A stretch of 64,000 bases of DNA from an uncultured virus (IMG/VR IMGVR_UViG_3300042549_007806) (Duplodnaviria > Heunggongvirae > Uroviricota > Caudoviricetes), in the IMG/VR virus record IMGVR_UViG_3300042549_007806; one strand, written 5' to 3'. Both the position numbers and the translations under genes were made by a program. The notes beneath the pieces were generated by a model that was not told the DNA's origin, made no database searches, and saw only the letters and a list, made by a program, of their open reading frames with translations. Shown here piece after piece: positions 1 to 64,000 of the stretch (positions are counted from its first letter, which is position 1; every line of letters begins with the position of its first letter).

Positions 1-363
1 CCCAAAAAACAAGAATTAAGAGATCCTATTAAAACTAAAATTGACAAACACTTTGGGTCTTTTGAAAAATTTAAAGAAAAATTTGAATCAGAAGCCAAAA
101 GTAGATTTGGTTCAGGATGGGTTTGGTTGGTTTTAACCAAAACAAATGGTCTTAAAATTGTCACTACAGCAAACCAAGATAACCCATTAATGGATATTGA
201 AAAAAACGGGGGGTATCCACTATTAGGATTAGATTTATGGGAACACGCATATTACCTCAAGTACAAAAATGAAAGAGACAAATATATTAGTAATTTTTGG
301 AAAGTTGTAAATTGGGGGTTCGTAAATGATCTCTACACCACACAAACCAAAAGGAAATTTTAA
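1..363 (+). CDS. sod: Fe/Mn superoxide dismutase, C-terminal part (runs off the window start)
   Basis: Frame 1 is open from base 1: [12 protein letters not shown]...RFGSGWVWL...NQDNP...[16 protein letters not shown], containing the DxWEHAYY signature. Confidence 0.93.
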
Positions 364-371
364 TGTCTTTT

Positions 372-390
372 TATTTATAAGATATTTATA
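372..390 (+). promoter_or_regulatory. Candidate late promoter, two TATTTATA copies
   Basis: TATTTATA at 372-379 and 383-390, 14 nt before the neck gene ATG. Confidence 0.55.
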
Positions 391-404
391 TAGAAAATAT
401 TCTT

Positions 405-1523
405 ATGTCCACAGCAATAATTACAGAACCAGAAAGAAGTAAACTTTACAAAAGAATTAAAAATCTTTTGGGGGCACCATTGCGTTCAGTCGAACTCGAA
501 GATGAAATGTTGGACTCACTTTTAGAATTATCAGTACAAGATTACGCACAACATGTTAATGATTGGTTGATTGAAAGTCAGTGGTCCTCACTTTACGGAA
601 TGAACTTAGATGAACAATCGCTAACGAGAGCCTTTACAACAAGATCATTAGATTGGGAAACTCAATATACATACGCTTATTCTAAAATCGTGGGTCTCCA
701 AGCTGGTGGTGATTGGGTATTGAAAAAAGACTATATTGAGTTAGTACCTCACCAACAGATATATGAAATACCGGCAGGTAGAGAAGTAAATGAATTACTT
801 TGGTTTTCAAGATCAGAATTAGACGCAGCTTACTTTGATCCATTCATGGGTGGATTTGGTGGATTCGGTGGTATTGGATTGGGTGGGGGAGCTGGATTTT
901 CTCAAATGGGTACGACAGGTAATTATTTTATTACACCTGCCTTTGACATCCTTTTGAGAATGTCGGACATCAATATTAAAAGAAGAATAATTACAGGTGA
1001 ACTTACATATCGAATTACAGCATTACCTGAAGGTAAAAAGGCATTACATTTAATGAATGTACCTGGTGGAAAATTTGACTTTGGGAATATTAATTTCCAA
1101 AAATATAGAGTATGGTATTGGTACTACGATACATTTGATAGGGATGGTTGTTTAGCAGCAAATAAGGATGTTGTAAAACTTCCTTCAGATGTTCCTATCG
1201 ATGAAATGAGATGGGACGAATTGAACTCACCGGCACAAACTTGGGTAAGAAGATGGTTTACAGCGTATTGTAAAGAAACATTGGCAAGAGTAAGAGGAAA
1301 ATATAGTGGAAACTTAAAAACACCAGATTCAGAACTTACACTAGAATATCAGAGTTTACAAACAGAAGCAAAAGATGAAAAAGCTATGTTATGGGAAGAA
1401 TTAAAAACTCGTTTAGAAAGACTAAGACCGGAAAAACAATGGGAAATTAAAGGGTTACAGGCTGAAAATATGAACAAAACCCTTAAGTTTAGACCATTTA
1501 CAAGTCCATATACCGTCATATAA
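405..1523 (+). CDS. Neck/head-completion protein, T4 gp13-like
   Basis: N-terminal RIKNLLGAPLRSVELEDEML and C-terminal WVRRWFTAYCKETLARVRGKY...EAKDEK resemble gp13. Confidence 0.75.
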   Translation: MSTAIITEPERSKLYKRIKNLLGAPLRSVELEDEMLDSLLELSVQDYAQHVNDWLIESQWSSLYGMNLDEQSLTRAFTTRSLDWETQYTYAYSKIVGLQAGGDWVLKKDYIELVPHQQIYEIPAGREVNELLWFSRSELDAAYFDPFMGGFGGFGGIGLGGGAGFSQMGTTGNYFITPAFDILLRMSDINIKRRIITGELTYRITALPEGKKALHLMNVPGGKFDFGNINFQKYRVWYWYYDTFDRDGCLAANKDVVKLPSDVPIDEMRWDELNSPAQTWVRRWFTAYCKETLARVRGKYSGNLKTPDSELTLEYQSLQTEAKDEKAMLWEELKTRLERLRPEKQWEIKGLQAENMNKTLKFRPFTSPYTVI

Positions 1524-1530
1524 TTAAAAT

Positions 1531-1863
1531 ATGCCAGTTTTTAGATCCATACCTTCATTAAGAATTATTAATGGAAATCAAATTGAGACATCGGACTCCG
1601 CAGTAGTAATTAGTCAAGACTATACTACAAATGGTGAATATGTGATTGTTTATAAAGGTGAAGAAAATCACGAATTATATTTAAATCATAACAACACTGA
1701 CCATGTAGTTGTTAAATCATTAACCAAAGTTTTAGTAAAAACTGAAAGTTTAATTGATGAAGAGTTTAATGAAGTGGAACTTGATAAAGGGTCATGTGTT
1801 GAATTTAAATATATAAATGGTTTTTGGTATATACTTTCATCTGACGGTTTAAAAAATTCCTAA
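1531..1863 (+). CDS. Hypothetical beta-rich protein, possibly virion-associated
   Basis: 110 aa ORF co-oriented 7 nt after the neck gene. Confidence 0.5.
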   Translation: MPVFRSIPSLRIINGNQIETSDSAVVISQDYTTNGEYVIVYKGEENHELYLNHNNTDHVVVKSLTKVLVKTESLIDEEFNEVELDKGSCVEFKYINGFWYILSSDGLKNS

Positions 1864-4688
1864 TCAAACGATAACGACATAAGATCACCGTCCACATCAA
1901 ACTCATAGAATTCTTCTTGGTCAATTTTTTTGTTTTGTTTCACATATTCCTCCATCATAACTCTATTTTTTTCAACCCACTCTACATCAACTAAATTTAA
2001 AGTGTCATCAATATACATGTAATACGGATCTATCCCAACATTTTTCCAAAATGTTAATTCCATGTCTGACAGTGATAAAACTTCCTCTAATGTATCTTGG
2101 TGCGCTTCTTTCATTGGGTAGCCTCTCACAAGTTCTGTTTGTGTCTTTGTGAATATAGGTCTGTCCTTAGGGTCCTCAATTAAAATATCTTCTCTGATTT
2201 CAGGTTTGTATACAACCAATAGTGGTTCAATCCTTTTATTAAACGCCGCCATATATCTTGCAATGTTATACTCACCTAATAAATCGGGGTTCCTTTCTAT
2301 TTCTTTTTCATCAATCAAATAACAATTTAAAACTAATTCGTCTTTTTTCTTTTGAACATCTCCGTGTGATTTCTTTTCACCGTTATTAACATAAAAAATT
2401 GTATCACCAAGACCAGGGTTCTTACCCTCCTTAATCAAAAGTTCCATGTGAGCTTGACGAGACATCATGTTACCTGCCTTTGTGGTTTTTGTGATGTGAA
2501 CTTTATAATCATCAATAGACTGTTTAACACGAGCCTTATTTGCGATTTTAGCCAAAGGAATTTGTCGGTTATACAACTTATCCACATACTCGTAATAGAA
2601 ATCTAAAAACTCACCGCCCTTACCATCTAATAACATTCGAAGACCTTTATCCAAGAACTCAGCAACATATGTTTGAAGTTTTTTAGACTTAATTGTATTA
2701 CCCGTAAGTTTTACTTTTCCTTTATCGGTAAGAAGTGCGTAGTTTTTACGAGCAACATTAATTGTAGATGGCCAAACACCGTCAATATCCAATCCCATTT
2801 CACCCCTCAAAAACAAATCATTGTATTCCGCAACATCCGCTTCAGCGCCGACATATTCTTTTCCTTCTTTAACCAATCCGTTAAGACCTTTACCTATGTA
2901 TTTGTATTCATCACGGTCTGACGGAGTTTCAAAGTTCACACCATCCGTGTCCATTACAAGTGGAACATAACCTCGTTTCATAAAAAACATAATCATCTGA
3001 CGAAGATATTGTCTACCTGTACAAGTAATCTGTTCACCCATATCAATATCCCCCCACGGAAACACTTGTGGTGCTGATAATGAACCAAAGAAAGCGTTGA
3101 TGAAGATTTTAATTGGTAACTGCTTTCTATCATATGAAATTGCAAGTTTTGGGTCTATTGTTTTAAATTCACTTGCCAAGTTCTTGTATTTGATACGAGT
3201 ATCACGGAAATACTTTAACATACTCTTCATCGCACCTGTAACATCACAAGCGGGAAAGACATCATGAACCAACTGAATAGATGGGTATAGTGAAGAGTAG
3301 TCAAGTTTTAATACATTTTTAGAGAACCCAACTTGTACCAAACGAGAAAGACCTCCCGTAAACTTTCTTTTTTCCAATTTTCTTGGTAATGCTAAGTTAT
3401 GTTTATAAGACCATGAGGACATAATCATTTTCCATAATGTTGCAGTTCCCATTGTTGAAAGTCTTTCATATGTTGTTGGTACAAGTTTAGAAAGTAGGAA
3501 GTTTGCTTGGTTAAACTGCTCGTCAACAATCATAGTTTCATAAAGGTCATCGTCCAAGTAATCTTCAATAATCTTTGATCCGGTAATTAAATGATAAACA
3601 TCATCTCGTCTTTTACATATCTCATCTATTTTAGAATCAAACCCAACTTTTTTGTATGCCCCATTTTCTTTGTTCATCCAAAACTCTTCGTTATCGAAAT
3701 AGATTTTACCAATTTTATCCCCCTCAACATAAACACGATTAGGTTTTTCAGCCTCAATAAACTTAGTAATATACTTCAAAGACCAACTCTTGATATCTGA
3801 ATTGATTGCTTGTGCTCTACGAACGGCATGTGCAATATCCACAATGTTATATCCCCACATCTGAGTTTGGACATAAGGTTCCATTTCATTTGCTAACTTC
3901 AAGATACCATCTTTTTGTTTCAGAGTATAATCGGGGTGTAAGGTTTTACAGATTTTTTTGATATTAAGTTTTAATATCTCGGCTCTTTTTAAAATAAATG
4001 GGAAGTCAAAGAAGGCTGAGTTATAACCACCAACCAAAGAAGGTTTTAGTTCATCAATAGTTTTAAAGAAATCGACAATCATTTGTCTTTCCTCATCTTC
4101 ATTTTGTGCTGATAATAATTTCAAGAAACCACGATTGTCTTTCATCCCAATCAAGAATATTTTACTTGTTTTGGGGTCAAGTCCTGTGGTCTCGATATCG
4201 AATACAAACCTGTGGATTTCATCGTATTCTTCGAAACCTTTAAAAAGTCGTTTGTTTTTTTGAATTAGGTATTGTTCTACGGGTGATAGGATTTGTATAC
4301 TGTCCGTGTTATCTCTACCCCATGGATCTAATCCACCACCCTTAAAAAAGTTTACGAGGTTTGAATATGACTTTGTTGTCTTTACGATATACTTTAATCC
4401 ATTTTCGAGTCTTTCGTCTCCATGAGTGTCTAATTTTTCAATAATAATTCCATTTTCACTCATTGCTCTTTTTTGAGAATGTTTATCACTTTTATAAAAG
4501 TTTTTACCTTTTAAATCACCGACCCATGCAAACGGAATAAATGTATCAGGGCGTAATAATTTACCTTTAATTGGGTCTTGAATTACTTTATAAATTTTTG
4601 ATGTTTTGTAATCGTACTCGAGTGAAACGATATATTTTTCTTCGTCTTCGCCTAATAAAAAGCGTTCAATTTCTTCTTGTGGAACCAT
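1860..4688 (-). CDS. polB: Family B DNA polymerase with 3'-5' exonuclease
   Basis: Exo I FDIETTG, Exo II YNSAFFDFPF, LDYSSLYPS, KIFINAFFG, MDTDG, RKNYA; ATG at 4688 preferred over GTG at 4724. Confidence 0.95.
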   Translation of the reverse strand: MVPQEEIERFLLGEDEEKYIVSLEYDYKTSKIYKVIQDPIKGKLLRPDTFIPFAWVGDLKGKNFYKSDKHSQKRAMSENGIIIEKLDTHGDERLENGLKYIVKTTKSYSNLVNFFKGGGLDPWGRDNTDSIQILSPVEQYLIQKNKRLFKGFEEYDEIHRFVFDIETTGLDPKTSKIFLIGMKDNRGFLKLLSAQNEDEERQMIVDFFKTIDELKPSLVGGYNSAFFDFPFILKRAEILKLNIKKICKTLHPDYTLKQKDGILKLANEMEPYVQTQMWGYNIVDIAHAVRRAQAINSDIKSWSLKYITKFIEAEKPNRVYVEGDKIGKIYFDNEEFWMNKENGAYKKVGFDSKIDEICKRRDDVYHLITGSKIIEDYLDDDLYETMIVDEQFNQANFLLSKLVPTTYERLSTMGTATLWKMIMSSWSYKHNLALPRKLEKRKFTGGLSRLVQVGFSKNVLKLDYSSLYPSIQLVHDVFPACDVTGAMKSMLKYFRDTRIKYKNLASEFKTIDPKLAISYDRKQLPIKIFINAFFGSLSAPQVFPWGDIDMGEQITCTGRQYLRQMIMFFMKRGYVPLVMDTDGVNFETPSDRDEYKYIGKGLNGLVKEGKEYVGAEADVAEYNDLFLRGEMGLDIDGVWPSTINVARKNYALLTDKGKVKLTGNTIKSKKLQTYVAEFLDKGLRMLLDGKGGEFLDFYYEYVDKLYNRQIPLAKIANKARVKQSIDDYKVHITKTTKAGNMMSRQAHMELLIKEGKNPGLGDTIFYVNNGEKKSHGDVQKKKDELVLNCYLIDEKEIERNPDLLGEYNIARYMAAFNKRIEPLLVVYKPEIREDILIEDPKDRPIFTKTQTELVRGYPMKEAHQDTLEEVLSLSDMELTFWKNVGIDPYYMYIDDTLNLVDVEWVEKNRVMMEEYVKQNKKIDQEEFYEFDVDGDLMSLSFD

Positions 4689-4751
4689 AATTTTTATATT
4701 TAAGTTTGGCGTATTAGCTGTCACATGAGTGTAACATTTACCTTTGTCTAA

Positions 4752-4780
4752 AATATAAGTGTAAAATTTACCCTTGTCAA
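4752..4780 (-). promoter_or_regulatory. Early/host-type promoter for polB
   Basis: Minus strand reads TTGACA-N17-TATATT(TT). Confidence 0.6.
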
Positions 4781-5130
4781 ATAATATTGATGTAAAGATT
4801 TTCTCTTATTGGTACTATCAATTCTCCATTATCTAAGGTTATGGAAAATTCACCTTTGTATCTACCTGGTCTATTGGTGTCCTTAGTTTTCCATTTGTAA
4901 TAAATGTAATATTCTTGAGTTGATTCTGCAGATGTTTTATCTTTTTCCACTAAATACGCGGGTTGCATTGATATTTTTTCGGCCCCGTTACTTTCTAAAG
5001 TCATTGAAAATCTAATATTCGCATTATCTAAAATTGAATAAAATTCTTTGTATGCGTCAGTTCTTCCATCGAATACGACATCCATTTTTAGAATTGGTAA
5101 TGTTGAGTTTTGATTTATAAAAAATTCCAT
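4777..5130 (-). CDS. Ig-like structural protein, BppU N-terminal-like
   Basis: MEFFINQNSTLPIL...YKWKTKDTNRPGRYKGEFSI...IVP pattern; downstream of the LamG-like gene. Confidence 0.45.
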   Translation of the reverse strand: MEFFINQNSTLPILKMDVVFDGRTDAYKEFYSILDNANIRFSMTLESNGAEKISMQPAYLVEKDKTSAESTQEYYIYYKWKTKDTNRPGRYKGEFSITLDNGELIVPIRENLYINII

Positions 5131-5143
5131 ATATTATATTAAA

Positions 5144-7441
5144 TTAACAAGGTGGATTTAATGGTACATATTCAGTAACTATGCCGCTAGCATTTATTAC
5201 AACCCAATATAATTGATAAAGGCCATACGCAATTACACCATTGTTACTTACTATATAATTACCCTCACCAAACGGACTACTAGAATCATAAAACCCACCA
5301 ACAAATGAACCAACAGATAGGGGGCCTGTGATAGTTCCTATCATTCCGGCATACGAATTATTATTACATACTATTACTTGGGCTGCTTGAGCGTTTGCAA
5401 CATAAATAAATGAGTTCCATGGTGTATTATCATTATCTGACATTCTGTAACTTGCCCAAAAAGTTGGTTGAATATTAAGCGTAGGGGTTGGTGTTGGGGT
5501 AGGAGTCATTGTTGGTGTTGGTGTCGGTGTAGGGGTCGCTCCTGGTGTTGGTGTCGGTGTAGATGGATTCAAACAGTTAGGACACCAATAATTGAAAAGT
5601 TGATATTGTTGTTCTAATATTCTAAAGTTATGTTGTATAGAAGGAGATTGTAAAGGTTCGGTATACATTCTAAATTGTGAAATACCTCCCATAAATGATC
5701 CACCAAAAGTTTGTTCTACTAAAATGTTTGTCGATAACGCACTAAAAGTTGTTGCAGAAAGTATGTTATTGGGAAATAGTTCCGGATCCTGTTGATAAGG
5801 TCCGTATGGTAAAGTTGAAGATGAAAATATTAAATGGTCGTGTAATCCTTGAGACCCTCCCCCAAATGAAATATTAAATGGTACTCCAATTTGTTTTTCC
5901 TTTTCGGTGTTTAATTCTCTTGGTATTATCTCTTCAAAATTTTCAATAACCAAAAATAGATATCCGTTAGCATAAATTTTAAGTCTTCCCATTCGGTACC
6001 ATGCATCATCGAACCATTTGTGATCAAATTTAACTTGGTAAACTTTATTTTCTTTCGTATCACCTGAATGTGTTTCTGGAGGCATTATCAAGTTATAAGT
6101 TGTTCCATTTATACTTGATTGGTATGTTTCAACCCTAACATCATTCAATCCACCTAAGTTCAATAGGTCACAATCCTCAATTGCTGTATATCGTTCAAAA
6201 ACGGCACTTACCATAACCCATCGGTCCTGAGTAATTGCTGTACATACATAATCACAGACATCATAAATAGGTTCTGTGCAAACTTCAGTAATTGTGTATC
6301 CCGTTTGAAAAGTTACACCAGTTGTTTCACATGTTCCTGTAGTCACACAGTCTCCCGTGATTTTAATGTATTTAACACATATTCTTGGGTTTGCGGGACA
6401 ACCACTGAACCTCAATGAAAGTCCGTTGGATACCACATCAAACATAGGATCTAAAGGTGGTACGGGAAGTTGTTCAGTACAAGCCCCACACCCACACCCA
6501 ATGTTATGGTACGCAGTTGTTGCACTTTTTGGGTAAATGTAGTGACATTCAGAATTAGTGACTCCTGTATCGGAACACGAGCAAGTTTTCATTTCAGTTA
6601 ACCCTGATGTAAATGTTCTAGTATACCCCGAATCAGATTCTGGACTACCTGAAGCAAAATGATAATATTTATTTTCCGCTCTTGTGCCAAAATGAAAAAA
6701 AGTTCCAGCATTCCCACTGTAGATTCCATTCAAATAAGTTTGTCCTGTGGTAATGGAATATGCCTCATTATTTCTTGGTCTTAATAACATTTCTACCGTC
6801 CATCCTTGATTTACCCTTTCTGGGAAAACTTCATAATCAAATCCAAAAAGTTTATAAAATCCTTGGTAGAATCCACCGTACAAATCTTGGTAATATCCCA
6901 CAAAGTTACTGTATCTAGATACTATGTTATAAATTGTATTTTTAGGTCTACCTGAAAATACTTGATTTGGTGAAGATGTATACCCTGTCACAGGATGCAT
7001 TTTGAATCTTCTATCGTAGTAATGTGGGTGAAACTTGTAATCATTTCTGATACCCATCGAGTAATACAAAGTCTCTCCTGACATCTCAGTAAACAATCCA
7101 TTATCTGTTGCGACCAAACCAACATCACATACCCCTGTAAACGCAGAAAAACAATTTATATCAACACCGTTTGGGTTGTAATAATTTTTAGATAATAAGG
7201 TATTACCTGAAAGATATTGACCAAAATTTATAATTAGTTGGCTACTACAATCAGACTTAGAAAGGTCAATATTGATTGGCAATCTATTACCATCATTTTC
7301 ACCAATCAATAGGTTTGAAAATACCGCCTCCTCATTATAGTTCCTTTCATCCGACGCTAGTGTAAGGTCAAAATACTGACCAAAGTTCAAAACTGATCTA
7401 TACCTTGGGTAATAATATGAATTAAGATTCTGAGTTGGCAT
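5144..7441 (-). CDS. Large virion structural protein with LamG-like C-terminal motif and Pro-Thr linker
   Basis: FMGGISQFRMYTEPL..IQHNF LamG-type ending, Cys-rich middle, (PT)n linker. Confidence 0.55.
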   Translation of the reverse strand: MPTQNLNSYYYPRYRSVLNFGQYFDLTLASDERNYNEEAVFSNLLIGENDGNRLPINIDLSKSDCSSQLIINFGQYLSGNTLLSKNYYNPNGVDINCFSAFTGVCDVGLVATDNGLFTEMSGETLYYSMGIRNDYKFHPHYYDRRFKMHPVTGYTSSPNQVFSGRPKNTIYNIVSRYSNFVGYYQDLYGGFYQGFYKLFGFDYEVFPERVNQGWTVEMLLRPRNNEAYSITTGQTYLNGIYSGNAGTFFHFGTRAENKYYHFASGSPESDSGYTRTFTSGLTEMKTCSCSDTGVTNSECHYIYPKSATTAYHNIGCGCGACTEQLPVPPLDPMFDVVSNGLSLRFSGCPANPRICVKYIKITGDCVTTGTCETTGVTFQTGYTITEVCTEPIYDVCDYVCTAITQDRWVMVSAVFERYTAIEDCDLLNLGGLNDVRVETYQSSINGTTYNLIMPPETHSGDTKENKVYQVKFDHKWFDDAWYRMGRLKIYANGYLFLVIENFEEIIPRELNTEKEKQIGVPFNISFGGGSQGLHDHLIFSSSTLPYGPYQQDPELFPNNILSATTFSALSTNILVEQTFGGSFMGGISQFRMYTEPLQSPSIQHNFRILEQQYQLFNYWCPNCLNPSTPTPTPGATPTPTPTPTMTPTPTPTPTLNIQPTFWASYRMSDNDNTPWNSFIYVANAQAAQVIVCNNNSYAGMIGTITGPLSVGSFVGGFYDSSSPFGEGNYIVSNNGVIAYGLYQLYWVVINASGIVTEYVPLNPPC
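5480..5566 (-). repeat. Pro-Thr low-complexity linker
   Basis: PSTPTPTPGATPTPTPTPTMTPTPTPTPT. Confidence 0.9.
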
Positions 7442-7452
7442 ACTTTTTTATG

Positions 7453-7479
7453 ATAAATACTTTAACTGAAGTATTTATA
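7453..7479. promoter_or_regulatory. Back-to-back divergent late-promoter motifs forming a 10-bp inverted repeat
   Basis: ATAAATACTT-taactg-AAGTATTTAT between divergent genes starting at 7441(-) and 7493(+). Confidence 0.65.
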
Positions 7480-7492
7480 GGTAAAAGCTGCA

Positions 7493-8245
7493 ATGAAAAG
7501 TTATAAATACTCAACAAAAGAAAGAGCCGAGAGAGTTGCAAAAACTTTAGGGTGCTCAGGCTTTCATTATCATAACGAAGATGGTGAGAGAAAATATATG
7601 CCTTGTAAAAGTCATGACATATTCAAATCTAAGGTTGAGAAAGAAGATTCTAAGGAGGAAGAAGTTACCGAATTAATCGATGCGGATGGAACTTGGTTAT
7701 CGTCAAGTATTCCTATTTTGGATCCTGCAAGTACAGGAGTCGGTACAAAAACAACTGACCAAATAGTGCCAGCAGCTAGAAACCCAAGAGATCCACTTTT
7801 GAGGGGGTGGTATGGTTACTATGGTGAAGGTCATGTAAAAGAAGAAGATATGTCGAAAGCCTTTGGTTATAAAAAAACCAAGTTTATGGACGCTAAGGAA
7901 ACTGAAAAGTATTTTGAAAAAGAATTAGGTTTAGACAAAGATGCTGCAACACAAAGAACATTAGACCAAGGAAAAGAAAAAGGTAGAGACAAAAAAGCAC
8001 CTAAGAAAATATCCAAGTTAAAAAATTTCATAGATAGACTTATTCTTAAAGAAAAAGAAATTGATGAATCAAAAGACATTATAGAAGACACATTAGTAAA
8101 CAAATCAAATGACGATGATTTGAAAAATAAAAGCAAGGAAATTAACCATTTGCTTTTGAGGAATATTAAATCTTTGAAGAGAGTCGCTAAGGATAATAAC
8201 ATAAGTGTAAAAGAGTTAATTGAACTAATTAAAAATGAACAGTAA
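7493..8245 (+). CDS. Hypothetical late protein with N-terminal Cys/His motif
   Basis: 250 aa; LGCSGFHYH...YMPCKSH possible metal site. Confidence 0.55.
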   Translation: MKSYKYSTKERAERVAKTLGCSGFHYHNEDGERKYMPCKSHDIFKSKVEKEDSKEEEVTELIDADGTWLSSSIPILDPASTGVGTKTTDQIVPAARNPRDPLLRGWYGYYGEGHVKEEDMSKAFGYKKTKFMDAKETEKYFEKELGLDKDAATQRTLDQGKEKGRDKKAPKKISKLKNFIDRLILKEKEIDESKDIIEDTLVNKSNDDDLKNKSKEINHLLLRNIKSLKRVAKDNNISVKELIELIKNEQ

Positions 8246-8684
8246 CTTATATAATAAAACTGCAAAATTGCCAGACACTTTAATCAAACACTTAAAGGTT
8301 TGTTTTGATTCTGTGTCTGCCGATTCAAATACAGAAGGTTATAATAGAAACCAAGAGTTTCAAAAAAGTAAAGTTGCAACATACCAACAAATAAAAAGAA
8401 TTAAAAATTGGTTTGATTCTTATAGTGGTGATAAAAAAGACGCTCCATTCATATTGAATGGGGGTGATCGAATGAAAACTTGGTGTGACGAAGTTTTAAG
8501 AGTGTGGCGAGATGGTGATAATTCAGCAAAAAAAATTAAGTCTGATGCTGGTATGGCCAATCAATACCTTGATTCACACGAAAAGAATTCTTTTAATCTT
8601 AACGATAAACACGGATCAACATCCGACGAATTGAAGGTTGAAAATCAAATCAGACGAATAAATAAACTAATAAAGGGATTTTAA
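8235..8684 (+). CDS. Hypothetical protein
   Basis: 149 aa, overlaps previous gene, operon-like. Confidence 0.55.
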   Translation: MNSNLYNKTAKLPDTLIKHLKVCFDSVSADSNTEGYNRNQEFQKSKVATYQQIKRIKNWFDSYSGDKKDAPFILNGGDRMKTWCDEVLRVWRDGDNSAKKIKSDAGMANQYLDSHEKNSFNLNDKHGSTSDELKVENQIRRINKLIKGF

Positions 8685-8687
8685 AAA

Positions 8688-8981
8688 ATGGCAGTACAAT
8701 CAGATAAATTAGATTTCAGTCAACCTAGCAATGCAATGTCATCAGTTGCTGACGAACAAAGAAGAAAATTGTTTGCAAGAAATGACTTCAACACTGAAGA
8801 TCAATATTCTCCAGTCCATCCTGATGCGTTAGCAAACGGAGATAAAATTGGTAGAGGTACTGGTGTAGAATTAGATATATACAACCAAAATATTGGTACG
8901 AGTACCGATGTCGCAGAAAGAAAAGATGACATAAAGGTTAATAAATATAATTCTTTCAACCCATACTACATTGTTCAATGA
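8688..8981 (+). CDS. Hypothetical protein
   Basis: 97 aa, tightly packed in operon. Confidence 0.55.
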   Translation: MAVQSDKLDFSQPSNAMSSVADEQRRKLFARNDFNTEDQYSPVHPDALANGDKIGRGTGVELDIYNQNIGTSTDVAERKDDIKVNKYNSFNPYYIVQ

Positions 8982-9379
8982 AACTTCTAAATAACCTTAA
9001 GGGTCTAATAACAGAAATTGCTGCGATCAGTGATATTACTGATGCGGTAAAAAATAAGAAAGTTATTACAATATATTATAATGGTAAAGATAACGGAGGT
9101 AAGGGTTATCGCACCATAGAACCCGTATGTTTAGGTTTTAGTAAAAAAAACAATTTAGTTTTAAGGGCTTGGGAAAGAGAAGGTTCTTCATACTCAGCAA
9201 ACAATGAAGGTAATATTTTACCAGGATGGAGGTTGTTCAGAGTAGATAAAATATTTACATTTAAGCCTACAATGGATAATTTTACTGAAGTTAGACCTTT
9301 ATATAACCCTAATGGTGATAGGTCTATGATACAAGTTTTGGTTAACGCAAAATTTAATAACGAAGAAAATATAGCATAG
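8978..9379 (+). CDS. Stand-alone WYL-domain protein
   Basis: ITIYYNG...YRTIEPVCLG...LRAW...WRLFRVDKI matches the WYL pattern; no HTH. Confidence 0.75.
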   Translation: MKLLNNLKGLITEIAAISDITDAVKNKKVITIYYNGKDNGGKGYRTIEPVCLGFSKKNNLVLRAWEREGSSYSANNEGNILPGWRLFRVDKIFTFKPTMDNFTEVRPLYNPNGDRSMIQVLVNAKFNNEENIA

Positions 9380-9380
9380 T

Positions 9381-10004
9381 ATGTCAGATTTAATGCAGAA
9401 ATTAGCAATGTCAAAAAAAATAATGGATGCTCATAGTAATATCCAAAGGGGTAACGCGACCCCATCAACCCCAATGGTAGAGAACTTCCAAACTCCACAA
9501 GCGTCTTACAATATCCCTCAAGAGTTTGCCAGTGAAATATCAACACCACAAAGGTCAAGTTTTGATCCATCACAACCTATCGAGGAGAGTAGAATTAAAA
9601 ATTCAAAATTACCAGACGAAATAAAAAAATTAATGATCGAACAACCAATTGTTCAACCTAGTTCTATGAATGGTGGATCAGTAATTAGTGATGATGTCAT
9701 TGAGGGAGCACAAAGGCTGATGAATTTAAACAGAAGTTCATCAGATCAACAACCTCAGTCAGTTAAGAATTTAACAACCAATCCACAACAACAACCATCA
9801 CCATCTAATTTCAATATGAATGAAATGAAATCTATGATTAGGGATGTTGTTAGAGATACCGTAAAAGATGTTGTCCAAGAAGAATTACGACAATCAGGTA
9901 TGTTAGTTGAGTCAACAACTAACTCAAATGATACCATACAATTCAAAGTAGGAAATCACCTTTTTATTGGTAGGGTCACGAAAGTTAAGAAATTAGTACA
10001 ATAA
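9381..10004 (+). CDS. Hypothetical protein
   Basis: 207 aa, last gene before a terminator. Confidence 0.55.
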   Translation: MSDLMQKLAMSKKIMDAHSNIQRGNATPSTPMVENFQTPQASYNIPQEFASEISTPQRSSFDPSQPIEESRIKNSKLPDEIKKLMIEQPIVQPSSMNGGSVISDDVIEGAQRLMNLNRSSSDQQPQSVKNLTTNPQQQPSPSNFNMNEMKSMIRDVVRDTVKDVVQEELRQSGMLVESTTNSNDTIQFKVGNHLFIGRVTKVKKLVQ

Positions 10005-10009
10005 TAAAT

Positions 10010-10036
10010 AATCCACCTCACAAGGGTGGATTTTTT
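10010..10036 (+). terminator. Intrinsic terminator
   Basis: AATCCACCT-cacaa-GGGTGGATT followed by a T run. Confidence 0.75.
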
Positions 10037-10076
10037 GATTTATAATACCTACTTTTTACTTAAAATAATTTCATTT

Positions 10077-11285
10077 ATGAGTAAAATTAAGGTATTGGTA
10101 TTACCATCAGATAAGACAGGTGTTGGTAAATTTAGAAGTGTGGATCCACATGTATGTCTACAAAATAATCATTCAGATGAATTTCATGTTGATATTGATT
10201 ACGAACCTAAAGTAAATGATCTAAATTATTGGAAACAATACGATATAGTTCATTTTCATAGAACAATAGGTCACGACTATGATAATTCTGTGAACCTCAT
10301 ACAAAAGTTAAATTTATTGGGTATTGTTACTATTGCCGATATTGACGATTATTGGTTACCAACAAAAGAACATCCAGTTCACCAATTAGTTATCGAAAAT
10401 AAGTTGCACCAAAAAATTATGAACAACTTAAAAGTTGCTCAACATGTGACAACAACAACTTCTGTTTTTGCCGCAGAAATTAGCAAGTTAAATAAAAATG
10501 TTTATGTGCTACCTAACGCAATTAACCCAAAAGAACCACAATTCCAACACGAAACAAAACCTTGTGACAAACTTAGATTTGGTTGGTTAGGTGGGTCATC
10601 TCACTTACACGATTTGAAATTACTTGACGGAACTATTAGTAAACTAAAACCTCAACAAGATAAATTTGAAATGTATCTTTGTGGGTTTGATATCAGAGGG
10701 ACAGTTACAGAAATTAACCAACAAACTAAAGAACAAAAACAAAGACCTATTAGACCTGAAGAAACTGTTTGGGCTCGGTACGAAGAAATTTTTACAAACA
10801 ACTATCAGTTTGTTGACCCTACCCACAAAGACTTCCTAATGAAATTTGAAGATAAACCATATGATGAAGAATCTTTTTATCATAGAGTATGGACTAAACC
10901 TGTCACTAGTTATGCTTCTAATTACAGATTATTCGATGTATCGTTAGCACCAATTAAAAATCACATTTTTAACAGAGTTAAATCACAATTAAAGGTAATT
11001 GAGGCGGGTTTTTACAAAAAGGCAATTATCGCATCTAACATTGGTCCTTATAGTATTGATTTAAAACATGCATTGAAGAATGGTGAATTTACAGATGGTA
11101 ATGCGTTATTGGTTGATGAAGTTAGAAATCATAGTGATTGGCAAAAATATATGAAGAAACTAATAGATAACCCTAATTGGGCTTATGATTTAGGTCAAAA
11201 ATTATATGAGACCGTAAAGGACACATACGATCTTAATAAAGTGACAAGAGACAGAGCTGAACTATATAAAACACTTGTAAAATGA
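10077..11285 (+). CDS. GT-B (GT4-like) glycosyltransferase
   Basis: DIDDYW, LPNAI, FGWLGGSSH, KSQLKVIEAG...IIASNIGPY; ATG at 10077 preferred. Confidence 0.8.
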   Translation: MSKIKVLVLPSDKTGVGKFRSVDPHVCLQNNHSDEFHVDIDYEPKVNDLNYWKQYDIVHFHRTIGHDYDNSVNLIQKLNLLGIVTIADIDDYWLPTKEHPVHQLVIENKLHQKIMNNLKVAQHVTTTTSVFAAEISKLNKNVYVLPNAINPKEPQFQHETKPCDKLRFGWLGGSSHLHDLKLLDGTISKLKPQQDKFEMYLCGFDIRGTVTEINQQTKEQKQRPIRPEETVWARYEEIFTNNYQFVDPTHKDFLMKFEDKPYDEESFYHRVWTKPVTSYASNYRLFDVSLAPIKNHIFNRVKSQLKVIEAGFYKKAIIASNIGPYSIDLKHALKNGEFTDGNALLVDEVRNHSDWQKYMKKLIDNPNWAYDLGQKLYETVKDTYDLNKVTRDRAELYKTLVK

Positions 11286-12007
11286 TAAATGTACCTTTAA
11301 CCAAAATTTTATTTTTAGATATTGAAACTGTTGGTGGTTGCCCTGATTACCAATCATGTATAAAAACCAATCCTACTGTCGCACATCAGTTTGACAAATA
11401 CTTTGATTGGTTTTTAAAAAGATTTCCCGAAGACAAAGAATTCGGAGAGGGTAGGACCACAGAGGAACACATGGATATAGTATTTAAAAAACGAGCGGCT
11501 CTTGTTCCTGAGTTCGCAAAAATAGTTTGTGTTTCTATGGCATTTGTTTTAGACAATGGTGAAGTAAAAAAACAAACTTTTTCAGGTGATGATGAACAGA
11601 AACTTTTATCTGAGGTTAGAAACTTGTTAAATAGAACCCACAAATTAGATTTCTATCTTTGTGGTCATAACCTAAAGAACTTTGATATCCCAATGTTGGC
11701 AAAAAGAATGATCATAAATGGTTTGGAGCCATCTAAAATTCTTCCTTCATACGACACTAAACCGTGGGAAGTCAAAGCAATTGATACTAAAGAAGTATGG
11801 CAATATGGTGCTTACACAGCAATTGGATCACTAGATTTAATGTGCGCGTGTTTAGATATCCCAACACCTAAAGATGGACCTGTGAATGGTGGGATGGTTC
11901 ACGAGGCATATTGGAGCAATAACATGTTAAATGAAATATCAGAATATTGTGAAAAGGATGTTGATGTTTTAATTGAAGCAATAATGAAATTAAAATCTTT
12001 AAAATAA
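11282..12007 (+). CDS. PolB-type stand-alone 3'-5' exonuclease
   Basis: LFLDIETV, GHNLKNFDIP, YCEKDV DEDD motifs. Confidence 0.85.
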   Translation: MINVPLTKILFLDIETVGGCPDYQSCIKTNPTVAHQFDKYFDWFLKRFPEDKEFGEGRTTEEHMDIVFKKRAALVPEFAKIVCVSMAFVLDNGEVKKQTFSGDDEQKLLSEVRNLLNRTHKLDFYLCGHNLKNFDIPMLAKRMIINGLEPSKILPSYDTKPWEVKAIDTKEVWQYGAYTAIGSLDLMCACLDIPTPKDGPVNGGMVHEAYWSNNMLNEISEYCEKDVDVLIEAIMKLKSLK

Positions 12008-12008
12008 A

Positions 12009-12611
12009 ATGTTTGATAATATTAAAAATTTAAGAGAGAGTGTTAAGATAATGAAAGAGTTGCAAGGAAAATTCAATGGAATTGATATGAGCAGCCCTGA
12101 ACAAATGTTATCATCAATGGGTGTTAGTGAAGACGATTTAAATTCGTATTTTGAAGATTCCTTAACAAAAAAAGTTAATTTAAAATATACTAACAGTACC
12201 GACAACAAAGATCCTGAATATGCTTATGAATCTGATTCGGGATTTGATTTAAGAGCTTCTCAAGAAATTGAGATACAACCATTAGGTAGAAATCTAATAC
12301 CGACGGGAATAAGATTTGACATCCCTGATGGTTACGAAATACAAGTAAGGTCTAAAAGTGGTTTAGCCCTTAATCAAGGATTAATGGTTTTAAACTCACC
12401 AGGAACTGTAGACAGTGGTTACCAAGGAGAAGTTAAGGTTATTATTTTTAACACAACAAACGAAGTGGTAAAAATAGAAAAAGGTCAAAAAGTCGCACAA
12501 GCAGTTTTCTGTCCGGTAGTAAATGGTAAGTGGGTTAATTTAACGAAAATTTCTGAGATTGGAAAAAAAGACAGAAATGATAATGGGTTTGGGTCAACAG
12601 GTTTAAAATGA
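12009..12611 (+). CDS. dut: Trimeric dUTPase with N-terminal extension
   Basis: SGFDL, RSKSGLA, GTVDSGYQGEV, AQAV, GFGSTG. Confidence 0.93.
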   Translation: MFDNIKNLRESVKIMKELQGKFNGIDMSSPEQMLSSMGVSEDDLNSYFEDSLTKKVNLKYTNSTDNKDPEYAYESDSGFDLRASQEIEIQPLGRNLIPTGIRFDIPDGYEIQVRSKSGLALNQGLMVLNSPGTVDSGYQGEVKVIIFNTTNEVVKIEKGQKVAQAVFCPVVNGKWVNLTKISEIGKKDRNDNGFGSTGLK

Positions 12612-13699
12612 TTACTATAGGATTTTCAACGAGAAAGATTAATGATGGTTTTATTGAACTATTAAAAAAATCATGTGGAGTACCAAATCCGCAGATTATA
12701 CCAATTGAAAATGAAGGTAAGTATTCACTACCTGAAGCATATAATATGATATTGGAACAATCGACAAATGATATCGTCGTATTGTGTCATGATGACATTT
12801 ATTTTGATAGTAAAAATTGGGGTACAAAAATTATTAAACATTTTAAAAGAAATACTGACTATGGTATTTTAGGTCTTGCCGGGTCAACTCAACTACCCTC
12901 ATCTGCTAAATGGTGGGAAGACTTTTCTAAAATGAAAGGTATTGTTAATCACGAACACGGAGGAAAAAAATGGGAGTCAAAATACTCAGAGAGTTTAGGG
13001 AATCAAATTGAAAATGTGGTTTTGGTGGACGGACTTTTAATCGCATTAAATAAAAAAAATATCAAAGAAAAATTTAACGAGAACATAAAAGGGTTTCACT
13101 TTTATGATGTTGATTTTTCATTTAGAAATTTCATTAGAGGTGTTAAAATTGGAGTTATGTATGATGTAAGAGTAACTCACAAATCAATCGGAGCAACAAA
13201 TGACCAATGGGAACAAAACAGAATTATTTTTGCAGAAAATAATAAAGAAAATCTTCCGTTGAAAGTTAAAATGGATTTAGATAAAAATTCAAGGTTAAAG
13301 GTTCTAATTTATACTAAAAACTATGAGTCGTCAAAACCCCTACTTGATATTTTAAACCAAACAAAATATAATGTTAGTTTCTGTGGTATCTTGGACCAAA
13401 AAACAATTAATCATTTCAAAGGGAAATCAATTAATTTATACCCAATAACCGAACCAAATGGTTTTAAAATCGGTGACGGTAAATGGGGGTCAAACACACC
13501 TAATGGTTTTGTTCTTGCTGAACCTAATAAGTTATATAAAATAAAAGAAATATACTATGACATTATACATGTTTTTGACGATGTGTCTAAAAAAGAAGCC
13601 ACTAACTTGTACCCGTTATGTAATGTTATGTACAGAGAGTCAAAATTTGAAAATGTTGGAGATTTAATAAATTGTTACAATAAAATAATAAATGGTTAA
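12608..13699 (+). CDS. GT-A (GT2-like) glycosyltransferase with extra C-terminal region
   Basis: YNMILE, LCHDDI, GFHFYDVDFS. Confidence 0.75.
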   Translation: MITIGFSTRKINDGFIELLKKSCGVPNPQIIPIENEGKYSLPEAYNMILEQSTNDIVVLCHDDIYFDSKNWGTKIIKHFKRNTDYGILGLAGSTQLPSSAKWWEDFSKMKGIVNHEHGGKKWESKYSESLGNQIENVVLVDGLLIALNKKNIKEKFNENIKGFHFYDVDFSFRNFIRGVKIGVMYDVRVTHKSIGATNDQWEQNRIIFAENNKENLPLKVKMDLDKNSRLKVLIYTKNYESSKPLLDILNQTKYNVSFCGILDQKTINHFKGKSINLYPITEPNGFKIGDGKWGSNTPNGFVLAEPNKLYKIKEIYYDIIHVFDDVSKKEATNLYPLCNVMYRESKFENVGDLINCYNKIING

Positions 13700-14483
13700 A
13701 ATAATTTCAGGATGGAGTGACCGAGGTGGATCAACTTTCGCATTTATCAACTTAACTAATAAACTTAATGAAAGCGGTATAGATACAACCTTTTATGGTC
13801 CACACCCTTGGCATTTAGATAAATGCAAATCAGGACTTTTAGATGAAAAATTTAGATTATACGAAAATGATATTGTAATAACTCATTTTTTAAATTTAGG
13901 TGATAGACCAAATGTAAAAAAGATTATTTTATCATGTCACGAAAAAAATTTATTTGAGGTTGGTAAAATTAAAAAGTATTGGGATACGGTTGTATTTGTA
14001 AATAATAAACAGAGAGAATATCATAATCAGTACAATGGTCCTTTTGAAATAATACCAAACATAAAAGAAGTTTTGGAAAAAAAAGAAAAGGATGAATCTG
14101 TAAAAAATGTTGCGGGTATTGTGGGATCTATAGATGAGAACAAACAAACCCATGTCTCAATCGAGAGAGCAATTGAAGATGGTATGGAGAAAATATATTT
14201 GTTTGGAAATATTAGTGACCAAAATTATTATGAAAAAAAAGTAAAACCTCTTATCGATAATGATAAGGTTGTTGAATATGGTTTTGTTTCGGATAAACAA
14301 AAAATTTACGACATGATCAATTATGCTTACCTTTCTTCAAAAAGTGAAGTTGCATCACTTGTTAAAGATGAATGCGAATCCACTGGAACAATTTTTAAAG
14401 GAAACTTCGCAACAAACAACGATTCAGAGTCAATTACTAATTCTGAAATCATAGAAAAATGGATAAAATTATTAATGAACTAA
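13692..14483 (+). CDS. GT-B-like glycosyltransferase
   Basis: N-terminal GG motif, VGSIDENK, YGFV, SKSE; cluster context. Confidence 0.6.
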   Translation: MVKIISGWSDRGGSTFAFINLTNKLNESGIDTTFYGPHPWHLDKCKSGLLDEKFRLYENDIVITHFLNLGDRPNVKKIILSCHEKNLFEVGKIKKYWDTVVFVNNKQREYHNQYNGPFEIIPNIKEVLEKKEKDESVKNVAGIVGSIDENKQTHVSIERAIEDGMEKIYLFGNISDQNYYEKKVKPLIDNDKVVEYGFVSDKQKIYDMINYAYLSSKSEVASLVKDECESTGTIFKGNFATNNDSESITNSEIIEKWIKLLMN

Positions 14484-14487
14484 ACTT

Positions 14488-15201
14488 ATGGTAATTGTAA
14501 CTACTTTATTTAATGCTGAAAATTATATTGAAAGGTGTATTGGTTCGATTATGGGTCAAACACATACAGATTTTAAATGTTATATAACAGATGACATCTC
14601 TACAGACAACAGTGTCTCTAAAGTTGAAAACATGATTAAAGGTGACGATAGATTCCTTTTAATTAAAAATGAAAAAAAGATGTATCAGCCAGGAAACTAC
14701 GACCAAGTAATTAGAAACAACCCAAACATTCAAGACAACGAAATAATTGTAGAAGTAGACGGAGATGATTGGTTACCTGATTCAAAAGCCTTGGAAAGAA
14801 TATATAATGTTTACTCAAACCCAAATGTGTGGATAGCTAATGGAAGTTTTAAATACTCTACAGGTCAACCCGGTTTTTCTTCAAAACAAACAAATTTTGA
14901 TAATCTTAGGAATGTAAGATTTACTGCATCTCATATCAGAACTTGGAGAGCTTTCCTATGGAGAAAAATTGATCAATCTGATCTGAAAGATGAGAATGGT
15001 GAATTTTGGAAAGTTACAGGTGATTTATCTTTTATGTACCCGATGCTTGAAATGTCCGGAGAAAATAGATATAGATTCATGACTGATGTAAATTATGTAT
15101 ATAACGAACAAAATCCCATAAATGATCATAAAGTCGATCTTAAGTTGGTAAACGAAATTGCCGATAAAATTAGAAATATGAAACCATATAAATTGTTATG
15201 A
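14488..15201 (+). CDS. GT2 glycosyltransferase
   Basis: FNAENYIERCI, DDISTDNS, VDGDDWL. Confidence 0.88.
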   Translation: MVIVTTLFNAENYIERCIGSIMGQTHTDFKCYITDDISTDNSVSKVENMIKGDDRFLLIKNEKKMYQPGNYDQVIRNNPNIQDNEIIVEVDGDDWLPDSKALERIYNVYSNPNVWIANGSFKYSTGQPGFSSKQTNFDNLRNVRFTASHIRTWRAFLWRKIDQSDLKDENGEFWKVTGDLSFMYPMLEMSGENRYRFMTDVNYVYNEQNPINDHKVDLKLVNEIADKIRNMKPYKLL

Positions 15202-15893
15202 GTCCTTTATTTTCAATTTGTATACCCACATGGGAGCAAAATGGTTTTGGGGGGGTTTATTTGTCTAAATTGCTCGACACAATTAAAACTCAAACACTCC
15301 AAGACTTTGAAGTTGTGATTTCGGACCACAGTACAACTAACCTAATACAGGATGTGGTTAAAAAGTACTCTTCTGATATTAATATAGTTTATGTCACTAA
15401 CCAAGAAAAAATTGGTAATAGCCCATACAACACCAACAACTCAATCAAACATTCAAAAGGGAAAATTATTAAGGTGATGTTCCAAGACGATTTTTTATTT
15501 AACAATAAATCATTAGAAATGATCTCTTCTAAATTCGAAGATAATGTAATGTGGGTTGTCAATGGGTGTAATCACACAGATTCTAATAACAGTAAGTATT
15601 GGAATTACATGGTCCCAAGTTGGAATGACTCAATATATAGAGGGATAAACACAATAAGTTCCCCGTCCGTTTTGTCTTTTAGAAAAGATTCTAACATTCT
15701 TTTTGATGATAATCTAGTGATGCTCATGGATTGTGAGATTTATTATAATTTTTACACTAAATACGGATTACCCGCAATAATACCCGAAACTCTTATTACG
15801 AATAGATTACATGAAAATCAAATTAGTTCCAACTATAGGTTAGACATTAATGATGAGATAAACTATGTCATAAAAAAATATAATATCATATAA
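15198..15893 (+). CDS. GT2 glycosyltransferase
   Basis: FSICIPT, ISDHS, FQDDF. Confidence 0.85.
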   Translation: MSPLFSICIPTWEQNGFGGVYLSKLLDTIKTQTLQDFEVVISDHSTTNLIQDVVKKYSSDINIVYVTNQEKIGNSPYNTNNSIKHSKGKIIKVMFQDDFLFNNKSLEMISSKFEDNVMWVVNGCNHTDSNNSKYWNYMVPSWNDSIYRGINTISSPSVLSFRKDSNILFDDNLVMLMDCEIYYNFYTKYGLPAIIPETLITNRLHENQISSNYRLDINDEINYVIKKYNII

Positions 15894-16675
15894 TGAATAT
15901 TATTAGTACAAATTTAATGGGGGGATTAGGTAACTGTCTATTTCAAATCGCAGCGGCATATGCAACATCTTTAAGGGATTCTAAAAAGTTTATCTGTCCA
16001 AAAGTTGTATCTCACGGATCACATAAACCAATAAACAATTATTTTAATAATATTTTTAGCAGAATAGAATTTGGGTCAATACCCTCAGATATTCAGTTAT
16101 ACCATGAACCCCGTTTTCATTATAATGAAATACCTAATGCACATAACAACATCATGTTATACGGATATTTCCAATCTGAAAAATATTTTAATGTTTATAG
16201 GAATGAGATTTTAAATTTGTTCTCAGCTACCAATGAAATTGAAAATAAGTTAACTACAAAATATTTCCACTTACTCCAAAAAAAAACTTGCTCAATTCAC
16301 ATAAGGAGGGGGGATTATGTGAGGTTGAGCGATTCCCACACGGTACAACCAATTGACTATTATGAAAAAGCAACTAATATTATTGGTGAGGGTTGTGAGT
16401 ATTTGATATTTTCAGATGATATAGAATGGTGTAAAGAAAATTTTAGTTTCCTTAAAAATACCCATTTCATAGAAGGGGACACTGATTTTGAAAATCTATA
16501 TTTAATGTCAATGTGTTATCATAACATAATTGCAAATTCAACATTCAGTTGGTGGGGAGCGTGGTTAAATAAAAATGAAGATAAAAAAGTTATATGTCCA
16601 TCCGATTGGTTTGGACCAATAAATAAACATTTACAAACCAAGGACATTTATCCCACAAAATGGATTGTAATATAA
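15893..16675 (+). CDS. GT11 alpha-1,2-fucosyl/colitosyltransferase
   Basis: GGLGNCLFQ, GYFQSEKYF, HIRRGDY, FSDD, NSTFSWWGAWL. Confidence 0.9.
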   Translation: MNIISTNLMGGLGNCLFQIAAAYATSLRDSKKFICPKVVSHGSHKPINNYFNNIFSRIEFGSIPSDIQLYHEPRFHYNEIPNAHNNIMLYGYFQSEKYFNVYRNEILNLFSATNEIENKLTTKYFHLLQKKTCSIHIRRGDYVRLSDSHTVQPIDYYEKATNIIGEGCEYLIFSDDIEWCKENFSFLKNTHFIEGDTDFENLYLMSMCYHNIIANSTFSWWGAWLNKNEDKKVICPSDWFGPINKHLQTKDIYPTKWIVI

Positions 16676-16687
16676 AAATTTTTTAAA

Positions 16688-17587
16688 ATGAAAGTATGTG
16701 TAGTAGGTGGTGCAGGATTTATTGGTCACCATATCGTAAAAAAGTTTTTAAGTTTAGGTCATCAAGTATTGGTAATTGATGACTTGAGCACGGGTAAATT
16801 AGAAAATATCCCAAATAACTGTGAATTTATAAAATCCGATGTTTCAGAAATTGATATGGAAACTTTAGTCAATTATTTGGAAGGTGTTGATTTGGTGTAC
16901 CACACTGCAGCCAAAGCAAGGGTACAACCTTCGATTGTAGACCCAATTTCTTTTAATAGGGCGAATGTAGATTCAACATTGAGAATTTTAGTTGCGTCAC
17001 ATAGGTCAAAAGTAAAACGAGTTATTTATTCAGCATCAAGTAGTGTCTATGGTGATACTAACATATTCCCAACACCTGAAACTGCAAACCCCAACCCAAT
17101 GAGTCCTTATGGATTACAAAAATTTATTGGAGAGCAATACTGTAAACTTTTTTCCGAAGTCTACAATTTAGATACGGTATCTCTTAGATATTTCAATGTT
17201 TATGGTGAAGGTATGTTAGATGAAGGGGCTTATTGTACTGTGATTGGTATCTTTGCTAATCAATATAAACAATCTAAACATTTAACAATAACCAACGATG
17301 GTGAGCAAAAAAGAGACTTTACATATGTTGGGGATGTTGTCGAAGCAAATTATTTAGCCGGAGTATATGAAGAATCTTTCAACGGTGATGTATTTAATGT
17401 CGGTAACGGTGACAATTATAGTATTAACGAAATTGCAGATTTATTTGAATCAGAAAAAGTTTACAATGAACAAAGGTTAGAACCTTATATCACTTTGGCA
17501 GACAACAGTAAAATTAAAAACAAGTTGGGGTGGATTCCTAAAGGTAATGTAATATCTTGGGTGAAAAAATATAAAAAAACTTTATGA
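16688..17587 (+). CDS. NDP-sugar epimerase/dehydratase (extended SDR)
   Basis: GGAGFIG, SSSVYG, YGLQK, RYFNVYG, RDFTYV. Confidence 0.9.
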   Translation: MKVCVVGGAGFIGHHIVKKFLSLGHQVLVIDDLSTGKLENIPNNCEFIKSDVSEIDMETLVNYLEGVDLVYHTAAKARVQPSIVDPISFNRANVDSTLRILVASHRSKVKRVIYSASSSVYGDTNIFPTPETANPNPMSPYGLQKFIGEQYCKLFSEVYNLDTVSLRYFNVYGEGMLDEGAYCTVIGIFANQYKQSKHLTITNDGEQKRDFTYVGDVVEANYLAGVYEESFNGDVFNVGNGDNYSINEIADLFESEKVYNEQRLEPYITLADNSKIKNKLGWIPKGNVISWVKKYKKTL

Positions 17588-18255
17588 AAATAGCAGTTAT
17601 AACATCACATATAGGATTACCTAACCCATTGAGGGATCCTGAAATCGAGTTTGATGGGGTTGATTATTTTGCATTTGTTGACAGGCAACACGACTGCAAG
17701 ATATGGAAACAAATTCCTCACATTGATTTTTCTTTAGATGAAGAATATAAGTCGAGGAGAAATGCTAAAATATATAAGGTACTGCCTAATCTTTTTTTTC
17801 CTAACTATGATTATTGGTTTTGGATGGATACCACTCACGACCTTATCATGGATCCCTCTGAAGTTATAAAAAATTACATGGGAGATTCAGAAATAGGTCT
17901 TTGGGTCCACACATCTAGAAATTGTGCTTATCAAGAAGGAGAAGAAATAAAAAGACTTAAATATGATCATATTAATTTAGTCGACAATCAACTAAATTAC
18001 TATAGATCTCAAGGGTTCCCCGAAAATTACGGATTGTTTGAATTACCTGTAAGTATTAGAAAAAATACTCATAATGTACAAAAATTAAATTTGAGATGGT
18101 GGGATCAAATTTCTAGATATTCATCAAGAGATCAGATAAGTATGCCATTTGTTATTTGGAAAACAGGTGTTGACATTAAAATTTTACCGGGGTTTTCTAA
18201 TGGTGGGTTAGGAAAAAATCCGATAATGCCTCAAGTAAGAATCAAAGGTCAATAA
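17584..18255 (+). CDS. DUF616/TOD1-like glycosyltransferase-fold protein
   Basis: KIYKVLP, WMD, HTSRNCAYQE, RDQISMPFV. Confidence 0.65.
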   Translation: MKIAVITSHIGLPNPLRDPEIEFDGVDYFAFVDRQHDCKIWKQIPHIDFSLDEEYKSRRNAKIYKVLPNLFFPNYDYWFWMDTTHDLIMDPSEVIKNYMGDSEIGLWVHTSRNCAYQEGEEIKRLKYDHINLVDNQLNYYRSQGFPENYGLFELPVSIRKNTHNVQKLNLRWWDQISRYSSRDQISMPFVIWKTGVDIKILPGFSNGGLGKNPIMPQVRIKGQ

Positions 18256-18257
18256 AT

Positions 18258-19583
18258 ATGTGTAGTTTTATTTTCACAAACAAAGAAATCTCAGATGTAG
18301 ATTATGTTAATTTCTTTAATAAGTTTAGAGGTCCTGACAATACAAATGTTTTTGTTAAAAACGGATATTCATTTCTACACAACTTATTGAGTATAACCGG
18401 AGAATTTAAAACACAGCCATTTGTACAAGACAACATAATTTGTCTTTATAATGGTGAAATATATAACTATAAAGAATTTGGTGATTACAATTCAGATGGG
18501 GAATGTCTAATACCTCTATACATTAAAGACGGATACAACTTCATAAAAAAACTAGATGGAGAATTTGCTATAACTTTAGTAGATTTCAATAAAAACATAG
18601 TAATAATATCAACAGATACATTTAAAACTAAACCAATTTTTTATTCTTTAACTGACGGTATCGCAACATCATCATATAGTGACCCTTTAAAAAAATTAGG
18701 ATACACAAACATCTTAAAGATGGATCCAAACACAACTTTGATTGTCGACCTAAAAACAAGGACTCCATTGGAAAAAAGATTAGTTCATAATTTTGATGTG
18801 TCGAACCAAAACAAAGATACTTTTGAGGATTGGGTTAGTGCGTTTGAGAAATCAATTAAAAAAAGAACTAACGGAATTAGAGAAAAAATATTTATAGGTC
18901 TTAGTGGTGGTTATGATAGTGGGGCTATTTGTTGTGAATTACTAAACCAAAATGTAAAATTCAAATCATATACCGTAATCGGCACAGAAAACTCAAATAT
19001 TCTTAATCAGAGATTTTCATTACTAAATAATAATGAGCAACAATCTCTAACTAAAAACACTGATGAGATCAATGTTGCATACAATTATATAAAAAATAAT
19101 ACAGAAACATTTAAATTTGTTACCTATTCAAACTCAAGTGATTACAACGAATATTGGTTATCTTTAATTGATGATAATGGTGCAAAACATTTATCACATG
19201 TTTGTAGTAACGCAATTAAAGATGGAAAAAAAATTCTATTGTCTGGACAAGGTGCTGATGAAATTTTTTCAGATTATGGTTTTGGTGGTATTAAGAAATA
19301 TAACCACAGTAATTTTGGTGGACTTTTTCCTGAAGATTTAAAAAGCGTTTTTCCTTGGCCAAGTTTTTTTAATAGTTCGATGGAATCTTATTTGGCGAAA
19401 GAAGAGTATGTTGCTGGTTCATATGGAATTGAATCAAGGTACCCCTTTTTAGACTTAGAGGTTGTGCAAGAATTTCTTTGGTTGAAACCTGAATTAAAGA
19501 ATTCACATTATAAGTCAGTTCTTTATTATTATTTAAAAAAATATAACTTTCCATTTACGGAAAATGAAAAAATAGGATTCTAA
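18258..19583 (+). CDS. Asparagine synthetase-like glutamine amidotransferase
   Basis: N-terminal Cys (MCS), RGPD, NGEIYN, LSGGYDS, SGQGADEIF, RYPFLD. Confidence 0.85.
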   Translation: MCSFIFTNKEISDVDYVNFFNKFRGPDNTNVFVKNGYSFLHNLLSITGEFKTQPFVQDNIICLYNGEIYNYKEFGDYNSDGECLIPLYIKDGYNFIKKLDGEFAITLVDFNKNIVIISTDTFKTKPIFYSLTDGIATSSYSDPLKKLGYTNILKMDPNTTLIVDLKTRTPLEKRLVHNFDVSNQNKDTFEDWVSAFEKSIKKRTNGIREKIFIGLSGGYDSGAICCELLNQNVKFKSYTVIGTENSNILNQRFSLLNNNEQQSLTKNTDEINVAYNYIKNNTETFKFVTYSNSSDYNEYWLSLIDDNGAKHLSHVCSNAIKDGKKILLSGQGADEIFSDYGFGGIKKYNHSNFGGLFPEDLKSVFPWPSFFNSSMESYLAKEEYVAGSYGIESRYPFLDLEVVQEFLWLKPELKNSHYKSVLYYYLKKYNFPFTENEKIGF

Positions 19584-20227
19584 TGAAAATTAAAACTGTC
19601 GATATTTGCATTACAACCTACAATAGAAATGATAGGTTAATAGAGACCTTAGATATATTATCCAAACAAACCAACACGGATTTTAATCTAATAGTTAACG
19701 ATGACGGAAATAAAACAATTATAAACCCCAACGACCATCCGATCATTACAAAATATATTTGGAACAAAGATGATGGGTACCATAGAGTCGCCAGATTCAA
19801 TGAATCGGTTTCTTTATGTGTTTCTCCGTTCATAATTTTATTAGACGACGATTGTATTCCTGTGGATAGTAATTTTGTACAATCTCATGTTGATGTATTG
19901 AATACATCTGATGTTTGTAAGGGAAAAATTAGATTTCCAAATGGTGATTTAGCATCCGGATGGTTTAGTACCGCAAATTTAGGTATTAGAAAAAAGGTTA
20001 TTGACGAAATCGGTCTCTTTGATAATAATTTTGATGGTCACTATGGTCATGAAGATCAGGATTTAGGTAATAGACTCAATAAGGAGAACTATGTATCTTT
20101 TGATGGGTCAAATGGTACTATGGTTAATCATGGTACTGAGATGTACGCCAATGGGGATAGATCAGACAGTATTGTGGGACATAACACAAGATATTTTATA
20201 TCAAAATGGGGGTACGACCCTAGATAG
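19583..20227 (+). CDS. GT2 glycosyltransferase
   Basis: ITTYNR, NDDG, LDDDC, YGHEDQDLG. Confidence 0.85.
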   Translation: MKIKTVDICITTYNRNDRLIETLDILSKQTNTDFNLIVNDDGNKTIINPNDHPIITKYIWNKDDGYHRVARFNESVSLCVSPFIILLDDDCIPVDSNFVQSHVDVLNTSDVCKGKIRFPNGDLASGWFSTANLGIRKKVIDEIGLFDNNFDGHYGHEDQDLGNRLNKENYVSFDGSNGTMVNHGTEMYANGDRSDSIVGHNTRYFISKWGYDPR

Positions 20228-20236
20228 TTTTTTATA

Positions 20237-21067
20237 ATGAGTAATCTGATATTTTATTGTTCGGGAGGTTTGGGTAATAGGTTAAGCCCGTTTTTAAACA
20301 TAAAAAACATTTTTGATTATAATATTAAGTTGGTTTGGCCAAAAACCATGAGATTAATGTGTGATTTTCAAGATATTTTTGAAAATAAAAATATCGGGTC
20401 ACTTAGTTTTACCGAATTAGATAATTTAGTTGATGTTGAAAATTTTCATGGTAGTGAGGGTGGATTAATTGCGTCAGAATATGAATTCAAAATTAACTCC
20501 ATAGACTCTCTTTTGAATATGAGTAAAAGAAGTTTTCCTAAACCCGTACATTTATTTAATATTAATAATCTCAGTCACCAAAACACTATTGTTTTTTTTA
20601 ACGATCTTATTGGTCATGTCGATAAAGAAACCGTCAAAGAAAATTTTTTTAAGTTAAAACCTAAAAAAGAAATAATTGATAAAATAAATGATTTACAAAG
20701 TTATTTAGAAATAAATAAAGACACAGTAGGAATCCACGCAAGAGGTACAGATTTCATAAATGAAAAACTTGAATCGTACTTTCCTATAATAGATGAAGAA
20801 CTAAGAAATGGTAATAATATATTTTTTTGTTCCGACGACCCCGATTGGGAAAAAAATATAATTGTAAAATACCCAATGATCAAAGTGAGACCCCAAAAAA
20901 ATAATGTTTACAAATCTGATATTAATTCAAACTATTCTTGTAATGTTGTAACACCTTTAGACGCTACTATTGACGCATACATAGATATGGTATTACTGTC
21001 AAAAAGTAACTTTAAACATTTCAACCCTAAAAGTTCGTTCGCAAGGTTAGTAAACATAATTCAATAA
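20237..21067 (+). CDS. Fucosyltransferase-superfamily (NodZ/GT11-like) glycosyltransferase
   Basis: GGLGNRL, GIHARGTD, FCSDD, SSF. Confidence 0.65.
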   Translation: MSNLIFYCSGGLGNRLSPFLNIKNIFDYNIKLVWPKTMRLMCDFQDIFENKNIGSLSFTELDNLVDVENFHGSEGGLIASEYEFKINSIDSLLNMSKRSFPKPVHLFNINNLSHQNTIVFFNDLIGHVDKETVKENFFKLKPKKEIIDKINDLQSYLEINKDTVGIHARGTDFINEKLESYFPIIDEELRNGNNIFFCSDDPDWEKNIIVKYPMIKVRPQKNNVYKSDINSNYSCNVVTPLDATIDAYIDMVLLSKSNFKHFNPKSSFARLVNIIQ

Positions 21068-21148
21068 CTCTAAGTCAAATAGATAATACTTGTGTTTATT
21101 TTATGGGGTTTATATGTTATTTTGAAATAAAAAAATATACAGTAAAAT

Positions 21149-21913
21149 ATGAAATGTTTGACAATTAGTAGAGGTGAAGACGGGTTCGGATCGCAACTAT
21201 TTAGTATAATATCAGGTTTAGCATACTGCGACAAACACAAAATACCGTATAAACACTCCCCTATTCAAAACATAAAACTACTTAGTTCAAAAAATTTTCT
21301 TAACGAAGATTTAATTAGATCTAATGAGTTTGTATTTTCTATTATTAATAATATTGATATTTCTAAAACTGAGGATTTAGATTGTACGGTTAAACCATTC
21401 TGTCATGATTTAATTTATAATGAAGGTTCTGAAAATTATTTTACAGAAAACTTTTTAGAAAAAATTAAATCCTCACATACCTTTAACTTTGGAGGGGACC
21501 AAACCCGTACTATATCGATACACATCAGGCGTGGTGAAGATATTTTTGAGGAAGACAAACCTTATAGATGGATAGAAAGTGAAACATATCAAAAGTTGAT
21601 AGAATTTATTTTGGAAAAAGAATCTGATTGCAAAATAAAAATCTTCAGCTGGGGTGAGTCGGGAATCCAATTGAGTGACCCAAGAATTGAGTATTATACT
21701 TCTGATTCGGGTGGAAAATTTATGGGTGACTTTATAAAGATGGTGACTTCTGATATATTAATAGTGGGGTCAAGTACTTTTAGTATTTCTGCGGGATTTC
21801 TAAACAAGAACATGGTTTTATCACATACTAAATTAATGAAATTAAATAATACCCCCATACCAAGAATATGGGAAAATAACTTCAATACATATTTTAACGG
21901 TATTGATATATAA
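21149..21913 (+). CDS. Fucosyltransferase-superfamily glycosyltransferase
   Basis: DGFGSQL, IHIRRGED, SSTFS. Confidence 0.6.
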   Translation: MKCLTISRGEDGFGSQLFSIISGLAYCDKHKIPYKHSPIQNIKLLSSKNFLNEDLIRSNEFVFSIINNIDISKTEDLDCTVKPFCHDLIYNEGSENYFTENFLEKIKSSHTFNFGGDQTRTISIHIRRGEDIFEEDKPYRWIESETYQKLIEFILEKESDCKIKIFSWGESGIQLSDPRIEYYTSDSGGKFMGDFIKMVTSDILIVGSSTFSISAGFLNKNMVLSHTKLMKLNNTPIPRIWENNFNTYFNGIDI

Positions 21914-21932
21914 ACTTAATAAAAAACAAAAA

Positions 21933-22859
21933 ATGGGTAGGATATTAATTACAGGGTCTAATGGGTTAGTTGGTTCGGCATTAAGAAAACAACTAGGTGA
22001 CGATCATGTGTACCATACAAAAGAAGAGGTGGATCTTTTAGACTATAAAAAAACTCATGATTATTTTTCTTATCATGTAAAACATAGTAATGTGGATACA
22101 ATAATTCATTGTGCCGCAAAAGTCGGAGGTGTTCAAGCAAACCTATCCGATAATAAAGGATTTTTTATAGATAATTTCGTAATAAACAATAATGTGATGG
22201 AGACTTCATTTAGAAATGAAGTTCCCAACTTTGTGAATTTACTTTCGACTTGTATATTTCCTGAGAAAAACATAGAGTTTCCAATGAAACCTCAGGATGT
22301 TGACAAGGGTAAACCTCATCCATCAAACGAAGGTTATGCTTACGCTAAAAGATTAGCAGGATACGAAACAAACACTATTAAAAAGGTTCTTAAATCTAAT
22401 TGGGTTTCAGTTGTACCTACGAATGTATACGGAATACACGATAACTTCAACTTATTTGGTGGACATATGATTCCAGCTATGATCCATAGAGCGTATGAAT
22501 CAAAAAAAAATAAAGAAAAAATGATAATATGGGGCGATGGTTCACAATTAAGACAAGTAATTCATTCTGATGATTTAGCAAAATTAATTTTATGGTCATT
22601 AGATAATTGGAAAAGTGACTATCCCTTTATGGCGGTAAATCCGAATGAGCACTCAGTTTTGGAAATATCTAATTTAATTTGTGAAAACTTCAATATTTCG
22701 AAAGATGATATACTGTTTGATAACACAAAACCGACGGGTCAATTGAGGAAACCTGCAATTTCGGACGCACCTTCGAATTTTGAATTTACGACATTATCGG
22801 ATGGAATTAAAACAACAATAGATTGGTTTATTCAAAACTACGATAAATTAAGAAAATAA
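21933..22859 (+). CDS. GDP-fucose synthase / GDP-colitose synthase (ColC)-like epimerase-reductase
   Basis: GSNGLVG, AAKVGGV, LSTCIFP, YAYAKR, PTNVYG; ATG at 21933. Confidence 0.85.
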   Translation: MGRILITGSNGLVGSALRKQLGDDHVYHTKEEVDLLDYKKTHDYFSYHVKHSNVDTIIHCAAKVGGVQANLSDNKGFFIDNFVINNNVMETSFRNEVPNFVNLLSTCIFPEKNIEFPMKPQDVDKGKPHPSNEGYAYAKRLAGYETNTIKKVLKSNWVSVVPTNVYGIHDNFNLFGGHMIPAMIHRAYESKKNKEKMIIWGDGSQLRQVIHSDDLAKLILWSLDNWKSDYPFMAVNPNEHSVLEISNLICENFNISKDDILFDNTKPTGQLRKPAISDAPSNFEFTTLSDGIKTTIDWFIQNYDKLRK

Positions 22860-22865
22860 GACATT

Positions 22866-24020
22866 ATGAGTATAAAATTAGTAAGTGACACTATCAATAA
22901 AGAAGATATAAATTCTTTAATTGAGTGGTTAGGACAAGACGAGATTCCGAGACTAACAAAAGGAGATCTAACTTGGGAATTAGAATCTAAATGGGCGAAA
23001 AAAATAGGAACCAAATATTCGGTTTATCTTAATTCAGGTTCCTCCGCAATTCTTTTAGCGTTAGCGGCTTTACAACACACCAACAAATTAAAAAATAATA
23101 AAGTAATTGTACCAGGGTTAAGTTGGGCAACCGATGTTAGTTCACCTATGATATTAGGTATGGAACCAATTTTATGTGATTGTAATCTTGAGGATCTTTC
23201 TTGTGATTTAGATCACTTGGAAAAATTGTTTATTCAACATAACCCATCTACATTCATTTTAGTCTCACCATTAGGTTTAGTTCCTGATATGAAAAAAGTT
23301 CTTGACCTATGTGAGAAATACAATGTGATCCTACTGGAGGATGTATGCGAGAGCATGGGATCAAAGTATAATGAAAAATACCTCGGGTCTTTTGGCTTTG
23401 CATCATTTTTTTCGATGTATTTTGGACATCATTTAAGTACAATAGAGGGTGGGTTTATTAATACGGACGACGAAGATTTTTATTATTCATTATTGATGAT
23501 GAGAAGTCATGGTTGGGATAGAGACCTACCAAAAAGAATCCAAAATAAATTACGAAACGAAAATAAAATTAGCGAATTTGATTCACTATATACATTTTAT
23601 TTACCAGGATTTAATCTAAGATCAACGGATCTACAAGCGTTTATTGGGTTAAGAGCAATAGATAAATTAGATGACTATACTGAAAAAAGGAACAAAAATT
23701 TTCAATTGTATAAATCTTCAATAAATGTCAACCAACTGAATATAACAGATAGACCAACAGACTTTATTTCTAATTTTGCATATCCCATTGTAAATAAAAA
23801 TAGATTAAAAATCATCGAAAAACTTATTAAGGATAATATTGAAGTTAGGCCTTTAATTGCTGGTGATATGTCAAAAAAACCTATGTGGATTAAAAATTAT
23901 GGTGAGGTTAATTTACCTAATTGTCAATTGATCAATGAGTATGGGTTTTATATACCAAACCATCAGGATCTAACATCAGAACAAATAAATTTAATTTCAA
24001 ACATAGTAAATAATGAGTAA
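22866..24020 (+). CDS. colD: GDP-4-keto-6-deoxymannose 3-dehydratase (ColD-like, DegT fold)
   Basis: NSGSSA, EDVCESMG, YFGHHLSTIEGG (His in place of the PLP Lys), RSHGW, GFNLR. Confidence 0.75.
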   Translation: MSIKLVSDTINKEDINSLIEWLGQDEIPRLTKGDLTWELESKWAKKIGTKYSVYLNSGSSAILLALAALQHTNKLKNNKVIVPGLSWATDVSSPMILGMEPILCDCNLEDLSCDLDHLEKLFIQHNPSTFILVSPLGLVPDMKKVLDLCEKYNVILLEDVCESMGSKYNEKYLGSFGFASFFSMYFGHHLSTIEGGFINTDDEDFYYSLLMMRSHGWDRDLPKRIQNKLRNENKISEFDSLYTFYLPGFNLRSTDLQAFIGLRAIDKLDDYTEKRNKNFQLYKSSINVNQLNITDRPTDFISNFAYPIVNKNRLKIIEKLIKDNIEVRPLIAGDMSKKPMWIKNYGEVNLPNCQLINEYGFYIPNHQDLTSEQINLISNIVNNE

Positions 24021-24993
24021 AAAGATTGCATTAATAACAGGTATAAATGGTCAGGACGGATCTTACTTATCTGAGTTATTATTAGAAAAAGGATATGAAG
24101 TGCATGGCACATTAAAAAGAAACTCTGTTTCTGAAAATCAAACTTCTCGTTTGGATAATGTATTTGACAAATTAATATTGCATTACGCAGACTTAACGGA
24201 TTTATCATCACTAATAAGAGTTATTAGTGAAATTAAACCCGATGAGGTTTATAATTTAGCAGCACAATCGCATGTTAGAATTTCTTTCGATCAACCGATA
24301 TACACTGCAAATGTTACGGGGTTAGGTACTCTGAATATTTTAGAAGCGGTTAAACTTGTAAATCCTGAAATTAAAATTTATCAAGCATCTTCATCCGAGA
24401 TGTTCGGTAATTCAATAGATAAGGATGGACTTCAAAGAGAAACAACACCGATGAATCCAGTTTCACCTTATGGTTGTGCCAAAGTATTCTCATATAATAT
24501 TTGTAGAAATTATAGAAACGCATATAACATGAAAATATGGAATGGTATTTTATTTAACCATGAGTCACCAAGAAGAGGTACAAATTTTGTAACAAATAAA
24601 GTGGTTAAGGCGGCAGTTAGAATCAGTTTAGGTCTACAAGAAAAATTACACATAGGTAATTTAGAAGCATCCAGAGATTGGGGTCATGCTAAAGATTATG
24701 TTGAAGCTATGTGGTTAATGTTACAATCGGACAACCCTAATGATTATGTGTGTGCGACAGGAGTTTCACACACGGTAAAAGATTTATGTGAGTATACCTT
24801 TAGTACTTTAGGTTTAGAATATAAAGATTATGTTGTTATTGACGAGAAACACTTTAGGCCCGAAGAACTTGAAAATCTTAAGGGGGACTCTTCAAAATTA
24901 ACAAATGATTTAGGTTGGAAACCAAAATACACTTTTGAATCTATGTTAGATGAAATGATTGAGTATTGGTTAAACTACTATAAAAACAAATAA
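24013..24993 (+). CDS. gmd: GDP-mannose 4,6-dehydratase
   Basis: ITGINGQDGSYL, LAAQSHV, QASSSEMFG, SPYGCAK, FNHESPRRG, RDWGHAKDYV. Confidence 0.95.
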   Translation: MSKKIALITGINGQDGSYLSELLLEKGYEVHGTLKRNSVSENQTSRLDNVFDKLILHYADLTDLSSLIRVISEIKPDEVYNLAAQSHVRISFDQPIYTANVTGLGTLNILEAVKLVNPEIKIYQASSSEMFGNSIDKDGLQRETTPMNPVSPYGCAKVFSYNICRNYRNAYNMKIWNGILFNHESPRRGTNFVTNKVVKAAVRISLGLQEKLHIGNLEASRDWGHAKDYVEAMWLMLQSDNPNDYVCATGVSHTVKDLCEYTFSTLGLEYKDYVVIDEKHFRPEELENLKGDSSKLTNDLGWKPKYTFESMLDEMIEYWLNYYKNK

Positions 24994-25000
24994 TAAATAA

Positions 25001-25741
25001 ATGACAAGAAAAAGAACAATCCAAACACCTGAGGAATCATTAATTCCAAAAACTATATCAAAAAAAGATTTTATTAATTCAGTCATTAAAAGAAAACAAA
25101 AAAATAAATTTTTATCAGATAACCAAAAAGAGTATTACGATATCTTAATTAATAACCAAATCACCATATGTTCAGGACCTGCAGGTGTTGGTAAAAGCTA
25201 TATTTCCATGAGGGCGGCAGTTGACTTACTTATGGACCCAAATAACTCTTATGAAAAGATAATCATTGTAAGACCCGCAGTTGAAGCTGAGGAAAAATTA
25301 GGTTCTCTACCTGGAAACTTAGAAGAAAAGTTAGACCCGTACATTTTTCCATCCTACTATCTACTTAATAAGATCATAGGAAAAGAGGCTAGAGAAAAAT
25401 TAAAAGAATCTGAAATTATTGAGGTATTCGCTTTAGCATATATGAGGGGAATGAATATCGATAACTCGATTTTAATTTTTGAAGAGGCCCAAAACGCAAC
25501 ACCTAATCAAATGAAACTACTATTGACAAGAATCGGGTTTAATAGTAAATTTTTTATATCGGGAGATTTAGAACAGACTGATAGGTATAAAGATAAAAAA
25601 CAATCCGGATTGTACGACGCATTACAACGATTTCAAAATATTAACGATGTCGGCGTGTATGATTTCAGAAACGCTAAAAATGTGAGAAATCCACTTATTA
25701 GTAAAATATTAGAAAAATATGACGAAGAGAGTAGGAATTGA
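25001..25741 (+). CDS. phoH: PhoH-family ATPase
   Basis: GPAGVGKS, RPAVEAEEKLGSLPG, AYMRG, EAQN, GDLEQTD. Confidence 0.93.
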   Translation: MTRKRTIQTPEESLIPKTISKKDFINSVIKRKQKNKFLSDNQKEYYDILINNQITICSGPAGVGKSYISMRAAVDLLMDPNNSYEKIIIVRPAVEAEEKLGSLPGNLEEKLDPYIFPSYYLLNKIIGKEAREKLKESEIIEVFALAYMRGMNIDNSILIFEEAQNATPNQMKLLLTRIGFNSKFFISGDLEQTDRYKDKKQSGLYDALQRFQNINDVGVYDFRNAKNVRNPLISKILEKYDEESRN

Positions 25742-26378
25742 GGTTAACGGTGTATTAAGAGATACTTTAGGAAAGTTTACGCAACTGTATGAGAAACATT
25801 TTATAGAGGAGCAAGACTCAGAATCATTAGGTAAAACTTTTGATTTGGACATGTCCGGTAACACTTTTGAACATAATGAAGAAAATGAATTTAAGTATGA
25901 AATATTATCAGATGTAACCAGTCTAAATTTAATGGACCATTTTAAATTTAAAAATAACGATGAACTTTATAGTTTCATGTATGAAGATTTTGTAATGCAA
26001 ATATTTGGTCACGCCGGATCATCAGAAACATTTACTTTTAATGAGTTAAATAATCTTTATCTTGACCACCGTGATTCATGTGATGTGATCATAATCTCAG
26101 ATGAAATAGGGAGGTCTAAACCAGCGACATTATTTTTTTTATCAAAATTCGGGTCATTAGTTGAATCGGTAATATTCTATTCCATGTCAACCAAAAACAG
26201 ATTGTGGGATAATGTCGATGTGTTACTGACATCAAATCCTGAAAATATAACAAATGCTCCGTCAGATAAAATAGTTGTAAAATATATTACAGAATATAAT
26301 AAATCAGTTAAGTGTAACTACGAGATTTCGTCTTTAGGTGAATTTGACGAATTACTAAAAAAATTAAAATTATGTTAG
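25719..26378 (+). CDS. Degenerate HAD/5'(3')-nucleotidase-like protein
   Basis: RVGIEVNGVLRD resembles IDxDGVL with both Asp residues substituted. Confidence 0.5.
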   Translation: MTKRVGIEVNGVLRDTLGKFTQLYEKHFIEEQDSESLGKTFDLDMSGNTFEHNEENEFKYEILSDVTSLNLMDHFKFKNNDELYSFMYEDFVMQIFGHAGSSETFTFNELNNLYLDHRDSCDVIIISDEIGRSKPATLFFLSKFGSLVESVIFYSMSTKNRLWDNVDVLLTSNPENITNAPSDKIVVKYITEYNKSVKCNYEISSLGEFDELLKKLKLC

Positions 26379-26680
26379 ATTTTTTAGGAGAAAAATACTA
26401 TATAGACATTGATGAATTAGAACATCAAGTTAGTATGACTAAATCCAAAATACCTTTACCTAAAAAAGGTAAAAAAGAGACTGAAGAAAAATCAGAGGAA
26501 CCTGAACAACAAATAAGTGTTACAAGATACGACACATTCAAATTTTTAATTGAGGTCGTTTTGACTGAAAGAGAGGAAATGGATGAGAATTTAGGTATTC
26601 ATAGTGCTAAAAATTTATCTTTACCATTTAAATTTGCATTTAATACATTATTAATGAATAAAATAATAAAACATTTATAA
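26372..26680 (+). CDS. Hypothetical protein
   Basis: 102 aa, operon-packed. Confidence 0.55.
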   Translation: MLDFLGEKYYIDIDELEHQVSMTKSKIPLPKKGKKETEEKSEEPEQQISVTRYDTFKFLIEVVLTEREEMDENLGIHSAKNLSLPFKFAFNTLLMNKIIKHL

Positions 26681-26683
26681 AAC

Positions 26684-27748
26684 ATGGAATTAGAAAAAAT
26701 ACAAAAGGTTGAGGGTTCGATTGAGAACCTTAAATCAAGAAAATCGAGAATCTACTTTATGGTGCAAGACACCAAAGGAAATCCAAAGGCATCTGTTAGA
26801 TATATTTACGACATAGCACTAACTTTATTAAAAAATGGATTCAACCCTACAATTATTCACGAAACTACAGATTATACAGGTGTATCAGAATGGTTAGATG
26901 AAGAATACATGAAAATTCCACATCTTCCGATAGACGGTCAAAACTTAGCAATTTCACCTGAAGATTTTATTGTTATACCTGAACTATACTCACATGTGAT
27001 GGAACAAATAAAAAATTTCCCATGTGCTAAAATTGTTTTGTGTCAAGCATATGACTATATGTTAGAGACATTATCGCCAGGTACGACATGGTCCCAATAC
27101 GGGTTTACTAAATGTATCACAACATCAGATTTCCAAAAAAAATACATTTCAGAAATTATGAGATCAGGTAGTTTTGATGTATTAAATGTAAATATTCCTT
27201 CAGTTTTCAAGAAAAAAGAAAGACCGTCAAAACCAATTATCGCAATCCACACCAGAGAACCAAGAGACACTGCAAAAATAATAAAAAGTTTTTACCTTAA
27301 ATATCCACAATTTAGATGGATCACATTTAGAGATATGAGAGGAATAAAACAAGATGATTTCGCAACCTTTTTACAAGAATCGTATCTTTCCATTTGGGTT
27401 GATAATGAAAGTGGGTTTGGTACATTCCCTTTAGAGTCTATGATTTCAGGAACCCCTGTAATTGGAAAAATCCCTAATTTAAAACCTACATGGATGACTG
27501 AAGAAAACGGGTTATGGGTTAATAATTACAATGAGATTATTGATGTTGTTGCAAACTTTACTCAAAATTGGTTAGAGGATAATATATCAGAAACTCTTCA
27601 TGTTAATATGTCATTAACAGGAGAAGAATACCAAGACCAAGATAAATTCGAATCATCTGTTGTTGAATTATTTGATGGGTATTTAAAAACCAGATCTCAA
27701 ATCTTTGAAGAACAATTAGAAAAAATAAAAGTATCAGAAAATAATTAA
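26684..27748 (+). CDS. GT-B (GT4-like) glycosyltransferase
   Basis: IVIPE, ESGFGTFPLESMISGTPVIG. Confidence 0.7.
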   Translation: MELEKIQKVEGSIENLKSRKSRIYFMVQDTKGNPKASVRYIYDIALTLLKNGFNPTIIHETTDYTGVSEWLDEEYMKIPHLPIDGQNLAISPEDFIVIPELYSHVMEQIKNFPCAKIVLCQAYDYMLETLSPGTTWSQYGFTKCITTSDFQKKYISEIMRSGSFDVLNVNIPSVFKKKERPSKPIIAIHTREPRDTAKIIKSFYLKYPQFRWITFRDMRGIKQDDFATFLQESYLSIWVDNESGFGTFPLESMISGTPVIGKIPNLKPTWMTEENGLWVNNYNEIIDVVANFTQNWLEDNISETLHVNMSLTGEEYQDQDKFESSVVELFDGYLKTRSQIFEEQLEKIKVSENN

Positions 27749-27750
27749 TT

Positions 27751-28563
27751 ATGGAAAAAAATAAATTTGATGTTTCGGTAATCTTACCAGTAAATACATC
27801 TATGACAAAAGATTTTGAAGACTTATTCAGTAAGTCAGTTAAATCAGTAGAAAACCAAATTATTGGTATAACTGAATTAATCGTAGTACACTCAACCGAA
27901 GAAAAATTAAAGTCGTTTTTACAATCATATGATTTTAATGGTATTAATGTAAAATTAGTAGAGAACAATGGTTCATTTGATTTTGCATCTCAGGTAAATT
28001 TAGGAGTTAATGAATCGAACGGTGAATGGGTTTCTATTTTAGAGTTTGATGATGAGTATTCCTCAATATGGTTTAAAAGTGTAGATAGATATGTAAAATC
28101 ATATGGTAATGAGGTTGATGCGTATCTTCCGTTGGTTATTGATATTGACGATAAAGGGGTGTTCGCAGGGTTTACTAATGAAGCAACTTTCGCAGTAAGC
28201 ATGAATTCGGAAATGGGAATCCTTAGTAACGACTTATTAATGACATACCAAAACTTCCAATCAAGTGGTATGGTTATAAGAAAAAATACTTTTAATGAAA
28301 ATGGTGGTTTCAAACCTTCAATTAAGTTAACTTTTGTATATGAGTTCCTTTTAAGATTGACATACAACTCAGCTAAAATAATGACAATTCCAAGAATTGG
28401 TTACAAACATATGAACATGAGAGAAGGGTCTATTTTTTGGAATTACAAATATGGTCAACCTAGTCTGACTGAGAACGAAATTAAATTTTGGTTAGAGTCG
28501 GCAAAGAAAGAACATTTTTTCACTTCTGATAGAGAAATAAAATATGTATCAGAAACGGTTTAA
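27751..28563 (+). CDS. GT2 glycosyltransferase
   Basis: VSVILPV, VNLGV, ILEFDD, ENGGF. Confidence 0.7.
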   Translation: MEKNKFDVSVILPVNTSMTKDFEDLFSKSVKSVENQIIGITELIVVHSTEEKLKSFLQSYDFNGINVKLVENNGSFDFASQVNLGVNESNGEWVSILEFDDEYSSIWFKSVDRYVKSYGNEVDAYLPLVIDIDDKGVFAGFTNEATFAVSMNSEMGILSNDLLMTYQNFQSSGMVIRKNTFNENGGFKPSIKLTFVYEFLLRLTYNSAKIMTIPRIGYKHMNMREGSIFWNYKYGQPSLTENEIKFWLESAKKEHFFTSDREIKYVSETV

Positions 28564-29306
28564 TGTCATTAGGTGTTGAATCAATCAATCCACAAGACGA
28601 AAAGCAAAAGACGAAAGCAAAAAATAAAAATTATTTTGATGTTCGTGAAGAAGAAGCGGTTAAAAATTATATAGTTGCCGAAACTTACGAGGAAAAAGAA
28701 AAAATATATAATACATACCTTCGTGAACCACTCGACAAAATGATCGAGTCTATTATACGAAGGTATAAATTATATAGAAAAGACATGGATTATAATGATG
28801 TACATAGTGATACTCATTCATTTTTAATGACCAAAGTGGATAAATTCAAACCCGCTAAAAATAAAAAAGCATATTCATATTTTGGTACGATTTGTAAAAA
28901 TTATCTAATGGGCCAAATTTTAAAAGACCAAAAAGAAACCAATCGTAAAATTTCATATGAAGACATTTCCTCAACTTTAGAAAATAGACCCGATATGGTT
29001 TATTACATGGAGTTTGAAAAAATAGACGCCGAAAAAATTATAGCGATCTTTTTAAAAGACCTCAAATTATATGTATCAACAAATGTTGATAATGAGAACG
29101 AACTAAAATTAGGGTACGCTCTAATAGAGCTTTTTGATAATTATGGGAATATTTTTATTGGTAATGATAACAATAAATTTAATAAAAATATAGTGTTGCT
29201 GTCGTTAAGAGAAATGACAAATTTGAACACAAAAGAGATTAGAATTTACTTGAAAAAATTCAAAGTTTTATACTTAGAGACACTGAAAAAGATTCATAAT
29301 GAATAA
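28563..29306 (+). CDS. Phage late sigma factor, T4 gp55-like
   Basis: KNYFD...KMIESIIRRY...KFKPAKNKKAYSYFGTICKNYL resembles the gp55 region-2 pattern; sits just before structural genes. Confidence 0.65.
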   Translation: MSLGVESINPQDEKQKTKAKNKNYFDVREEEAVKNYIVAETYEEKEKIYNTYLREPLDKMIESIIRRYKLYRKDMDYNDVHSDTHSFLMTKVDKFKPAKNKKAYSYFGTICKNYLMGQILKDQKETNRKISYEDISSTLENRPDMVYYMEFEKIDAEKIIAIFLKDLKLYVSTNVDNENELKLGYALIELFDNYGNIFIGNDNNKFNKNIVLLSLREMTNLNTKEIRIYLKKFKVLYLETLKKIHNE

Positions 29307-29329
29307 TTAAGTTAATAATATTTATTATT

Positions 29330-29695
29330 ATGAACAGACAAAGAAAAAAAGAAATACTACTCAACAAAGACTCCGTTTTGGGGTTAATGCAAGAAATCTA
29401 TAACGAATTAGTTGAGCAAAGATCTACAGCGATAAGAATACAAAATAAAATGTTAGGTCTTTTGAAAGACGCCGAAGACATGACAGTAATTGGACCGGTT
29501 ATCAAAGAACAACAAAAAATAATTAATGATACCATAGAAAAGAAATTGTCTTTGTCAAAATTACAATCATCTATATGGGAAAAGTCAAACAATAGTAAAG
29601 AAGATTCATTCACATTATCAGACATGGATGAAGACACTTTACAAACTCTTATATCAAAAGATGTAAGTAAAGATTCTGATAAGTACAAACTTTAA
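29330..29695 (+). CDS. Hypothetical coiled-coil late protein
   Basis: 121 aa; TATTTAT 4 nt before ATG. Confidence 0.55.
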   Translation: MNRQRKKEILLNKDSVLGLMQEIYNELVEQRSTAIRIQNKMLGLLKDAEDMTVIGPVIKEQQKIINDTIEKKLSLSKLQSSIWEKSNNSKEDSFTLSDMDEDTLQTLISKDVSKDSDKYKL

Positions 29696-29697
29696 TA

Positions 29698-31644
29698 ATG
29701 GGCATAGACAACAGTAAAGATAAGGAAAAGATTAATGATAAGATAAACGCTTATAAAACTGTCGCTGCCGAAAAAAAAAGAAAAAGGGATCAAAAGAGAT
29801 TAGCCAATATCAAAGAAAGGGAAGACAAGAAGACTAAAAGAACTCAGGCAGTAAACGAAGCAAAAGATAAAGTTAAAGATACTGTCGATAATTTATCTAA
29901 TGTACTTCAAGACCTATTCGAAATATTCAAAGAGGTACTACCTAGTTCTCAAAATATCAATAACAGGTTGGGGTCCTTAGGCGTTTTAGGGGAGGTTTTT
30001 TTACAGGCCGCAGAAAACACAAAATCAAGAATGGTAGAAATTCTAGTTGAAGAAATGTTATCGACTTTAGGGTGTTCTGAAAACCAAACATTTGATGCAT
30101 ATATTAATGTACCAATTTATATTGAGGTTAAATCTGTAGACTTATTTAAAATATTAAAAAAAGACCCTACAGACCCTATAGTAAAGTTTTCTTATGAAAA
30201 GGAAGCAACTCAAAATGGTACAATACCATATTCTATGAATTTGGAACTATACAAAAGGTTGCAGTCCTCGACCAGCTTTCAACAAGATTATGGTAATGGG
30301 TTTATTGGATCTTCTGGACAACAACTTTTTGATATACAATATGTGACATCTTATGTAACAAACCAGCAAACAATAACTGGAGATTTTTTCAAAATTACAC
30401 TTCTACAACAAACAAATACTAAAACAGTAAGTAATTTCTTATTTGATTATTTCACAAGTATTGAAATTTTTAATTTAGATACCTTAAGTTCAAATATATT
30501 GAACTACTTACTTGGGTGTTTCAATATCGAATCCCCTAATGAAGAAGTGACCGACTTAGAAACATTCATTTCATTCTTGTTACGGATTATGGGAATATGT
30601 ACCGACCCATCTAAAAAGATAGATGTTTCCGGTACTGCAAAAATTCCTGAATTAGATAATATAAATGAAGATTTTTTTGAAGTTAGTAATTTACAAAGAA
30701 GGAATATTGAAAATCGTGTTAATTTAATCACTTCAGGTCTTATAGAATTTGAAAGTTGTGATTCAGTTCTCTTACCTGTAAACCAACAGGCAGCCATTAA
30801 CATATTAAATGATATTGTATCGTTTAATGATGTACCGGACAAAATTAACGGGTTACTTAACGGTTTAGGTGATATTGCAAATGATAATAATTGGCAGGGG
30901 TTTAATATACCAACATTGAACATTAATGCAGAAATGCTTACAAAATTGATTTTAAATTTACCACACATACTGTTTCAAACAATTTTATCACCAAAAGTAA
31001 TGTTAGGATTTTTAATTATGGTCAAATCTATACTTTATGGTTTTGATACTGCTGTGAATAATTTAGTTGAATTTATTAAAAAATACTCGAAATTAGTAGT
31101 TAACACAATGAGAAGAATCTTTTCAATATTTGTTGAGGAGTTATTTGCAATTATTAAAAAAGAAATTAAAAAACTTGTTGAGTCACTTTTATTGGATATT
31201 ATAAATGAAGCCAAGGACAAACAAATCGCGATGTATTCAACAATCGTTTATGTAATATTACAACTCGCACAAGCGGTAATTGATTTCAGAAATTGTAAAA
31301 GTATTTTAGATGAAATACTTAAACTATTAAATTTAGGTTTGTCACAATTAAATTTGGGTCTACCCATGTTCGCATTAGCGGCATCCAAGTTACTTGGAGG
31401 TGTGTCCGACACACGAGCTTACGCAAATGCGATTGAGAATTTACAAAAGGCAGGTATACCCACAGACGATAATGGCGACGGAACACCAAATCTAATGAAT
31501 CAAATGTTAGAGGGGTTAGTAAAAGGTATGAATAAGGAACAAACTGAGAATGGAAAAACTGAAATTTATATTCCACCATTAACTGTAGTATCTCTAGGTG
31601 CAGGTACTACAAAACCAGCAAAAGGATATGGAAAGTCATACTAA
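29698..31644 (+). CDS. Hypothetical protein, probably baseplate/tail-associated
   Basis: 648 aa, basic coiled-coil N-terminus, hydrophobic helices, upstream of gp5-like gene. Confidence 0.5.
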   Translation: MGIDNSKDKEKINDKINAYKTVAAEKKRKRDQKRLANIKEREDKKTKRTQAVNEAKDKVKDTVDNLSNVLQDLFEIFKEVLPSSQNINNRLGSLGVLGEVFLQAAENTKSRMVEILVEEMLSTLGCSENQTFDAYINVPIYIEVKSVDLFKILKKDPTDPIVKFSYEKEATQNGTIPYSMNLELYKRLQSSTSFQQDYGNGFIGSSGQQLFDIQYVTSYVTNQQTITGDFFKITLLQQTNTKTVSNFLFDYFTSIEIFNLDTLSSNILNYLLGCFNIESPNEEVTDLETFISFLLRIMGICTDPSKKIDVSGTAKIPELDNINEDFFEVSNLQRRNIENRVNLITSGLIEFESCDSVLLPVNQQAAINILNDIVSFNDVPDKINGLLNGLGDIANDNNWQGFNIPTLNINAEMLTKLILNLPHILFQTILSPKVMLGFLIMVKSILYGFDTAVNNLVEFIKKYSKLVVNTMRRIFSIFVEELFAIIKKEIKKLVESLLLDIINEAKDKQIAMYSTIVYVILQLAQAVIDFRNCKSILDEILKLLNLGLSQLNLGLPMFALAASKLLGGVSDTRAYANAIENLQKAGIPTDDNGDGTPNLMNQMLEGLVKGMNKEQTENGKTEIYIPPLTVVSLGAGTTKPAKGYGKSY

Positions 31645-31849
31645 AAAAGATTCTGACAAAATATTAGAAATTCTGATGGATTATAAAAATTCATCAAATA
31701 AAGATTTAGAATTTGCCTTAGATTTTATTGCAAAAGATTTTTATAAAACAAGAGATTTAATTGTGAAACTAACAAAACATTTAGATTCTTCTGAAAACAG
31801 TTATAATAAATTAAAAGAAGAGTACAAAAAAAGAATGAATAATGTCTAA
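31628..31849 (+). CDS. Hypothetical protein
   Basis: 73 aa from ATG 31628, overlaps both neighbours. Confidence 0.5.
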   Translation: MESHTKKDSDKILEILMDYKNSSNKDLEFALDFIAKDFYKTRDLIVKLTKHLDSSENSYNKLKEEYKKRMNNV

Positions 31850-33431
31850 CGAAAATTTCAAACCAACAACAGATAGTTACCAATACGAGATGACTCGTAA
31901 TTTTTACTGGGGAGAAGTTTTACCTGGTGGAACAAACGACCCATTGATGTTAGGTAGAATACGAGTTTCTGCTCTCGATGAAACTTATGACCAAAGAATA
32001 AAGGCTGCGAAAAACTTTGATCCAGATGGTTTATCCGATATTAACGGTCCTTGGTCAAAAGAAGATCCTTTCATTTATTTACCGTTTTTACCATTTTTTA
32101 TCAATCAAATACCACAAGAAAATGAGAGAGTTATGTTATTCTTTTTTGATAGGAGAAGAAGGACGGGTAGAAATAAATTTTACATGGTTGCCACTTACTC
32201 ATCTCCACTTACTATCGGTTATGAAAATAGTAAATCATCAAGAACTCATTTAGATGATGGGTATGCTAATTCACAACAAAGTATTCCCCCTATTAAAAAT
32301 CCTGACGGTACTTACAAAAATCCCGAACAAAATAGTGGTATTTTCGCAGAACCAATAGATATTTCAATACAGGGTAGAGACACATCAGATATTATTTTAA
32401 AAAAGAATGACTTACTTTTAAGATCCGGCAAACATTTACCATTCGAAAAAGGACAGATTCCCGCATTAAATAATAAAAGGGCTTTTATTCAAATGTCTAA
32501 GTTTGATAAAAAAATAACTTTTGGTGAAGAGCAAAGATTACAAAGAATAAATCAAAGAACCGAATATATTAAATTTATTGTTGAGTATTATTGTATAACT
32601 CCAAATGTTGCACCGAATATTGATGTATTCACTGGTGGTGTTTACATATACCAAATACCTGAAGACATAAAACCTTACGAACTTAAAGTGGGTGTTTTTG
32701 ATGTAGGCACAAACTATACAGGAACCACTAATTTAATTTATAGTAGACAGATTATCGCACAATCCATGGATAATTTTGCACTTACTGTAAATCAAGTGGT
32801 AAAAGATTTCAAAGATAGTCCACAAACACTAACAAGTGTAAAAGATGGTGATCAGTTTGTTTTTTATTATAGACCTGATTTTGCAATACGAGAAACTGTA
32901 AGCAACTTCACGGGAAATATTGATGTTATGTCAATAACAAATATGTCAACACTTATGTCAAAAGTTTATGCTTCTGCATCTGATGTTATTACAGGATATG
33001 GTTTAGTTATTAATAAAGATCTTGATAAAGACTTACCAACTGAGGTGATTAACGAAAACCAAAGAGAAGTTACAGTAGAAAATATAAATTATACTACCAA
33101 TCTTATAGGTGCCGATAGTTTATATTTACTTTCACACGACACAAAAATTCCAGGAAAAGACAAGGTAAATTTAGAAAATACTCTTTACGGTATAGGTCCT
33201 GAATTAGTATCTAATAACATTGACCCCAACACATCCTCCATGGTGAGGGGTGACGAGCTCATGGATTTATTACAATTAATTGTAAAGTTTTTAGTTACCC
33301 ATGACCACCCATACCCAATGTTACCCCCAACACCTGTTAGTAAAGCTTCAGGTATACAAGTTAATCAAGTCTTAACTAAATTAGAAGAAGCATACGAGAA
33401 AGTTTTAAATAAAAAAATTCGAATTAATTAA
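31842..33431 (+). CDS. Baseplate hub/central spike, gp5/VgrG-like
   Basis: OB-fold pattern WGEV..NDPLMLGRIRV...IPQENERVMLFF; C-terminal HDHP apex motif. Confidence 0.7.
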   Translation: MSNENFKPTTDSYQYEMTRNFYWGEVLPGGTNDPLMLGRIRVSALDETYDQRIKAAKNFDPDGLSDINGPWSKEDPFIYLPFLPFFINQIPQENERVMLFFFDRRRRTGRNKFYMVATYSSPLTIGYENSKSSRTHLDDGYANSQQSIPPIKNPDGTYKNPEQNSGIFAEPIDISIQGRDTSDIILKKNDLLLRSGKHLPFEKGQIPALNNKRAFIQMSKFDKKITFGEEQRLQRINQRTEYIKFIVEYYCITPNVAPNIDVFTGGVYIYQIPEDIKPYELKVGVFDVGTNYTGTTNLIYSRQIIAQSMDNFALTVNQVVKDFKDSPQTLTSVKDGDQFVFYYRPDFAIRETVSNFTGNIDVMSITNMSTLMSKVYASASDVITGYGLVINKDLDKDLPTEVINENQREVTVENINYTTNLIGADSLYLLSHDTKIPGKDKVNLENTLYGIGPELVSNNIDPNTSSMVRGDELMDLLQLIVKFLVTHDHPYPMLPPTPVSKASGIQVNQVLTKLEEAYEKVLNKKIRIN

Positions 33432-33452
33432 GTATTTATAGATAAAAGTAAA

Positions 33453-34931
33453 ATGTCTATATATAAGTCTTATTTTAGTAAATCTAATACTCTAATATAT
33501 AATTCATACACCAATACGGCAAGAAATCCGATTGTTGAATTATTCTATGGTAGAGTGGATAATCTTAGTGTGCCGGTTGGTTATAGTAGATACATTTTTG
33601 ATATCGATCTTACTAATTTGACTAATCATATTCAATCATCGGTAATTTCTACGGGTTGTACTTCCGCAATGACACATACATTAAAAATGACAAATACTTC
33701 ATTTTTTGATAATGAGTTATTAAATAGTAAAACATCACAAGGAAGAAGAAGGGCCACATCATTTGATTTAGTTTTATTTAGAATACCTAAATATTCAGGA
33801 ACTACCGGTGTTCCACAACAATGGGACAGTGGTGTTGGTTATGATTACTATGATTTTGGGGTGACGGATTTAAATGATAGACCTTTTTCTGATAGACCGT
33901 CCAATTGGTTTCAGACAACCACACTTTCAGGATGGTCATACAATGGAATCTATAATAATACTAATTCATTAACAGGTACAACAGGTTTAAATTTCTCAGG
34001 TCTCACTATAGTAGACAGACAACATTTTGAATTTGGAAATGAAAACATTGAGTTTGATATGACTCAAGAAATCAATGGTATTATTCATGGTACAATTACA
34101 GGCACTACAGGTTGGGGTATTGCATTTTATCCGCAATTAGAAAATATCACAGGATTAACTGAAAACTATTCTGTTGGGTTTTTCTCCCCTCATACACAAA
34201 CATTTTATGAACCATATTTAGAGACTTCTTATGATGATTTAATTATCGACCAACGAAACCAATTCTATTCAGGTAATAATAATGATCTATTTTTATATGT
34301 TTATGAAAATGGTAACTACATTAACTTAGACCAAGACCCACTTGTAAACATCATAGATGGTGCTGGTGAACCTGTAAGTGGTTTCACAGGACTTTCTACC
34401 TGTTTAGTAACGAAAGGTGTTTACAAGGTAACTATTTCAGGGTTAACGGCGAATACAGTTCCGTGTGTGTTCTACGATGTGTGGAGTGGATTAAGTGTGA
34501 ACAATGTTGAAATCCCTGATGTCGAAAATGAATTTATTCTTTTGAAGAAATATGGTAATATCAAAATAGGAACTACCACTGAAACCCCTAAGTTATATGG
34601 GTTCTCTTTTGATGGGATTAAACAAAACGAAAAGGTTTTAAACACGGATGTTAGAAAAGTAAATATAACCATCAAGAAGGCTTACACATCGAACCAACCA
34701 TTAGATAACATAGAAGCATATTACAGAATATATGTAAGAGAGGGAGCAAACACTGAGGTTCAGGTTCAAGATTGGACAAGAATAAACCAAACAACAGATG
34801 GTTACTATTTCATGTTTGATACAACCGATAAGATACCTAATGAATATTTTGTGGATATAAAAGTAAATTCTGATAGAAATATCGATACATATAAAAGGGA
34901 ACTTCAGTTCCAAATTGTAAATAAAAAATAA
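33453..34931 (+). CDS. Virion structural protein, function unknown
   Basis: 492 aa beta-rich, Ser/Thr/Gly-rich; GTATTTATA at 33432-33440. Confidence 0.55.
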   Translation: MSIYKSYFSKSNTLIYNSYTNTARNPIVELFYGRVDNLSVPVGYSRYIFDIDLTNLTNHIQSSVISTGCTSAMTHTLKMTNTSFFDNELLNSKTSQGRRRATSFDLVLFRIPKYSGTTGVPQQWDSGVGYDYYDFGVTDLNDRPFSDRPSNWFQTTTLSGWSYNGIYNNTNSLTGTTGLNFSGLTIVDRQHFEFGNENIEFDMTQEINGIIHGTITGTTGWGIAFYPQLENITGLTENYSVGFFSPHTQTFYEPYLETSYDDLIIDQRNQFYSGNNNDLFLYVYENGNYINLDQDPLVNIIDGAGEPVSGFTGLSTCLVTKGVYKVTISGLTANTVPCVFYDVWSGLSVNNVEIPDVENEFILLKKYGNIKIGTTTETPKLYGFSFDGIKQNEKVLNTDVRKVNITIKKAYTSNQPLDNIEAYYRIYVREGANTEVQVQDWTRINQTTDGYYFMFDTTDKIPNEYFVDIKVNSDRNIDTYKRELQFQIVNKK

Positions 34932-34933
34932 TT

Positions 34934-35401
34934 ATGGGCAACATAGAAAGAATAATAAGAAAAGTATTAAATGAAGATCATAGAATGAACAATTCAAGAT
35001 ACATGTTTTTTTCTAATTTACAACAGATGAGAAGACAATGTGATCTATTGTTAGATTTAGACCCAAACATGGTGGAGAGTATTTTAGAAAATGGTCACGA
35101 TTGGGCCCAAGATCATATCGCAGAGGCTAAAAACAACATGGATCAAGTTTTTGATTTTTTGATGAATGAATCAAAAAAAGATGGTATGGAACTTTCTATG
35201 AATATCGATGACGAGGATATGATGATGATTGAGGGTAGAAAAAAAACAGGGACTAAACTTTGTGCAAGAGGTAAGTCGGCAGCTAAAGCAAAATATGATG
35301 TGTATCCTTCAGCTTATGCCAATGGGTACGCAATACAAGTATGTAAAGGAAAAATAAAAGGACTTGATGGTCAAAAAAGATGTTCAGGAACTTATTGTTA
35401 A
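34934..35401 (+). CDS. Hypothetical protein with YPSAYANG motif
   Basis: N-terminal IERIIRKVLNE leader-like segment; C-terminal CARGK..AKAKYDVYPSAYANGYAIQVCKG. Confidence 0.55.
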   Translation: MGNIERIIRKVLNEDHRMNNSRYMFFSNLQQMRRQCDLLLDLDPNMVESILENGHDWAQDHIAEAKNNMDQVFDFLMNESKKDGMELSMNIDDEDMMMIEGRKKTGTKLCARGKSAAKAKYDVYPSAYANGYAIQVCKGKIKGLDGQKRCSGTYC

Positions 35402-36123
35402 AGTGAACTTAAAATATTTTTAATAATTTTTTCTAAGGACTCATTTTGGGTCCTTTTGTTTTTTGGTTTGTATGATGTCATAATTGGTTTTTGACCTTTA
35501 CCTGTTTGGGTGTCTTTTTTCTCGGCCTTTCTTTTTTGTTGGCAAGCGGCCTTTTTAGCCGAATCACTCATTTTACCAGCAACACCAGCTGCCCTACACT
35601 TAGGATAAGCACCTTTAGATGTGTCAGGTCTTCCACATGGTGGGTGTTTACCATCTACTTTTCTACATATGTTAACCCATGGTCCTTTTGGTTGTTTTGA
35701 TCCTTTAGGTTTTTTCTTTGTTCCAAACCAAACCGCCAAATCTTCATTTAAATTAATTTTATCTAATTCCACCCATTCTTTAATCGGTACTATATTTGTA
35801 TTTTTTCCAGGAAACCGATTTATTGGGTTACCTTCGGTATCACTAAAAGTTGATTGGGGGTTATTTTTAATATAGTTATAGATTTTTTTTGCAATTTTTT
35901 CTTTCTTACCTATTTGTTTTTTACTTCTTTCCATTTTTCCATCATATGAATCATATTCTAAATCAGGACTTTTATAGTCCGAAACATTTTCGGTAAACGG
36001 ACCTAAATCTTTCTTTTTAAAATATCTAATTCCTGATTGTAAACGACCGACATAACTTCCTCTTGACCCTGTATTTGTTGAGGTAACTTCGTTTAATAAA
36101 AAAAACTTTTCTTGTTGGTTCAT
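35398..36123 (-). CDS. Hypothetical basic protein with WF...CGR...YPKCR motif
   Basis: EDLAVWF...WVNIC...PPCGR...YPKCR; TATTTAT 4 nt before ATG. Confidence 0.55.
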   Translation of the reverse strand: MNQQEKFFLLNEVTSTNTGSRGSYVGRLQSGIRYFKKKDLGPFTENVSDYKSPDLEYDSYDGKMERSKKQIGKKEKIAKKIYNYIKNNPQSTFSDTEGNPINRFPGKNTNIVPIKEWVELDKINLNEDLAVWFGTKKKPKGSKQPKGPWVNICRKVDGKHPPCGRPDTSKGAYPKCRAAGVAGKMSDSAKKAACQQKRKAEKKDTQTGKGQKPIMTSYKPKNKRTQNESLEKIIKNILSSL

Positions 36124-36144
36124 AACAATAAATATCTTTAAAAT

Positions 36145-36173
36145 AAAAAAGGTCAGATTTCTCTGACCTTTTT
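36145..36173 (-). terminator. Intrinsic terminator after the major capsid gene
   Basis: AAAAAGGTCAGA-tttc-TCTGACCTTTTT. Confidence 0.8.
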
Positions 36174-36193
36174 CTTATTCATTATTTAATTGA

Positions 36194-38020
36194 TTATCTC
36201 AATTCTCTTAAGTCAAATGTTCTAACTCCATCAACTGTGATTCTACCATAGAAACGGTTGTTAACCATTTTCTTAGCGTATCTTGTCATGATACCTTTGA
36301 TTGGTGTAAAGTTGAATGGGTTATACATTGTAGGTGTTAATTGTAGAGGTACATACGGTGCGTAAACATAACCAGTGTCTAACAATGATGTTCCTTTGTG
36401 ACCCAACAATACTGTGTTTGGTGGGAAGTAAGGATCACGGTAAACTTGGTAACGACCAGCTAATGTACCAACTCTTTCAATACCCATGTTGTATTGATCT
36501 TGCTCCGGTGAAGCGTTAGATACATGGAAGTATTCTAAGTCATCAAAAATAGCTGAAATTTCAGAAGAAACTACGATCCAGTTAGCTCCACCTCTCAAAG
36601 TAGATTTGTGGATTTGTGCCGAAATTTGGTTAATCGCAGTGATTAATGTTTGGTTCCAGTCTTTTTGAGTGTACTGAGTTAATGGATTTGCAGTAGTACC
36701 TCTTTTCCATCCGTTGTAATCCCAACGAAGTGTCCAAGCTGCGCCTTTTCTCAAATCACGAAGAATTTCACGATCAATTTCTGCCGCCACTTGCTCAGAT
36801 AATAAAGCTGTTAATTCAGCTTCAGCATCGATATTGTGGAATGCAGATACATCTTGAGCTAATTCAGGAGACCATTGTGCTCTTAGTTTTCTTTCTGTAA
36901 CAGATACAGTAACTGACTCAAGGTCAAAAGATACTTCACCGATCTCATCTTCGAATTCCAATTCTTTGTATCTTCTGAATGTACATGTAAACGCAGCTCC
37001 TGCAGTGGCAAGACCAGTAATTGGTAAAGTGAACCCTGAATATCCGTCAATTGAACCTGTACCGATAGTTGCAGGAACTTGTAGATCCAACTCTAAATAG
37101 ATGATACCATCTTGTGAACAAAGGTTATCATAAGAACCTCCGTTACCTGTAGATGACCAAGTTGTATTTGCTTGTGTACCATATTGTACAATACCTTTAC
37201 CATATTTTTGAGTAACAACTCTGAAAAGAATATCACTAGTACCTAAACCTGAGAAACCATTAACACCCGCTTGTACAGCATTTACTTGTAAGTCAGATAA
37301 GAATGCTTCATTATCCATTTCCTGACCATCAGGTCCAATTAATTTACCAGCACCCGCATTAGAGAAACCTGATAAACCGATTAATACTTTTCTGTACTCA
37401 CCTGCTGAATAACCAGAAGACACTAAATTGTAACCATTCCAAACTACAGTGCCAACAGCACTTGAAGTAATTGCCGTATAAGCTCCTTTTGAATAGTCAA
37501 ATAAACCTGCAGGATCTAATCCTGGCTCATTTCCTTCATAGAATAAGTCATACAAGTTAGTACCACCGTATGTACTAGTTGATCCGTAACCTTGTCCTTG
37601 AGTTGCAGTAGCATCACCTACTAAAGTAGCGGGTGAACCAAGTGGTGGAAAGTGTTGTATTTGGTTATTAGCTGCCGCTTGGTAACCTTGGATTTTAGGT
37701 ACAAAGTAGAACAATTTACCGATAGGTAAGTTCATTGCTTGTACAGATACTAAATCATTAGCTAACAATTTAGAGAATACGCGTCTTACGATAGGGAAAA
37801 CTACAGTTTCGAATGAACCTGAGCTATCAGTTGAAGCCGCTTCGTTAATAAGGTGAGATGCTTGGTTCTCATATAATTGAGCCATGTTCTCTTTAATGTG
37901 TCCTTTAAGACCATCTAGGAATCCTAATTTATCCCATTTGTTAATTGTATCTTCTTTGATAACTTTAAGGTGTTTCAACCCGATGTTACCAACAAGACCT
38001 GATTCTAATAATGCTCCCAT
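36194..38020 (-). CDS. Major capsid protein, T4 gp23-like
   Basis: PIVRRVF..LLANDLVSVQAM, RKLRAQWSPELAQD, EIDREI, YAPYVPL, FTPIKGIMTRYA. Confidence 0.93.
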   Translation of the reverse strand: MGALLESGLVGNIGLKHLKVIKEDTINKWDKLGFLDGLKGHIKENMAQLYENQASHLINEAASTDSSGSFETVVFPIVRRVFSKLLANDLVSVQAMNLPIGKLFYFVPKIQGYQAAANNQIQHFPPLGSPATLVGDATATQGQGYGSTSTYGGTNLYDLFYEGNEPGLDPAGLFDYSKGAYTAITSSAVGTVVWNGYNLVSSGYSAGEYRKVLIGLSGFSNAGAGKLIGPDGQEMDNEAFLSDLQVNAVQAGVNGFSGLGTSDILFRVVTQKYGKGIVQYGTQANTTWSSTGNGGSYDNLCSQDGIIYLELDLQVPATIGTGSIDGYSGFTLPITGLATAGAAFTCTFRRYKELEFEDEIGEVSFDLESVTVSVTERKLRAQWSPELAQDVSAFHNIDAEAELTALLSEQVAAEIDREILRDLRKGAAWTLRWDYNGWKRGTTANPLTQYTQKDWNQTLITAINQISAQIHKSTLRGGANWIVVSSEISAIFDDLEYFHVSNASPEQDQYNMGIERVGTLAGRYQVYRDPYFPPNTVLLGHKGTSLLDTGYVYAPYVPLQLTPTMYNPFNFTPIKGIMTRYAKKMVNNRFYGRITVDGVRTFDLRELR

Positions 38021-38051
38021 TTTATTTTTTTTTAATTTAGAGTTTATTTAT

Positions 38052-39581
38052 TTATTTAATTTTTGACATCAAATCTCTCATTCTCATGAATTGAGGATTC
38101 TCATAAGTTTTACTTTCAATTAAGTTTGTTGATGATCCGTTAGCTGGTGTTCTATTAACTTTTGTCTGAACTGACTCAGTTACCATCTCACCACCTTTAC
38201 CATCTAATTCATTTTTAATTGACTTGTAAAGTGTTTTAGATTCCTTGATAGATTCTACATTATCAAATCTTCTTAGAATATTTATTTTTTCTTGTTTTGT
38301 AGTGGAATGTTCAGTGAACAATCTTGTAGCATATGCCAAGTTTGAATTGAATACTGCAACTTCATTTAACTTAGATCTAAAGAAATTCAAAGCTTTTTTG
38401 TATTCTTCGTTTTTCTCTTTAATTAAATCAAGTTCTCTTTCTACAGATTCTTTTCTTAACTGACTTGGTGCTGCCACTCTGTCTCTTTCAGCTCTTCTTC
38501 TATATGTCATAGTTCTTGACGCTTCAGTTGTTTCAGGTTCCATCATACCTCCAGTAGCTTCAATATCTACCAAATCAACATCTTCTTCCATATCCCAACC
38601 TTCGAATGCCTCTTCAGTTTCGGTTTCAGTAACTCCATGTTTAATTTTAGGATATTTAAATTTACTTGCTTTACCCATTCCAACACCTTTTGTGCCTTGT
38701 GGTTGGTCTTCTTTGAACCCTTTGTTATTAACTGAAGTTTTAGCCATTCCTGTTCCTACTTTACCCATTCCCATTCCTACTGCTTTAAATGCTTCTACTA
38801 CTGAGTGAAGATCTTCTTCATCGATTTCATAAATGGATTCTTCTTCAACATTTGAAAAATCATCTTGTCCGAATTGTACATTATCCAAGTCAACCATATA
38901 GTCTCCTTCTTCCATGTACATTTCTTCCATGTGATAATCACCTTCTTCAAATTCTTGTTCTTCCATGTGATAATCACCTTCTTCAAATTCTTGTTCTTCC
39001 ATGTGATAATCACCTTCTTCCATTTCAATTTCGTAGATAACACTTTCTTCTAAATCCAACATTGGTTCTTCTGTATTATCGTCCATGTCTCCAGTTTGAA
39101 TCAAATACTCATCTTCATCATCGATCAAGTGAATATAATCATCATCCTTCTTAACTATAATTCCATCTTCATCACCCATAGCTTTGAAAACTTTCAAAAC
39201 TTCGTCAGGTGATGCCGAAGTCATGTCAAGTGGAGGCATTTCCATTTCATTATCACCTTCTTCTTCACCATCTTCGGAATCCATACCAAAGACATATTCT
39301 GATTCAGGTTCTCCCCCCTCGTCTTCAACATCAATTACAGCCTCTTCTTCTTCGTCATCTGCAGTCGCAACTACAGGTTCTTCCATTTCAGGCTCTTCTT
39401 GTTCGTTTAGGGGTTTTTTTGTTTGTTTTGAATCTACTAAAGACTCTCTAACTAATTCGCTGATTTCTTGTTTCATTGTAGAAGCAAGTATTCCTTTTGC
39501 ATTTTCACTGATAGCATTTTCAACAGCCTTAATTTGTAATAAGGTTTGTTCAACTATCGATCCTGTTTTTTCTGTACTCAT
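38052..39581 (-). CDS. Prohead scaffold/core protein (gp22-like position)
   Basis: Highly acidic, coiled-coil, many I/L-x-E sites, directly upstream of MCP; ATG at 39581. Confidence 0.7.
   Translation of the reverse strand: MSTEKTGSIVEQTLLQIKAVENAISENAKGILASTMKQEISELVRESLVDSKQTKKPLNEQEEPEMEEPVVATADDEEEEAVIDVEDEGGEPESEYVFGMDSEDGEEEGDNEMEMPPLDMTSASPDEVLKVFKAMGDEDGIIVKKDDDYIHLIDDEDEYLIQTGDMDDNTEEPMLDLEESVIYEIEMEEGDYHMEEQEFEEGDYHMEEQEFEEGDYHMEEMYMEEGDYMVDLDNVQFGQDDFSNVEEESIYEIDEEDLHSVVEAFKAVGMGMGKVGTGMAKTSVNNKGFKEDQPQGTKGVGMGKASKFKYPKIKHGVTETETEEAFEGWDMEEDVDLVDIEATGGMMEPETTEASRTMTYRRRAERDRVAAPSQLRKESVERELDLIKEKNEEYKKALNFFRSKLNEVAVFNSNLAYATRLFTEHSTTKQEKINILRRFDNVESIKESKTLYKSIKNELDGKGGEMVTESVQTKVNRTPANGSSTNLIESKTYENPQFMRMRDLMSKIK
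38922..39020 (-). repeat. 36-bp in-frame tandem repeat, 2.75 copies
   Basis: ttcttccatgtgataatcaccttcttcaaattcttg, encoding EEGDYHMEEQEF. Confidence 0.9.
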
Positions 39582-39685
39582 TATTTTAAGCAATGCGTTA
39601 CGCGTTTATTTTACAGATAAATATATCCTTATTATAAAAAAATCATTATATTAAGGTTTTCAGATAAAAAAAAATAGATATAAAT

Positions 39686-39712
39686 AAAAAGGGACACCTG
39701 TTGGCGTCCCTT
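39686..39712 (-). terminator. Intrinsic terminator
   Basis: Minus strand GGGACGCC-aaca-GGTGTCCC then TTTTT. Confidence 0.75.
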
Positions 39713-39737
39713 AAATTTTTGTAGTAATAATTAATAA

Positions 39738-39947
39738 TTATTCAATAACTTCATCAATTTTTGATTCAACTATTGCCGTAATTCTCCAATCCATTGTATA
39801 TGATTCATATACTTTAGTAACTTTTGCCTCAACATCAGTTGGTGAATATCCTTTTACTAATTTTTCTTCTCTAATTTTTTTAATCTTTCCTGTGTTCTCA
39901 TCAGGCATGTCTGTTGTAATTTTTGCAATAAAATATTTTTCTTCCAT
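39738..39947 (-). CDS. DUF4494-like small protein
   Basis: YFIAKI...GKIKKIREEKLVKGYSPTDVEAKV...ITAIVESKIDEV resembles Bacteroidota DUF4494 (from memory). Confidence 0.55.
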   Translation of the reverse strand: MEEKYFIAKITTDMPDENTGKIKKIREEKLVKGYSPTDVEAKVTKVYESYTMDWRITAIVESKIDEVIE

Positions 39948-39958
39948 AATGTGTTTTT

Positions 39959-40666
39959 TTATTTTAAATAATCGGTCAATCTTTTCATTAAGTCAACAGA
40001 TTTCTCTAAACCACTACCTGAAAAATTACTTTTATCATGTTCGGCAAGTTTTTCTTCATACTTTGGTCGGTCTTCCTTGTTTAAGTAAAGGTAAGCTCCT
40101 GGCGTTGACGGTGAAGAAACAAGATCAAAACAAATTAATTCAAAATCATCCTGTACTTCATTTTGCTCACCTTTTTTTACCAAAGAACCAACACCACGAG
40201 AAGATACACCCATAGTAACACCCTGTCTCATCATGTTTGCTGCAACATCTCCTTTGGATGACACTATACCTCTTTCGTGAAAACCTGGAGTGGTTAATAA
40301 TTTAATCTTACCCATTAAAACATTGTTTTCCCACCATATGTCAGTAATAAGATGTGATACTCTATCTAAGTCAATTAATGAAGACTCAGGATGGTTTAAT
40401 TCAGAAATCGACATCCCTTTATTAATAAGTTCTTTATACTTATCAGCCTCTCTTCTTAATATGTTTTCAGGATAAACCCTACCGTTTCTGTTAGGTACTC
40501 CGTGTTTTTGTAATGTCGCATAGAACACAAAAGGTTTTGAGTGTTCTAACTGTCCGTAAGATTCTTTTATTATATCGGTATTTCTCTCATCATTTGGATT
40601 GATGAATCCAGCATCCCATTCTACAAGTATTCCTTTACCACTATCATTCGGTCCTAAAATTTTCAT
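39959..40666 (-). CDS. Prohead protease, T4 gp21-like
   Basis: NRNGRVYP, ELNHP, RVSH, GVSSRGVGS, DLVSSPS. Confidence 0.92.
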   Translation of the reverse strand: MKILGPNDSGKGILVEWDAGFINPNDERNTDIIKESYGQLEHSKPFVFYATLQKHGVPNRNGRVYPENILRREADKYKELINKGMSISELNHPESSLIDLDRVSHLITDIWWENNVLMGKIKLLTTPGFHERGIVSSKGDVAANMMRQGVTMGVSSRGVGSLVKKGEQNEVQDDFELICFDLVSSPSTPGAYLYLNKEDRPKYEEKLAEHDKSNFSGSGLEKSVDLMKRLTDYLK

Positions 40667-40689
40667 AATCTATTTTTAATAAATAAATA

Positions 40690-41139
40690 TTAGGAAATAA
40701 CCATTTCTGGATTTTTTGTTTTATTAAGTGTAAAAAACTTACAATTTTTTAAATCGTCAGTGTATATTGCAGTTAATAGTGTTTTGATTTTATTTCTTAA
40801 AATAAGTGATTTGAATTCTACAAATTTATTATGAATGAAAAGTGTAATCTCTAAATTTAAAAAACTCTTTTTACCTTTTTGTATCCCACTTGTTCTCAAG
40901 TCTAAGTCGACTATTTGTTTCTTTTCGAAGAATGTGAAGTCTAATACTTCTAATAATGTGTGTTGTATTTGTCTTTTAATATGACCTGTTATTTTTTCCC
41001 AATTATCATAATCATCTGATGGTTGGATCCATGTCTGTAGTACTATGTATATGGATTTCATTTCTTTTGAATCTACCGTACCATAGTAACATTTAGCATC
41101 ATCAAAAACATTTAATTTCGATGTTTTTCCTTTTTTCAT
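40690..41139 (-). CDS. Hypothetical protein
   Basis: 149 aa with its own consensus promoter. Confidence 0.55.
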   Translation of the reverse strand: MKKGKTSKLNVFDDAKCYYGTVDSKEMKSIYIVLQTWIQPSDDYDNWEKITGHIKRQIQHTLLEVLDFTFFEKKQIVDLDLRTSGIQKGKKSFLNLEITLFIHNKFVEFKSLILRNKIKTLLTAIYTDDLKNCKFFTLNKTKNPEMVIS

Positions 41140-41170
41140 TCTTCATAACTTAAAGTTTATTTGTTTTATA

Positions 41171-41202
41171 CAATTATAATAAAAATAAACATCGTTGTCA
41201 AA
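41171..41202 (-). promoter_or_regulatory. Consensus early promoter
   Basis: Minus strand (T)TTGACA-N17-TATAAT(TG). Confidence 0.7.
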
Positions 41203-41218
41203 AATCGAAAAATCTTGT

Positions 41219-41238
41219 ATATTTATATCAAAAGGAGG
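41219..41238 (+). promoter_or_regulatory. Late motif and strong Shine-Dalgarno of the bS21 gene
   Basis: ATATTTATA at 41219-41227; AAAGGAGG at 41231-41238, 8 nt before ATG. Confidence 0.75.
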
Positions 41239-41246
41239 AAAAAAAT

Positions 41247-41429
41247 ATGATTATAGTACCAGTAAAAAACCCTAACTCTATTGAGCAAGCACTTAAACAA
41301 TATAAATTTAAAGTGTATAAAACAAAACAAATCGAAAGGTTGAGGGAATTACAGGAGTTTACGAAACCTTCAGTTTCAAAAAGAGACCAGAAGAAAAAGG
41401 CAGCTTATTTACAAAAAAAGAATAACTAG
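41247..41429 (+). CDS. rpsU: Ribosomal protein bS21, phage-encoded, Bacteroidia-type
   Basis: IEQALKQYKFK...LRELQEFTKPSVSKR..KKKAAY, 60 aa. Confidence 0.88.
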   Translation: MIIVPVKNPNSIEQALKQYKFKVYKTKQIERLRELQEFTKPSVSKRDQKKKAAYLQKKNN

Positions 41430-41666
41430 TTATTTGTTGTCACCTTTTTTGTGTGTAAAGAAATCGACTGAAGTCAAACCTAAACACCCAAAGGCCAACA
41501 GACCTACAGCATCCACCAAAGTTGATGATGGTTCGTATTTTCCACAACTAAACATAGATATAAATAATCCTACAATTAGGGATAATCCACAAAGAAGACC
41601 AATAAACCTTTTAGAGGAAATCCCCCCATTTGCCCCTTCCATCATTGATTTAAAAAACCTAATCAT
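41430..41666 (-). CDS. Small two-helix membrane protein, holin-like
   Basis: ISSKRFIG followed by two hydrophobic segments and a charged C-terminus. Confidence 0.5.
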   Translation of the reverse strand: MIRFFKSMMEGANGGISSKRFIGLLCGLSLIVGLFISMFSCGKYEPSSTLVDAVGLLAFGCLGLTSVDFFTHKKGDNK

Positions 41667-42394
41667 AATCCTTGACTTAAACCCCTCAACTTATAAAGAT
41701 TGAATCTATCATAAGGTGATTCATTAATTTTTTTGATTGTATTTTCTATTGTTGATTTTAAATCAGATTCTGTCGATTCGTTCAAAGTAGATTTCAAATT
41801 AGAAATAACATTTTCTTTAAGTTGGTCCATTTCGGTTTTGATTTCTTCATCCGACATAGATGACAACTCCTCTATAACTTTTCTTTCTGATTCTGAAATA
41901 TTTTTTAATTCCAATTTAATATTTTCTTCAGCAACCTTAACCATTGTTGAAATTGGTAAGTTAACGCTTTCTATTATATCTTCTTTCTTTTCTTCTAAAA
42001 TAATATTAGACTTAATTTTTCTTTTAGATTCTAAAACCGTGGATAGGTCTTTGATTGATTTCTTATATATCGTATTATCAATATCCTTGTATTCATTAGT
42101 ATGTTCCAATACAATAGAATCAATCCAATTACTTACCTTTGTAATATGTTTTGAATTACCTTCAACTAAAATTTGAGAATACTCAACAGTTTCATTTATG
42201 TAATCTTCGGCGATAGATTCATTAATACCCTTGTTAGAAGATAAATCATCGTAGATATAATATAACTCAGCAATGTCTTTGTTTTCTAAAACCATTGATT
42301 TAAATTGTTTCAAAAAAGATTTAAATTCAGGTTTTCCGTATAAACCGATAGATGCTTTTTCTATTTTTGTTTTTATAGTGCCAAAAGTGTTCAT
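41663..42394 (-). CDS. Hypothetical head-module protein
   Basis: 243 aa helical, downstream of portal, late motif at 42407-42414. Confidence 0.55.
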   Translation of the reverse strand: MNTFGTIKTKIEKASIGLYGKPEFKSFLKQFKSMVLENKDIAELYYIYDDLSSNKGINESIAEDYINETVEYSQILVEGNSKHITKVSNWIDSIVLEHTNEYKDIDNTIYKKSIKDLSTVLESKRKIKSNIILEEKKEDIIESVNLPISTMVKVAEENIKLELKNISESERKVIEELSSMSDEEIKTEMDQLKENVISNLKSTLNESTESDLKSTIENTIKKINESPYDRFNLYKLRGLSQGL

Positions 42395-42413
42395 AGTTTT
42401 TATTTAATAAATA

Positions 42414-44234
42414 TTACTTATTCAATAAAGATTTAACTCTTTCATCTATTTCAATCAACGAGTTTCTTCCTTTAGATAATTCTATAACATCTGCAGAATT
42501 AAATAATGACAAATCTTCCAATATTAAATCTAATCCATCTTTATTAAAACTTTCAGGTGTTACCCCTCCAGGTTCAGGTGATGGTGAGCCTTCAGGTGGT
42601 GGTGGGGCTCCTCCGCCTAAATCTCCACCTCCCATATCCATATCACCTCCTTCAGGTGCCGCACCTCCTTCAGGTGTTGCTTCACCATCTTTTTTACCGT
42701 AAAGTTGGTCTATAGTATCAAAAAGTCCGGTTTTAGGTATACTCTCAGCAGTTTTTACAAGTTCTGCAGCCACTGCCCTTTCTACCCTTTGTTGTTGTAT
42801 ATCTAATCTTATTTCTTCATCTGAGAACCCTAAGATATGTTTTTTAGCCCAAGACGCTGAAACAGGGGCTACTGTGTCTGCGATAGGTGTAACTGCATCT
42901 TTATACAGAAGTATTTTTTCCTTCCATAGTTCGATTGAAAGTAATTCAGATTGTTTAGATGGATTGTGTAAACCTAATGTGAAGTTTGTTAATTCGTCTT
43001 CAAAACCTAATAAAAAAAGATGAATAATTGCAATTTTATTTAATTCTGCAATCATAGACTTTTGAATTCTATTGATAGTTCTCGCAAAACGAATATCTAA
43101 TAATGATAAATTTTTACCATCACCTACCGCCTCTTCGAATCCTAAATAAGCCTTAGGTATTCTAAGAGCTGTAACTAATTTCTTTTGAATATACTCAATG
43201 TCTGCGATTTCAGCTAAGTTCGTACCACCTGGTAATGTTTCAATAGGGTTGGTTGCTGCCGGATCACGAACAGGAATGAAATAATCTTGGTCTACCGCCA
43301 TTTGATTATACCTCATATCGACATTACCTGTTGAGTGATCAACAATTTGATCTCTTTTAAATTTATTAGCAACTCTTTGTACATATGGGTCAACATCTTT
43401 GTCGTCCATGTTACCGACAAATACTTTAAATACTCTTCTTTCAGGTGCTCTAGATACACGATAGATTAACATCGCATCTTCAGAAAGTAATAATTGTTTC
43501 CAAATTCTACGAGCCTTTTCGAGCATCGATGTACCATACGGTAGTTTTCTATCGTCACCTAAAATTCTAAAGTGTGCTACTTCCCAAGTATTGAACTCCA
43601 TGTTTTTTTCCTTCCAAGTAAACTTCAAAGCGTCGTTTTCCATTTCTTGTGAGTACTTATCAGGTTGAAACCTCATCCCTTTTTCTAATCTTTCGATTTG
43701 AATGTTTGGTAGTTGTTGACATCCAACAATACCATTTTCAGGATCTAACTTAAGATATACAAAGTTGTCACCAAACTTACATGTGTTTCTTGTCCACATT
43801 GGTAAGTTGGTGTTAATATCCAATTTATTAACAAAAAGATCGATTAATACTGATTTTATTCTTTTTGATTCAGAATAAACTTTTAATATAAGTCCATCTT
43901 GATCTGGTGTTGTGGATTCTTCAGAATAAATGTCTAATGCCGCAGAAATTTCAGGTGTATATTCCATAGATTCATAATCATAGTATGACGCCATTCTTGT
44001 TGGTTCATAATATACCGCTTGTTGGTATAAATTATTTTCTACTTTTTGCCATTGTTGGCCGATATACATTGTCTGCTGAGATTGTAATTTTTCTTTTTCA
44101 AACTCAGATTTATCTGTTGTCTTTAATAGCTCCTTTTTATCAAATTTGAATACGGGAGATTGTTGGTCAAGGGTTGCATTAGGACCAAAAGTCCTACTCA
44201 ATCTTTGCCACACCGTTAATTTTTGTTCTGACAT
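42414..44234 (-). CDS. Portal protein, T4 gp20-like
   Basis: PEISAALDIY, EDAMLIYRVSRAPERRVF, DYFIPVR, IETLPGG, ALRIPKAYL. Confidence 0.93.
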   Translation of the reverse strand: MSEQKLTVWQRLSRTFGPNATLDQQSPVFKFDKKELLKTTDKSEFEKEKLQSQQTMYIGQQWQKVENNLYQQAVYYEPTRMASYYDYESMEYTPEISAALDIYSEESTTPDQDGLILKVYSESKRIKSVLIDLFVNKLDINTNLPMWTRNTCKFGDNFVYLKLDPENGIVGCQQLPNIQIERLEKGMRFQPDKYSQEMENDALKFTWKEKNMEFNTWEVAHFRILGDDRKLPYGTSMLEKARRIWKQLLLSEDAMLIYRVSRAPERRVFKVFVGNMDDKDVDPYVQRVANKFKRDQIVDHSTGNVDMRYNQMAVDQDYFIPVRDPAATNPIETLPGGTNLAEIADIEYIQKKLVTALRIPKAYLGFEEAVGDGKNLSLLDIRFARTINRIQKSMIAELNKIAIIHLFLLGFEDELTNFTLGLHNPSKQSELLSIELWKEKILLYKDAVTPIADTVAPVSASWAKKHILGFSDEEIRLDIQQQRVERAVAAELVKTAESIPKTGLFDTIDQLYGKKDGEATPEGGAAPEGGDMDMGGGDLGGGAPPPPEGSPSPEPGGVTPESFNKDGLDLILEDLSLFNSADVIELSKGRNSLIEIDERVKSLLNK

Positions 44235-44271
44235 AATTTTTTTCTTAAAAAATAATATGGTTAGTTATAAA

Positions 44272-46047
44272 CTAAACCCTTTTACCACTGAATAACCATA
44301 AATACTTTTCATAATCACTTTTAGTGACCGTGTTTCTCTGATATCCTGTTTGATCTCTCTGTGATACTGGTAAACTTGGATTAAAACTTGTATACTCTTT
44401 ATGATAAGTATTACTTTCTACTGACCAAGAATCTAACATTGCCTTTGTTTGTTCTGTTACTTTTTCTAATTGGGCAAAAGATGTTTCAGCAACATAAATT
44501 GCTATTGCAAATGACATTATCAAGTCATCATGTTGTCCTTTTTGGTGATCAGGTCTACCGTTTACATAAACGAATGTATTCAATTCATTAAATAACCTTT
44601 GTGATCTGACAACAAAATCATACCTTAAAGCTTCCTCAAATGATTGAATAATTAGAACTCGTTTTGCGTTAAAATTAATACCAGGAATTTTATCATTAGC
44701 CTTTGGGTCCCACTTCCATTTATCTGCAGGGTTTACCCCATCAACATATAAATTTTTATATCCAAGTTCTTGTAATTTTCTTGATGTTGACACTCCCATC
44801 CCTCCTGTTATATCAGTCACGATAAGGGAACCATACATAGTTCCCCACTTGAAAGCAATTTCTGCTAAAACATCGGGTGGGATTTTTCCAATATATTCTA
44901 AAACTTGTTCTCTTGAGTCAAAATCAATGATTGATATAGTACTAAAATCTTCACTATCTCCTCTTGATACATCGACACCCATAATATATTTATGACCAAC
45001 AATAGGTTCTTTCCATTGCCAAAGTGCACCTCCCATAAATTTATTAACAGGTTCTTGGATGTGGTTTTCTTTTATTTTTTTCATCGTTTCAGGTGGGATA
45101 ACATTGTCACCCGAACCTAAAAAATTACATTCTAATTCTTGAGAAATTTTTCTTTTGTCAAACTTTAACTTTTTGGCCATAGCCTCAAACCAAGAACTAT
45201 ACGGTTTGTAACCTTTATTAATTTTTTCCTTTATTTCTTCAAAGTCTCTATTAATTACTTTGACTTCAGTATAGTCTAGTATGATTTCAGAATCATTATA
45301 ATCCGCCCTATTCAACATATAGTGAACAATATCATCACACTTAATTAATTTCAGATCCTTAGAATATCTAGGATCTCGAAACCAATACATTTCTGTTATT
45401 TTAAAGTCATTCATTCCTTTTATCGCCTGACTGTAAATTGAATAATATATTGGATCAAATCCATTTGGTGTTGATATTACTATAACTTTACCTCCTGTAG
45501 ATAGGGATGCCATACACGCTGACCAGAAATCTTCGTCCGCATTAATATATGCTGCCTCATCAAAGATTAAGATCGTAGGTGTATACCCACGCAAAGCATC
45601 CTTAGATGTTGCAACTGCCTTTACTTCACATCCGTTAGTTAATTTAAAATGTCTTTGTGAATTTTTTTCGTTAGAGAATGTTACACCTAACCAATTTGGC
45701 CACTGTTCAACAAAAGCTCTCACTTTATTTGCCATCTCTACAGCGGTGTCCATTTTATTTGCAATAATCAATATTTTTTCTGGTTTTGATTTTTTAGCAA
45801 ATACTAACCTTTTAGATGCCCATGCGGATGTAACGGTTGAAACACCGGCTTGTCGGTATTTAAGTGCGATATTTTCTTCACACTCGTCATAATCTTTAAC
45901 AAGTGTAACCTGATCATTAAAAAGTTCTAATGGAACATATTTGGACTGTGTGTTGTCGTAAGTTTGTAAATATGTTTTTAAGGCGTAAGGTGTATCATTT
46001 ACACACTTAGCATACTCTAATAATATTTGTTCTTTCGATAACGACAT
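44272..46047 (-). CDS. terL: Terminase large subunit, T4 gp17-like
   Basis: KYRQAGVST, LIFDEAA, ISTPNG, QELECNFLG, GVDVSRG, HDDLIMS. Confidence 0.93.
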   Translation of the reverse strand: MSLSKEQILLEYAKCVNDTPYALKTYLQTYDNTQSKYVPLELFNDQVTLVKDYDECEENIALKYRQAGVSTVTSAWASKRLVFAKKSKPEKILIIANKMDTAVEMANKVRAFVEQWPNWLGVTFSNEKNSQRHFKLTNGCEVKAVATSKDALRGYTPTILIFDEAAYINADEDFWSACMASLSTGGKVIVISTPNGFDPIYYSIYSQAIKGMNDFKITEMYWFRDPRYSKDLKLIKCDDIVHYMLNRADYNDSEIILDYTEVKVINRDFEEIKEKINKGYKPYSSWFEAMAKKLKFDKRKISQELECNFLGSGDNVIPPETMKKIKENHIQEPVNKFMGGALWQWKEPIVGHKYIMGVDVSRGDSEDFSTISIIDFDSREQVLEYIGKIPPDVLAEIAFKWGTMYGSLIVTDITGGMGVSTSRKLQELGYKNLYVDGVNPADKWKWDPKANDKIPGINFNAKRVLIIQSFEEALRYDFVVRSQRLFNELNTFVYVNGRPDHQKGQHDDLIMSFAIAIYVAETSFAQLEKVTEQTKAMLDSWSVESNTYHKEYTSFNPSLPVSQRDQTGYQRNTVTKSDYEKYLWLFSGKRV

Positions 46048-46053
46048 TCATTT

Positions 46054-46563
46054 TTAATTTCTTCTACGAATTACATCGAGAAGTTCACCTTTTGTGGTAT
46101 GTGGAGGTAAATGATTTTGTAATATTCTAAGAATACCCTCTTCAAGATTTTTAACTTCTTCGTCCGTTTCTTTTTTCTTGGGTAACCCTTTTCTTTTAGT
46201 CGATGCAAAGTCTTCTAATTCTTTGTAAGTCATGTCTTTAGCCATTTTCTTTACTTCTTTAGAAACTTTAGATTTTGCAGTATCTCCTTTTTTCACTGAA
46301 AGTGCCAATCCCATTATTTTTTGTTGTTGTTGGGAAACTGACTTCTCCTTTACTTCAGTCTCCTCTTCTTTAACCTCAACATCAACACCTGAGTCTGTCA
46401 TTTTTTTAAGATCGACAGTCCCCAACTTATCTGAAGAAACTGTTACCTTACCTTTTTGCTCATTTATTCTTTTAAAAAGAACATTTAACTGGTTTTCGTT
46501 TAGTTTTTCTAATGTATTCATAGAAAAACCTTCATGTAAAAGTTTAACTAATTTAGGATTCAT
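46054..46563 (-). CDS. DUF3008-like domain protein
   Basis: SVSQQQQKIMGLAL..KKG...ELEDFASTKRKGLP resembles DUF3008 (from memory). Confidence 0.55.
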   Translation of the reverse strand: MNPKLVKLLHEGFSMNTLEKLNENQLNVLFKRINEQKGKVTVSSDKLGTVDLKKMTDSGVDVEVKEEETEVKEKSVSQQQQKIMGLALSVKKGDTAKSKVSKEVKKMAKDMTYKELEDFASTKRKGLPKKKETDEEVKNLEEGILRILQNHLPPHTTKGELLDVIRRRN

Positions 46564-46972
46564 GTGTTTCATCTTTGACTAAATTTTTTTCCCATTTTAA
46601 TACGACATCTCTTTCGTAAAGTTTGTTTTCTACAGATTCGTCTGTTTCACCAAAGTGAAAAACTAATCTTTTATACTTGTTGAATGTAACTGAGTCAGAA
46701 TCAGATTTTTCCCAAGCTAACCCAATAACACCATCTACTGCATCATATACTCCAAAATAATCAGACTGTTGTATCAGTTCTAATTCTATTTCTGAGTTTC
46801 TTAAAACCCCAACCTTTTTTATAAATTCTATTTGAGGGGGGAGTGGTTTTCCACCTGATGGTGTTGCATCCCAATCTTCACCCCACACATCATTAATATC
46901 CGAAAATATAAATTCGTAAATGTTATCACCTTTGTAATTAGGTCCTAGCTCATTTACATAAATCAAATTCAT
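46553..46972 (-). CDS. Hypothetical protein
   Basis: 139 aa, operon-packed. Confidence 0.55.
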   Translation of the reverse strand: MNLIYVNELGPNYKGDNIYEFIFSDINDVWGEDWDATPSGGKPLPPQIEFIKKVGVLRNSEIELELIQQSDYFGVYDAVDGVIGLAWEKSDSDSVTFNKYKRLVFHFGETDESVENKLYERDVVLKWEKNLVKDETHES

Positions 46973-48261
46973 ATAATCGATCCTGTTGGTGTTACTTTAA
47001 TTTGTTTACCTTCTTTAATAAAAACTAAGTTGGACTTATTGGTTTTACCAATGAATTTGGTTCCTTTATTTTCCTCTATCAATTCCAAACTAACTTTGTA
47101 TTGAGTGTTGTTTTCACTTAATTTTCTCAAATCCCTCAATGTATCTATTTTATTAATTTTAGATTTTATAAAATCTTTTTTTGATTTTTTTTCTAAACCT
47201 TTTTTTTCATCTTCATTAATAATAAAATAGTTTGATAAAACACTTTCTACAGATTCTTTGAAAGTGTATGTTTCTACAGGTTCAGACATTTCAGGTTCCA
47301 TTCCCATCGGCTCTTCGCCGTCCATCGGTTCTGGCATTTCAGGTTCCATTCCCATATCGAAGTCTTCTTCTCCTGACAAGTCAAACTCACCCTCACCTTC
47401 AGCACCATATTCATCAGATTCGTCGAATTTAGAAAGTATATCTTCTTTATCGTCTTCATCTAAACTATCTAAATCCATTGCAGATATTATAGAATTAATT
47501 ACATACTTAATATCTTGAGAATCTAGTCCTTGATCTTTATCAAAAGCTCTAATTTTTTGACTTAATTTACCTGTTAGTCTTTGAATTGATTTCAAACCTG
47601 CTGGTCCTTGTGGTTCTTCGTCACCATCGTCTTCTCCACCCATTTCAGGTTCCATACCCATTGGCTCTTCACCATCTACGGGTTCTTCTCCACCCATTTC
47701 CGGTTCCATACCCATTGGTTCTTCTCCACCCATTTCAGGTTCCATACCCATTGGTTCTTCTCCACCCATTTCAGATCCCATAGGAGCATCCGCTGGTGGT
47801 TCAGGTGATGGGGAAGGCATTGGTGCCGGTTCCATTGCAGGTTCCGGTGCTGGCATTTCTTCAGATTTAGGTTTAGGAGTTCTTAAAACATATTTTTTTT
47901 TTGCCTCTTGTTCACCAATAAGAGGAATTTCAAATTCGTTTCCAGTTACCCTGTTGACTTCGGCAGCGACAAGATTAAGTTTTTTCATCGCTTCAGAATA
48001 TGATCTATAATATTTCCTTTGTTTCATAGGTTCGTTATAGTCCATTTCAGACTCGTTCAAACCTTTTTTGAGGATGTATCCTGTTTTTTCTTTAACAATA
48101 CCATAAGTCATACCATCAGCCAAAGTAATAGTATAGTTAGTTGTGGAAAGTGGATTAGTTTCAGTTTTAGGTGCTTCGTTATAACGAGCAATCTCCATAA
48201 TTCTTCTTAATTTTTCAACACCTTCTAATTTCTCACTACCAAGAGGTCTTAAATCTCCCAT
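46969..48261 (-). CDS. Acidic low-complexity protein, probable prohead core/internal protein
   Basis: 430 aa with EPMGMEPEMGGE repeats. Confidence 0.55.
   Translation of the reverse strand: MGDLRPLGSEKLEGVEKLRRIMEIARYNEAPKTETNPLSTTNYTITLADGMTYGIVKEKTGYILKKGLNESEMDYNEPMKQRKYYRSYSEAMKKLNLVAAEVNRVTGNEFEIPLIGEQEAKKKYVLRTPKPKSEEMPAPEPAMEPAPMPSPSPEPPADAPMGSEMGGEEPMGMEPEMGGEEPMGMEPEMGGEEPVDGEEPMGMEPEMGGEDDGDEEPQGPAGLKSIQRLTGKLSQKIRAFDKDQGLDSQDIKYVINSIISAMDLDSLDEDDKEDILSKFDESDEYGAEGEGEFDLSGEEDFDMGMEPEMPEPMDGEEPMGMEPEMSEPVETYTFKESVESVLSNYFIINEDEKKGLEKKSKKDFIKSKINKIDTLRDLRKLSENNTQYKVSLELIEENKGTKFIGKTNKSNLVFIKEGKQIKVTPTGSII
47631..47774 (-). repeat. Imperfect 36-bp in-frame tandem repeat
   Basis: cttctccacccatttcaggttccatacccattgg units encoding EMGGEEPMGMEP; related copy near 47290-47355. 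Confidence 0.85.
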
Positions 48262-48275
48262 TTTTATATTTGTTT

Positions 48276-48476
48276 TTAATTGTTTAGTCCATTAAATCCG
48301 CCCAAGGCAACTCCATTACATTGTAAAGAAACAACACTCGCCTCATTTTTAACCGTATCGTTCCATACAGGTTTCGGAGTATTGAAAGTCACAATAGTAC
48401 CTACTGTAGTTCCAGAAGCCGGAAGATAACCAACTACGGTAGTAGTATAATAAGATGTACATGCAGTTGTAGACAT
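48276..48476 (-). CDS. Small Thr-rich late protein
   Basis: 66 aa; late motif at 48491-48498. Confidence 0.5.
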   Translation of the reverse strand: MSTTACTSYYTTTVVGYLPASGTTVGTIVTFNTPKPVWNDTVKNEASVVSLQCNGVALGGFNGLNN

Positions 48477-48521
48477 AGTAATTTTTCTATATAAATATAT
48501 TGTTAATTGGTAATTTTTACA

Positions 48522-49295
48522 TTATTCAGATTTTTCTTGCTCTAAGGACAATTTTTTATCCGATAATGTATTTTTGAAATCTTCTAATTTGGATAAGTAC
48601 CCATTTCTTCTTAGGTATTTAAACACTAAATTCTCATAAGAAAATTCACCCTCTTTTTTAAGTCCGCAAGTTCTATACTTCCTCAACTTTTCTCGATATT
48701 TCTTCAAAAGATTCAAACCATCCTCCAAACTTTCATCTTCGGCATTTTCTATTACACCGTCAATTATTGTTTCCCATTGATCAACCTTGTCCTTTAAGAC
48801 CTTTTCATCTATTGAAAATTCTTCTTTGTTGGGGTACCTTACCCACCTGTCACTTAAGATAGAGTAGGACCCCGCACTCTCTTCGGGGTCAGTAGATGCT
48901 TGGGCATAAACCTCTACTTCATATCCTTTTATTTTGATATCGTGTTTTGCGTTGAATACAGTTTTTTTAAGTCTAAAAAGTTCTTTGTATAATTCAACAT
49001 CTCCATCTAATTTATCTATGTTGTAAATGATGTGTAAGTCGAAATCAGAAAATTCCGACCAATTATATCCTGTTAATGATCCGATTAAGACTACATCTTC
49101 AACATATAAATCAACATCCAAATAATCTATAAAAATATTTGCGATTTTTAATAAACGATCTCTGATTTCAGATTTAAGTTTTTCTTCTTGTCCCTCAGAA
49201 TCTCCCATGTATTTTTCTTTTGGGAAATACCAAATTTTTGGGTTTAACTCATTTTGTAGGTATAAACTATCAATAATTTTTTTATCGGATGCCAT
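48522..49295 (-). CDS. Pol-beta superfamily nucleotidyltransferase
   Basis: LIGSLTGYNWSEFSDFDLHI (GS + DxD) and EVEVY third carboxylate. Confidence 0.7.
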   Translation of the reverse strand: MASDKKIIDSLYLQNELNPKIWYFPKEKYMGDSEGQEEKLKSEIRDRLLKIANIFIDYLDVDLYVEDVVLIGSLTGYNWSEFSDFDLHIIYNIDKLDGDVELYKELFRLKKTVFNAKHDIKIKGYEVEVYAQASTDPEESAGSYSILSDRWVRYPNKEEFSIDEKVLKDKVDQWETIIDGVIENAEDESLEDGLNLLKKYREKLRKYRTCGLKKEGEFSYENLVFKYLRRNGYLSKLEDFKNTLSDKKLSLEQEKSE

Positions 49296-49316
49296 ACATA
49301 TAAATATGATAAAAAA

Positions 49317-49565
49317 TTAATTATCTAATTTTTTATATTTGAATGTTCTTGATATTTGAGAATTGAAAAATTTTCCTTGGGATTCTGACAATCTAAATTG
49401 AGCAAAGATGTTGTGCGGAACATCTTCATATTCATATCTTAAACCGTTTTTAAATGTAGTTATTAACTTTTTTGATTCTGTATCATACTCGGTTTTTACC
49501 AAGTTAGAAGATTCGATTTCACAAACAATTCTTGTGCCTTCTATGTCAGTTCTTTTTATTGCCAT
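49317..49565 (-). CDS. KTSC-domain protein
   Basis: ESSNL...YD...L.TTFKNG.RYEYEDVP.....F..SESQGKFFNSQI. Confidence 0.85.
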   Translation of the reverse strand: MAIKRTDIEGTRIVCEIESSNLVKTEYDTESKKLITTFKNGLRYEYEDVPHNIFAQFRLSESQGKFFNSQISRTFKYKKLDN

Positions 49566-49860
49566 CTGGTTCTCTTAATGGGGTTATGTCATCTATATGA
49601 CTAAGTTTATCCATAATATAATAATGAACTTCGTCTCTGTCAACATCAAAACCATAATCCTTAATTGTTTGAAAAATCTCACGCATTTTTGGTTGGAATT
49701 CGGAGTGCAATTTTAATAAGTCTTGGGGGAAGTATCTTGGACTTGCCAACTCTTCTTGTGTCCACCCTTCTCTTTGAAATATTTTTCTCATGTCAAAATA
49801 ATTCTGTTCTAAATCTTTTGTCAATTCCAAAGTATCCACGAATTTTCTCCAAGCTTTCAT
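49546..49860 (-). CDS. Hypothetical protein
   Basis: 104 aa; TATTTAT 4 nt before ATG. Confidence 0.55.
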   Translation of the reverse strand: MKAWRKFVDTLELTKDLEQNYFDMRKIFQREGWTQEELASPRYFPQDLLKLHSEFQPKMREIFQTIKDYGFDVDRDEVHYYIMDKLSHIDDITPLREPDGNKKN

Positions 49861-49884
49861 AACTATAAATACTACAGATTGGCA

Positions 49885-49916
49885 ATTGATTATTATTTAA
49901 CTTATGTTTAATTTTG
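49885..49916 (+). promoter_or_regulatory. Bacteroidota-type -33/-7 promoter, near consensus
   Basis: ATTG-N20-TAATTTTG before the clpC-like gene. Confidence 0.5.
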
Positions 49917-49932
49917 AGTCAAATTAGAAGTT

Positions 49933-51969
49933 ATGATAGAATCCGTAGACGAAAACGAAAAACCAAAAAACAAACCTAAAGATAGTTCCTCAAAAACCCC
50001 CGTATTAGATAATTTCTCAAGAGATCTAATTAAGGCGGCAGAAGAAGGGAAGTTGGACCCTGTGATAGGGAGAGAAAACGAGATCAATAGGATTGCTCAA
50101 ATTTTATCAAGGAGAAAGAAAAACAATCCAATTATTTTAGGGGAACCGGGTTGTGGTAAAACTGCAATTGTTGAGGGACTTGCAAAAAAGATTTTTGAAG
50201 GTGATTGTCCTCAAAATTTAGCAAACAAAAGAATAGTATCGTTAGATATGACATCAGTTGTGGCAGGGACAAAATATAGAGGTCAGTTTGAAGAGAGGAT
50301 GAAGGTTATAATGGAAGAATTATATGGAAATCCCGATATTATAATTTTTATTGATGAAATACATACTATGATTGGTGCTGGTAATTCATCAGGTTCTATG
50401 GATGCGTCAAACATATTTAAACCCGCACTTTCAAGAGGGGAACTTCAATGTATTGGGGCGACAACTTTAGACGAATACAGAAAAAATATTGAGAAGGATG
50501 GGGCATTAGAAAGAAGATTCCAAAAAGTTATTGTTGACGCATCAACAAAAGAAGAAACATTACTAATTCTTCAACAATCCAAAGAAAGTTATGAAAATTA
50601 CCACAAAGTAATTTATAGTGATGATATTATGAAACTTTGTGTGGAGTTAGCCGATAGATATATTACTGATCGTGAATTTCCAGATAAGGCATTTGATATT
50701 ATTGATGAGGTTGGGGCAAGATCTCAAGTGGAAGTAAAACTTCCTGAAATTATTGAGGACTTGAAAAAAGAAGCTTTGAAAATCAAAGAAGAAAAGTTAG
50801 ATGTCATCAACAAACAAAAGTATGAGGAGGCGGCTAATTTACGAGACAAAGAAAGAAAAGTTCTTGCCGAATTAGAAAATGAGAAACAAAAATTCGAAAA
50901 GAATCGTGACATGTTTAAAAGAGAAGTGACTGAAGATGTCGTTTATGATGTAGTTTCTTTAATGACAAAAATTCCTGTGAATAAAATATCTACAGATGAA
51001 ACACAACAACTTATTTCTTTAAAAGAAAATTTGAACACAAAAGTTATTGGTCAGGATGATGCTGTAAGTAAAATAGCAAGGGCAATTCAGAGAAATAAAG
51101 TTGGTTTAAACGATCCGAAAAAACCTATTTTCAGTGGTCTGTTAATTGGTAATTCGGGAGTCGGGAAAACAGAACTCGCAAAACAATTGGCAAAACATAT
51201 GTTTAACAGTGAAGACGCTTTAATCCGTTTAGACATGAGTGAGTTTTCAGATAAAATTTCAACATCCAAATTGACGGGAACATCACCAGGTTATGTGGGG
51301 TTTGAAGAGGGCTCACCATTTTTGAATAAAATCAAAAACAAGCCATACTCTGTAATTCTATTAGATGAAATAGAAAAGGCACATTCCGATATATTCAATG
51401 TTTTTTTACAGATGTTGGATGAGGGTATGTTAACAGACGGTCATGGGAGAAAAATAAATTTTAAAAATTGTATTATTCTAATGACTTCTAATGTGGGAAC
51501 TAAGGTTGTACAAGATTTTGGGACGGGTGTCGGTTTTTCAACAACGGCAAAAACTGAAAGAAAAGACGATGAGATCAAAACACTTTTGGAAAAAGAGCTA
51601 TTCAAAAAATTCCCGCCTGAGTTTATCAATAGATTTGATGATATAGTTTATTTCAAAGACCTTAATAAAGAGGATTTGTTAAAAATTGTTGATTTAGAAC
51701 TTAATAAATTCTACGAAAGAATTTCTAAGTTAGAGTTTTCTGTAGATGTCGATGAGACACTAAAAAAACATCTAATAGAAGTCGGAATGGATACTCGTTT
51801 TGGGGCTAGAATACTTAAAAGAACCGTACAGAAATGGATTGATGATGCAATCACTGAAAAAATCCTTACAGATAACCCAGAAAAAGGATCAAAGTTTGTT
51901 CTTACTTATAACGAGAAGGAAAAGAAAACTGATGTTAAAATAAAAAAACCAATTAAAAGAAAAAAATAA
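49933..51969 (+). CDS. clpC: ClpC-like AAA+ ATPase lacking the N-terminal domain
   Basis: [13 protein letters not shown] and [19 protein letters not shown]-like [12 protein letters not shown] loop, GYVG pore loop. Confidence 0.88.
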
Positions 51970-51970
51970 T

Positions 51971-52001
51971 TTTGCAAATGTTAAAAACTTTTGTACATTT
52001 G
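51971..52001 (+). promoter_or_regulatory. Bacteroidota primary-sigma promoter
   Basis: TTTG-N19-TACATTTG. Confidence 0.75.
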
Positions 52002-52014
52002 TAAAAAAACAGCA

Positions 52015-53067
52015 ATGAACATAGAAAAATTTAAAGAGCTCCTTTCAGTCCCAAGCAAGACATATCAAGAAGAAGATATGGTAGAGTTTATTTGTGACGA
52101 GTTGGGGGATATGGAAGGGGTTACTTTCTATCGTGATGTAATGATGAACATCTACGCGACAAAAGGTGTGTTAGAGGAAGGTGAATTTTACCCTATGTTT
52201 ATTGCTCACACAGATACAGTACACAGTAAGATTGAAAAAATAGTAGTTAAAGAAGAAAAACTTGCTCGACCTTACACTTTTGGTAAATCCTTTGACAACA
52301 CACCAGTTGATGTATTAAAGGCTTATGACACTAACGGTAACCCAACAGGTATTGGTGGTGATGACAAGTGTGGTATTTTTATTTGTTTAGAGTTACTAAA
52401 ACAATTAGACAAAGTAAAAATTGGTTTTTTTGTTTCAGAAGAAACAGGATGTCACGGTTCATCAAAATGTGATGAAAACTTTTTACAGAATGTTGGTTAT
52501 ATCACTCAATATGACGCACCTGGTAATCACTTAATTACCGAGATTTGCTCGGGAGTTCGTTTGTTTGAAAGGGAGAGTGAGTTCTTTGAAAAAACATTAG
52601 AAGTTATTACGGAATCTTTTGGTAATGAAATGTTAGTTCAATCTCACCCTTACACCGACATTTCACAACTAAAAAAGAAAATCAATGTTTCTTGCATTAA
52701 CATGTCTTGTGGTTATTACAATATGCACTCAGTTCAAGAGTTTGTATCCTTAGACGATGTAAAAAATGCGATTGAAGCAGGAAAGAAGATGGTTGCAGTA
52801 TTGGGACTTAAAAAATACACATACGAATATGCTCCTATCAAATATACTCCTCAATTAATAATGAATTCACTTGTGGAAGATTTAGATGAAGAAGTTTTTG
52901 ATTACCCTGAAGAAACTTTTCATCGTTTAGGGAGTATAGACGCATATGAAGAAAAAGATGGTATCACATTAAGTGACGCTTATGACGATGGATTTTTATT
53001 TATCCCCGATGAGGATTTAGTAAGTCTTTATGAAATTATTAAAGAAAGATTGATTAAAAAGTATTAA
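52015..53067 (+). CDS. M20/M28-like zinc peptidase
   Basis: AHTDTV, GGDDKCG, SEETG, GYYNMHS; ATG at 52015. Confidence 0.8.
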   Translation: MNIEKFKELLSVPSKTYQEEDMVEFICDELGDMEGVTFYRDVMMNIYATKGVLEEGEFYPMFIAHTDTVHSKIEKIVVKEEKLARPYTFGKSFDNTPVDVLKAYDTNGNPTGIGGDDKCGIFICLELLKQLDKVKIGFFVSEETGCHGSSKCDENFLQNVGYITQYDAPGNHLITEICSGVRLFERESEFFEKTLEVITESFGNEMLVQSHPYTDISQLKKKINVSCINMSCGYYNMHSVQEFVSLDDVKNAIEAGKKMVAVLGLKKYTYEYAPIKYTPQLIMNSLVEDLDEEVFDYPEETFHRLGSIDAYEEKDGITLSDAYDDGFLFIPDEDLVSLYEIIKERLIKKY

Positions 53068-54212
53068 TCAATATAAGGAACAATCGGTGGAGTTTCCAAC
53101 ATATCCAAGATACGACGTAATGGGGCGGACCCTTTTTTAAATGGTTCTCCCCATGTGTTTCCTTTACGTAAACCATAATTAACCATTAAAGTGTCACTAT
53201 CAACATCAAATATTCTAATTTCATATCCTCCTGGAATTTTTTTACTACGATTAAATCCTATTTTTTCATTTAGTGTGTTTAAAATTTGAAAATATTTTTT
53301 CATTTTTTCTTCTCCACCCTCTTGAACCATATCGTCTAACTCTTCCATTAAACTTTCTAAATCTCTAATACTTCTTTTATTAAATTCTTCGTAAAATACA
53401 TCTCTGTTCCAAGCTTCGTATTGAATTTCATAATATTCTGAAGCGTGGTTTGTAACTTCTTTTTCTATTGCTTTAAACATTATATCCAGCAAACAATCTT
53501 CGGGAGTTCCGTATCTTACAAATAACATAATGGCGTCACCCCAACTTAAAAAATATTTCCAATAACAATTTTTTGATTGATTTTCAATACCAATAACAGA
53601 TAAAGAATTACAATATATTTCATCAATATATCTTGGCACTTCCGCATCCGTTGCTCTATCATTTGCATATGCATAAGCCTCTATTAAATCATCCTTTGTT
53701 CTGCTACTTACAGATTCAATAAAATCACATATTTTATCCGTTTCTTTACCATCTTTCCACTTAACGTGATTATCAATAACCTCAAAAGAATTTAATAAGT
53801 GTGGTTGATATTTTTTTAATATCTCATATAAAAGTTTTAATGGATCACCGTTTATTGATTCAATTATATACCCATCATTCCAATCTTCACTTGCTCTATC
53901 CCAAGTATCCCATTCCCATTGACCTCTACGCATAGAATCAAGATATCCCGCTTCATACCAAGCATCTGAACCTTCATCACCATAAGTTTCTTTGAAAAAA
54001 AATCTTAGGTATTCTTCTAATCCATCATGGAAAGTGAAAGTTATACCATCATAACCTACTTCATAATAGTCTGAATAATCAGTACCATCACACCCATCAA
54101 AATCAGTTTCATATGGGTCAATCTTTCTTTTATTTAAAGCAAGAATTTTTTCGTAGTCGGTTAATTCTATCTCATCTTCGTCTTGTTCAAAAATATCTAA
54201 TATTTTTCGCAT
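53064..54212 (-). CDS. Hypothetical acidic late protein
   Basis: 382 aa; TATTTAT motifs immediately upstream; MRKILDIFE start. Confidence 0.55.
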   Translation of the reverse strand: MRKILDIFEQDEDEIELTDYEKILALNKRKIDPYETDFDGCDGTDYSDYYEVGYDGITFTFHDGLEEYLRFFFKETYGDEGSDAWYEAGYLDSMRRGQWEWDTWDRASEDWNDGYIIESINGDPLKLLYEILKKYQPHLLNSFEVIDNHVKWKDGKETDKICDFIESVSSRTKDDLIEAYAYANDRATDAEVPRYIDEIYCNSLSVIGIENQSKNCYWKYFLSWGDAIMLFVRYGTPEDCLLDIMFKAIEKEVTNHASEYYEIQYEAWNRDVFYEEFNKRSIRDLESLMEELDDMVQEGGEEKMKKYFQILNTLNEKIGFNRSKKIPGGYEIRIFDVDSDTLMVNYGLRKGNTWGEPFKKGSAPLRRILDMLETPPIVPYID

Positions 54213-54301
54213 ATATAAATAAATATATTATTAACAACATATATTAAAAAAAAATATTATATTTGTATCTAATCTCAACATTCTAAAACCCCATTTTAAC
54301 C

Positions 54302-54742
54302 ATGCAAAAATTTTCTATAACTCTATTAATTTTTTTATCATCTTTTTTTTCAATTTCACAAGTTATTACGGTTGAATTTGAAAAAACTAAATTTTTTATT
54401 TCTGAAGGTAGAATATCACCAAAGGATTTATTACTCGATACCTCCTCGATGTATGCAAGTGAGCCAAGTAAGTATAAAAAAGTTTTTGATTTAGATAGTA
54501 ATATTTGTAAATTTTATATTAATGATTCTCTTCAGAGTTCTTTAAGTATAACCAAAGTCGAAAAGATTGAAGGAAGTTTAATTAAATTAACCTTTATTGA
54601 AAAAGATTTAAGAGACGGATTCCCTCTAGTTACCCATCAATTTGTAAGTGATACAATATGTTATTATTATTGGTATTGGGGAGGTCAGGATAACTTATCT
54701 AATTTAATTTTAGAAGAGGTAAGTAGTATATCTATAAAATAA
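54302..54742 (+). CDS. Exported protein A1 (signal peptide)
   Basis: MQKFSITLLIFLSSFFSIS-Q signal peptide; TATATTTG -7 box at 54258-54265. Confidence 0.7.
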   Translation: MQKFSITLLIFLSSFFSISQVITVEFEKTKFFISEGRISPKDLLLDTSSMYASEPSKYKKVFDLDSNICKFYINDSLQSSLSITKVEKIEGSLIKLTFIEKDLRDGFPLVTHQFVSDTICYYYWYWGGQDNLSNLILEEVSSISIK

Positions 54743-54769
54743 AAAAAGGTGGGTATACCCACCTTTTTT
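54742..54769. terminator. Bidirectional intrinsic terminator
   Basis: Perfect palindrome AAAAAAGGTGGGTA/TACCCACCTTTTTT. Confidence 0.85.
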
Positions 54770-54789
54770 ATTAAATTAATTTAAAGTCT

Positions 54790-55143
54790 TTAACAATCGG
54801 ATTTAAGGGTCCCCTTCCAATTAGGGTGATTTAAAGTTAGTTGAGAAACCACCATGGAAGAAATAGGTTGATTACTTTCATCCACTATCTGACCAGTTTT
54901 ACATGAATAAGTATAATCTTTTCCACTTCTATCATTTATCCATCCTAAATCTTGACTCCACTGTTTTAAATCAAACCCGACTCCGTCGGCACCATTGTTT
55001 CCAGTATTAGCAATACGCATTCCTTTTCTATTTTTTTCCGCAGCTACAGAATATTGCGCCCAATCCATCACTTCTTGTTCGTTGATTACTCTGGATACGA
55101 TTCTTTTCAAGTCACTTTCAGTTAATCTTACAATTTTACTCAT
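54790..55143 (-). CDS. LTESDL-leader protein B1
   Basis: MSKIVRLTESDLKRIVSRVINEQ plus a 2-Cys domain; TACTTAT variant motif at 55181-55188. Confidence 0.7.
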   Translation of the reverse strand: MSKIVRLTESDLKRIVSRVINEQEVMDWAQYSVAAEKNRKGMRIANTGNNGADGVGFDLKQWSQDLGWINDRSGKDYTYSCKTGQIVDESNQPISSMVVSQLTLNHPNWKGTLKSDC

Positions 55144-55215
55144 AATTAATATTTTAATATAATTTTATTTACTATATTCTATAAGTATATTGTTTTAAGT
55201 AAAAAAATTAATTAA

Positions 55216-55247
55216 TTTGATTTTTTAGGATATAATATTTATATTTG
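55216..55247 (+). promoter_or_regulatory. tmRNA promoter: Bacteroidota -33/-7 with overlapping late motif
   Basis: TTTG-N20-TATATTTG; ATATTTATA at 55235-55243. Confidence 0.65.
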
Positions 55248-55283
55248 TATTATTATTCTTTGAAGTAGTCAATTAAGATATAT

Positions 55284-55701
55284 GGGCCTATATTGGATTT
55301 GACGGGCGTTGGTTGAATAAAAGAAGCATGTCGGGACTGAATTAATCTCGTTAAAAACTGATTCGAACAACAACTGGCAATGTGCTAAACAACCTTGAGA
55401 CTTTGGGACTTATCTCAACTCAAGAAGTTACTGTAGCTTAATTTAAGTACGGAAACGGGGGGTCGGTGGATACATAACCTAGCAACAGAAATCCTTAAGG
55501 TGTGGTTTCTACCCAAAAAGAAACAAACGGTCTCGTTCAGAGGTCTACCGTAACAAAAGTGAACTCGACACAGTTTTTGGTAACGATGTTAAAATAGGAA
55601 CCAAATATTTTGGAAGGTATGAAAAACCTTATCCTAAACATGTAGTTGTCTCTTAGACAAGACGAGCCGGACGAGGGAGTCGGAGCCCTCTAGGTCCACC
55701 A
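55284..55701 (+). ncRNA. ssrA: tmRNA
   Basis: 5' GGGCCTA-TATTGGATTTGAC; 3' GGAC-GAGGG..CCCTC-TAGGTCC-ACCA with G3-U wobble; GCATG/CATGT pairing; tag ORF 55376-55441. Confidence 0.9.
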
Positions 55702-55705
55702 ATTA

Positions 55706-55740
55706 ATCCCATCATTTAATTATGGTGGGATATTTTTTTT
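55706..55740 (+). terminator. Terminator after tmRNA
   Basis: ATCCCATCAT-ttaatt-ATGGTGGGAT then T run. Confidence 0.75.
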
Positions 55741-55759
55741 AAAATATTTTTAAAAGTGT

Positions 55760-55789
55760 TTTGCAAATCAAAAAAAGGTCTTATCTTTG
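55760..55789 (+). promoter_or_regulatory. Bacteroidota primary-sigma promoter
   Basis: TTTG-N18-TATCTTTG. Confidence 0.65.
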
Positions 55790-55826
55790 TAGTGTAATCA
55801 TTCATAAACCCTTTAAACCAAATAAC

Positions 55827-56270
55827 ATGAAAAATTTATTGACCTTAGTTTTCGCATTATTCTCAACAATTACTGTTTTCTCTCAAGCAAATTTGAACTT
55901 CCATACTTTGGGTGGTTTTGATTATTTTGACATTACAAATAAAAATATCAATCCTGAGGATCTTTTAAAGGGTAAGACTGTGGGTCAAGTTCTACAATCA
56001 GATGGATTTAATCTTTACGAGATCAACTTAGATAAAAAAACATTGACCCACAATTATATTACTTTGGAATCGGGATCAAAAGACCGTAAAGAAGTGGTAT
56101 ACAAGATTACAAATTTGGAAGATGAGACATACTTTACAAAATTTGATGTTGTGACTGAAGATTTTGGTACGATGACTTTTGTAATTAATAAAATGAAATC
56201 AACAAACAAAGATTTGATTGTAGTCTTCAAAGATAATAACCGTACTTACGCGGCAGTAGTAAATATGTAA
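55827..56270 (+). CDS. Exported protein A2 (signal peptide), distant paralog of A1
   Basis: ATG 55827: MKNLLTLVFALFSTITVFS-Q; INPEDLL...INLD vs ISPKDLL...FDLD in A1. Confidence 0.7.
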   Translation: MKNLLTLVFALFSTITVFSQANLNFHTLGGFDYFDITNKNINPEDLLKGKTVGQVLQSDGFNLYEINLDKKTLTHNYITLESGSKDRKEVVYKITNLEDETYFTKFDVVTEDFGTMTFVINKMKSTNKDLIVVFKDNNRTYAAVVNM

Positions 56271-56280
56271 TATTACCCAA

Positions 56281-56315
56281 AACAAAAAAACCCTCTTTTC
56301 GGAGGGTTTTTTGTT
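56281..56315. terminator. Bidirectional intrinsic terminator
   Basis: AACAAAAAAACCCTC-ttttcg-GAGGGTTTTTTGTT. Confidence 0.85.
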
Positions 56316-56330
56316 CAATTAGTTTTTTAA

Positions 56331-56804
56331 TTATTTTGACATTGATAATGCTTTTTTAGCATCTCCAATGTAATTTACAGCATTTCCTGCAGTTGGTGAA
56401 CTAGGTTGACCTTTAGATTGACAAAAATTTCTAACCATTTTATCTACTACACTACCTCTTCCAAAAACATAAGTACTACCACCTTCGAAAACATCCGCAG
56501 AACTTCTTGGACTTAATGCCCCTGGATTGGCGCTAGGACCACATGCGGCATAAAGAACAATGTTTCCTTTTGTTACAGGAGATCCATTATCTTTGATTCT
56601 AACTCCGTTGAATTTAACCTGAGCAGTCACTGTTCCCTTGTAACCTGAACCACCAGCGATAGTTGGTTGAGAAAGTACAATAGCGTAATCTTGCATATCA
56701 CGACTATATCCAGCATCAATAACAGCTGGTGTAGTTTGTTCCTCGATTACTCTTTTTACGATATTAACTAAATCGGATTCAGTTAGTCTAACAATTTTTT
56801 TCAT
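56331..56804 (-). CDS. LTESDL-leader protein B2
   Basis: MKKIVRLTESDLVNIVKRVIEEQ plus a 2-Cys domain; late motif at 56846-56853. Confidence 0.7.
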   Translation of the reverse strand: MKKIVRLTESDLVNIVKRVIEEQTTPAVIDAGYSRDMQDYAIVLSQPTIAGGSGYKGTVTAQVKFNGVRIKDNGSPVTKGNIVLYAACGPSANPGALSPRSSADVFEGGSTYVFGRGSVVDKMVRNFCQSKGQPSSPTAGNAVNYIGDAKKALSMSK

Positions 56805-56879
56805 AATTTTTTTTTATTCTAAGTTAATTTTATTATCTTTACCATATAAATATATCACTTTTTCAAAAAAATTAATTTT

Positions 56880-57371
56880 ATGCAAACTTTTCTTCCATAT
56901 ACTGATTTCAGAAAGTCTTTAGAGTCTTTAGACAACAAGCGCTTAGGAAAACAAAGAGTAGAAGCATATCAAATAATTTCAGCAATAACAGGTCGCACTA
57001 GAAAAGATGGTAAACCATATAAGGGTTGGTTAAATCACCCATGTTCTGTTATGTGGAAAGATTATGTAAACGCGTTAAAACAATACTATAATGATAGTAT
57101 TGATGTATGGGTTTCTCGTGGATTTAAAAACACAATGGAACACGAACAAATTGAAGGTGAGTTTGTTTTACCTCATTGGTTGGGTATGGAAGAATTTCAC
57201 ACTTCACATAGATCAAATCTATTAAGAAAAGATTCTGAGTATTATTCTAAACATGGGTGGACTGAGGACCCTAACGATCCATATGTATGGATGGATTCTA
57301 ATGGTGAATGGTACAAACAAATGGTAGGTTCAAAAGAACGAGTATATTTTAGTGTTGGTGTTCTTGTATAG
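56880..57371 (+). CDS. Pyrimidine-dimer DNA glycosylase-like (MSMEG_6728/DenV-related) protein
   Basis: MQTFLPY...LDNKRLGKQRVEAYQI...HPCSVMW...SHRSNLLRKD. Confidence 0.8.
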   Translation: MQTFLPYTDFRKSLESLDNKRLGKQRVEAYQIISAITGRTRKDGKPYKGWLNHPCSVMWKDYVNALKQYYNDSIDVWVSRGFKNTMEHEQIEGEFVLPHWLGMEEFHTSHRSNLLRKDSEYYSKHGWTEDPNDPYVWMDSNGEWYKQMVGSKERVYFSVGVLV

Positions 57372-57483
57372 TATATTCTATAATATTACCATAATCCTCT
57401 ATCCATTGTAAACATTCCTCCTGAGTCTTATCCGAGAGGACAATGTTTTCTGTTTCTATTTCTATTACATCGTAAGTAATCAT
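57349..57483 (-). CDS. Small 44-aa protein absent from the ORF track
   Basis: MITYDVIEIETENIVLSDKTQEECLQWIEDYGNIIEYTIQEHQH; starts 2 nt after the upstream stop. Confidence 0.55.
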   Translation of the reverse strand: MITYDVIEIETENIVLSDKTQEECLQWIEDYGNIIEYTIQEHQH

Positions 57484-57485
57484 AT

Positions 57486-58367
57486 CTAACTAAATGTTAA
57501 AGTTATTGTTTGAGATGGTGCCCCTACCGTACTTTGATTAGTCCCTCCCCAGTTAGCATTATTAATCATAGGTCTAAGAGCATATGTACTACCCGCGTTA
57601 CAACTAGCAATGTTTGAGAACTCAACGGCAACCCCACCAATTTTAGGTGTACCACATCCCGTACCAACTCTCCAAGACACACTATTAATAGTTACTGAAG
57701 TTATTGTGGCGGTTCTTAACCCATTCGCTAAGGTCTGTACTAAGGTTGGATCTGAAACCGTTATTGAATTTCCATTTGTACTTGACCATACAAATTGGGT
57801 GTATGTAGTACCAGTTAATTGACTTCTAAATGTATTCCAAGCAGTTTCTATTGCGGATGATGGTGCAGTCGCCCCTGTGAATGCTTGTGAGAATGTAACA
57901 CCACTTTCAGGTATAGGATTAGTTGTTGGGGTTGGAGTTGGTGTTGCAGTAGGAGTAGCTGTTGGTGGTATTGGTGTTGCCGTTGGTGTAGGTGTTGCTG
58001 TAGGGGCAACAAAATTCCAAGAACTCCAATACCCATTACCACTTAACCATAGATATGCTTCGTTTCCTGTGTTAAATGTTTGTCCTGAAGAAATAAGTTC
58101 CGACAACTCAATAAAGTCATTTTCTAAAAAACCATCAGTTCTAAAAAAACCAACTGAAGCAGTTTGACCCGATACATTAGTAGGTTGGCTGTTATCAGGT
58201 ACTGATTGGGCAACAACATAACCAAGATCTTCATCAGGTCCATTCCACCAAACTGGTGGACCTGAAAACCCCGAAAATGGGGTACCAACGCATAGATCAC
58301 CAATTTGTGTTGTTCCTGAAATAGAAACTCTTGATGGGTTATATGCAAATGGTCTTAGTGTTGGCAT
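57486..58367 (-). CDS. Virion fibre/decoration-like protein with Pro-Thr linker
   Basis: ATG 58367 (MPTLRPFAYN); two domains joined by a PTATPTPT linker. Confidence 0.6.
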   Translation of the reverse strand: MPTLRPFAYNPSRVSISGTTQIGDLCVGTPFSGFSGPPVWWNGPDEDLGYVVAQSVPDNSQPTNVSGQTASVGFFRTDGFLENDFIELSELISSGQTFNTGNEAYLWLSGNGYWSSWNFVAPTATPTPTATPIPPTATPTATPTPTPTTNPIPESGVTFSQAFTGATAPSSAIETAWNTFRSQLTGTTYTQFVWSSTNGNSITVSDPTLVQTLANGLRTATITSVTINSVSWRVGTGCGTPKIGGVAVEFSNIASCNAGSTYALRPMINNANWGGTNQSTVGAPSQTITLTFS

Positions 58368-58633
58368 TAGATAGTTGGCATCGGTGATGTCCATTCAGGA
58401 GTTGATAGAATCACCAAAATTTCATCATATGTGTATGGACCTTCTTTTGTTGTTAAGTTGTTAACACAAGATGGTATCGTACCGTCCCATTTAACAAATG
58501 TTTTTGTTTCATTGACTGATTTTCTCACAGTTTCTGCAGATGTTTCTAATACGGTTGAGAAGTCGATTTGACCTAACTCACTCACATTAAAAATCATAAA
58601 TCTTCTGTTGTCGTATTCTTCTAAAGTTGCCAT
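58367..58633 (-). CDS. Small protein associated with fibre genes
   Basis: 88 aa between two fibre-like genes. Confidence 0.55.
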   Translation of the reverse strand: MATLEEYDNRRFMIFNVSELGQIDFSTVLETSAETVRKSVNETKTFVKWDGTIPSCVNNLTTKEGPYTYDEILVILSTPEWTSPMPTI

Positions 58634-58649
58634 ATCTTTTTATTTATAA

Positions 58650-59615
58650 TTATAATCCAAATCTCGATTTTTGTGCGTTAAAGTTTTGTAATATTTCAGC
58701 ATCGCTTAATACCCTATTATATACTTGAGCAATTGCAATTCTACCTCCAAAAACATTAGAACCTGTACCATAAGCACCGACAAGTATTTCACTACCACCA
58801 TTAAATGTTGATGTACTACTAGAAGTTGACTCAGACGCGCCATTTACATATAATTTCCATCCTGTGGTTGTGTTAAAAGTAACAGCACCAAAATACCAAG
58901 TGTTTAAAGATAAAGAAGTCGTACTTACAACGGTTGACCACTGTCCGTTGTGACCGGCATGTAGTTTATTTGTACCCGCTAACCAAAAAGCATGTTGACC
59001 ATTATTACCACCACTAATTATGTTATAAAGATAACTGGTTATATAGAACCATGAGATTTTTGTATAAGTACTATATGAAAGTATATTAGCATTGGAATTA
59101 ACTACAACACAATCATTAACACCATCAAATACGATACTACCTCCGTTTGAGGAGTTAAAAGTGGGCCCATTGGTTAATGTCCCATCATTAACCCCATACG
59201 ACAAATCATACCATGTGGTTCCTGAAGTGGTGTATGACGGGGTAAATCCCGCATCCAAGTTCAAAATTAAACCATTAGAACTAATAGCATCATAATCTCT
59301 ATTAACACAAACATAATTTGTTTGCGTTGCATACCAATTTAAACATTGCGTAGCGGTATTAAAATTTTGACCTGAAACTCCATTTGTATATGCGATAAGT
59401 GCAGCATCGTTATTTGCAGAATGAAAACTCAACCTAGATACCTGACTTGCATTATATGAATATATTGTGTAACCACCGGCAGAAGGAGTAACCCCATTAT
59501 AATATGTTGTTGCACTTGAAGGTCCTTTTCCAACATCACCAACACCAAAGAATATATTACCCTTCTTTAATGAGAGTGTATCACCTGTGGTTGAATATTT
59601 AATTGCGTTTGGCAT
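58650..59615 (-). CDS. LamG/concanavalin-like domain virion protein
   Basis: LILNLDAG..SY..SGTTWYDLS, FDGVND, LYVNG, YNRVLSDAEILQNFNA; late motif at 59631-59638. Confidence 0.8.
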   Translation of the reverse strand: MPNAIKYSTTGDTLSLKKGNIFFGVGDVGKGPSSATTYYNGVTPSAGGYTIYSYNASQVSRLSFHSANNDAALIAYTNGVSGQNFNTATQCLNWYATQTNYVCVNRDYDAISSNGLILNLDAGFTPSYTTSGTTWYDLSYGVNDGTLTNGPTFNSSNGGSIVFDGVNDCVVVNSNANILSYSTYTKISWFYITSYLYNIISGGNNGQHAFWLAGTNKLHAGHNGQWSTVVSTTSLSLNTWYFGAVTFNTTTGWKLYVNGASESTSSSTSTFNGGSEILVGAYGTGSNVFGGRIAIAQVYNRVLSDAEILQNFNAQKSRFGL

Positions 59616-59641
59616 CTAATCTTTTATTAGATAAATACCAA

Positions 59642-60571
59642 CTAAATCAATTCTATTACCTTATTATAAACTTGAATTACCGATGGGTGACATTCAAAAG
59701 TTTCTTTTCTTTCTAAACAACCCACTAAAGATGGGACCCCTTGTATTGTACCCCATTCTCTAACCCCGTATTTAACATCCGACGCACAATTTAATCCACA
59801 ACCACCTCTAACATAATGATATTTATATTCTTGGGATCCGTGTCTGTATGGTGATCTAAATTCAGGATTTATTGAACTTCCTAATTGTAATATTTCGCAA
59901 TCTGTAGTCCCTGCCAAATGTAAAAGACCTGAATCCATTGTTACAAAACAAGAACAGTTATTTAATAAATGCCAAGTCTGATCTAAACTTGTTTGATTCA
60001 TCAAGTTATAACCAATTTTAATTGGGAAATTAAAAATAGGTTTGTCAACATTTGAACCACCTAATTCAGAAGAATCTTTACCTACGGAAATAACATAAAT
60101 TCCTTTTTCATTTAATAACTGAGTTAACATTTGCCAATTTTTTGCAGTCCAAGTTCTCGAATCCCAATTTTGTACAGGATGGATTAAAACATATTTTTTT
60201 GGTAAATCAGGGAGGATAACATCTCTTGGGAAATAATCTAAAGTCATTTCATCTTTATTTAACATAAACCCTAAAGAGATCGCATGAAACTGTCTTATAT
60301 CCATGGCATTATGTTTATTACATATACCATCAGATTTATATGAAATATCAAATGTATTAATTACATGGTACATTTCTTTTAATTGATCCTGATTTGTAGA
60401 ACCATCAAAAATATTTTCCACATATGGATTTGATTGAAATAACTCAGGTATGTTAGTTATTATAGATATTTTTTTACCATAAGAATTATATAGTTTTTTA
60501 ATTGTTGGTGTCGAGCATAGTGTGTCCCCTAATGCTCTACAACCAGTTATATCTAAACATATTTCTTTCAC
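59642..60571 (-). CDS. GT9 heptosyltransferase-like glycosyltransferase
   Basis: ALGDTLCSTPTI, FVTMDSGLLHLAGT. Confidence 0.75.
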   Translation of the reverse strand: MKEICLDITGCRALGDTLCSTPTIKKLYNSYGKKISIITNIPELFQSNPYVENIFDGSTNQDQLKEMYHVINTFDISYKSDGICNKHNAMDIRQFHAISLGFMLNKDEMTLDYFPRDVILPDLPKKYVLIHPVQNWDSRTWTAKNWQMLTQLLNEKGIYVISVGKDSSELGGSNVDKPIFNFPIKIGYNLMNQTSLDQTWHLLNNCSCFVTMDSGLLHLAGTTDCEILQLGSSINPEFRSPYRHGSQEYKYHYVRGGCGLNCASDVKYGVREWGTIQGVPSLVGCLERKETFECHPSVIQVYNKVIELI

Positions 60572-60623
60572 ATTATAAGAATAAGATACTTCACAATTAA
60601 AATCTATATTTTATTTTTTTACT

Positions 60624-63560
60624 ATGGAAAAAATTACACTTCTTTATTTAACTCCCCACCTTTCAACAGGAGGGATGCCACAGTTTGTACTCAAAAGAAT
60701 CGAGTCTCTTAAAAAACATTCAGATAAAATTGAAATAGTAGTTGTTGAATATTCACAATTTAGTGACACATATGTTGTACAAAGAAACAAAATCATAAAT
60801 CTAATTGGTCAACACAACTTTTATAGTTTAGGTGATACTACAGATACACAAAAAAAGTATGATTTAATAAAAATCATAAAAGATAGAAATATTGATATTG
60901 TTCACGCAGAAGAGATACCTGAGGCGTTCGAAAGTTTTAATAGGATACCTATAGATCTTTTGAATAAACTTTATGATAATTTTAGAACTTGGAAAATTGT
61001 TGAGACATGTCACAATGTTTGGTTTGATGCAAATAACAAAAAGAAACTACATCCTGATTATTATTGTTTAGTTACGCCGTATCATGAAAAAGTATCGTTT
61101 AATCAAACGATATCACCAAAAAAACTTTTAATGTTCCCATACGAAGATAAAGTAAAACCAATTTTAGAGGAACTTGAAATATATTATGAAGATCACAGAA
61201 TTCCACTATTAAAAAAAATGACCGAAAGAACTAATTTGGGAATCGACCCAACGAAGACACATATTTTAAATGTTGGTCTTTGGACGGAAGGTAAAAATCA
61301 AAAAGAGGGTATTGAGGTGGCAAGACTTTTACAGGATTCACACCCAAACTTACATTTCCATTTTGTTGGAAATCAAGCACCTAACTTCGAAAACTATTGG
61401 GGTCCTATCATGAATAATTTACCCAAAAATGTTACAGTTTGGGGAGAAAGAAATGATGTGGACTCATTTATGATGTCTTGTGATGTTCTCATGTTTAATT
61501 CGACATGGGAATGTAATCCACTTGTAGTAAGAGAAGCGGTCAACTATGGAATGAAAATTTTAACAAGAAATTTACCACAATACATGGGAATGTTTGATAA
61601 CTACATTACTAGTATTGCAAATGAAGACACATTTGAAAGTATTTCCGAAAAATTAGTTTCAGTCATTAATTCAGAAAGTTCTTATAAAATTGAAAGTGGT
61701 TATGATTTTGGTGATGAGTTAATGTCATTTTATACTGAAGTTAAAAACACACCACATATGGGGAATCAACCAATAAAAAATGATTATACGGTTAACCAAC
61801 ATTTTGTTGTAAATCCATACATTGAAATTTTAGGTGATTCAACAAATGACATGGAAATATCGGTTTATGATAATCAAAATAATGAGTTGGTGTACACAAA
61901 CAAATTACCAATAAAACATTGGGTAAAATTAAATCGTGAATATTTCACAGAATGGAGAACCGAAATAAAAGAAAATGGTGAAACATTTTATTTTGATATT
62001 TTGAGTTTAAAAAATAGAAGAGTTTATATTTCATTTGGGTCCAAATCTTTGGGTGACACAATGGCTTGGATCCCTTATTGCGAAGAGTTCAGAAAAAAAC
62101 ATAATTGCCATTTGATTGCATCAACATTTATGAATGAGCTATTTGTTGATCAGTATTCCGAAATAGAATTTGTAAAACCTGGTGATTCAGTTAATAACAT
62201 CTATGCACAATATAGATTAGGTTGGTTCTATAATGAAGATGGGACCTTCAATTCAAATGTACATAAAAATGATATTCGAAGACAGCCACTTCAAAAAACA
62301 GCAACAGATATATTGGGGTTAGATTATATTGAAATCAGACCAAACCTTAATCTACCAAAAGTTGAAAAAAGAAAAAAGGTTGGTATAGGATTTCATTCCA
62401 CGGCACAATCAAAGTATTGGAACAACCCGAATGGATGGCAAGAAGTTGTAGATTATTTAAATAATTTGGGGTATGAGTGTATGATATACTCAAGAGAAGG
62501 TGATGGTTACATGGGTAATAATTACCCAAAAGGCGTAACAATCTATAAAGGTGGAAACTTACAAGAAGTGATTAATGATTTATCTACATGTGAGTTTTTT
62601 ATAGGTTTAGGTTCAGGATTAAGTTGGTTGGCTTGGGCTTGTGAATTACCTGTGGTTTTAATCTCAGGGTTTAGTGAAAAATGGGCGGAAACAACTTTAG
62701 ATACTTACAGAGTTATTAACGAAAATGTTTGTCATGGATGTTTTAATTCAGAAAGATTAGATGCGGGTGATTGGAACTGGTGTCCGTTACATAAAAATAC
62801 AGACAGAATGTTTGAGTGTACCAAAAGAATAAGCTCCGATATGGTAGTAAAAGAAATAAATAAAATAATAAATAAAGAAGTGGTTGAAGAAAGAAAAAAT
62901 AAATTAGAAGGATTTGATTGGGGTGGAAAAGATAATTGGTATGTTGACGCAACAATTGAAGAAATGGGTTATGGTAATATGTACGATAGATTTTTTACGG
63001 TTGAGGAAAATGATGTTGTTGTAGACTTAGGGGGGTCTTTAGGTCCGTTCACATATTCAATTCTCCCTAATAACCCAAAACAGTGTTATGTTGTTGAACC
63101 CCTAAATTCTCAAGTTGAGGTTATCAAAAAAAATCTTAATAAACCTAATGTAAAAATTATTAGAGGTGCAATTACAGATAAAAAACATCTAACAATCACT
63201 TGGGACGATGTTTCTGAAAATGTACCAACATTTACATTTAAAGAGTTCTTAGAGGAAAATAATATAAACCATATTGATTTCTTAAAATGTGATTGTGAGG
63301 GAGGGGAATACGATGTATTTCAACCAAGTAATATTGAGTTTTTAAAAACCATACCAAAAATTGTAACTGAATTCCATATGAGGGTTAATGAGAATTTTCA
63401 TAACTGTAAGTTCAGATGGTTTAGAGATAATATACTACCACAATTTAATAACTATCAAGTTTTTTCTGTTGATGGTGTTGATATTAAATGGGATTTATGG
63501 AATGACCATTTCTTGGATTGGTATTGTGAAGTAATAATTTATATAGACAATAGAAACTAA
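60624..63560 (+). CDS. Fusion: GT4 + autotransporter O-heptosyltransferase (Aah/TibC family) + FkbM methyltransferase
   Basis: PHLSTGGMPQ...KNQ...ECNPLV; SLGDTMAW, STAQSKYWNN, IGLGSGLSWLAW, VCHGCFN, WCP, FECTK; VVVDLGG, IDFLKCDCEGGEY. Confidence 0.85.
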   Translation: MEKITLLYLTPHLSTGGMPQFVLKRIESLKKHSDKIEIVVVEYSQFSDTYVVQRNKIINLIGQHNFYSLGDTTDTQKKYDLIKIIKDRNIDIVHAEEIPEAFESFNRIPIDLLNKLYDNFRTWKIVETCHNVWFDANNKKKLHPDYYCLVTPYHEKVSFNQTISPKKLLMFPYEDKVKPILEELEIYYEDHRIPLLKKMTERTNLGIDPTKTHILNVGLWTEGKNQKEGIEVARLLQDSHPNLHFHFVGNQAPNFENYWGPIMNNLPKNVTVWGERNDVDSFMMSCDVLMFNSTWECNPLVVREAVNYGMKILTRNLPQYMGMFDNYITSIANEDTFESISEKLVSVINSESSYKIESGYDFGDELMSFYTEVKNTPHMGNQPIKNDYTVNQHFVVNPYIEILGDSTNDMEISVYDNQNNELVYTNKLPIKHWVKLNREYFTEWRTEIKENGETFYFDILSLKNRRVYISFGSKSLGDTMAWIPYCEEFRKKHNCHLIASTFMNELFVDQYSEIEFVKPGDSVNNIYAQYRLGWFYNEDGTFNSNVHKNDIRRQPLQKTATDILGLDYIEIRPNLNLPKVEKRKKVGIGFHSTAQSKYWNNPNGWQEVVDYLNNLGYECMIYSREGDGYMGNNYPKGVTIYKGGNLQEVINDLSTCEFFIGLGSGLSWLAWACELPVVLISGFSEKWAETTLDTYRVINENVCHGCFNSERLDAGDWNWCPLHKNTDRMFECTKRISSDMVVKEINKIINKEVVEERKNKLEGFDWGGKDNWYVDATIEEMGYGNMYDRFFTVEENDVVVDLGGSLGPFTYSILPNNPKQCYVVEPLNSQVEVIKKNLNKPNVKIIRGAITDKKHLTITWDDVSENVPTFTFKEFLEENNINHIDFLKCDCEGGEYDVFQPSNIEFLKTIPKIVTEFHMRVNENFHNCKFRWFRDNILPQFNNYQVFSVDGVDIKWDLWNDHFLDWYCEVIIYIDNRN

Positions 63561-64000
63561 TGGAATTTAAGGAAAACAAAATAGACCCGCAAAATTATTA
63601 TTGGTATCAAAATGGGTTTAGTAAGGAAGAATTAATCAAAGTACATGAAGGTGTTTCTAATTTACCATTCAGTGAAGCCACTGTTTTTGGAAATGATAAT
63701 CCTGAGATAATTAAAAAAATTAGAAGTTCGTCCGTTAAGTGGATACCAAAAACAGATGAGTGGATGTGGTTATATGAAAAACTACTCGACATGGCGAGCA
63801 CCGCAAACAGAGAGGTTTGGAAGTTTAATCTGATATCAGCTCCCGAGTTAATTCAGTATACCGAATATTATGACACCGCAGGTGGTCATTATGATTGGCA
63901 TCAAGATATTGGGCCCGGTATCGGATCAAGTAGAAAGGTTTCTTTGACCGTTCAACTTTCAGATCCAAGTGAGTATGATGGTGGAGATTTACAGTTATGG
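63560..64000 (+). CDS. 2OG-Fe(II) oxygenase, prolyl-hydroxylase/PKHD-like (runs off the window end; not in ORF track)
   Basis: MEFKENK...IRSSSVKW...IQYTEY...HYDWHQD...RKVSLTVQLSDPSEYDGGDL, with HxD motif. Confidence 0.85.
   Translation, partial: MEFKENKIDPQNYYWYQNGFSKEELIKVHEGVSNLPFSEATVFGNDNPEIIKKIRSSSVKWIPKTDEWMWLYEKLLDMASTANREVWKFNLISAPELIQYTEYYDTAGGHYDWHQDIGPGIGSSRKVSLTVQLSDPSEYDGGDLQLW

Follow-up and report, generated by a model that had tools for sequence, protein, structure and literature searches.

A 64,000-nucleotide stretch of DNA from an uncultured virus (IMG/VR record IMGVR_UViG_3300042549_007806; hereafter the window), belonging to a large T4-like phage of Bacteroidota, carries the same arrangement of two facing genes twice, once on either side of a tmRNA gene. 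What do these gene pairs do, and do the two members of a pair belong together? A search for DNA relatives among deposited phages, near or distant, found none. The pair present twice in the window is a two-gene module found repeatedly across a clade of T4-like Bacteroidota phages of roughly 300 kb, and the repeated architecture exceeds chance, since it recurs in these relatives with unrelated sequences.

Two convergent gene pairs around a phage tmRNA

In both pairs a plus-strand gene, A, faces a minus-strand gene, B. A1 (54302-54742) encodes a near-orphan protein of 146 residues with a signal-peptide-like N-terminus ending SIS|Q, and B1 (54790-55143) a protein of 117 residues, the first 23 of which (bases 55075-55143) form a leader followed by a cargo with two cysteines. 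A2 (55827-56270; 147 residues counted from its ATG) has a signal peptide ending VFS|Q and a predicted all-beta calycin-like barrel, and B2 (56331-56804; 157 residues) consists of the leader (bases 56736-56804) and a beta-rich cargo. The phage-encoded tmRNA lies between the pairs on the plus strand (55284-55701; Rfam RF00023, 71.5 bits versus a gathering score of 47, model positions 1-374) and is followed on that strand by a terminator hairpin at 55706-55731; ARAGORN detected nothing. The ORF calls and the Rfam match bear out the sequence-only reading of this locus, which had described four ORFs in two convergent cassettes around a tmRNA. The bidirectional terminators that it placed between A and B were also found, as hairpins with T-runs on either side that would serve both strands, at 54742-54769 (12 pairs, five of them GC) in the first cassette and at 56285-56312 in the second.

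The two genes of a pair have different promoter classes. The host-type TAnnTTTG box claimed for the A genes is present at -44 of A1 (TATATTTG, 54258-54265, plus strand, a Bacteroidota-type -7 element) and at -45 of A2, whose plus-strand promoter (55760-55789) comprises TTTG at 55760-55763 and TATCTTTG at 55782-55789. The late-type motif claimed for the B genes, TA[TC]TTATA, occurs on the minus strand at -44 of B1 (TACTTATA, 55180-55187, one mismatch from the phage promoter motif TATTTATA) and at -48 of B2 (TATTTATA itself, 56845-56852, which on the plus strand reads TATAAATA and lies 28 nt before denV). Among 8-mers in the regions ahead of genes, TATTTATA shows the strongest enrichment (21 observed versus 1.3 expected). 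It also precedes the opening genes of the minus-strand block in which terminase, portal, protease and capsid are encoded, and is therefore, judged from position alone, probably a late promoter. The A genes are probably expressed early, a timing read from their host-type Bacteroidota promoter. Across 16 other pairs, TAnnTTTG stands ahead of 15 partner genes, and TATTTATA or a close variant ahead of 13 paired B genes.

The tmRNA anchors a conserved slot. Counterparts that align with most or the whole of it, at 74-80% nucleotide identity, are present in L002, L003, L059, L060, L075 and L134, with partial matches in L062, L096 and L108. In L075, flanks 72-85% identical to the source phage enclose a quite different pair beside the tmRNA, and the slot of A1 and B1 is empty in L002 and L003 and occupied by another pair in L108. 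In L061 an A2/B2-type pair has different surroundings. Other genes of the slot, denV and a 302-residue ORF, are present or absent depending on the relative.

A conserved leader on unrelated cargos

The leader, M-K-K-I-V-R-L-T-E-S-D-L-x-R-I-V-K-R-V-I-x-E, occupies the 22-23 residues at the extreme N-terminus of B proteins. As first read, B1 and B2 share a near-identical N-terminus and diverge thereafter, with 18 of 23 leader residues identical and the rest of the proteins without convincing alignment. An alignment of 24 leaders has a mean column identity of 74%, L7 and E9 being invariant (24/24). The HMM built from these 24 leaders finds two copies in the source record, 11 in each of two complete relatives of about 321 kb, and seven and five in two partial ones; profile scores are 57 bits for B1 and 61.4 bits for B2. 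IMG/VR gave 45 leader loci, and a metagenome scan returned at least 638 matching stretches, at least 501 of them confirmed. Among 167 distinct proteins the cargos behind the leader are unrelated from gene to gene and span 67-457 residues, and leader conservation collapses after residue 23. Leader codons vary synonymously (four different Leu codons are used at position 7, for example), and therefore the constraint acts on the peptide; conservation as an RNA or DNA element is ruled out by the same variation. A third member of the family, with a degenerate leader (MGNIERIIRKVLNED), adjoins the capsid gene on the plus strand (34934-35401) and has the promoter motif at -48; its orthologues in G020 and G023 have the full leader. 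Neither Pfam nor PHROG has a model for the leader, and its six-letter motif had no full-text match within a limited collection of literature. Searching cultured phages (INPHARED) by tblastn with B2 and the L050 leader protein gave no relevant match, the sole one at E <= 1 being an unrelated tail-fibre (E 0.9).

By prediction, the first 22 residues of B are a conserved amphipathic helix, helical over residues 9-22 with heptad-like hydrophobic spacing. They end in a candidate protease site: as a motif match, [LIVM]-x-E occupies positions 20-22 in 165 of the 167 distinct leaders, with position 21 free, while the L-T-E at positions 7-9 belonged to the search pattern that gathered these 167. The presumed processing enzyme is a T4-type prohead protease encoded on the minus strand (39959-40666; Peptidase_S77, PF03420, 78 bits). 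The window also encodes a Gp23-type major capsid protein on that strand (36194-38020; PF07068, 208 bits), with five of its [LI]xE sites in residues 1-60 and another three across the remaining 548. By capsid protein, the closest cultured relatives are phages of Flavobacterium, at about 42% identity. The protease was found in 15 of 27 other viral records with the leader that were searched, including both complete ones; completeness is 11-55% in the remaining 12. In T4, Alt is reported to be cut at ITE-6 and LTE-619 and the capsid targeting sequence (CTS) to be used by all internal head proteins (PMC5694885), and CTS residues 8 and 10 are described as controlling processing (PMC9026906). By analogy, the leader is probably a T4-like capsid-targeting propeptide. 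The packaging of B into the head, as originally proposed, is compatible with the leader sites of T4-protease type, the S77 and Gp23 genes and the phage-specific promoter motif.

The leader is likened to the CTS of IPI, IPII, IPIII and Alt by pattern, not by sequence. Both are short N-terminal peptides on unrelated, fast-changing small proteins and end in an [L/I]-x-E prohead-protease site, as far as the published descriptions of the CTS go (PMC3012670, PMC9026906, PMC5694885); in both cases, too, one genome has several such genes, alongside those for a Gp23-type capsid protein and an S77 protease. The leader differs in having 22 residues and two candidate sites, versus 10 residues in T4, and in belonging to a much larger family (11 per genome, at least 501 in metagenomes). 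Moreover, some of its cargos bind peptidoglycan, and part of the family has an exported partner opposite. A shorter leader variant, with profile positions 1-17 followed by KESV...[LI]xE, is present in four MAGs, three of them gut MAGs of Bacteroidales type and the fourth from Bacilli, in surroundings of ordinary chromosomal or mobile-element character. Peptidase_S77 was found in none of the four, and Gp23 was absent in the three that were searched; the idea that all leader-bearing DNA is T4-like did not hold for these gut MAGs.

Some cargos carry recognisable domains. LysM scores above its cut-off in leader proteins of L013 and L023, and the paired B of L092 has a PG_binding_1 domain (54 bits) in a part that matches its counterpart in the phiKZ endolysin gp144 (E 2e-5). 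The two cysteines noticed earlier in each B domain are indeed found in the cargos of B1 and B2, and in B2 they (C88 and C128) are invariant across 11, and again across 14, aligned relatives. Exactly two cysteines occur in 11 of the 16 paired cargos, and two or more in 12 of 16 paired versus 54 of 151 unpaired cargos. Given that peptidoglycan is bound by several cargos and that two is the usual number of cysteines in paired ones, at least part of the leader family should act in the envelope. The envelope destination suggested for B is compatible with both features, the peptidoglycan-binding domains being those of other leader proteins. The structure of B2 is predicted at pLDDT 87.1; its cargo had no Foldseek match in the PDB at E <= 0.001, and the best VIA-align score against 48,161 chains, Z 3.2, permits no conclusion on fold. 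For B1, no look-alike in the ESM Atlas exceeded chance level. No enzymatic domain was recognised in B1 or B2, and Pfam identified no toxin family in these two proteins or in 43 leader-protein entries from other loci (30 + 13).

Putative exported partners of the leader genes

Both A proteins have the hydrophobic, signal-peptide-like N-terminus ending in S-Q that had been ascribed to them. In Bacteroidetes a Gln directly following the signal peptide is described as a rule (PMC5837995), and the S|Q junctions of A1 and A2 fit it; the A proteins look exported, as was proposed. Across the pairs, Q directly follows the hydrophobic stretch in 12 of 16 A proteins. No Pfam family matched the A proteins.

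The idea that A1 and A2 are paralogues did not hold up: neither BLASTP nor hhalign nor a full profile search linked them. BLASTP gave only an out-of-register match of 43 residues (E 0.002) and a 14-residue match of ISPKDLL with INPEDLL (E 0.033), and hhalign of the small A1 and A2 profiles returned about 1% probability (E 0.056). Among 1.84 billion representatives, a HMMER search with the A2 profile retrieved 12 proteins at E <= 0.001, none identified as A1 or as P0006. The latter is the sole known relative of A1, for which a search among 5.8 billion clusters gave a single protein, 95% identical. The two could possibly belong to a common lipocalin-like fold class: A2 is predicted as an all-beta calycin-like barrel at pLDDT 73.9, and the look-alikes of A1 are lipocalin-like, a lead only.

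We counted pairs with a crude hydrophobicity score and our own ORF calls. By these, about one leader gene in eight has opposite it a convergent gene whose product begins with an N-terminus of signal-peptide or membrane type; of the 130 leader genes for which a neighbour was called, 113 lack a convergent partner that is exported, and many stand in same-strand arrays. Counting convergent neighbours only, 17 of 27 were of exported type for leader genes and 14 of 137 for other genes (odds ratio 15, p 1.6e-8, uncorrected for kinship). When 16 pairs were compared all against all by BLASTP, the A proteins and the B proteins grouped in the same way, into a cluster of five, two clusters of two and seven singletons. 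In each set a weak match joins the two larger clusters, via different members. The pairs fall into at least nine unrelated sequence families, each A cluster having a single B cluster as its counterpart. The check suggested when the locus was first read, for A/B cassettes that occur and vary together in related phages, thus gave a positive result. Matched clustering alone is no proof of interaction, because adjacent genes are inherited together. Pairs lie outside the tmRNA slot in L061, L085, L092, L093, L103, L105 and L124; G020 has one next to its capsid gene, and G023 one elsewhere in its genome. Across all pairs the partners are uniform in size, at 114-179 residues leaving aside a rhomboid protease in L096, and in promoter type.

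Candidate roles of the pairs

We tentatively propose, with a little less than even confidence, that B is a cargo brought by the virion and active in the envelope, and that A is its cognate, early-made periplasmic partner, in analogy to gp5 and Spackle of T4. Packaging, cleavage, timing, envelope delivery and contact between A and B are all steps that we infer. B would be transcribed from the clade's own motif, TATTTATA; its leader would dock the cargo into the prohead scaffolding core, as the CTS does for T4 internal proteins, and would be removed by the T4-type prohead protease after E9 and/or E22, leaving the cargo to be carried in the head and released at infection. A, a putative small Sec-exported beta-barrel protein facing B across the common terminator, would reside in the periplasm of the infected cell and neutralise the matching B of later-arriving phages. 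The outcome would be superinfection exclusion or immunity, as produced by Spackle acting on the gp5 lysozyme. T4 internal proteins enter the cytoplasm together with the DNA, and periplasmic delivery of B is therefore an extra assumption. A complex prediction for mature A2 (residues 20-147, 15 sequences) with the B2 cargo (residues 24-157, 14 sequences) scored 0.00 versus a mark of 0.32 and, run without controls, speaks neither for nor against binding.

Two known systems invite comparison. In T4, to our knowledge, sp lies apart from gene 5 and the two do not form polymorphic cassettes. Spackle is described as an early periplasmic T4 protein that binds and inhibits the lysozyme domain of gp5 (PMC7677548), and an early, small, signal-peptide-bearing periplasmic protein set against a virion-borne, envelope-active component corresponds to the roles proposed for A and B. 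Gp5, however, belongs to the baseplate, whereas B is proposed for the head; B2 has no detectable lysozyme-like fold, and no Pfam family connects the A proteins to this example. Peptidoglycan-targeting effectors of T6SS combine a constant delivery module with variable cargo, a periplasmic immunity partner with a signal peptide, and a contractile injection device. Like such polymorphic toxin/immunity pairs, the A/B pairs have a constant module before a variable cargo and an adjacent, co-varying partner with a signal peptide, and their delivery, too, would be by a contractile device. They differ in being convergent instead of same-strand and in their two promoter classes, their carrier is a virus, and no toxin domain was recognised.

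The matched families might instead reflect linkage. B would then be a head-loaded internal protein of which A is not the partner, given that accessory genes, often exported if early, gather at boundaries of opposed transcription and above all in tmRNA slots; we regard this as somewhat unlikely. Neighbouring genes have a common history by default, most leader genes lack an exported partner, and A1 and A2 are unrelated by sequence; the coming and going of denV and the 302-residue ORF in the tmRNA slot and the rhomboid protease standing as 'partner' in L096 point the same way. Yet the excess of exported partners (17/27 versus 14/137) is specific to leader genes and recurs in the nine or more unrelated families and outside the tmRNA slot, with partners of uniform size and promoter type.

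Other readings concern B itself. The leader could be a general docking or oligomerising helix, holding variable binding domains on the tail, baseplate or capsid surface or binding a host factor, with its glutamates serving a helix interface and not a protease. The predicted helix with its heptad-like spacing would suit this, as would the leader variant in gut MAGs devoid of T4-type head genes, and LysM or PG_binding cargos are equally fitting for decoration of a surface or tail tip. We consider it quite unlikely nonetheless, for an invariant P3 and P1, a free P2 and an abrupt end of conservation after E22 (165/167) are to be expected of a cleavable propeptide but are no requirement of a helix interface; in addition, the propeptide region of the capsid protein is rich in the same motif, and T4 offers an exact precedent for LTE and ITE sites (PMC5694885). 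Very improbable, in our view, is a role in lysis control, in which B, as a kind of endolysin accessory, would pass through holin lesions to the wall and exported A would modulate B or the timing of lysis from the periplasm. The T4 antiholin RI sets a precedent for periplasmic modulation of lysis, B has no signal peptide and is in part peptidoglycan-binding, LysM and PG_binding_1 are typical of endolysins, the PG_binding_1 part of the L092 protein matches that of phiKZ gp144, and B genes look late and A genes early. Against this, 11 such genes per genome with unrelated cargos far exceed the needs of lysis, neither a catalytic domain nor a holin or spanin could be recognised among the paired proteins, and the conserved leader is given no role.

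Returning to virion-delivered B and periplasmic A, one may go further and suppose a polymorphic system of injected effectors and cognate periplasmic blockers among phages, a generalisation that we find rather doubtful. A 22-residue head-loading tag would here fire any small domain into the envelope of the next host, and each envelope-active cargo would be paired with its own early exported antidote, excluding kin and competitors with the same cargo. If true, this would be a phage-against-phage analogue of the bacterial polymorphic toxin/immunity systems. Should the leader serve as a head-loading tag, it would mark out a very large set of proteins, easy to recognise, which are carried into hosts by Bacteroidota phages, and would be a natural tool to pack foreign proteins into such phages, a use to which the T4 CTS has already been put. 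The paired subset offers testable cognate, fast-diversifying proteins that may decide whether a phage can enter an already infected cell, and would extend the single T4 example of Spackle and gp5 into a modular system.

Two convergent gene pairs in a T4-like phage

The window belongs to a single viral record of 166,385 bp (G+C 32.5%; CheckV completeness 57%). The genome is that of a T4-like phage, because the record encodes a Peptidase_S77 prohead protease (39959-40666, minus strand) and a Gp23-type capsid protein (36194-38020, minus strand), both identified by profile matches, and, in the same minus-strand block, a portal, a terminase and an acidic scaffold-like protein. Related records point to genomes of about 300 kb, the two complete ones measuring 321 and 322 kb. 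The closest cultured capsid proteins (about 42% identity) include those of Flavobacterium phages, which, together with host-type promoter boxes and S|Q signal-peptide junctions (compare the Q-rule for Bacteroidetes signal peptides in the available part of PMC5837995), points to a Bacteroidota host. A long plus-strand run of glycosyltransferases, nucleotide-sugar epimerases and one aminotransferase (10077-24990) adjoins a dUTPase and an exonuclease, and suggests that sugars are added to DNA or to a surface structure. Genes for an FtsH-like ATP-dependent protease (phrog_4871, 742 bits) and an M20/M42-like peptidase (49933-53067, plus strand), each behind a TAnnTTTG box, lie directly upstream of the cassette region.

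The sequence-only reading had described two cassettes, each with a small exported-type gene (A, plus strand) facing a leader-bearing gene (B, minus strand). All four ORFs are present: A1 (54302-54742), B1 (54790-55143), A2 (55827-56270) and B2 (56331-56804). So is the bidirectional terminator proposed behind each A gene, a hairpin with T-runs on both sides where A1 meets B1 (54742-54769) and where A2 meets B2 (56285-56312). No Pfam or PHROG family was found for any of the four proteins. Between the pairs lies a plus-strand tmRNA (55284-55701), which matches the whole Rfam model with 71.5 bits (gathering score 47) and was not detected by ARAGORN. Its putative tag, read from the Rfam alignment, would have about 21 residues and end in T-V-A instead of the usual L-A-A. 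Matches 74-80% identical over most or all of the tmRNA length occur in six other leader-bearing loci (L002, L003, L059, L060, L075, L134), and partial ones in L062, L096 and L108; tmRNAs in huge phages are mentioned in the available part of PMC7162821.

Among the 8-mers in upstream regions of this genome, TATTTATA is the most strongly enriched (21 regions versus 1.3 expected). It stands before B2 and before the genes that open, at 48-50 kb, the minus-strand block extending as far as terminase, portal, protease and capsid; the corresponding motif of B1 is TACTTATA. We infer that TATTTATA is a late promoter motif. The T4 late consensus, TATAAATA, is its reverse complement. In several relatives the motif lies 3' of the terminator of a same-strand gene, and the sense orientation therefore appears to be the working one. 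In the 75-nt gap between B2 and the divergent denV gene (56805-56879), a single 8-mer reads TATTTATA toward B2 and TATAAATA toward denV, and could serve either gene.

A1 and A2 both begin with a hydrophobic stretch that ends in S-Q, and each has a TAnnTTTG box, at -44 or -45. These previously noted shared features hold; the proposed paralogy could not be shown from sequence. BLASTP gave short matches only (E 0.002 and 0.033), hhalign a probability of about 1%, and a search with the A2 profile against 1.84 billion representatives returned 12 at E <= 0.001, among which neither A1 nor P0006, its one known relative, was identified. A single, near-identical relative of A1 was present in a collection of 5.8 billion clusters. 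The predicted model of A2 (pLDDT 73.9, from a six-sequence alignment) is an all-beta barrel, for which Foldseek retrieved LolA, lipocalins and fatty-acid-binding proteins with modest TM-scores (0.3-0.43). The look-alikes of A1 in the ESM Atlas are proteins of ~150 aa without names from Bacteroidota and phages, the lipocalin-like clusters among them being weak leads only. A1 and A2 may belong to a common fold class.

A conserved leader on unrelated small proteins

B1 and B2 are identical at 18 of 23 N-terminal residues and hardly alike beyond, in agreement with the near-identical N-terminus reported from the sequence. Scans of IMG/VR with B1 or B2 yielded 45 loci in which the same N-terminus opens proteins of 73-245 aa with unrelated remainders, and a metagenome scan gave at least 638 pattern matches, at least 501 of them confirmed. 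An alignment of 24 leaders has M1, K3, L7, E9, D11, L12 and E22 invariant. The leader profile has two copies in the window's record, 11 in each of the two complete relatives (G020 and G023), and 7 and 5 in two partial genomes. Leader codons vary freely at synonymous sites, and selection therefore acts on the peptide itself. This family is almost certainly real. A full-text literature search found no paper on the motif, and tblastn of two leader proteins against deposited phage genomes gave no relevant match. Adjoining the capsid gene, a 155-aa ORF (34934-35401, plus strand) has a degenerate half-leader at its start, MGNIERIIRKVLNED, whereas the orthologues in G020 and G023 carry the full leader; the C-terminal part of this ORF matches phrog_27331. 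Further recurring openings (MKYLITESQ..., MKIIITE.Q..., MNLNENISRVKELMG...) occur on small ORFs of the same phages (L007, L010, L027, L032, L043, L137, L141), in long same-strand arrays adjoining leader genes; they may represent additional leader families that likewise have an [IL]-T-E site.

We lean toward the leader being a head-loading propeptide. Residue 20 is I, L or V and residue 22 is E in 165 of 167 distinct leader proteins, with residue 21 free, and conservation stops at residue 23, which is the shape of a P3-x-P1 cleavage site ending a removable peptide. L7-T8-E9 is a second candidate site; it was part of the search pattern for the 167, and L7 and E9 are invariant in the independent 24-leader alignment. 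According to the available excerpts on T4, the prohead protease cleaves after Glu, with cuts in Alt at ITE-6 and LTE-619, and all internal head proteins are directed to the core by a capsid targeting sequence (CTS) at their N-terminus (PMC5694885); processing of the CTS is governed by residues 8 and 10 (PMC9026906), and the internal proteins are diverse, the CTS alone being conserved (PMC3012670). The leader family likewise combines a constant N-terminal peptide with a diverse remainder. The phage of the window encodes a protease matching the T4 type, and the [LI]xE sites in its capsid protein number five in residues 1-60 against three in the remaining 548. Among 27 other leader-bearing viral records, 15 encode an S77 protease, both complete ones included; completeness in the other 12 is 11-55%. 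In a single-cell assembly labelled Prochlorococcus, leader genes share a contig with a Gp23 gene, and an alphaproteobacterial MAG with leader genes also has a prohead protease. Between the portal and protease genes, a 243-aa ORF (41663-42394, minus strand) has 13 [LI]xE sites, about four times the proteome rate, and a leader-resembling stretch, STESDLKSTIENTIKKINE; this ORF could encode a component of the prohead core, imitated by the leader.

Recurrence of the pairs

Among the IMG/VR loci a convergent exported partner occurs only in this phage and one relative (L002/L003), and from these alone the pairing looked accidental; the metagenome loci reversed that. All four metagenome loci with a full-length B2-type protein (37-49% identity) have a convergent A2-type gene (34-55%) directly behind it. 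The region has a conserved frame: peptidase, 382-aa ORF, slot 1, tmRNA, slot 2, denV. Slot 2 holds the A2/B2 type in this phage, L002/L003, L059, L060 and L062, and a very different pair in L075 and L134; the flanks of L075 are 72-85% identical to this phage, whereas its pair matches A2 and B2 at only 26-30%, over partial length. In L096, slot 2 has a leader gene facing a rhomboid intramembrane protease (965-1549, minus strand; Pfam, 50.9 bits) instead of a small soluble exported protein. Slot 1 holds A1/B1 in this phage, is empty in L002/L003 and carries another pair in L108. L061 has an A2/B2-type pair in different surroundings. Additional unrelated pairs, none of them near a tmRNA, occur in L085, L092, L093, L103, L105 and L124, with one more beside the G020 capsid gene and one at another site in G023.

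Using our own ORF calls, we scored neighbours as exported-type at a hydrophobicity score of at least 2.0 for a signal-peptide or membrane-type N-terminus. A downstream neighbour lies within 300 nt for 130 distinct leader genes; it is convergent in 27 cases, 17 of them exported-type, versus 14 of 137 convergent neighbours for 601 other genes (odds ratio 15, p 1.6e-8, in a test that ignores relatedness). The pairs comprise at least nine sequence families. Co-varying cassettes in related phages, the check proposed earlier, were indeed found: in an all-against-all BLASTP of 16 pairs the A-set clusters equal the B-set clusters, two larger clusters being joined by a weak match in each set, via different members in A and B. 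TAnnTTTG occurs with 15 of the 16 A genes and TATTTAT[AT] with 13 of the 16 B genes, and 12 of the 16 A proteins have Gln directly after the hydrophobic stretch.

Site of action and alternatives

Two aligned leader proteins have LysM above the Pfam cut-off, and the paired 370-aa leader protein of L092 has PG_binding_1 (54 bits), with phiKZ endolysin and a lytic transglycosylase as best PDB sequence matches, in that domain only. Exactly two Cys are present in 11 of 16 paired cargos (the protein beyond the leader), and two or more in 12 of 16, versus 54 of 151 unpaired cargos (p 0.005; the test ignores relatedness); 14 relatives of B2 all retain C88 and C128. Such features suit work outside the cytoplasm, yet these proteins lack an export signal, a mismatch that travel in the virion would resolve. 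The predicted model of B2 is a confident one (pLDDT 87.1), though less so for the leader, which forms a helix of its own over residues 9-22. No known fold was found for the cargo.

That the leader serves as a docking helix and not as a capsid address is improbable. A shorter variant, MKKxIRLTESDLHxI[IV]KESV...[LI]xE, nevertheless opens small proteins in gut Bacteroidales, Prevotella and Bacilli assemblies (L051, L052, L056, L057, L058); the MAG genes are surrounded by ordinary chromosome or mobile element, searches of L051, L052, L056 and L057 (three MAGs of gut Bacteroidales type, one of Bacilli) revealed no S77 protease, and those of L051, L052 and L056 no Gp23, which speaks against head loading and bears on the leader's role. 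For the pairs, the main rival is linkage of A and B without function; we consider it rather unlikely, and lean toward functional coupling. A role in lysis control is very improbable.

A conserved address on variable internal proteins is already known from T4; this leader family and its breadth, like the convergent exported partners of some members, appear undescribed in the literature searched. Periplasm-acting T6SS effectors pair with signal-peptide-bearing immunity proteins, a looser analogue of A and B. T4 Spackle, a periplasmic protein made early, comes closest as a precedent: in the available part of PMC7677548, it binds and inhibits the gp5 lysozyme domain. We tentatively propose the following chain, in which direct binding of A to B is a prediction open to some more doubt. 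B would be made late, dock into the prohead core via its leader, be trimmed by the prohead protease and be released at the next infection; A would be made early from a host-type promoter and exported, and in the periplasm would meet the cognate B of later-arriving phages.
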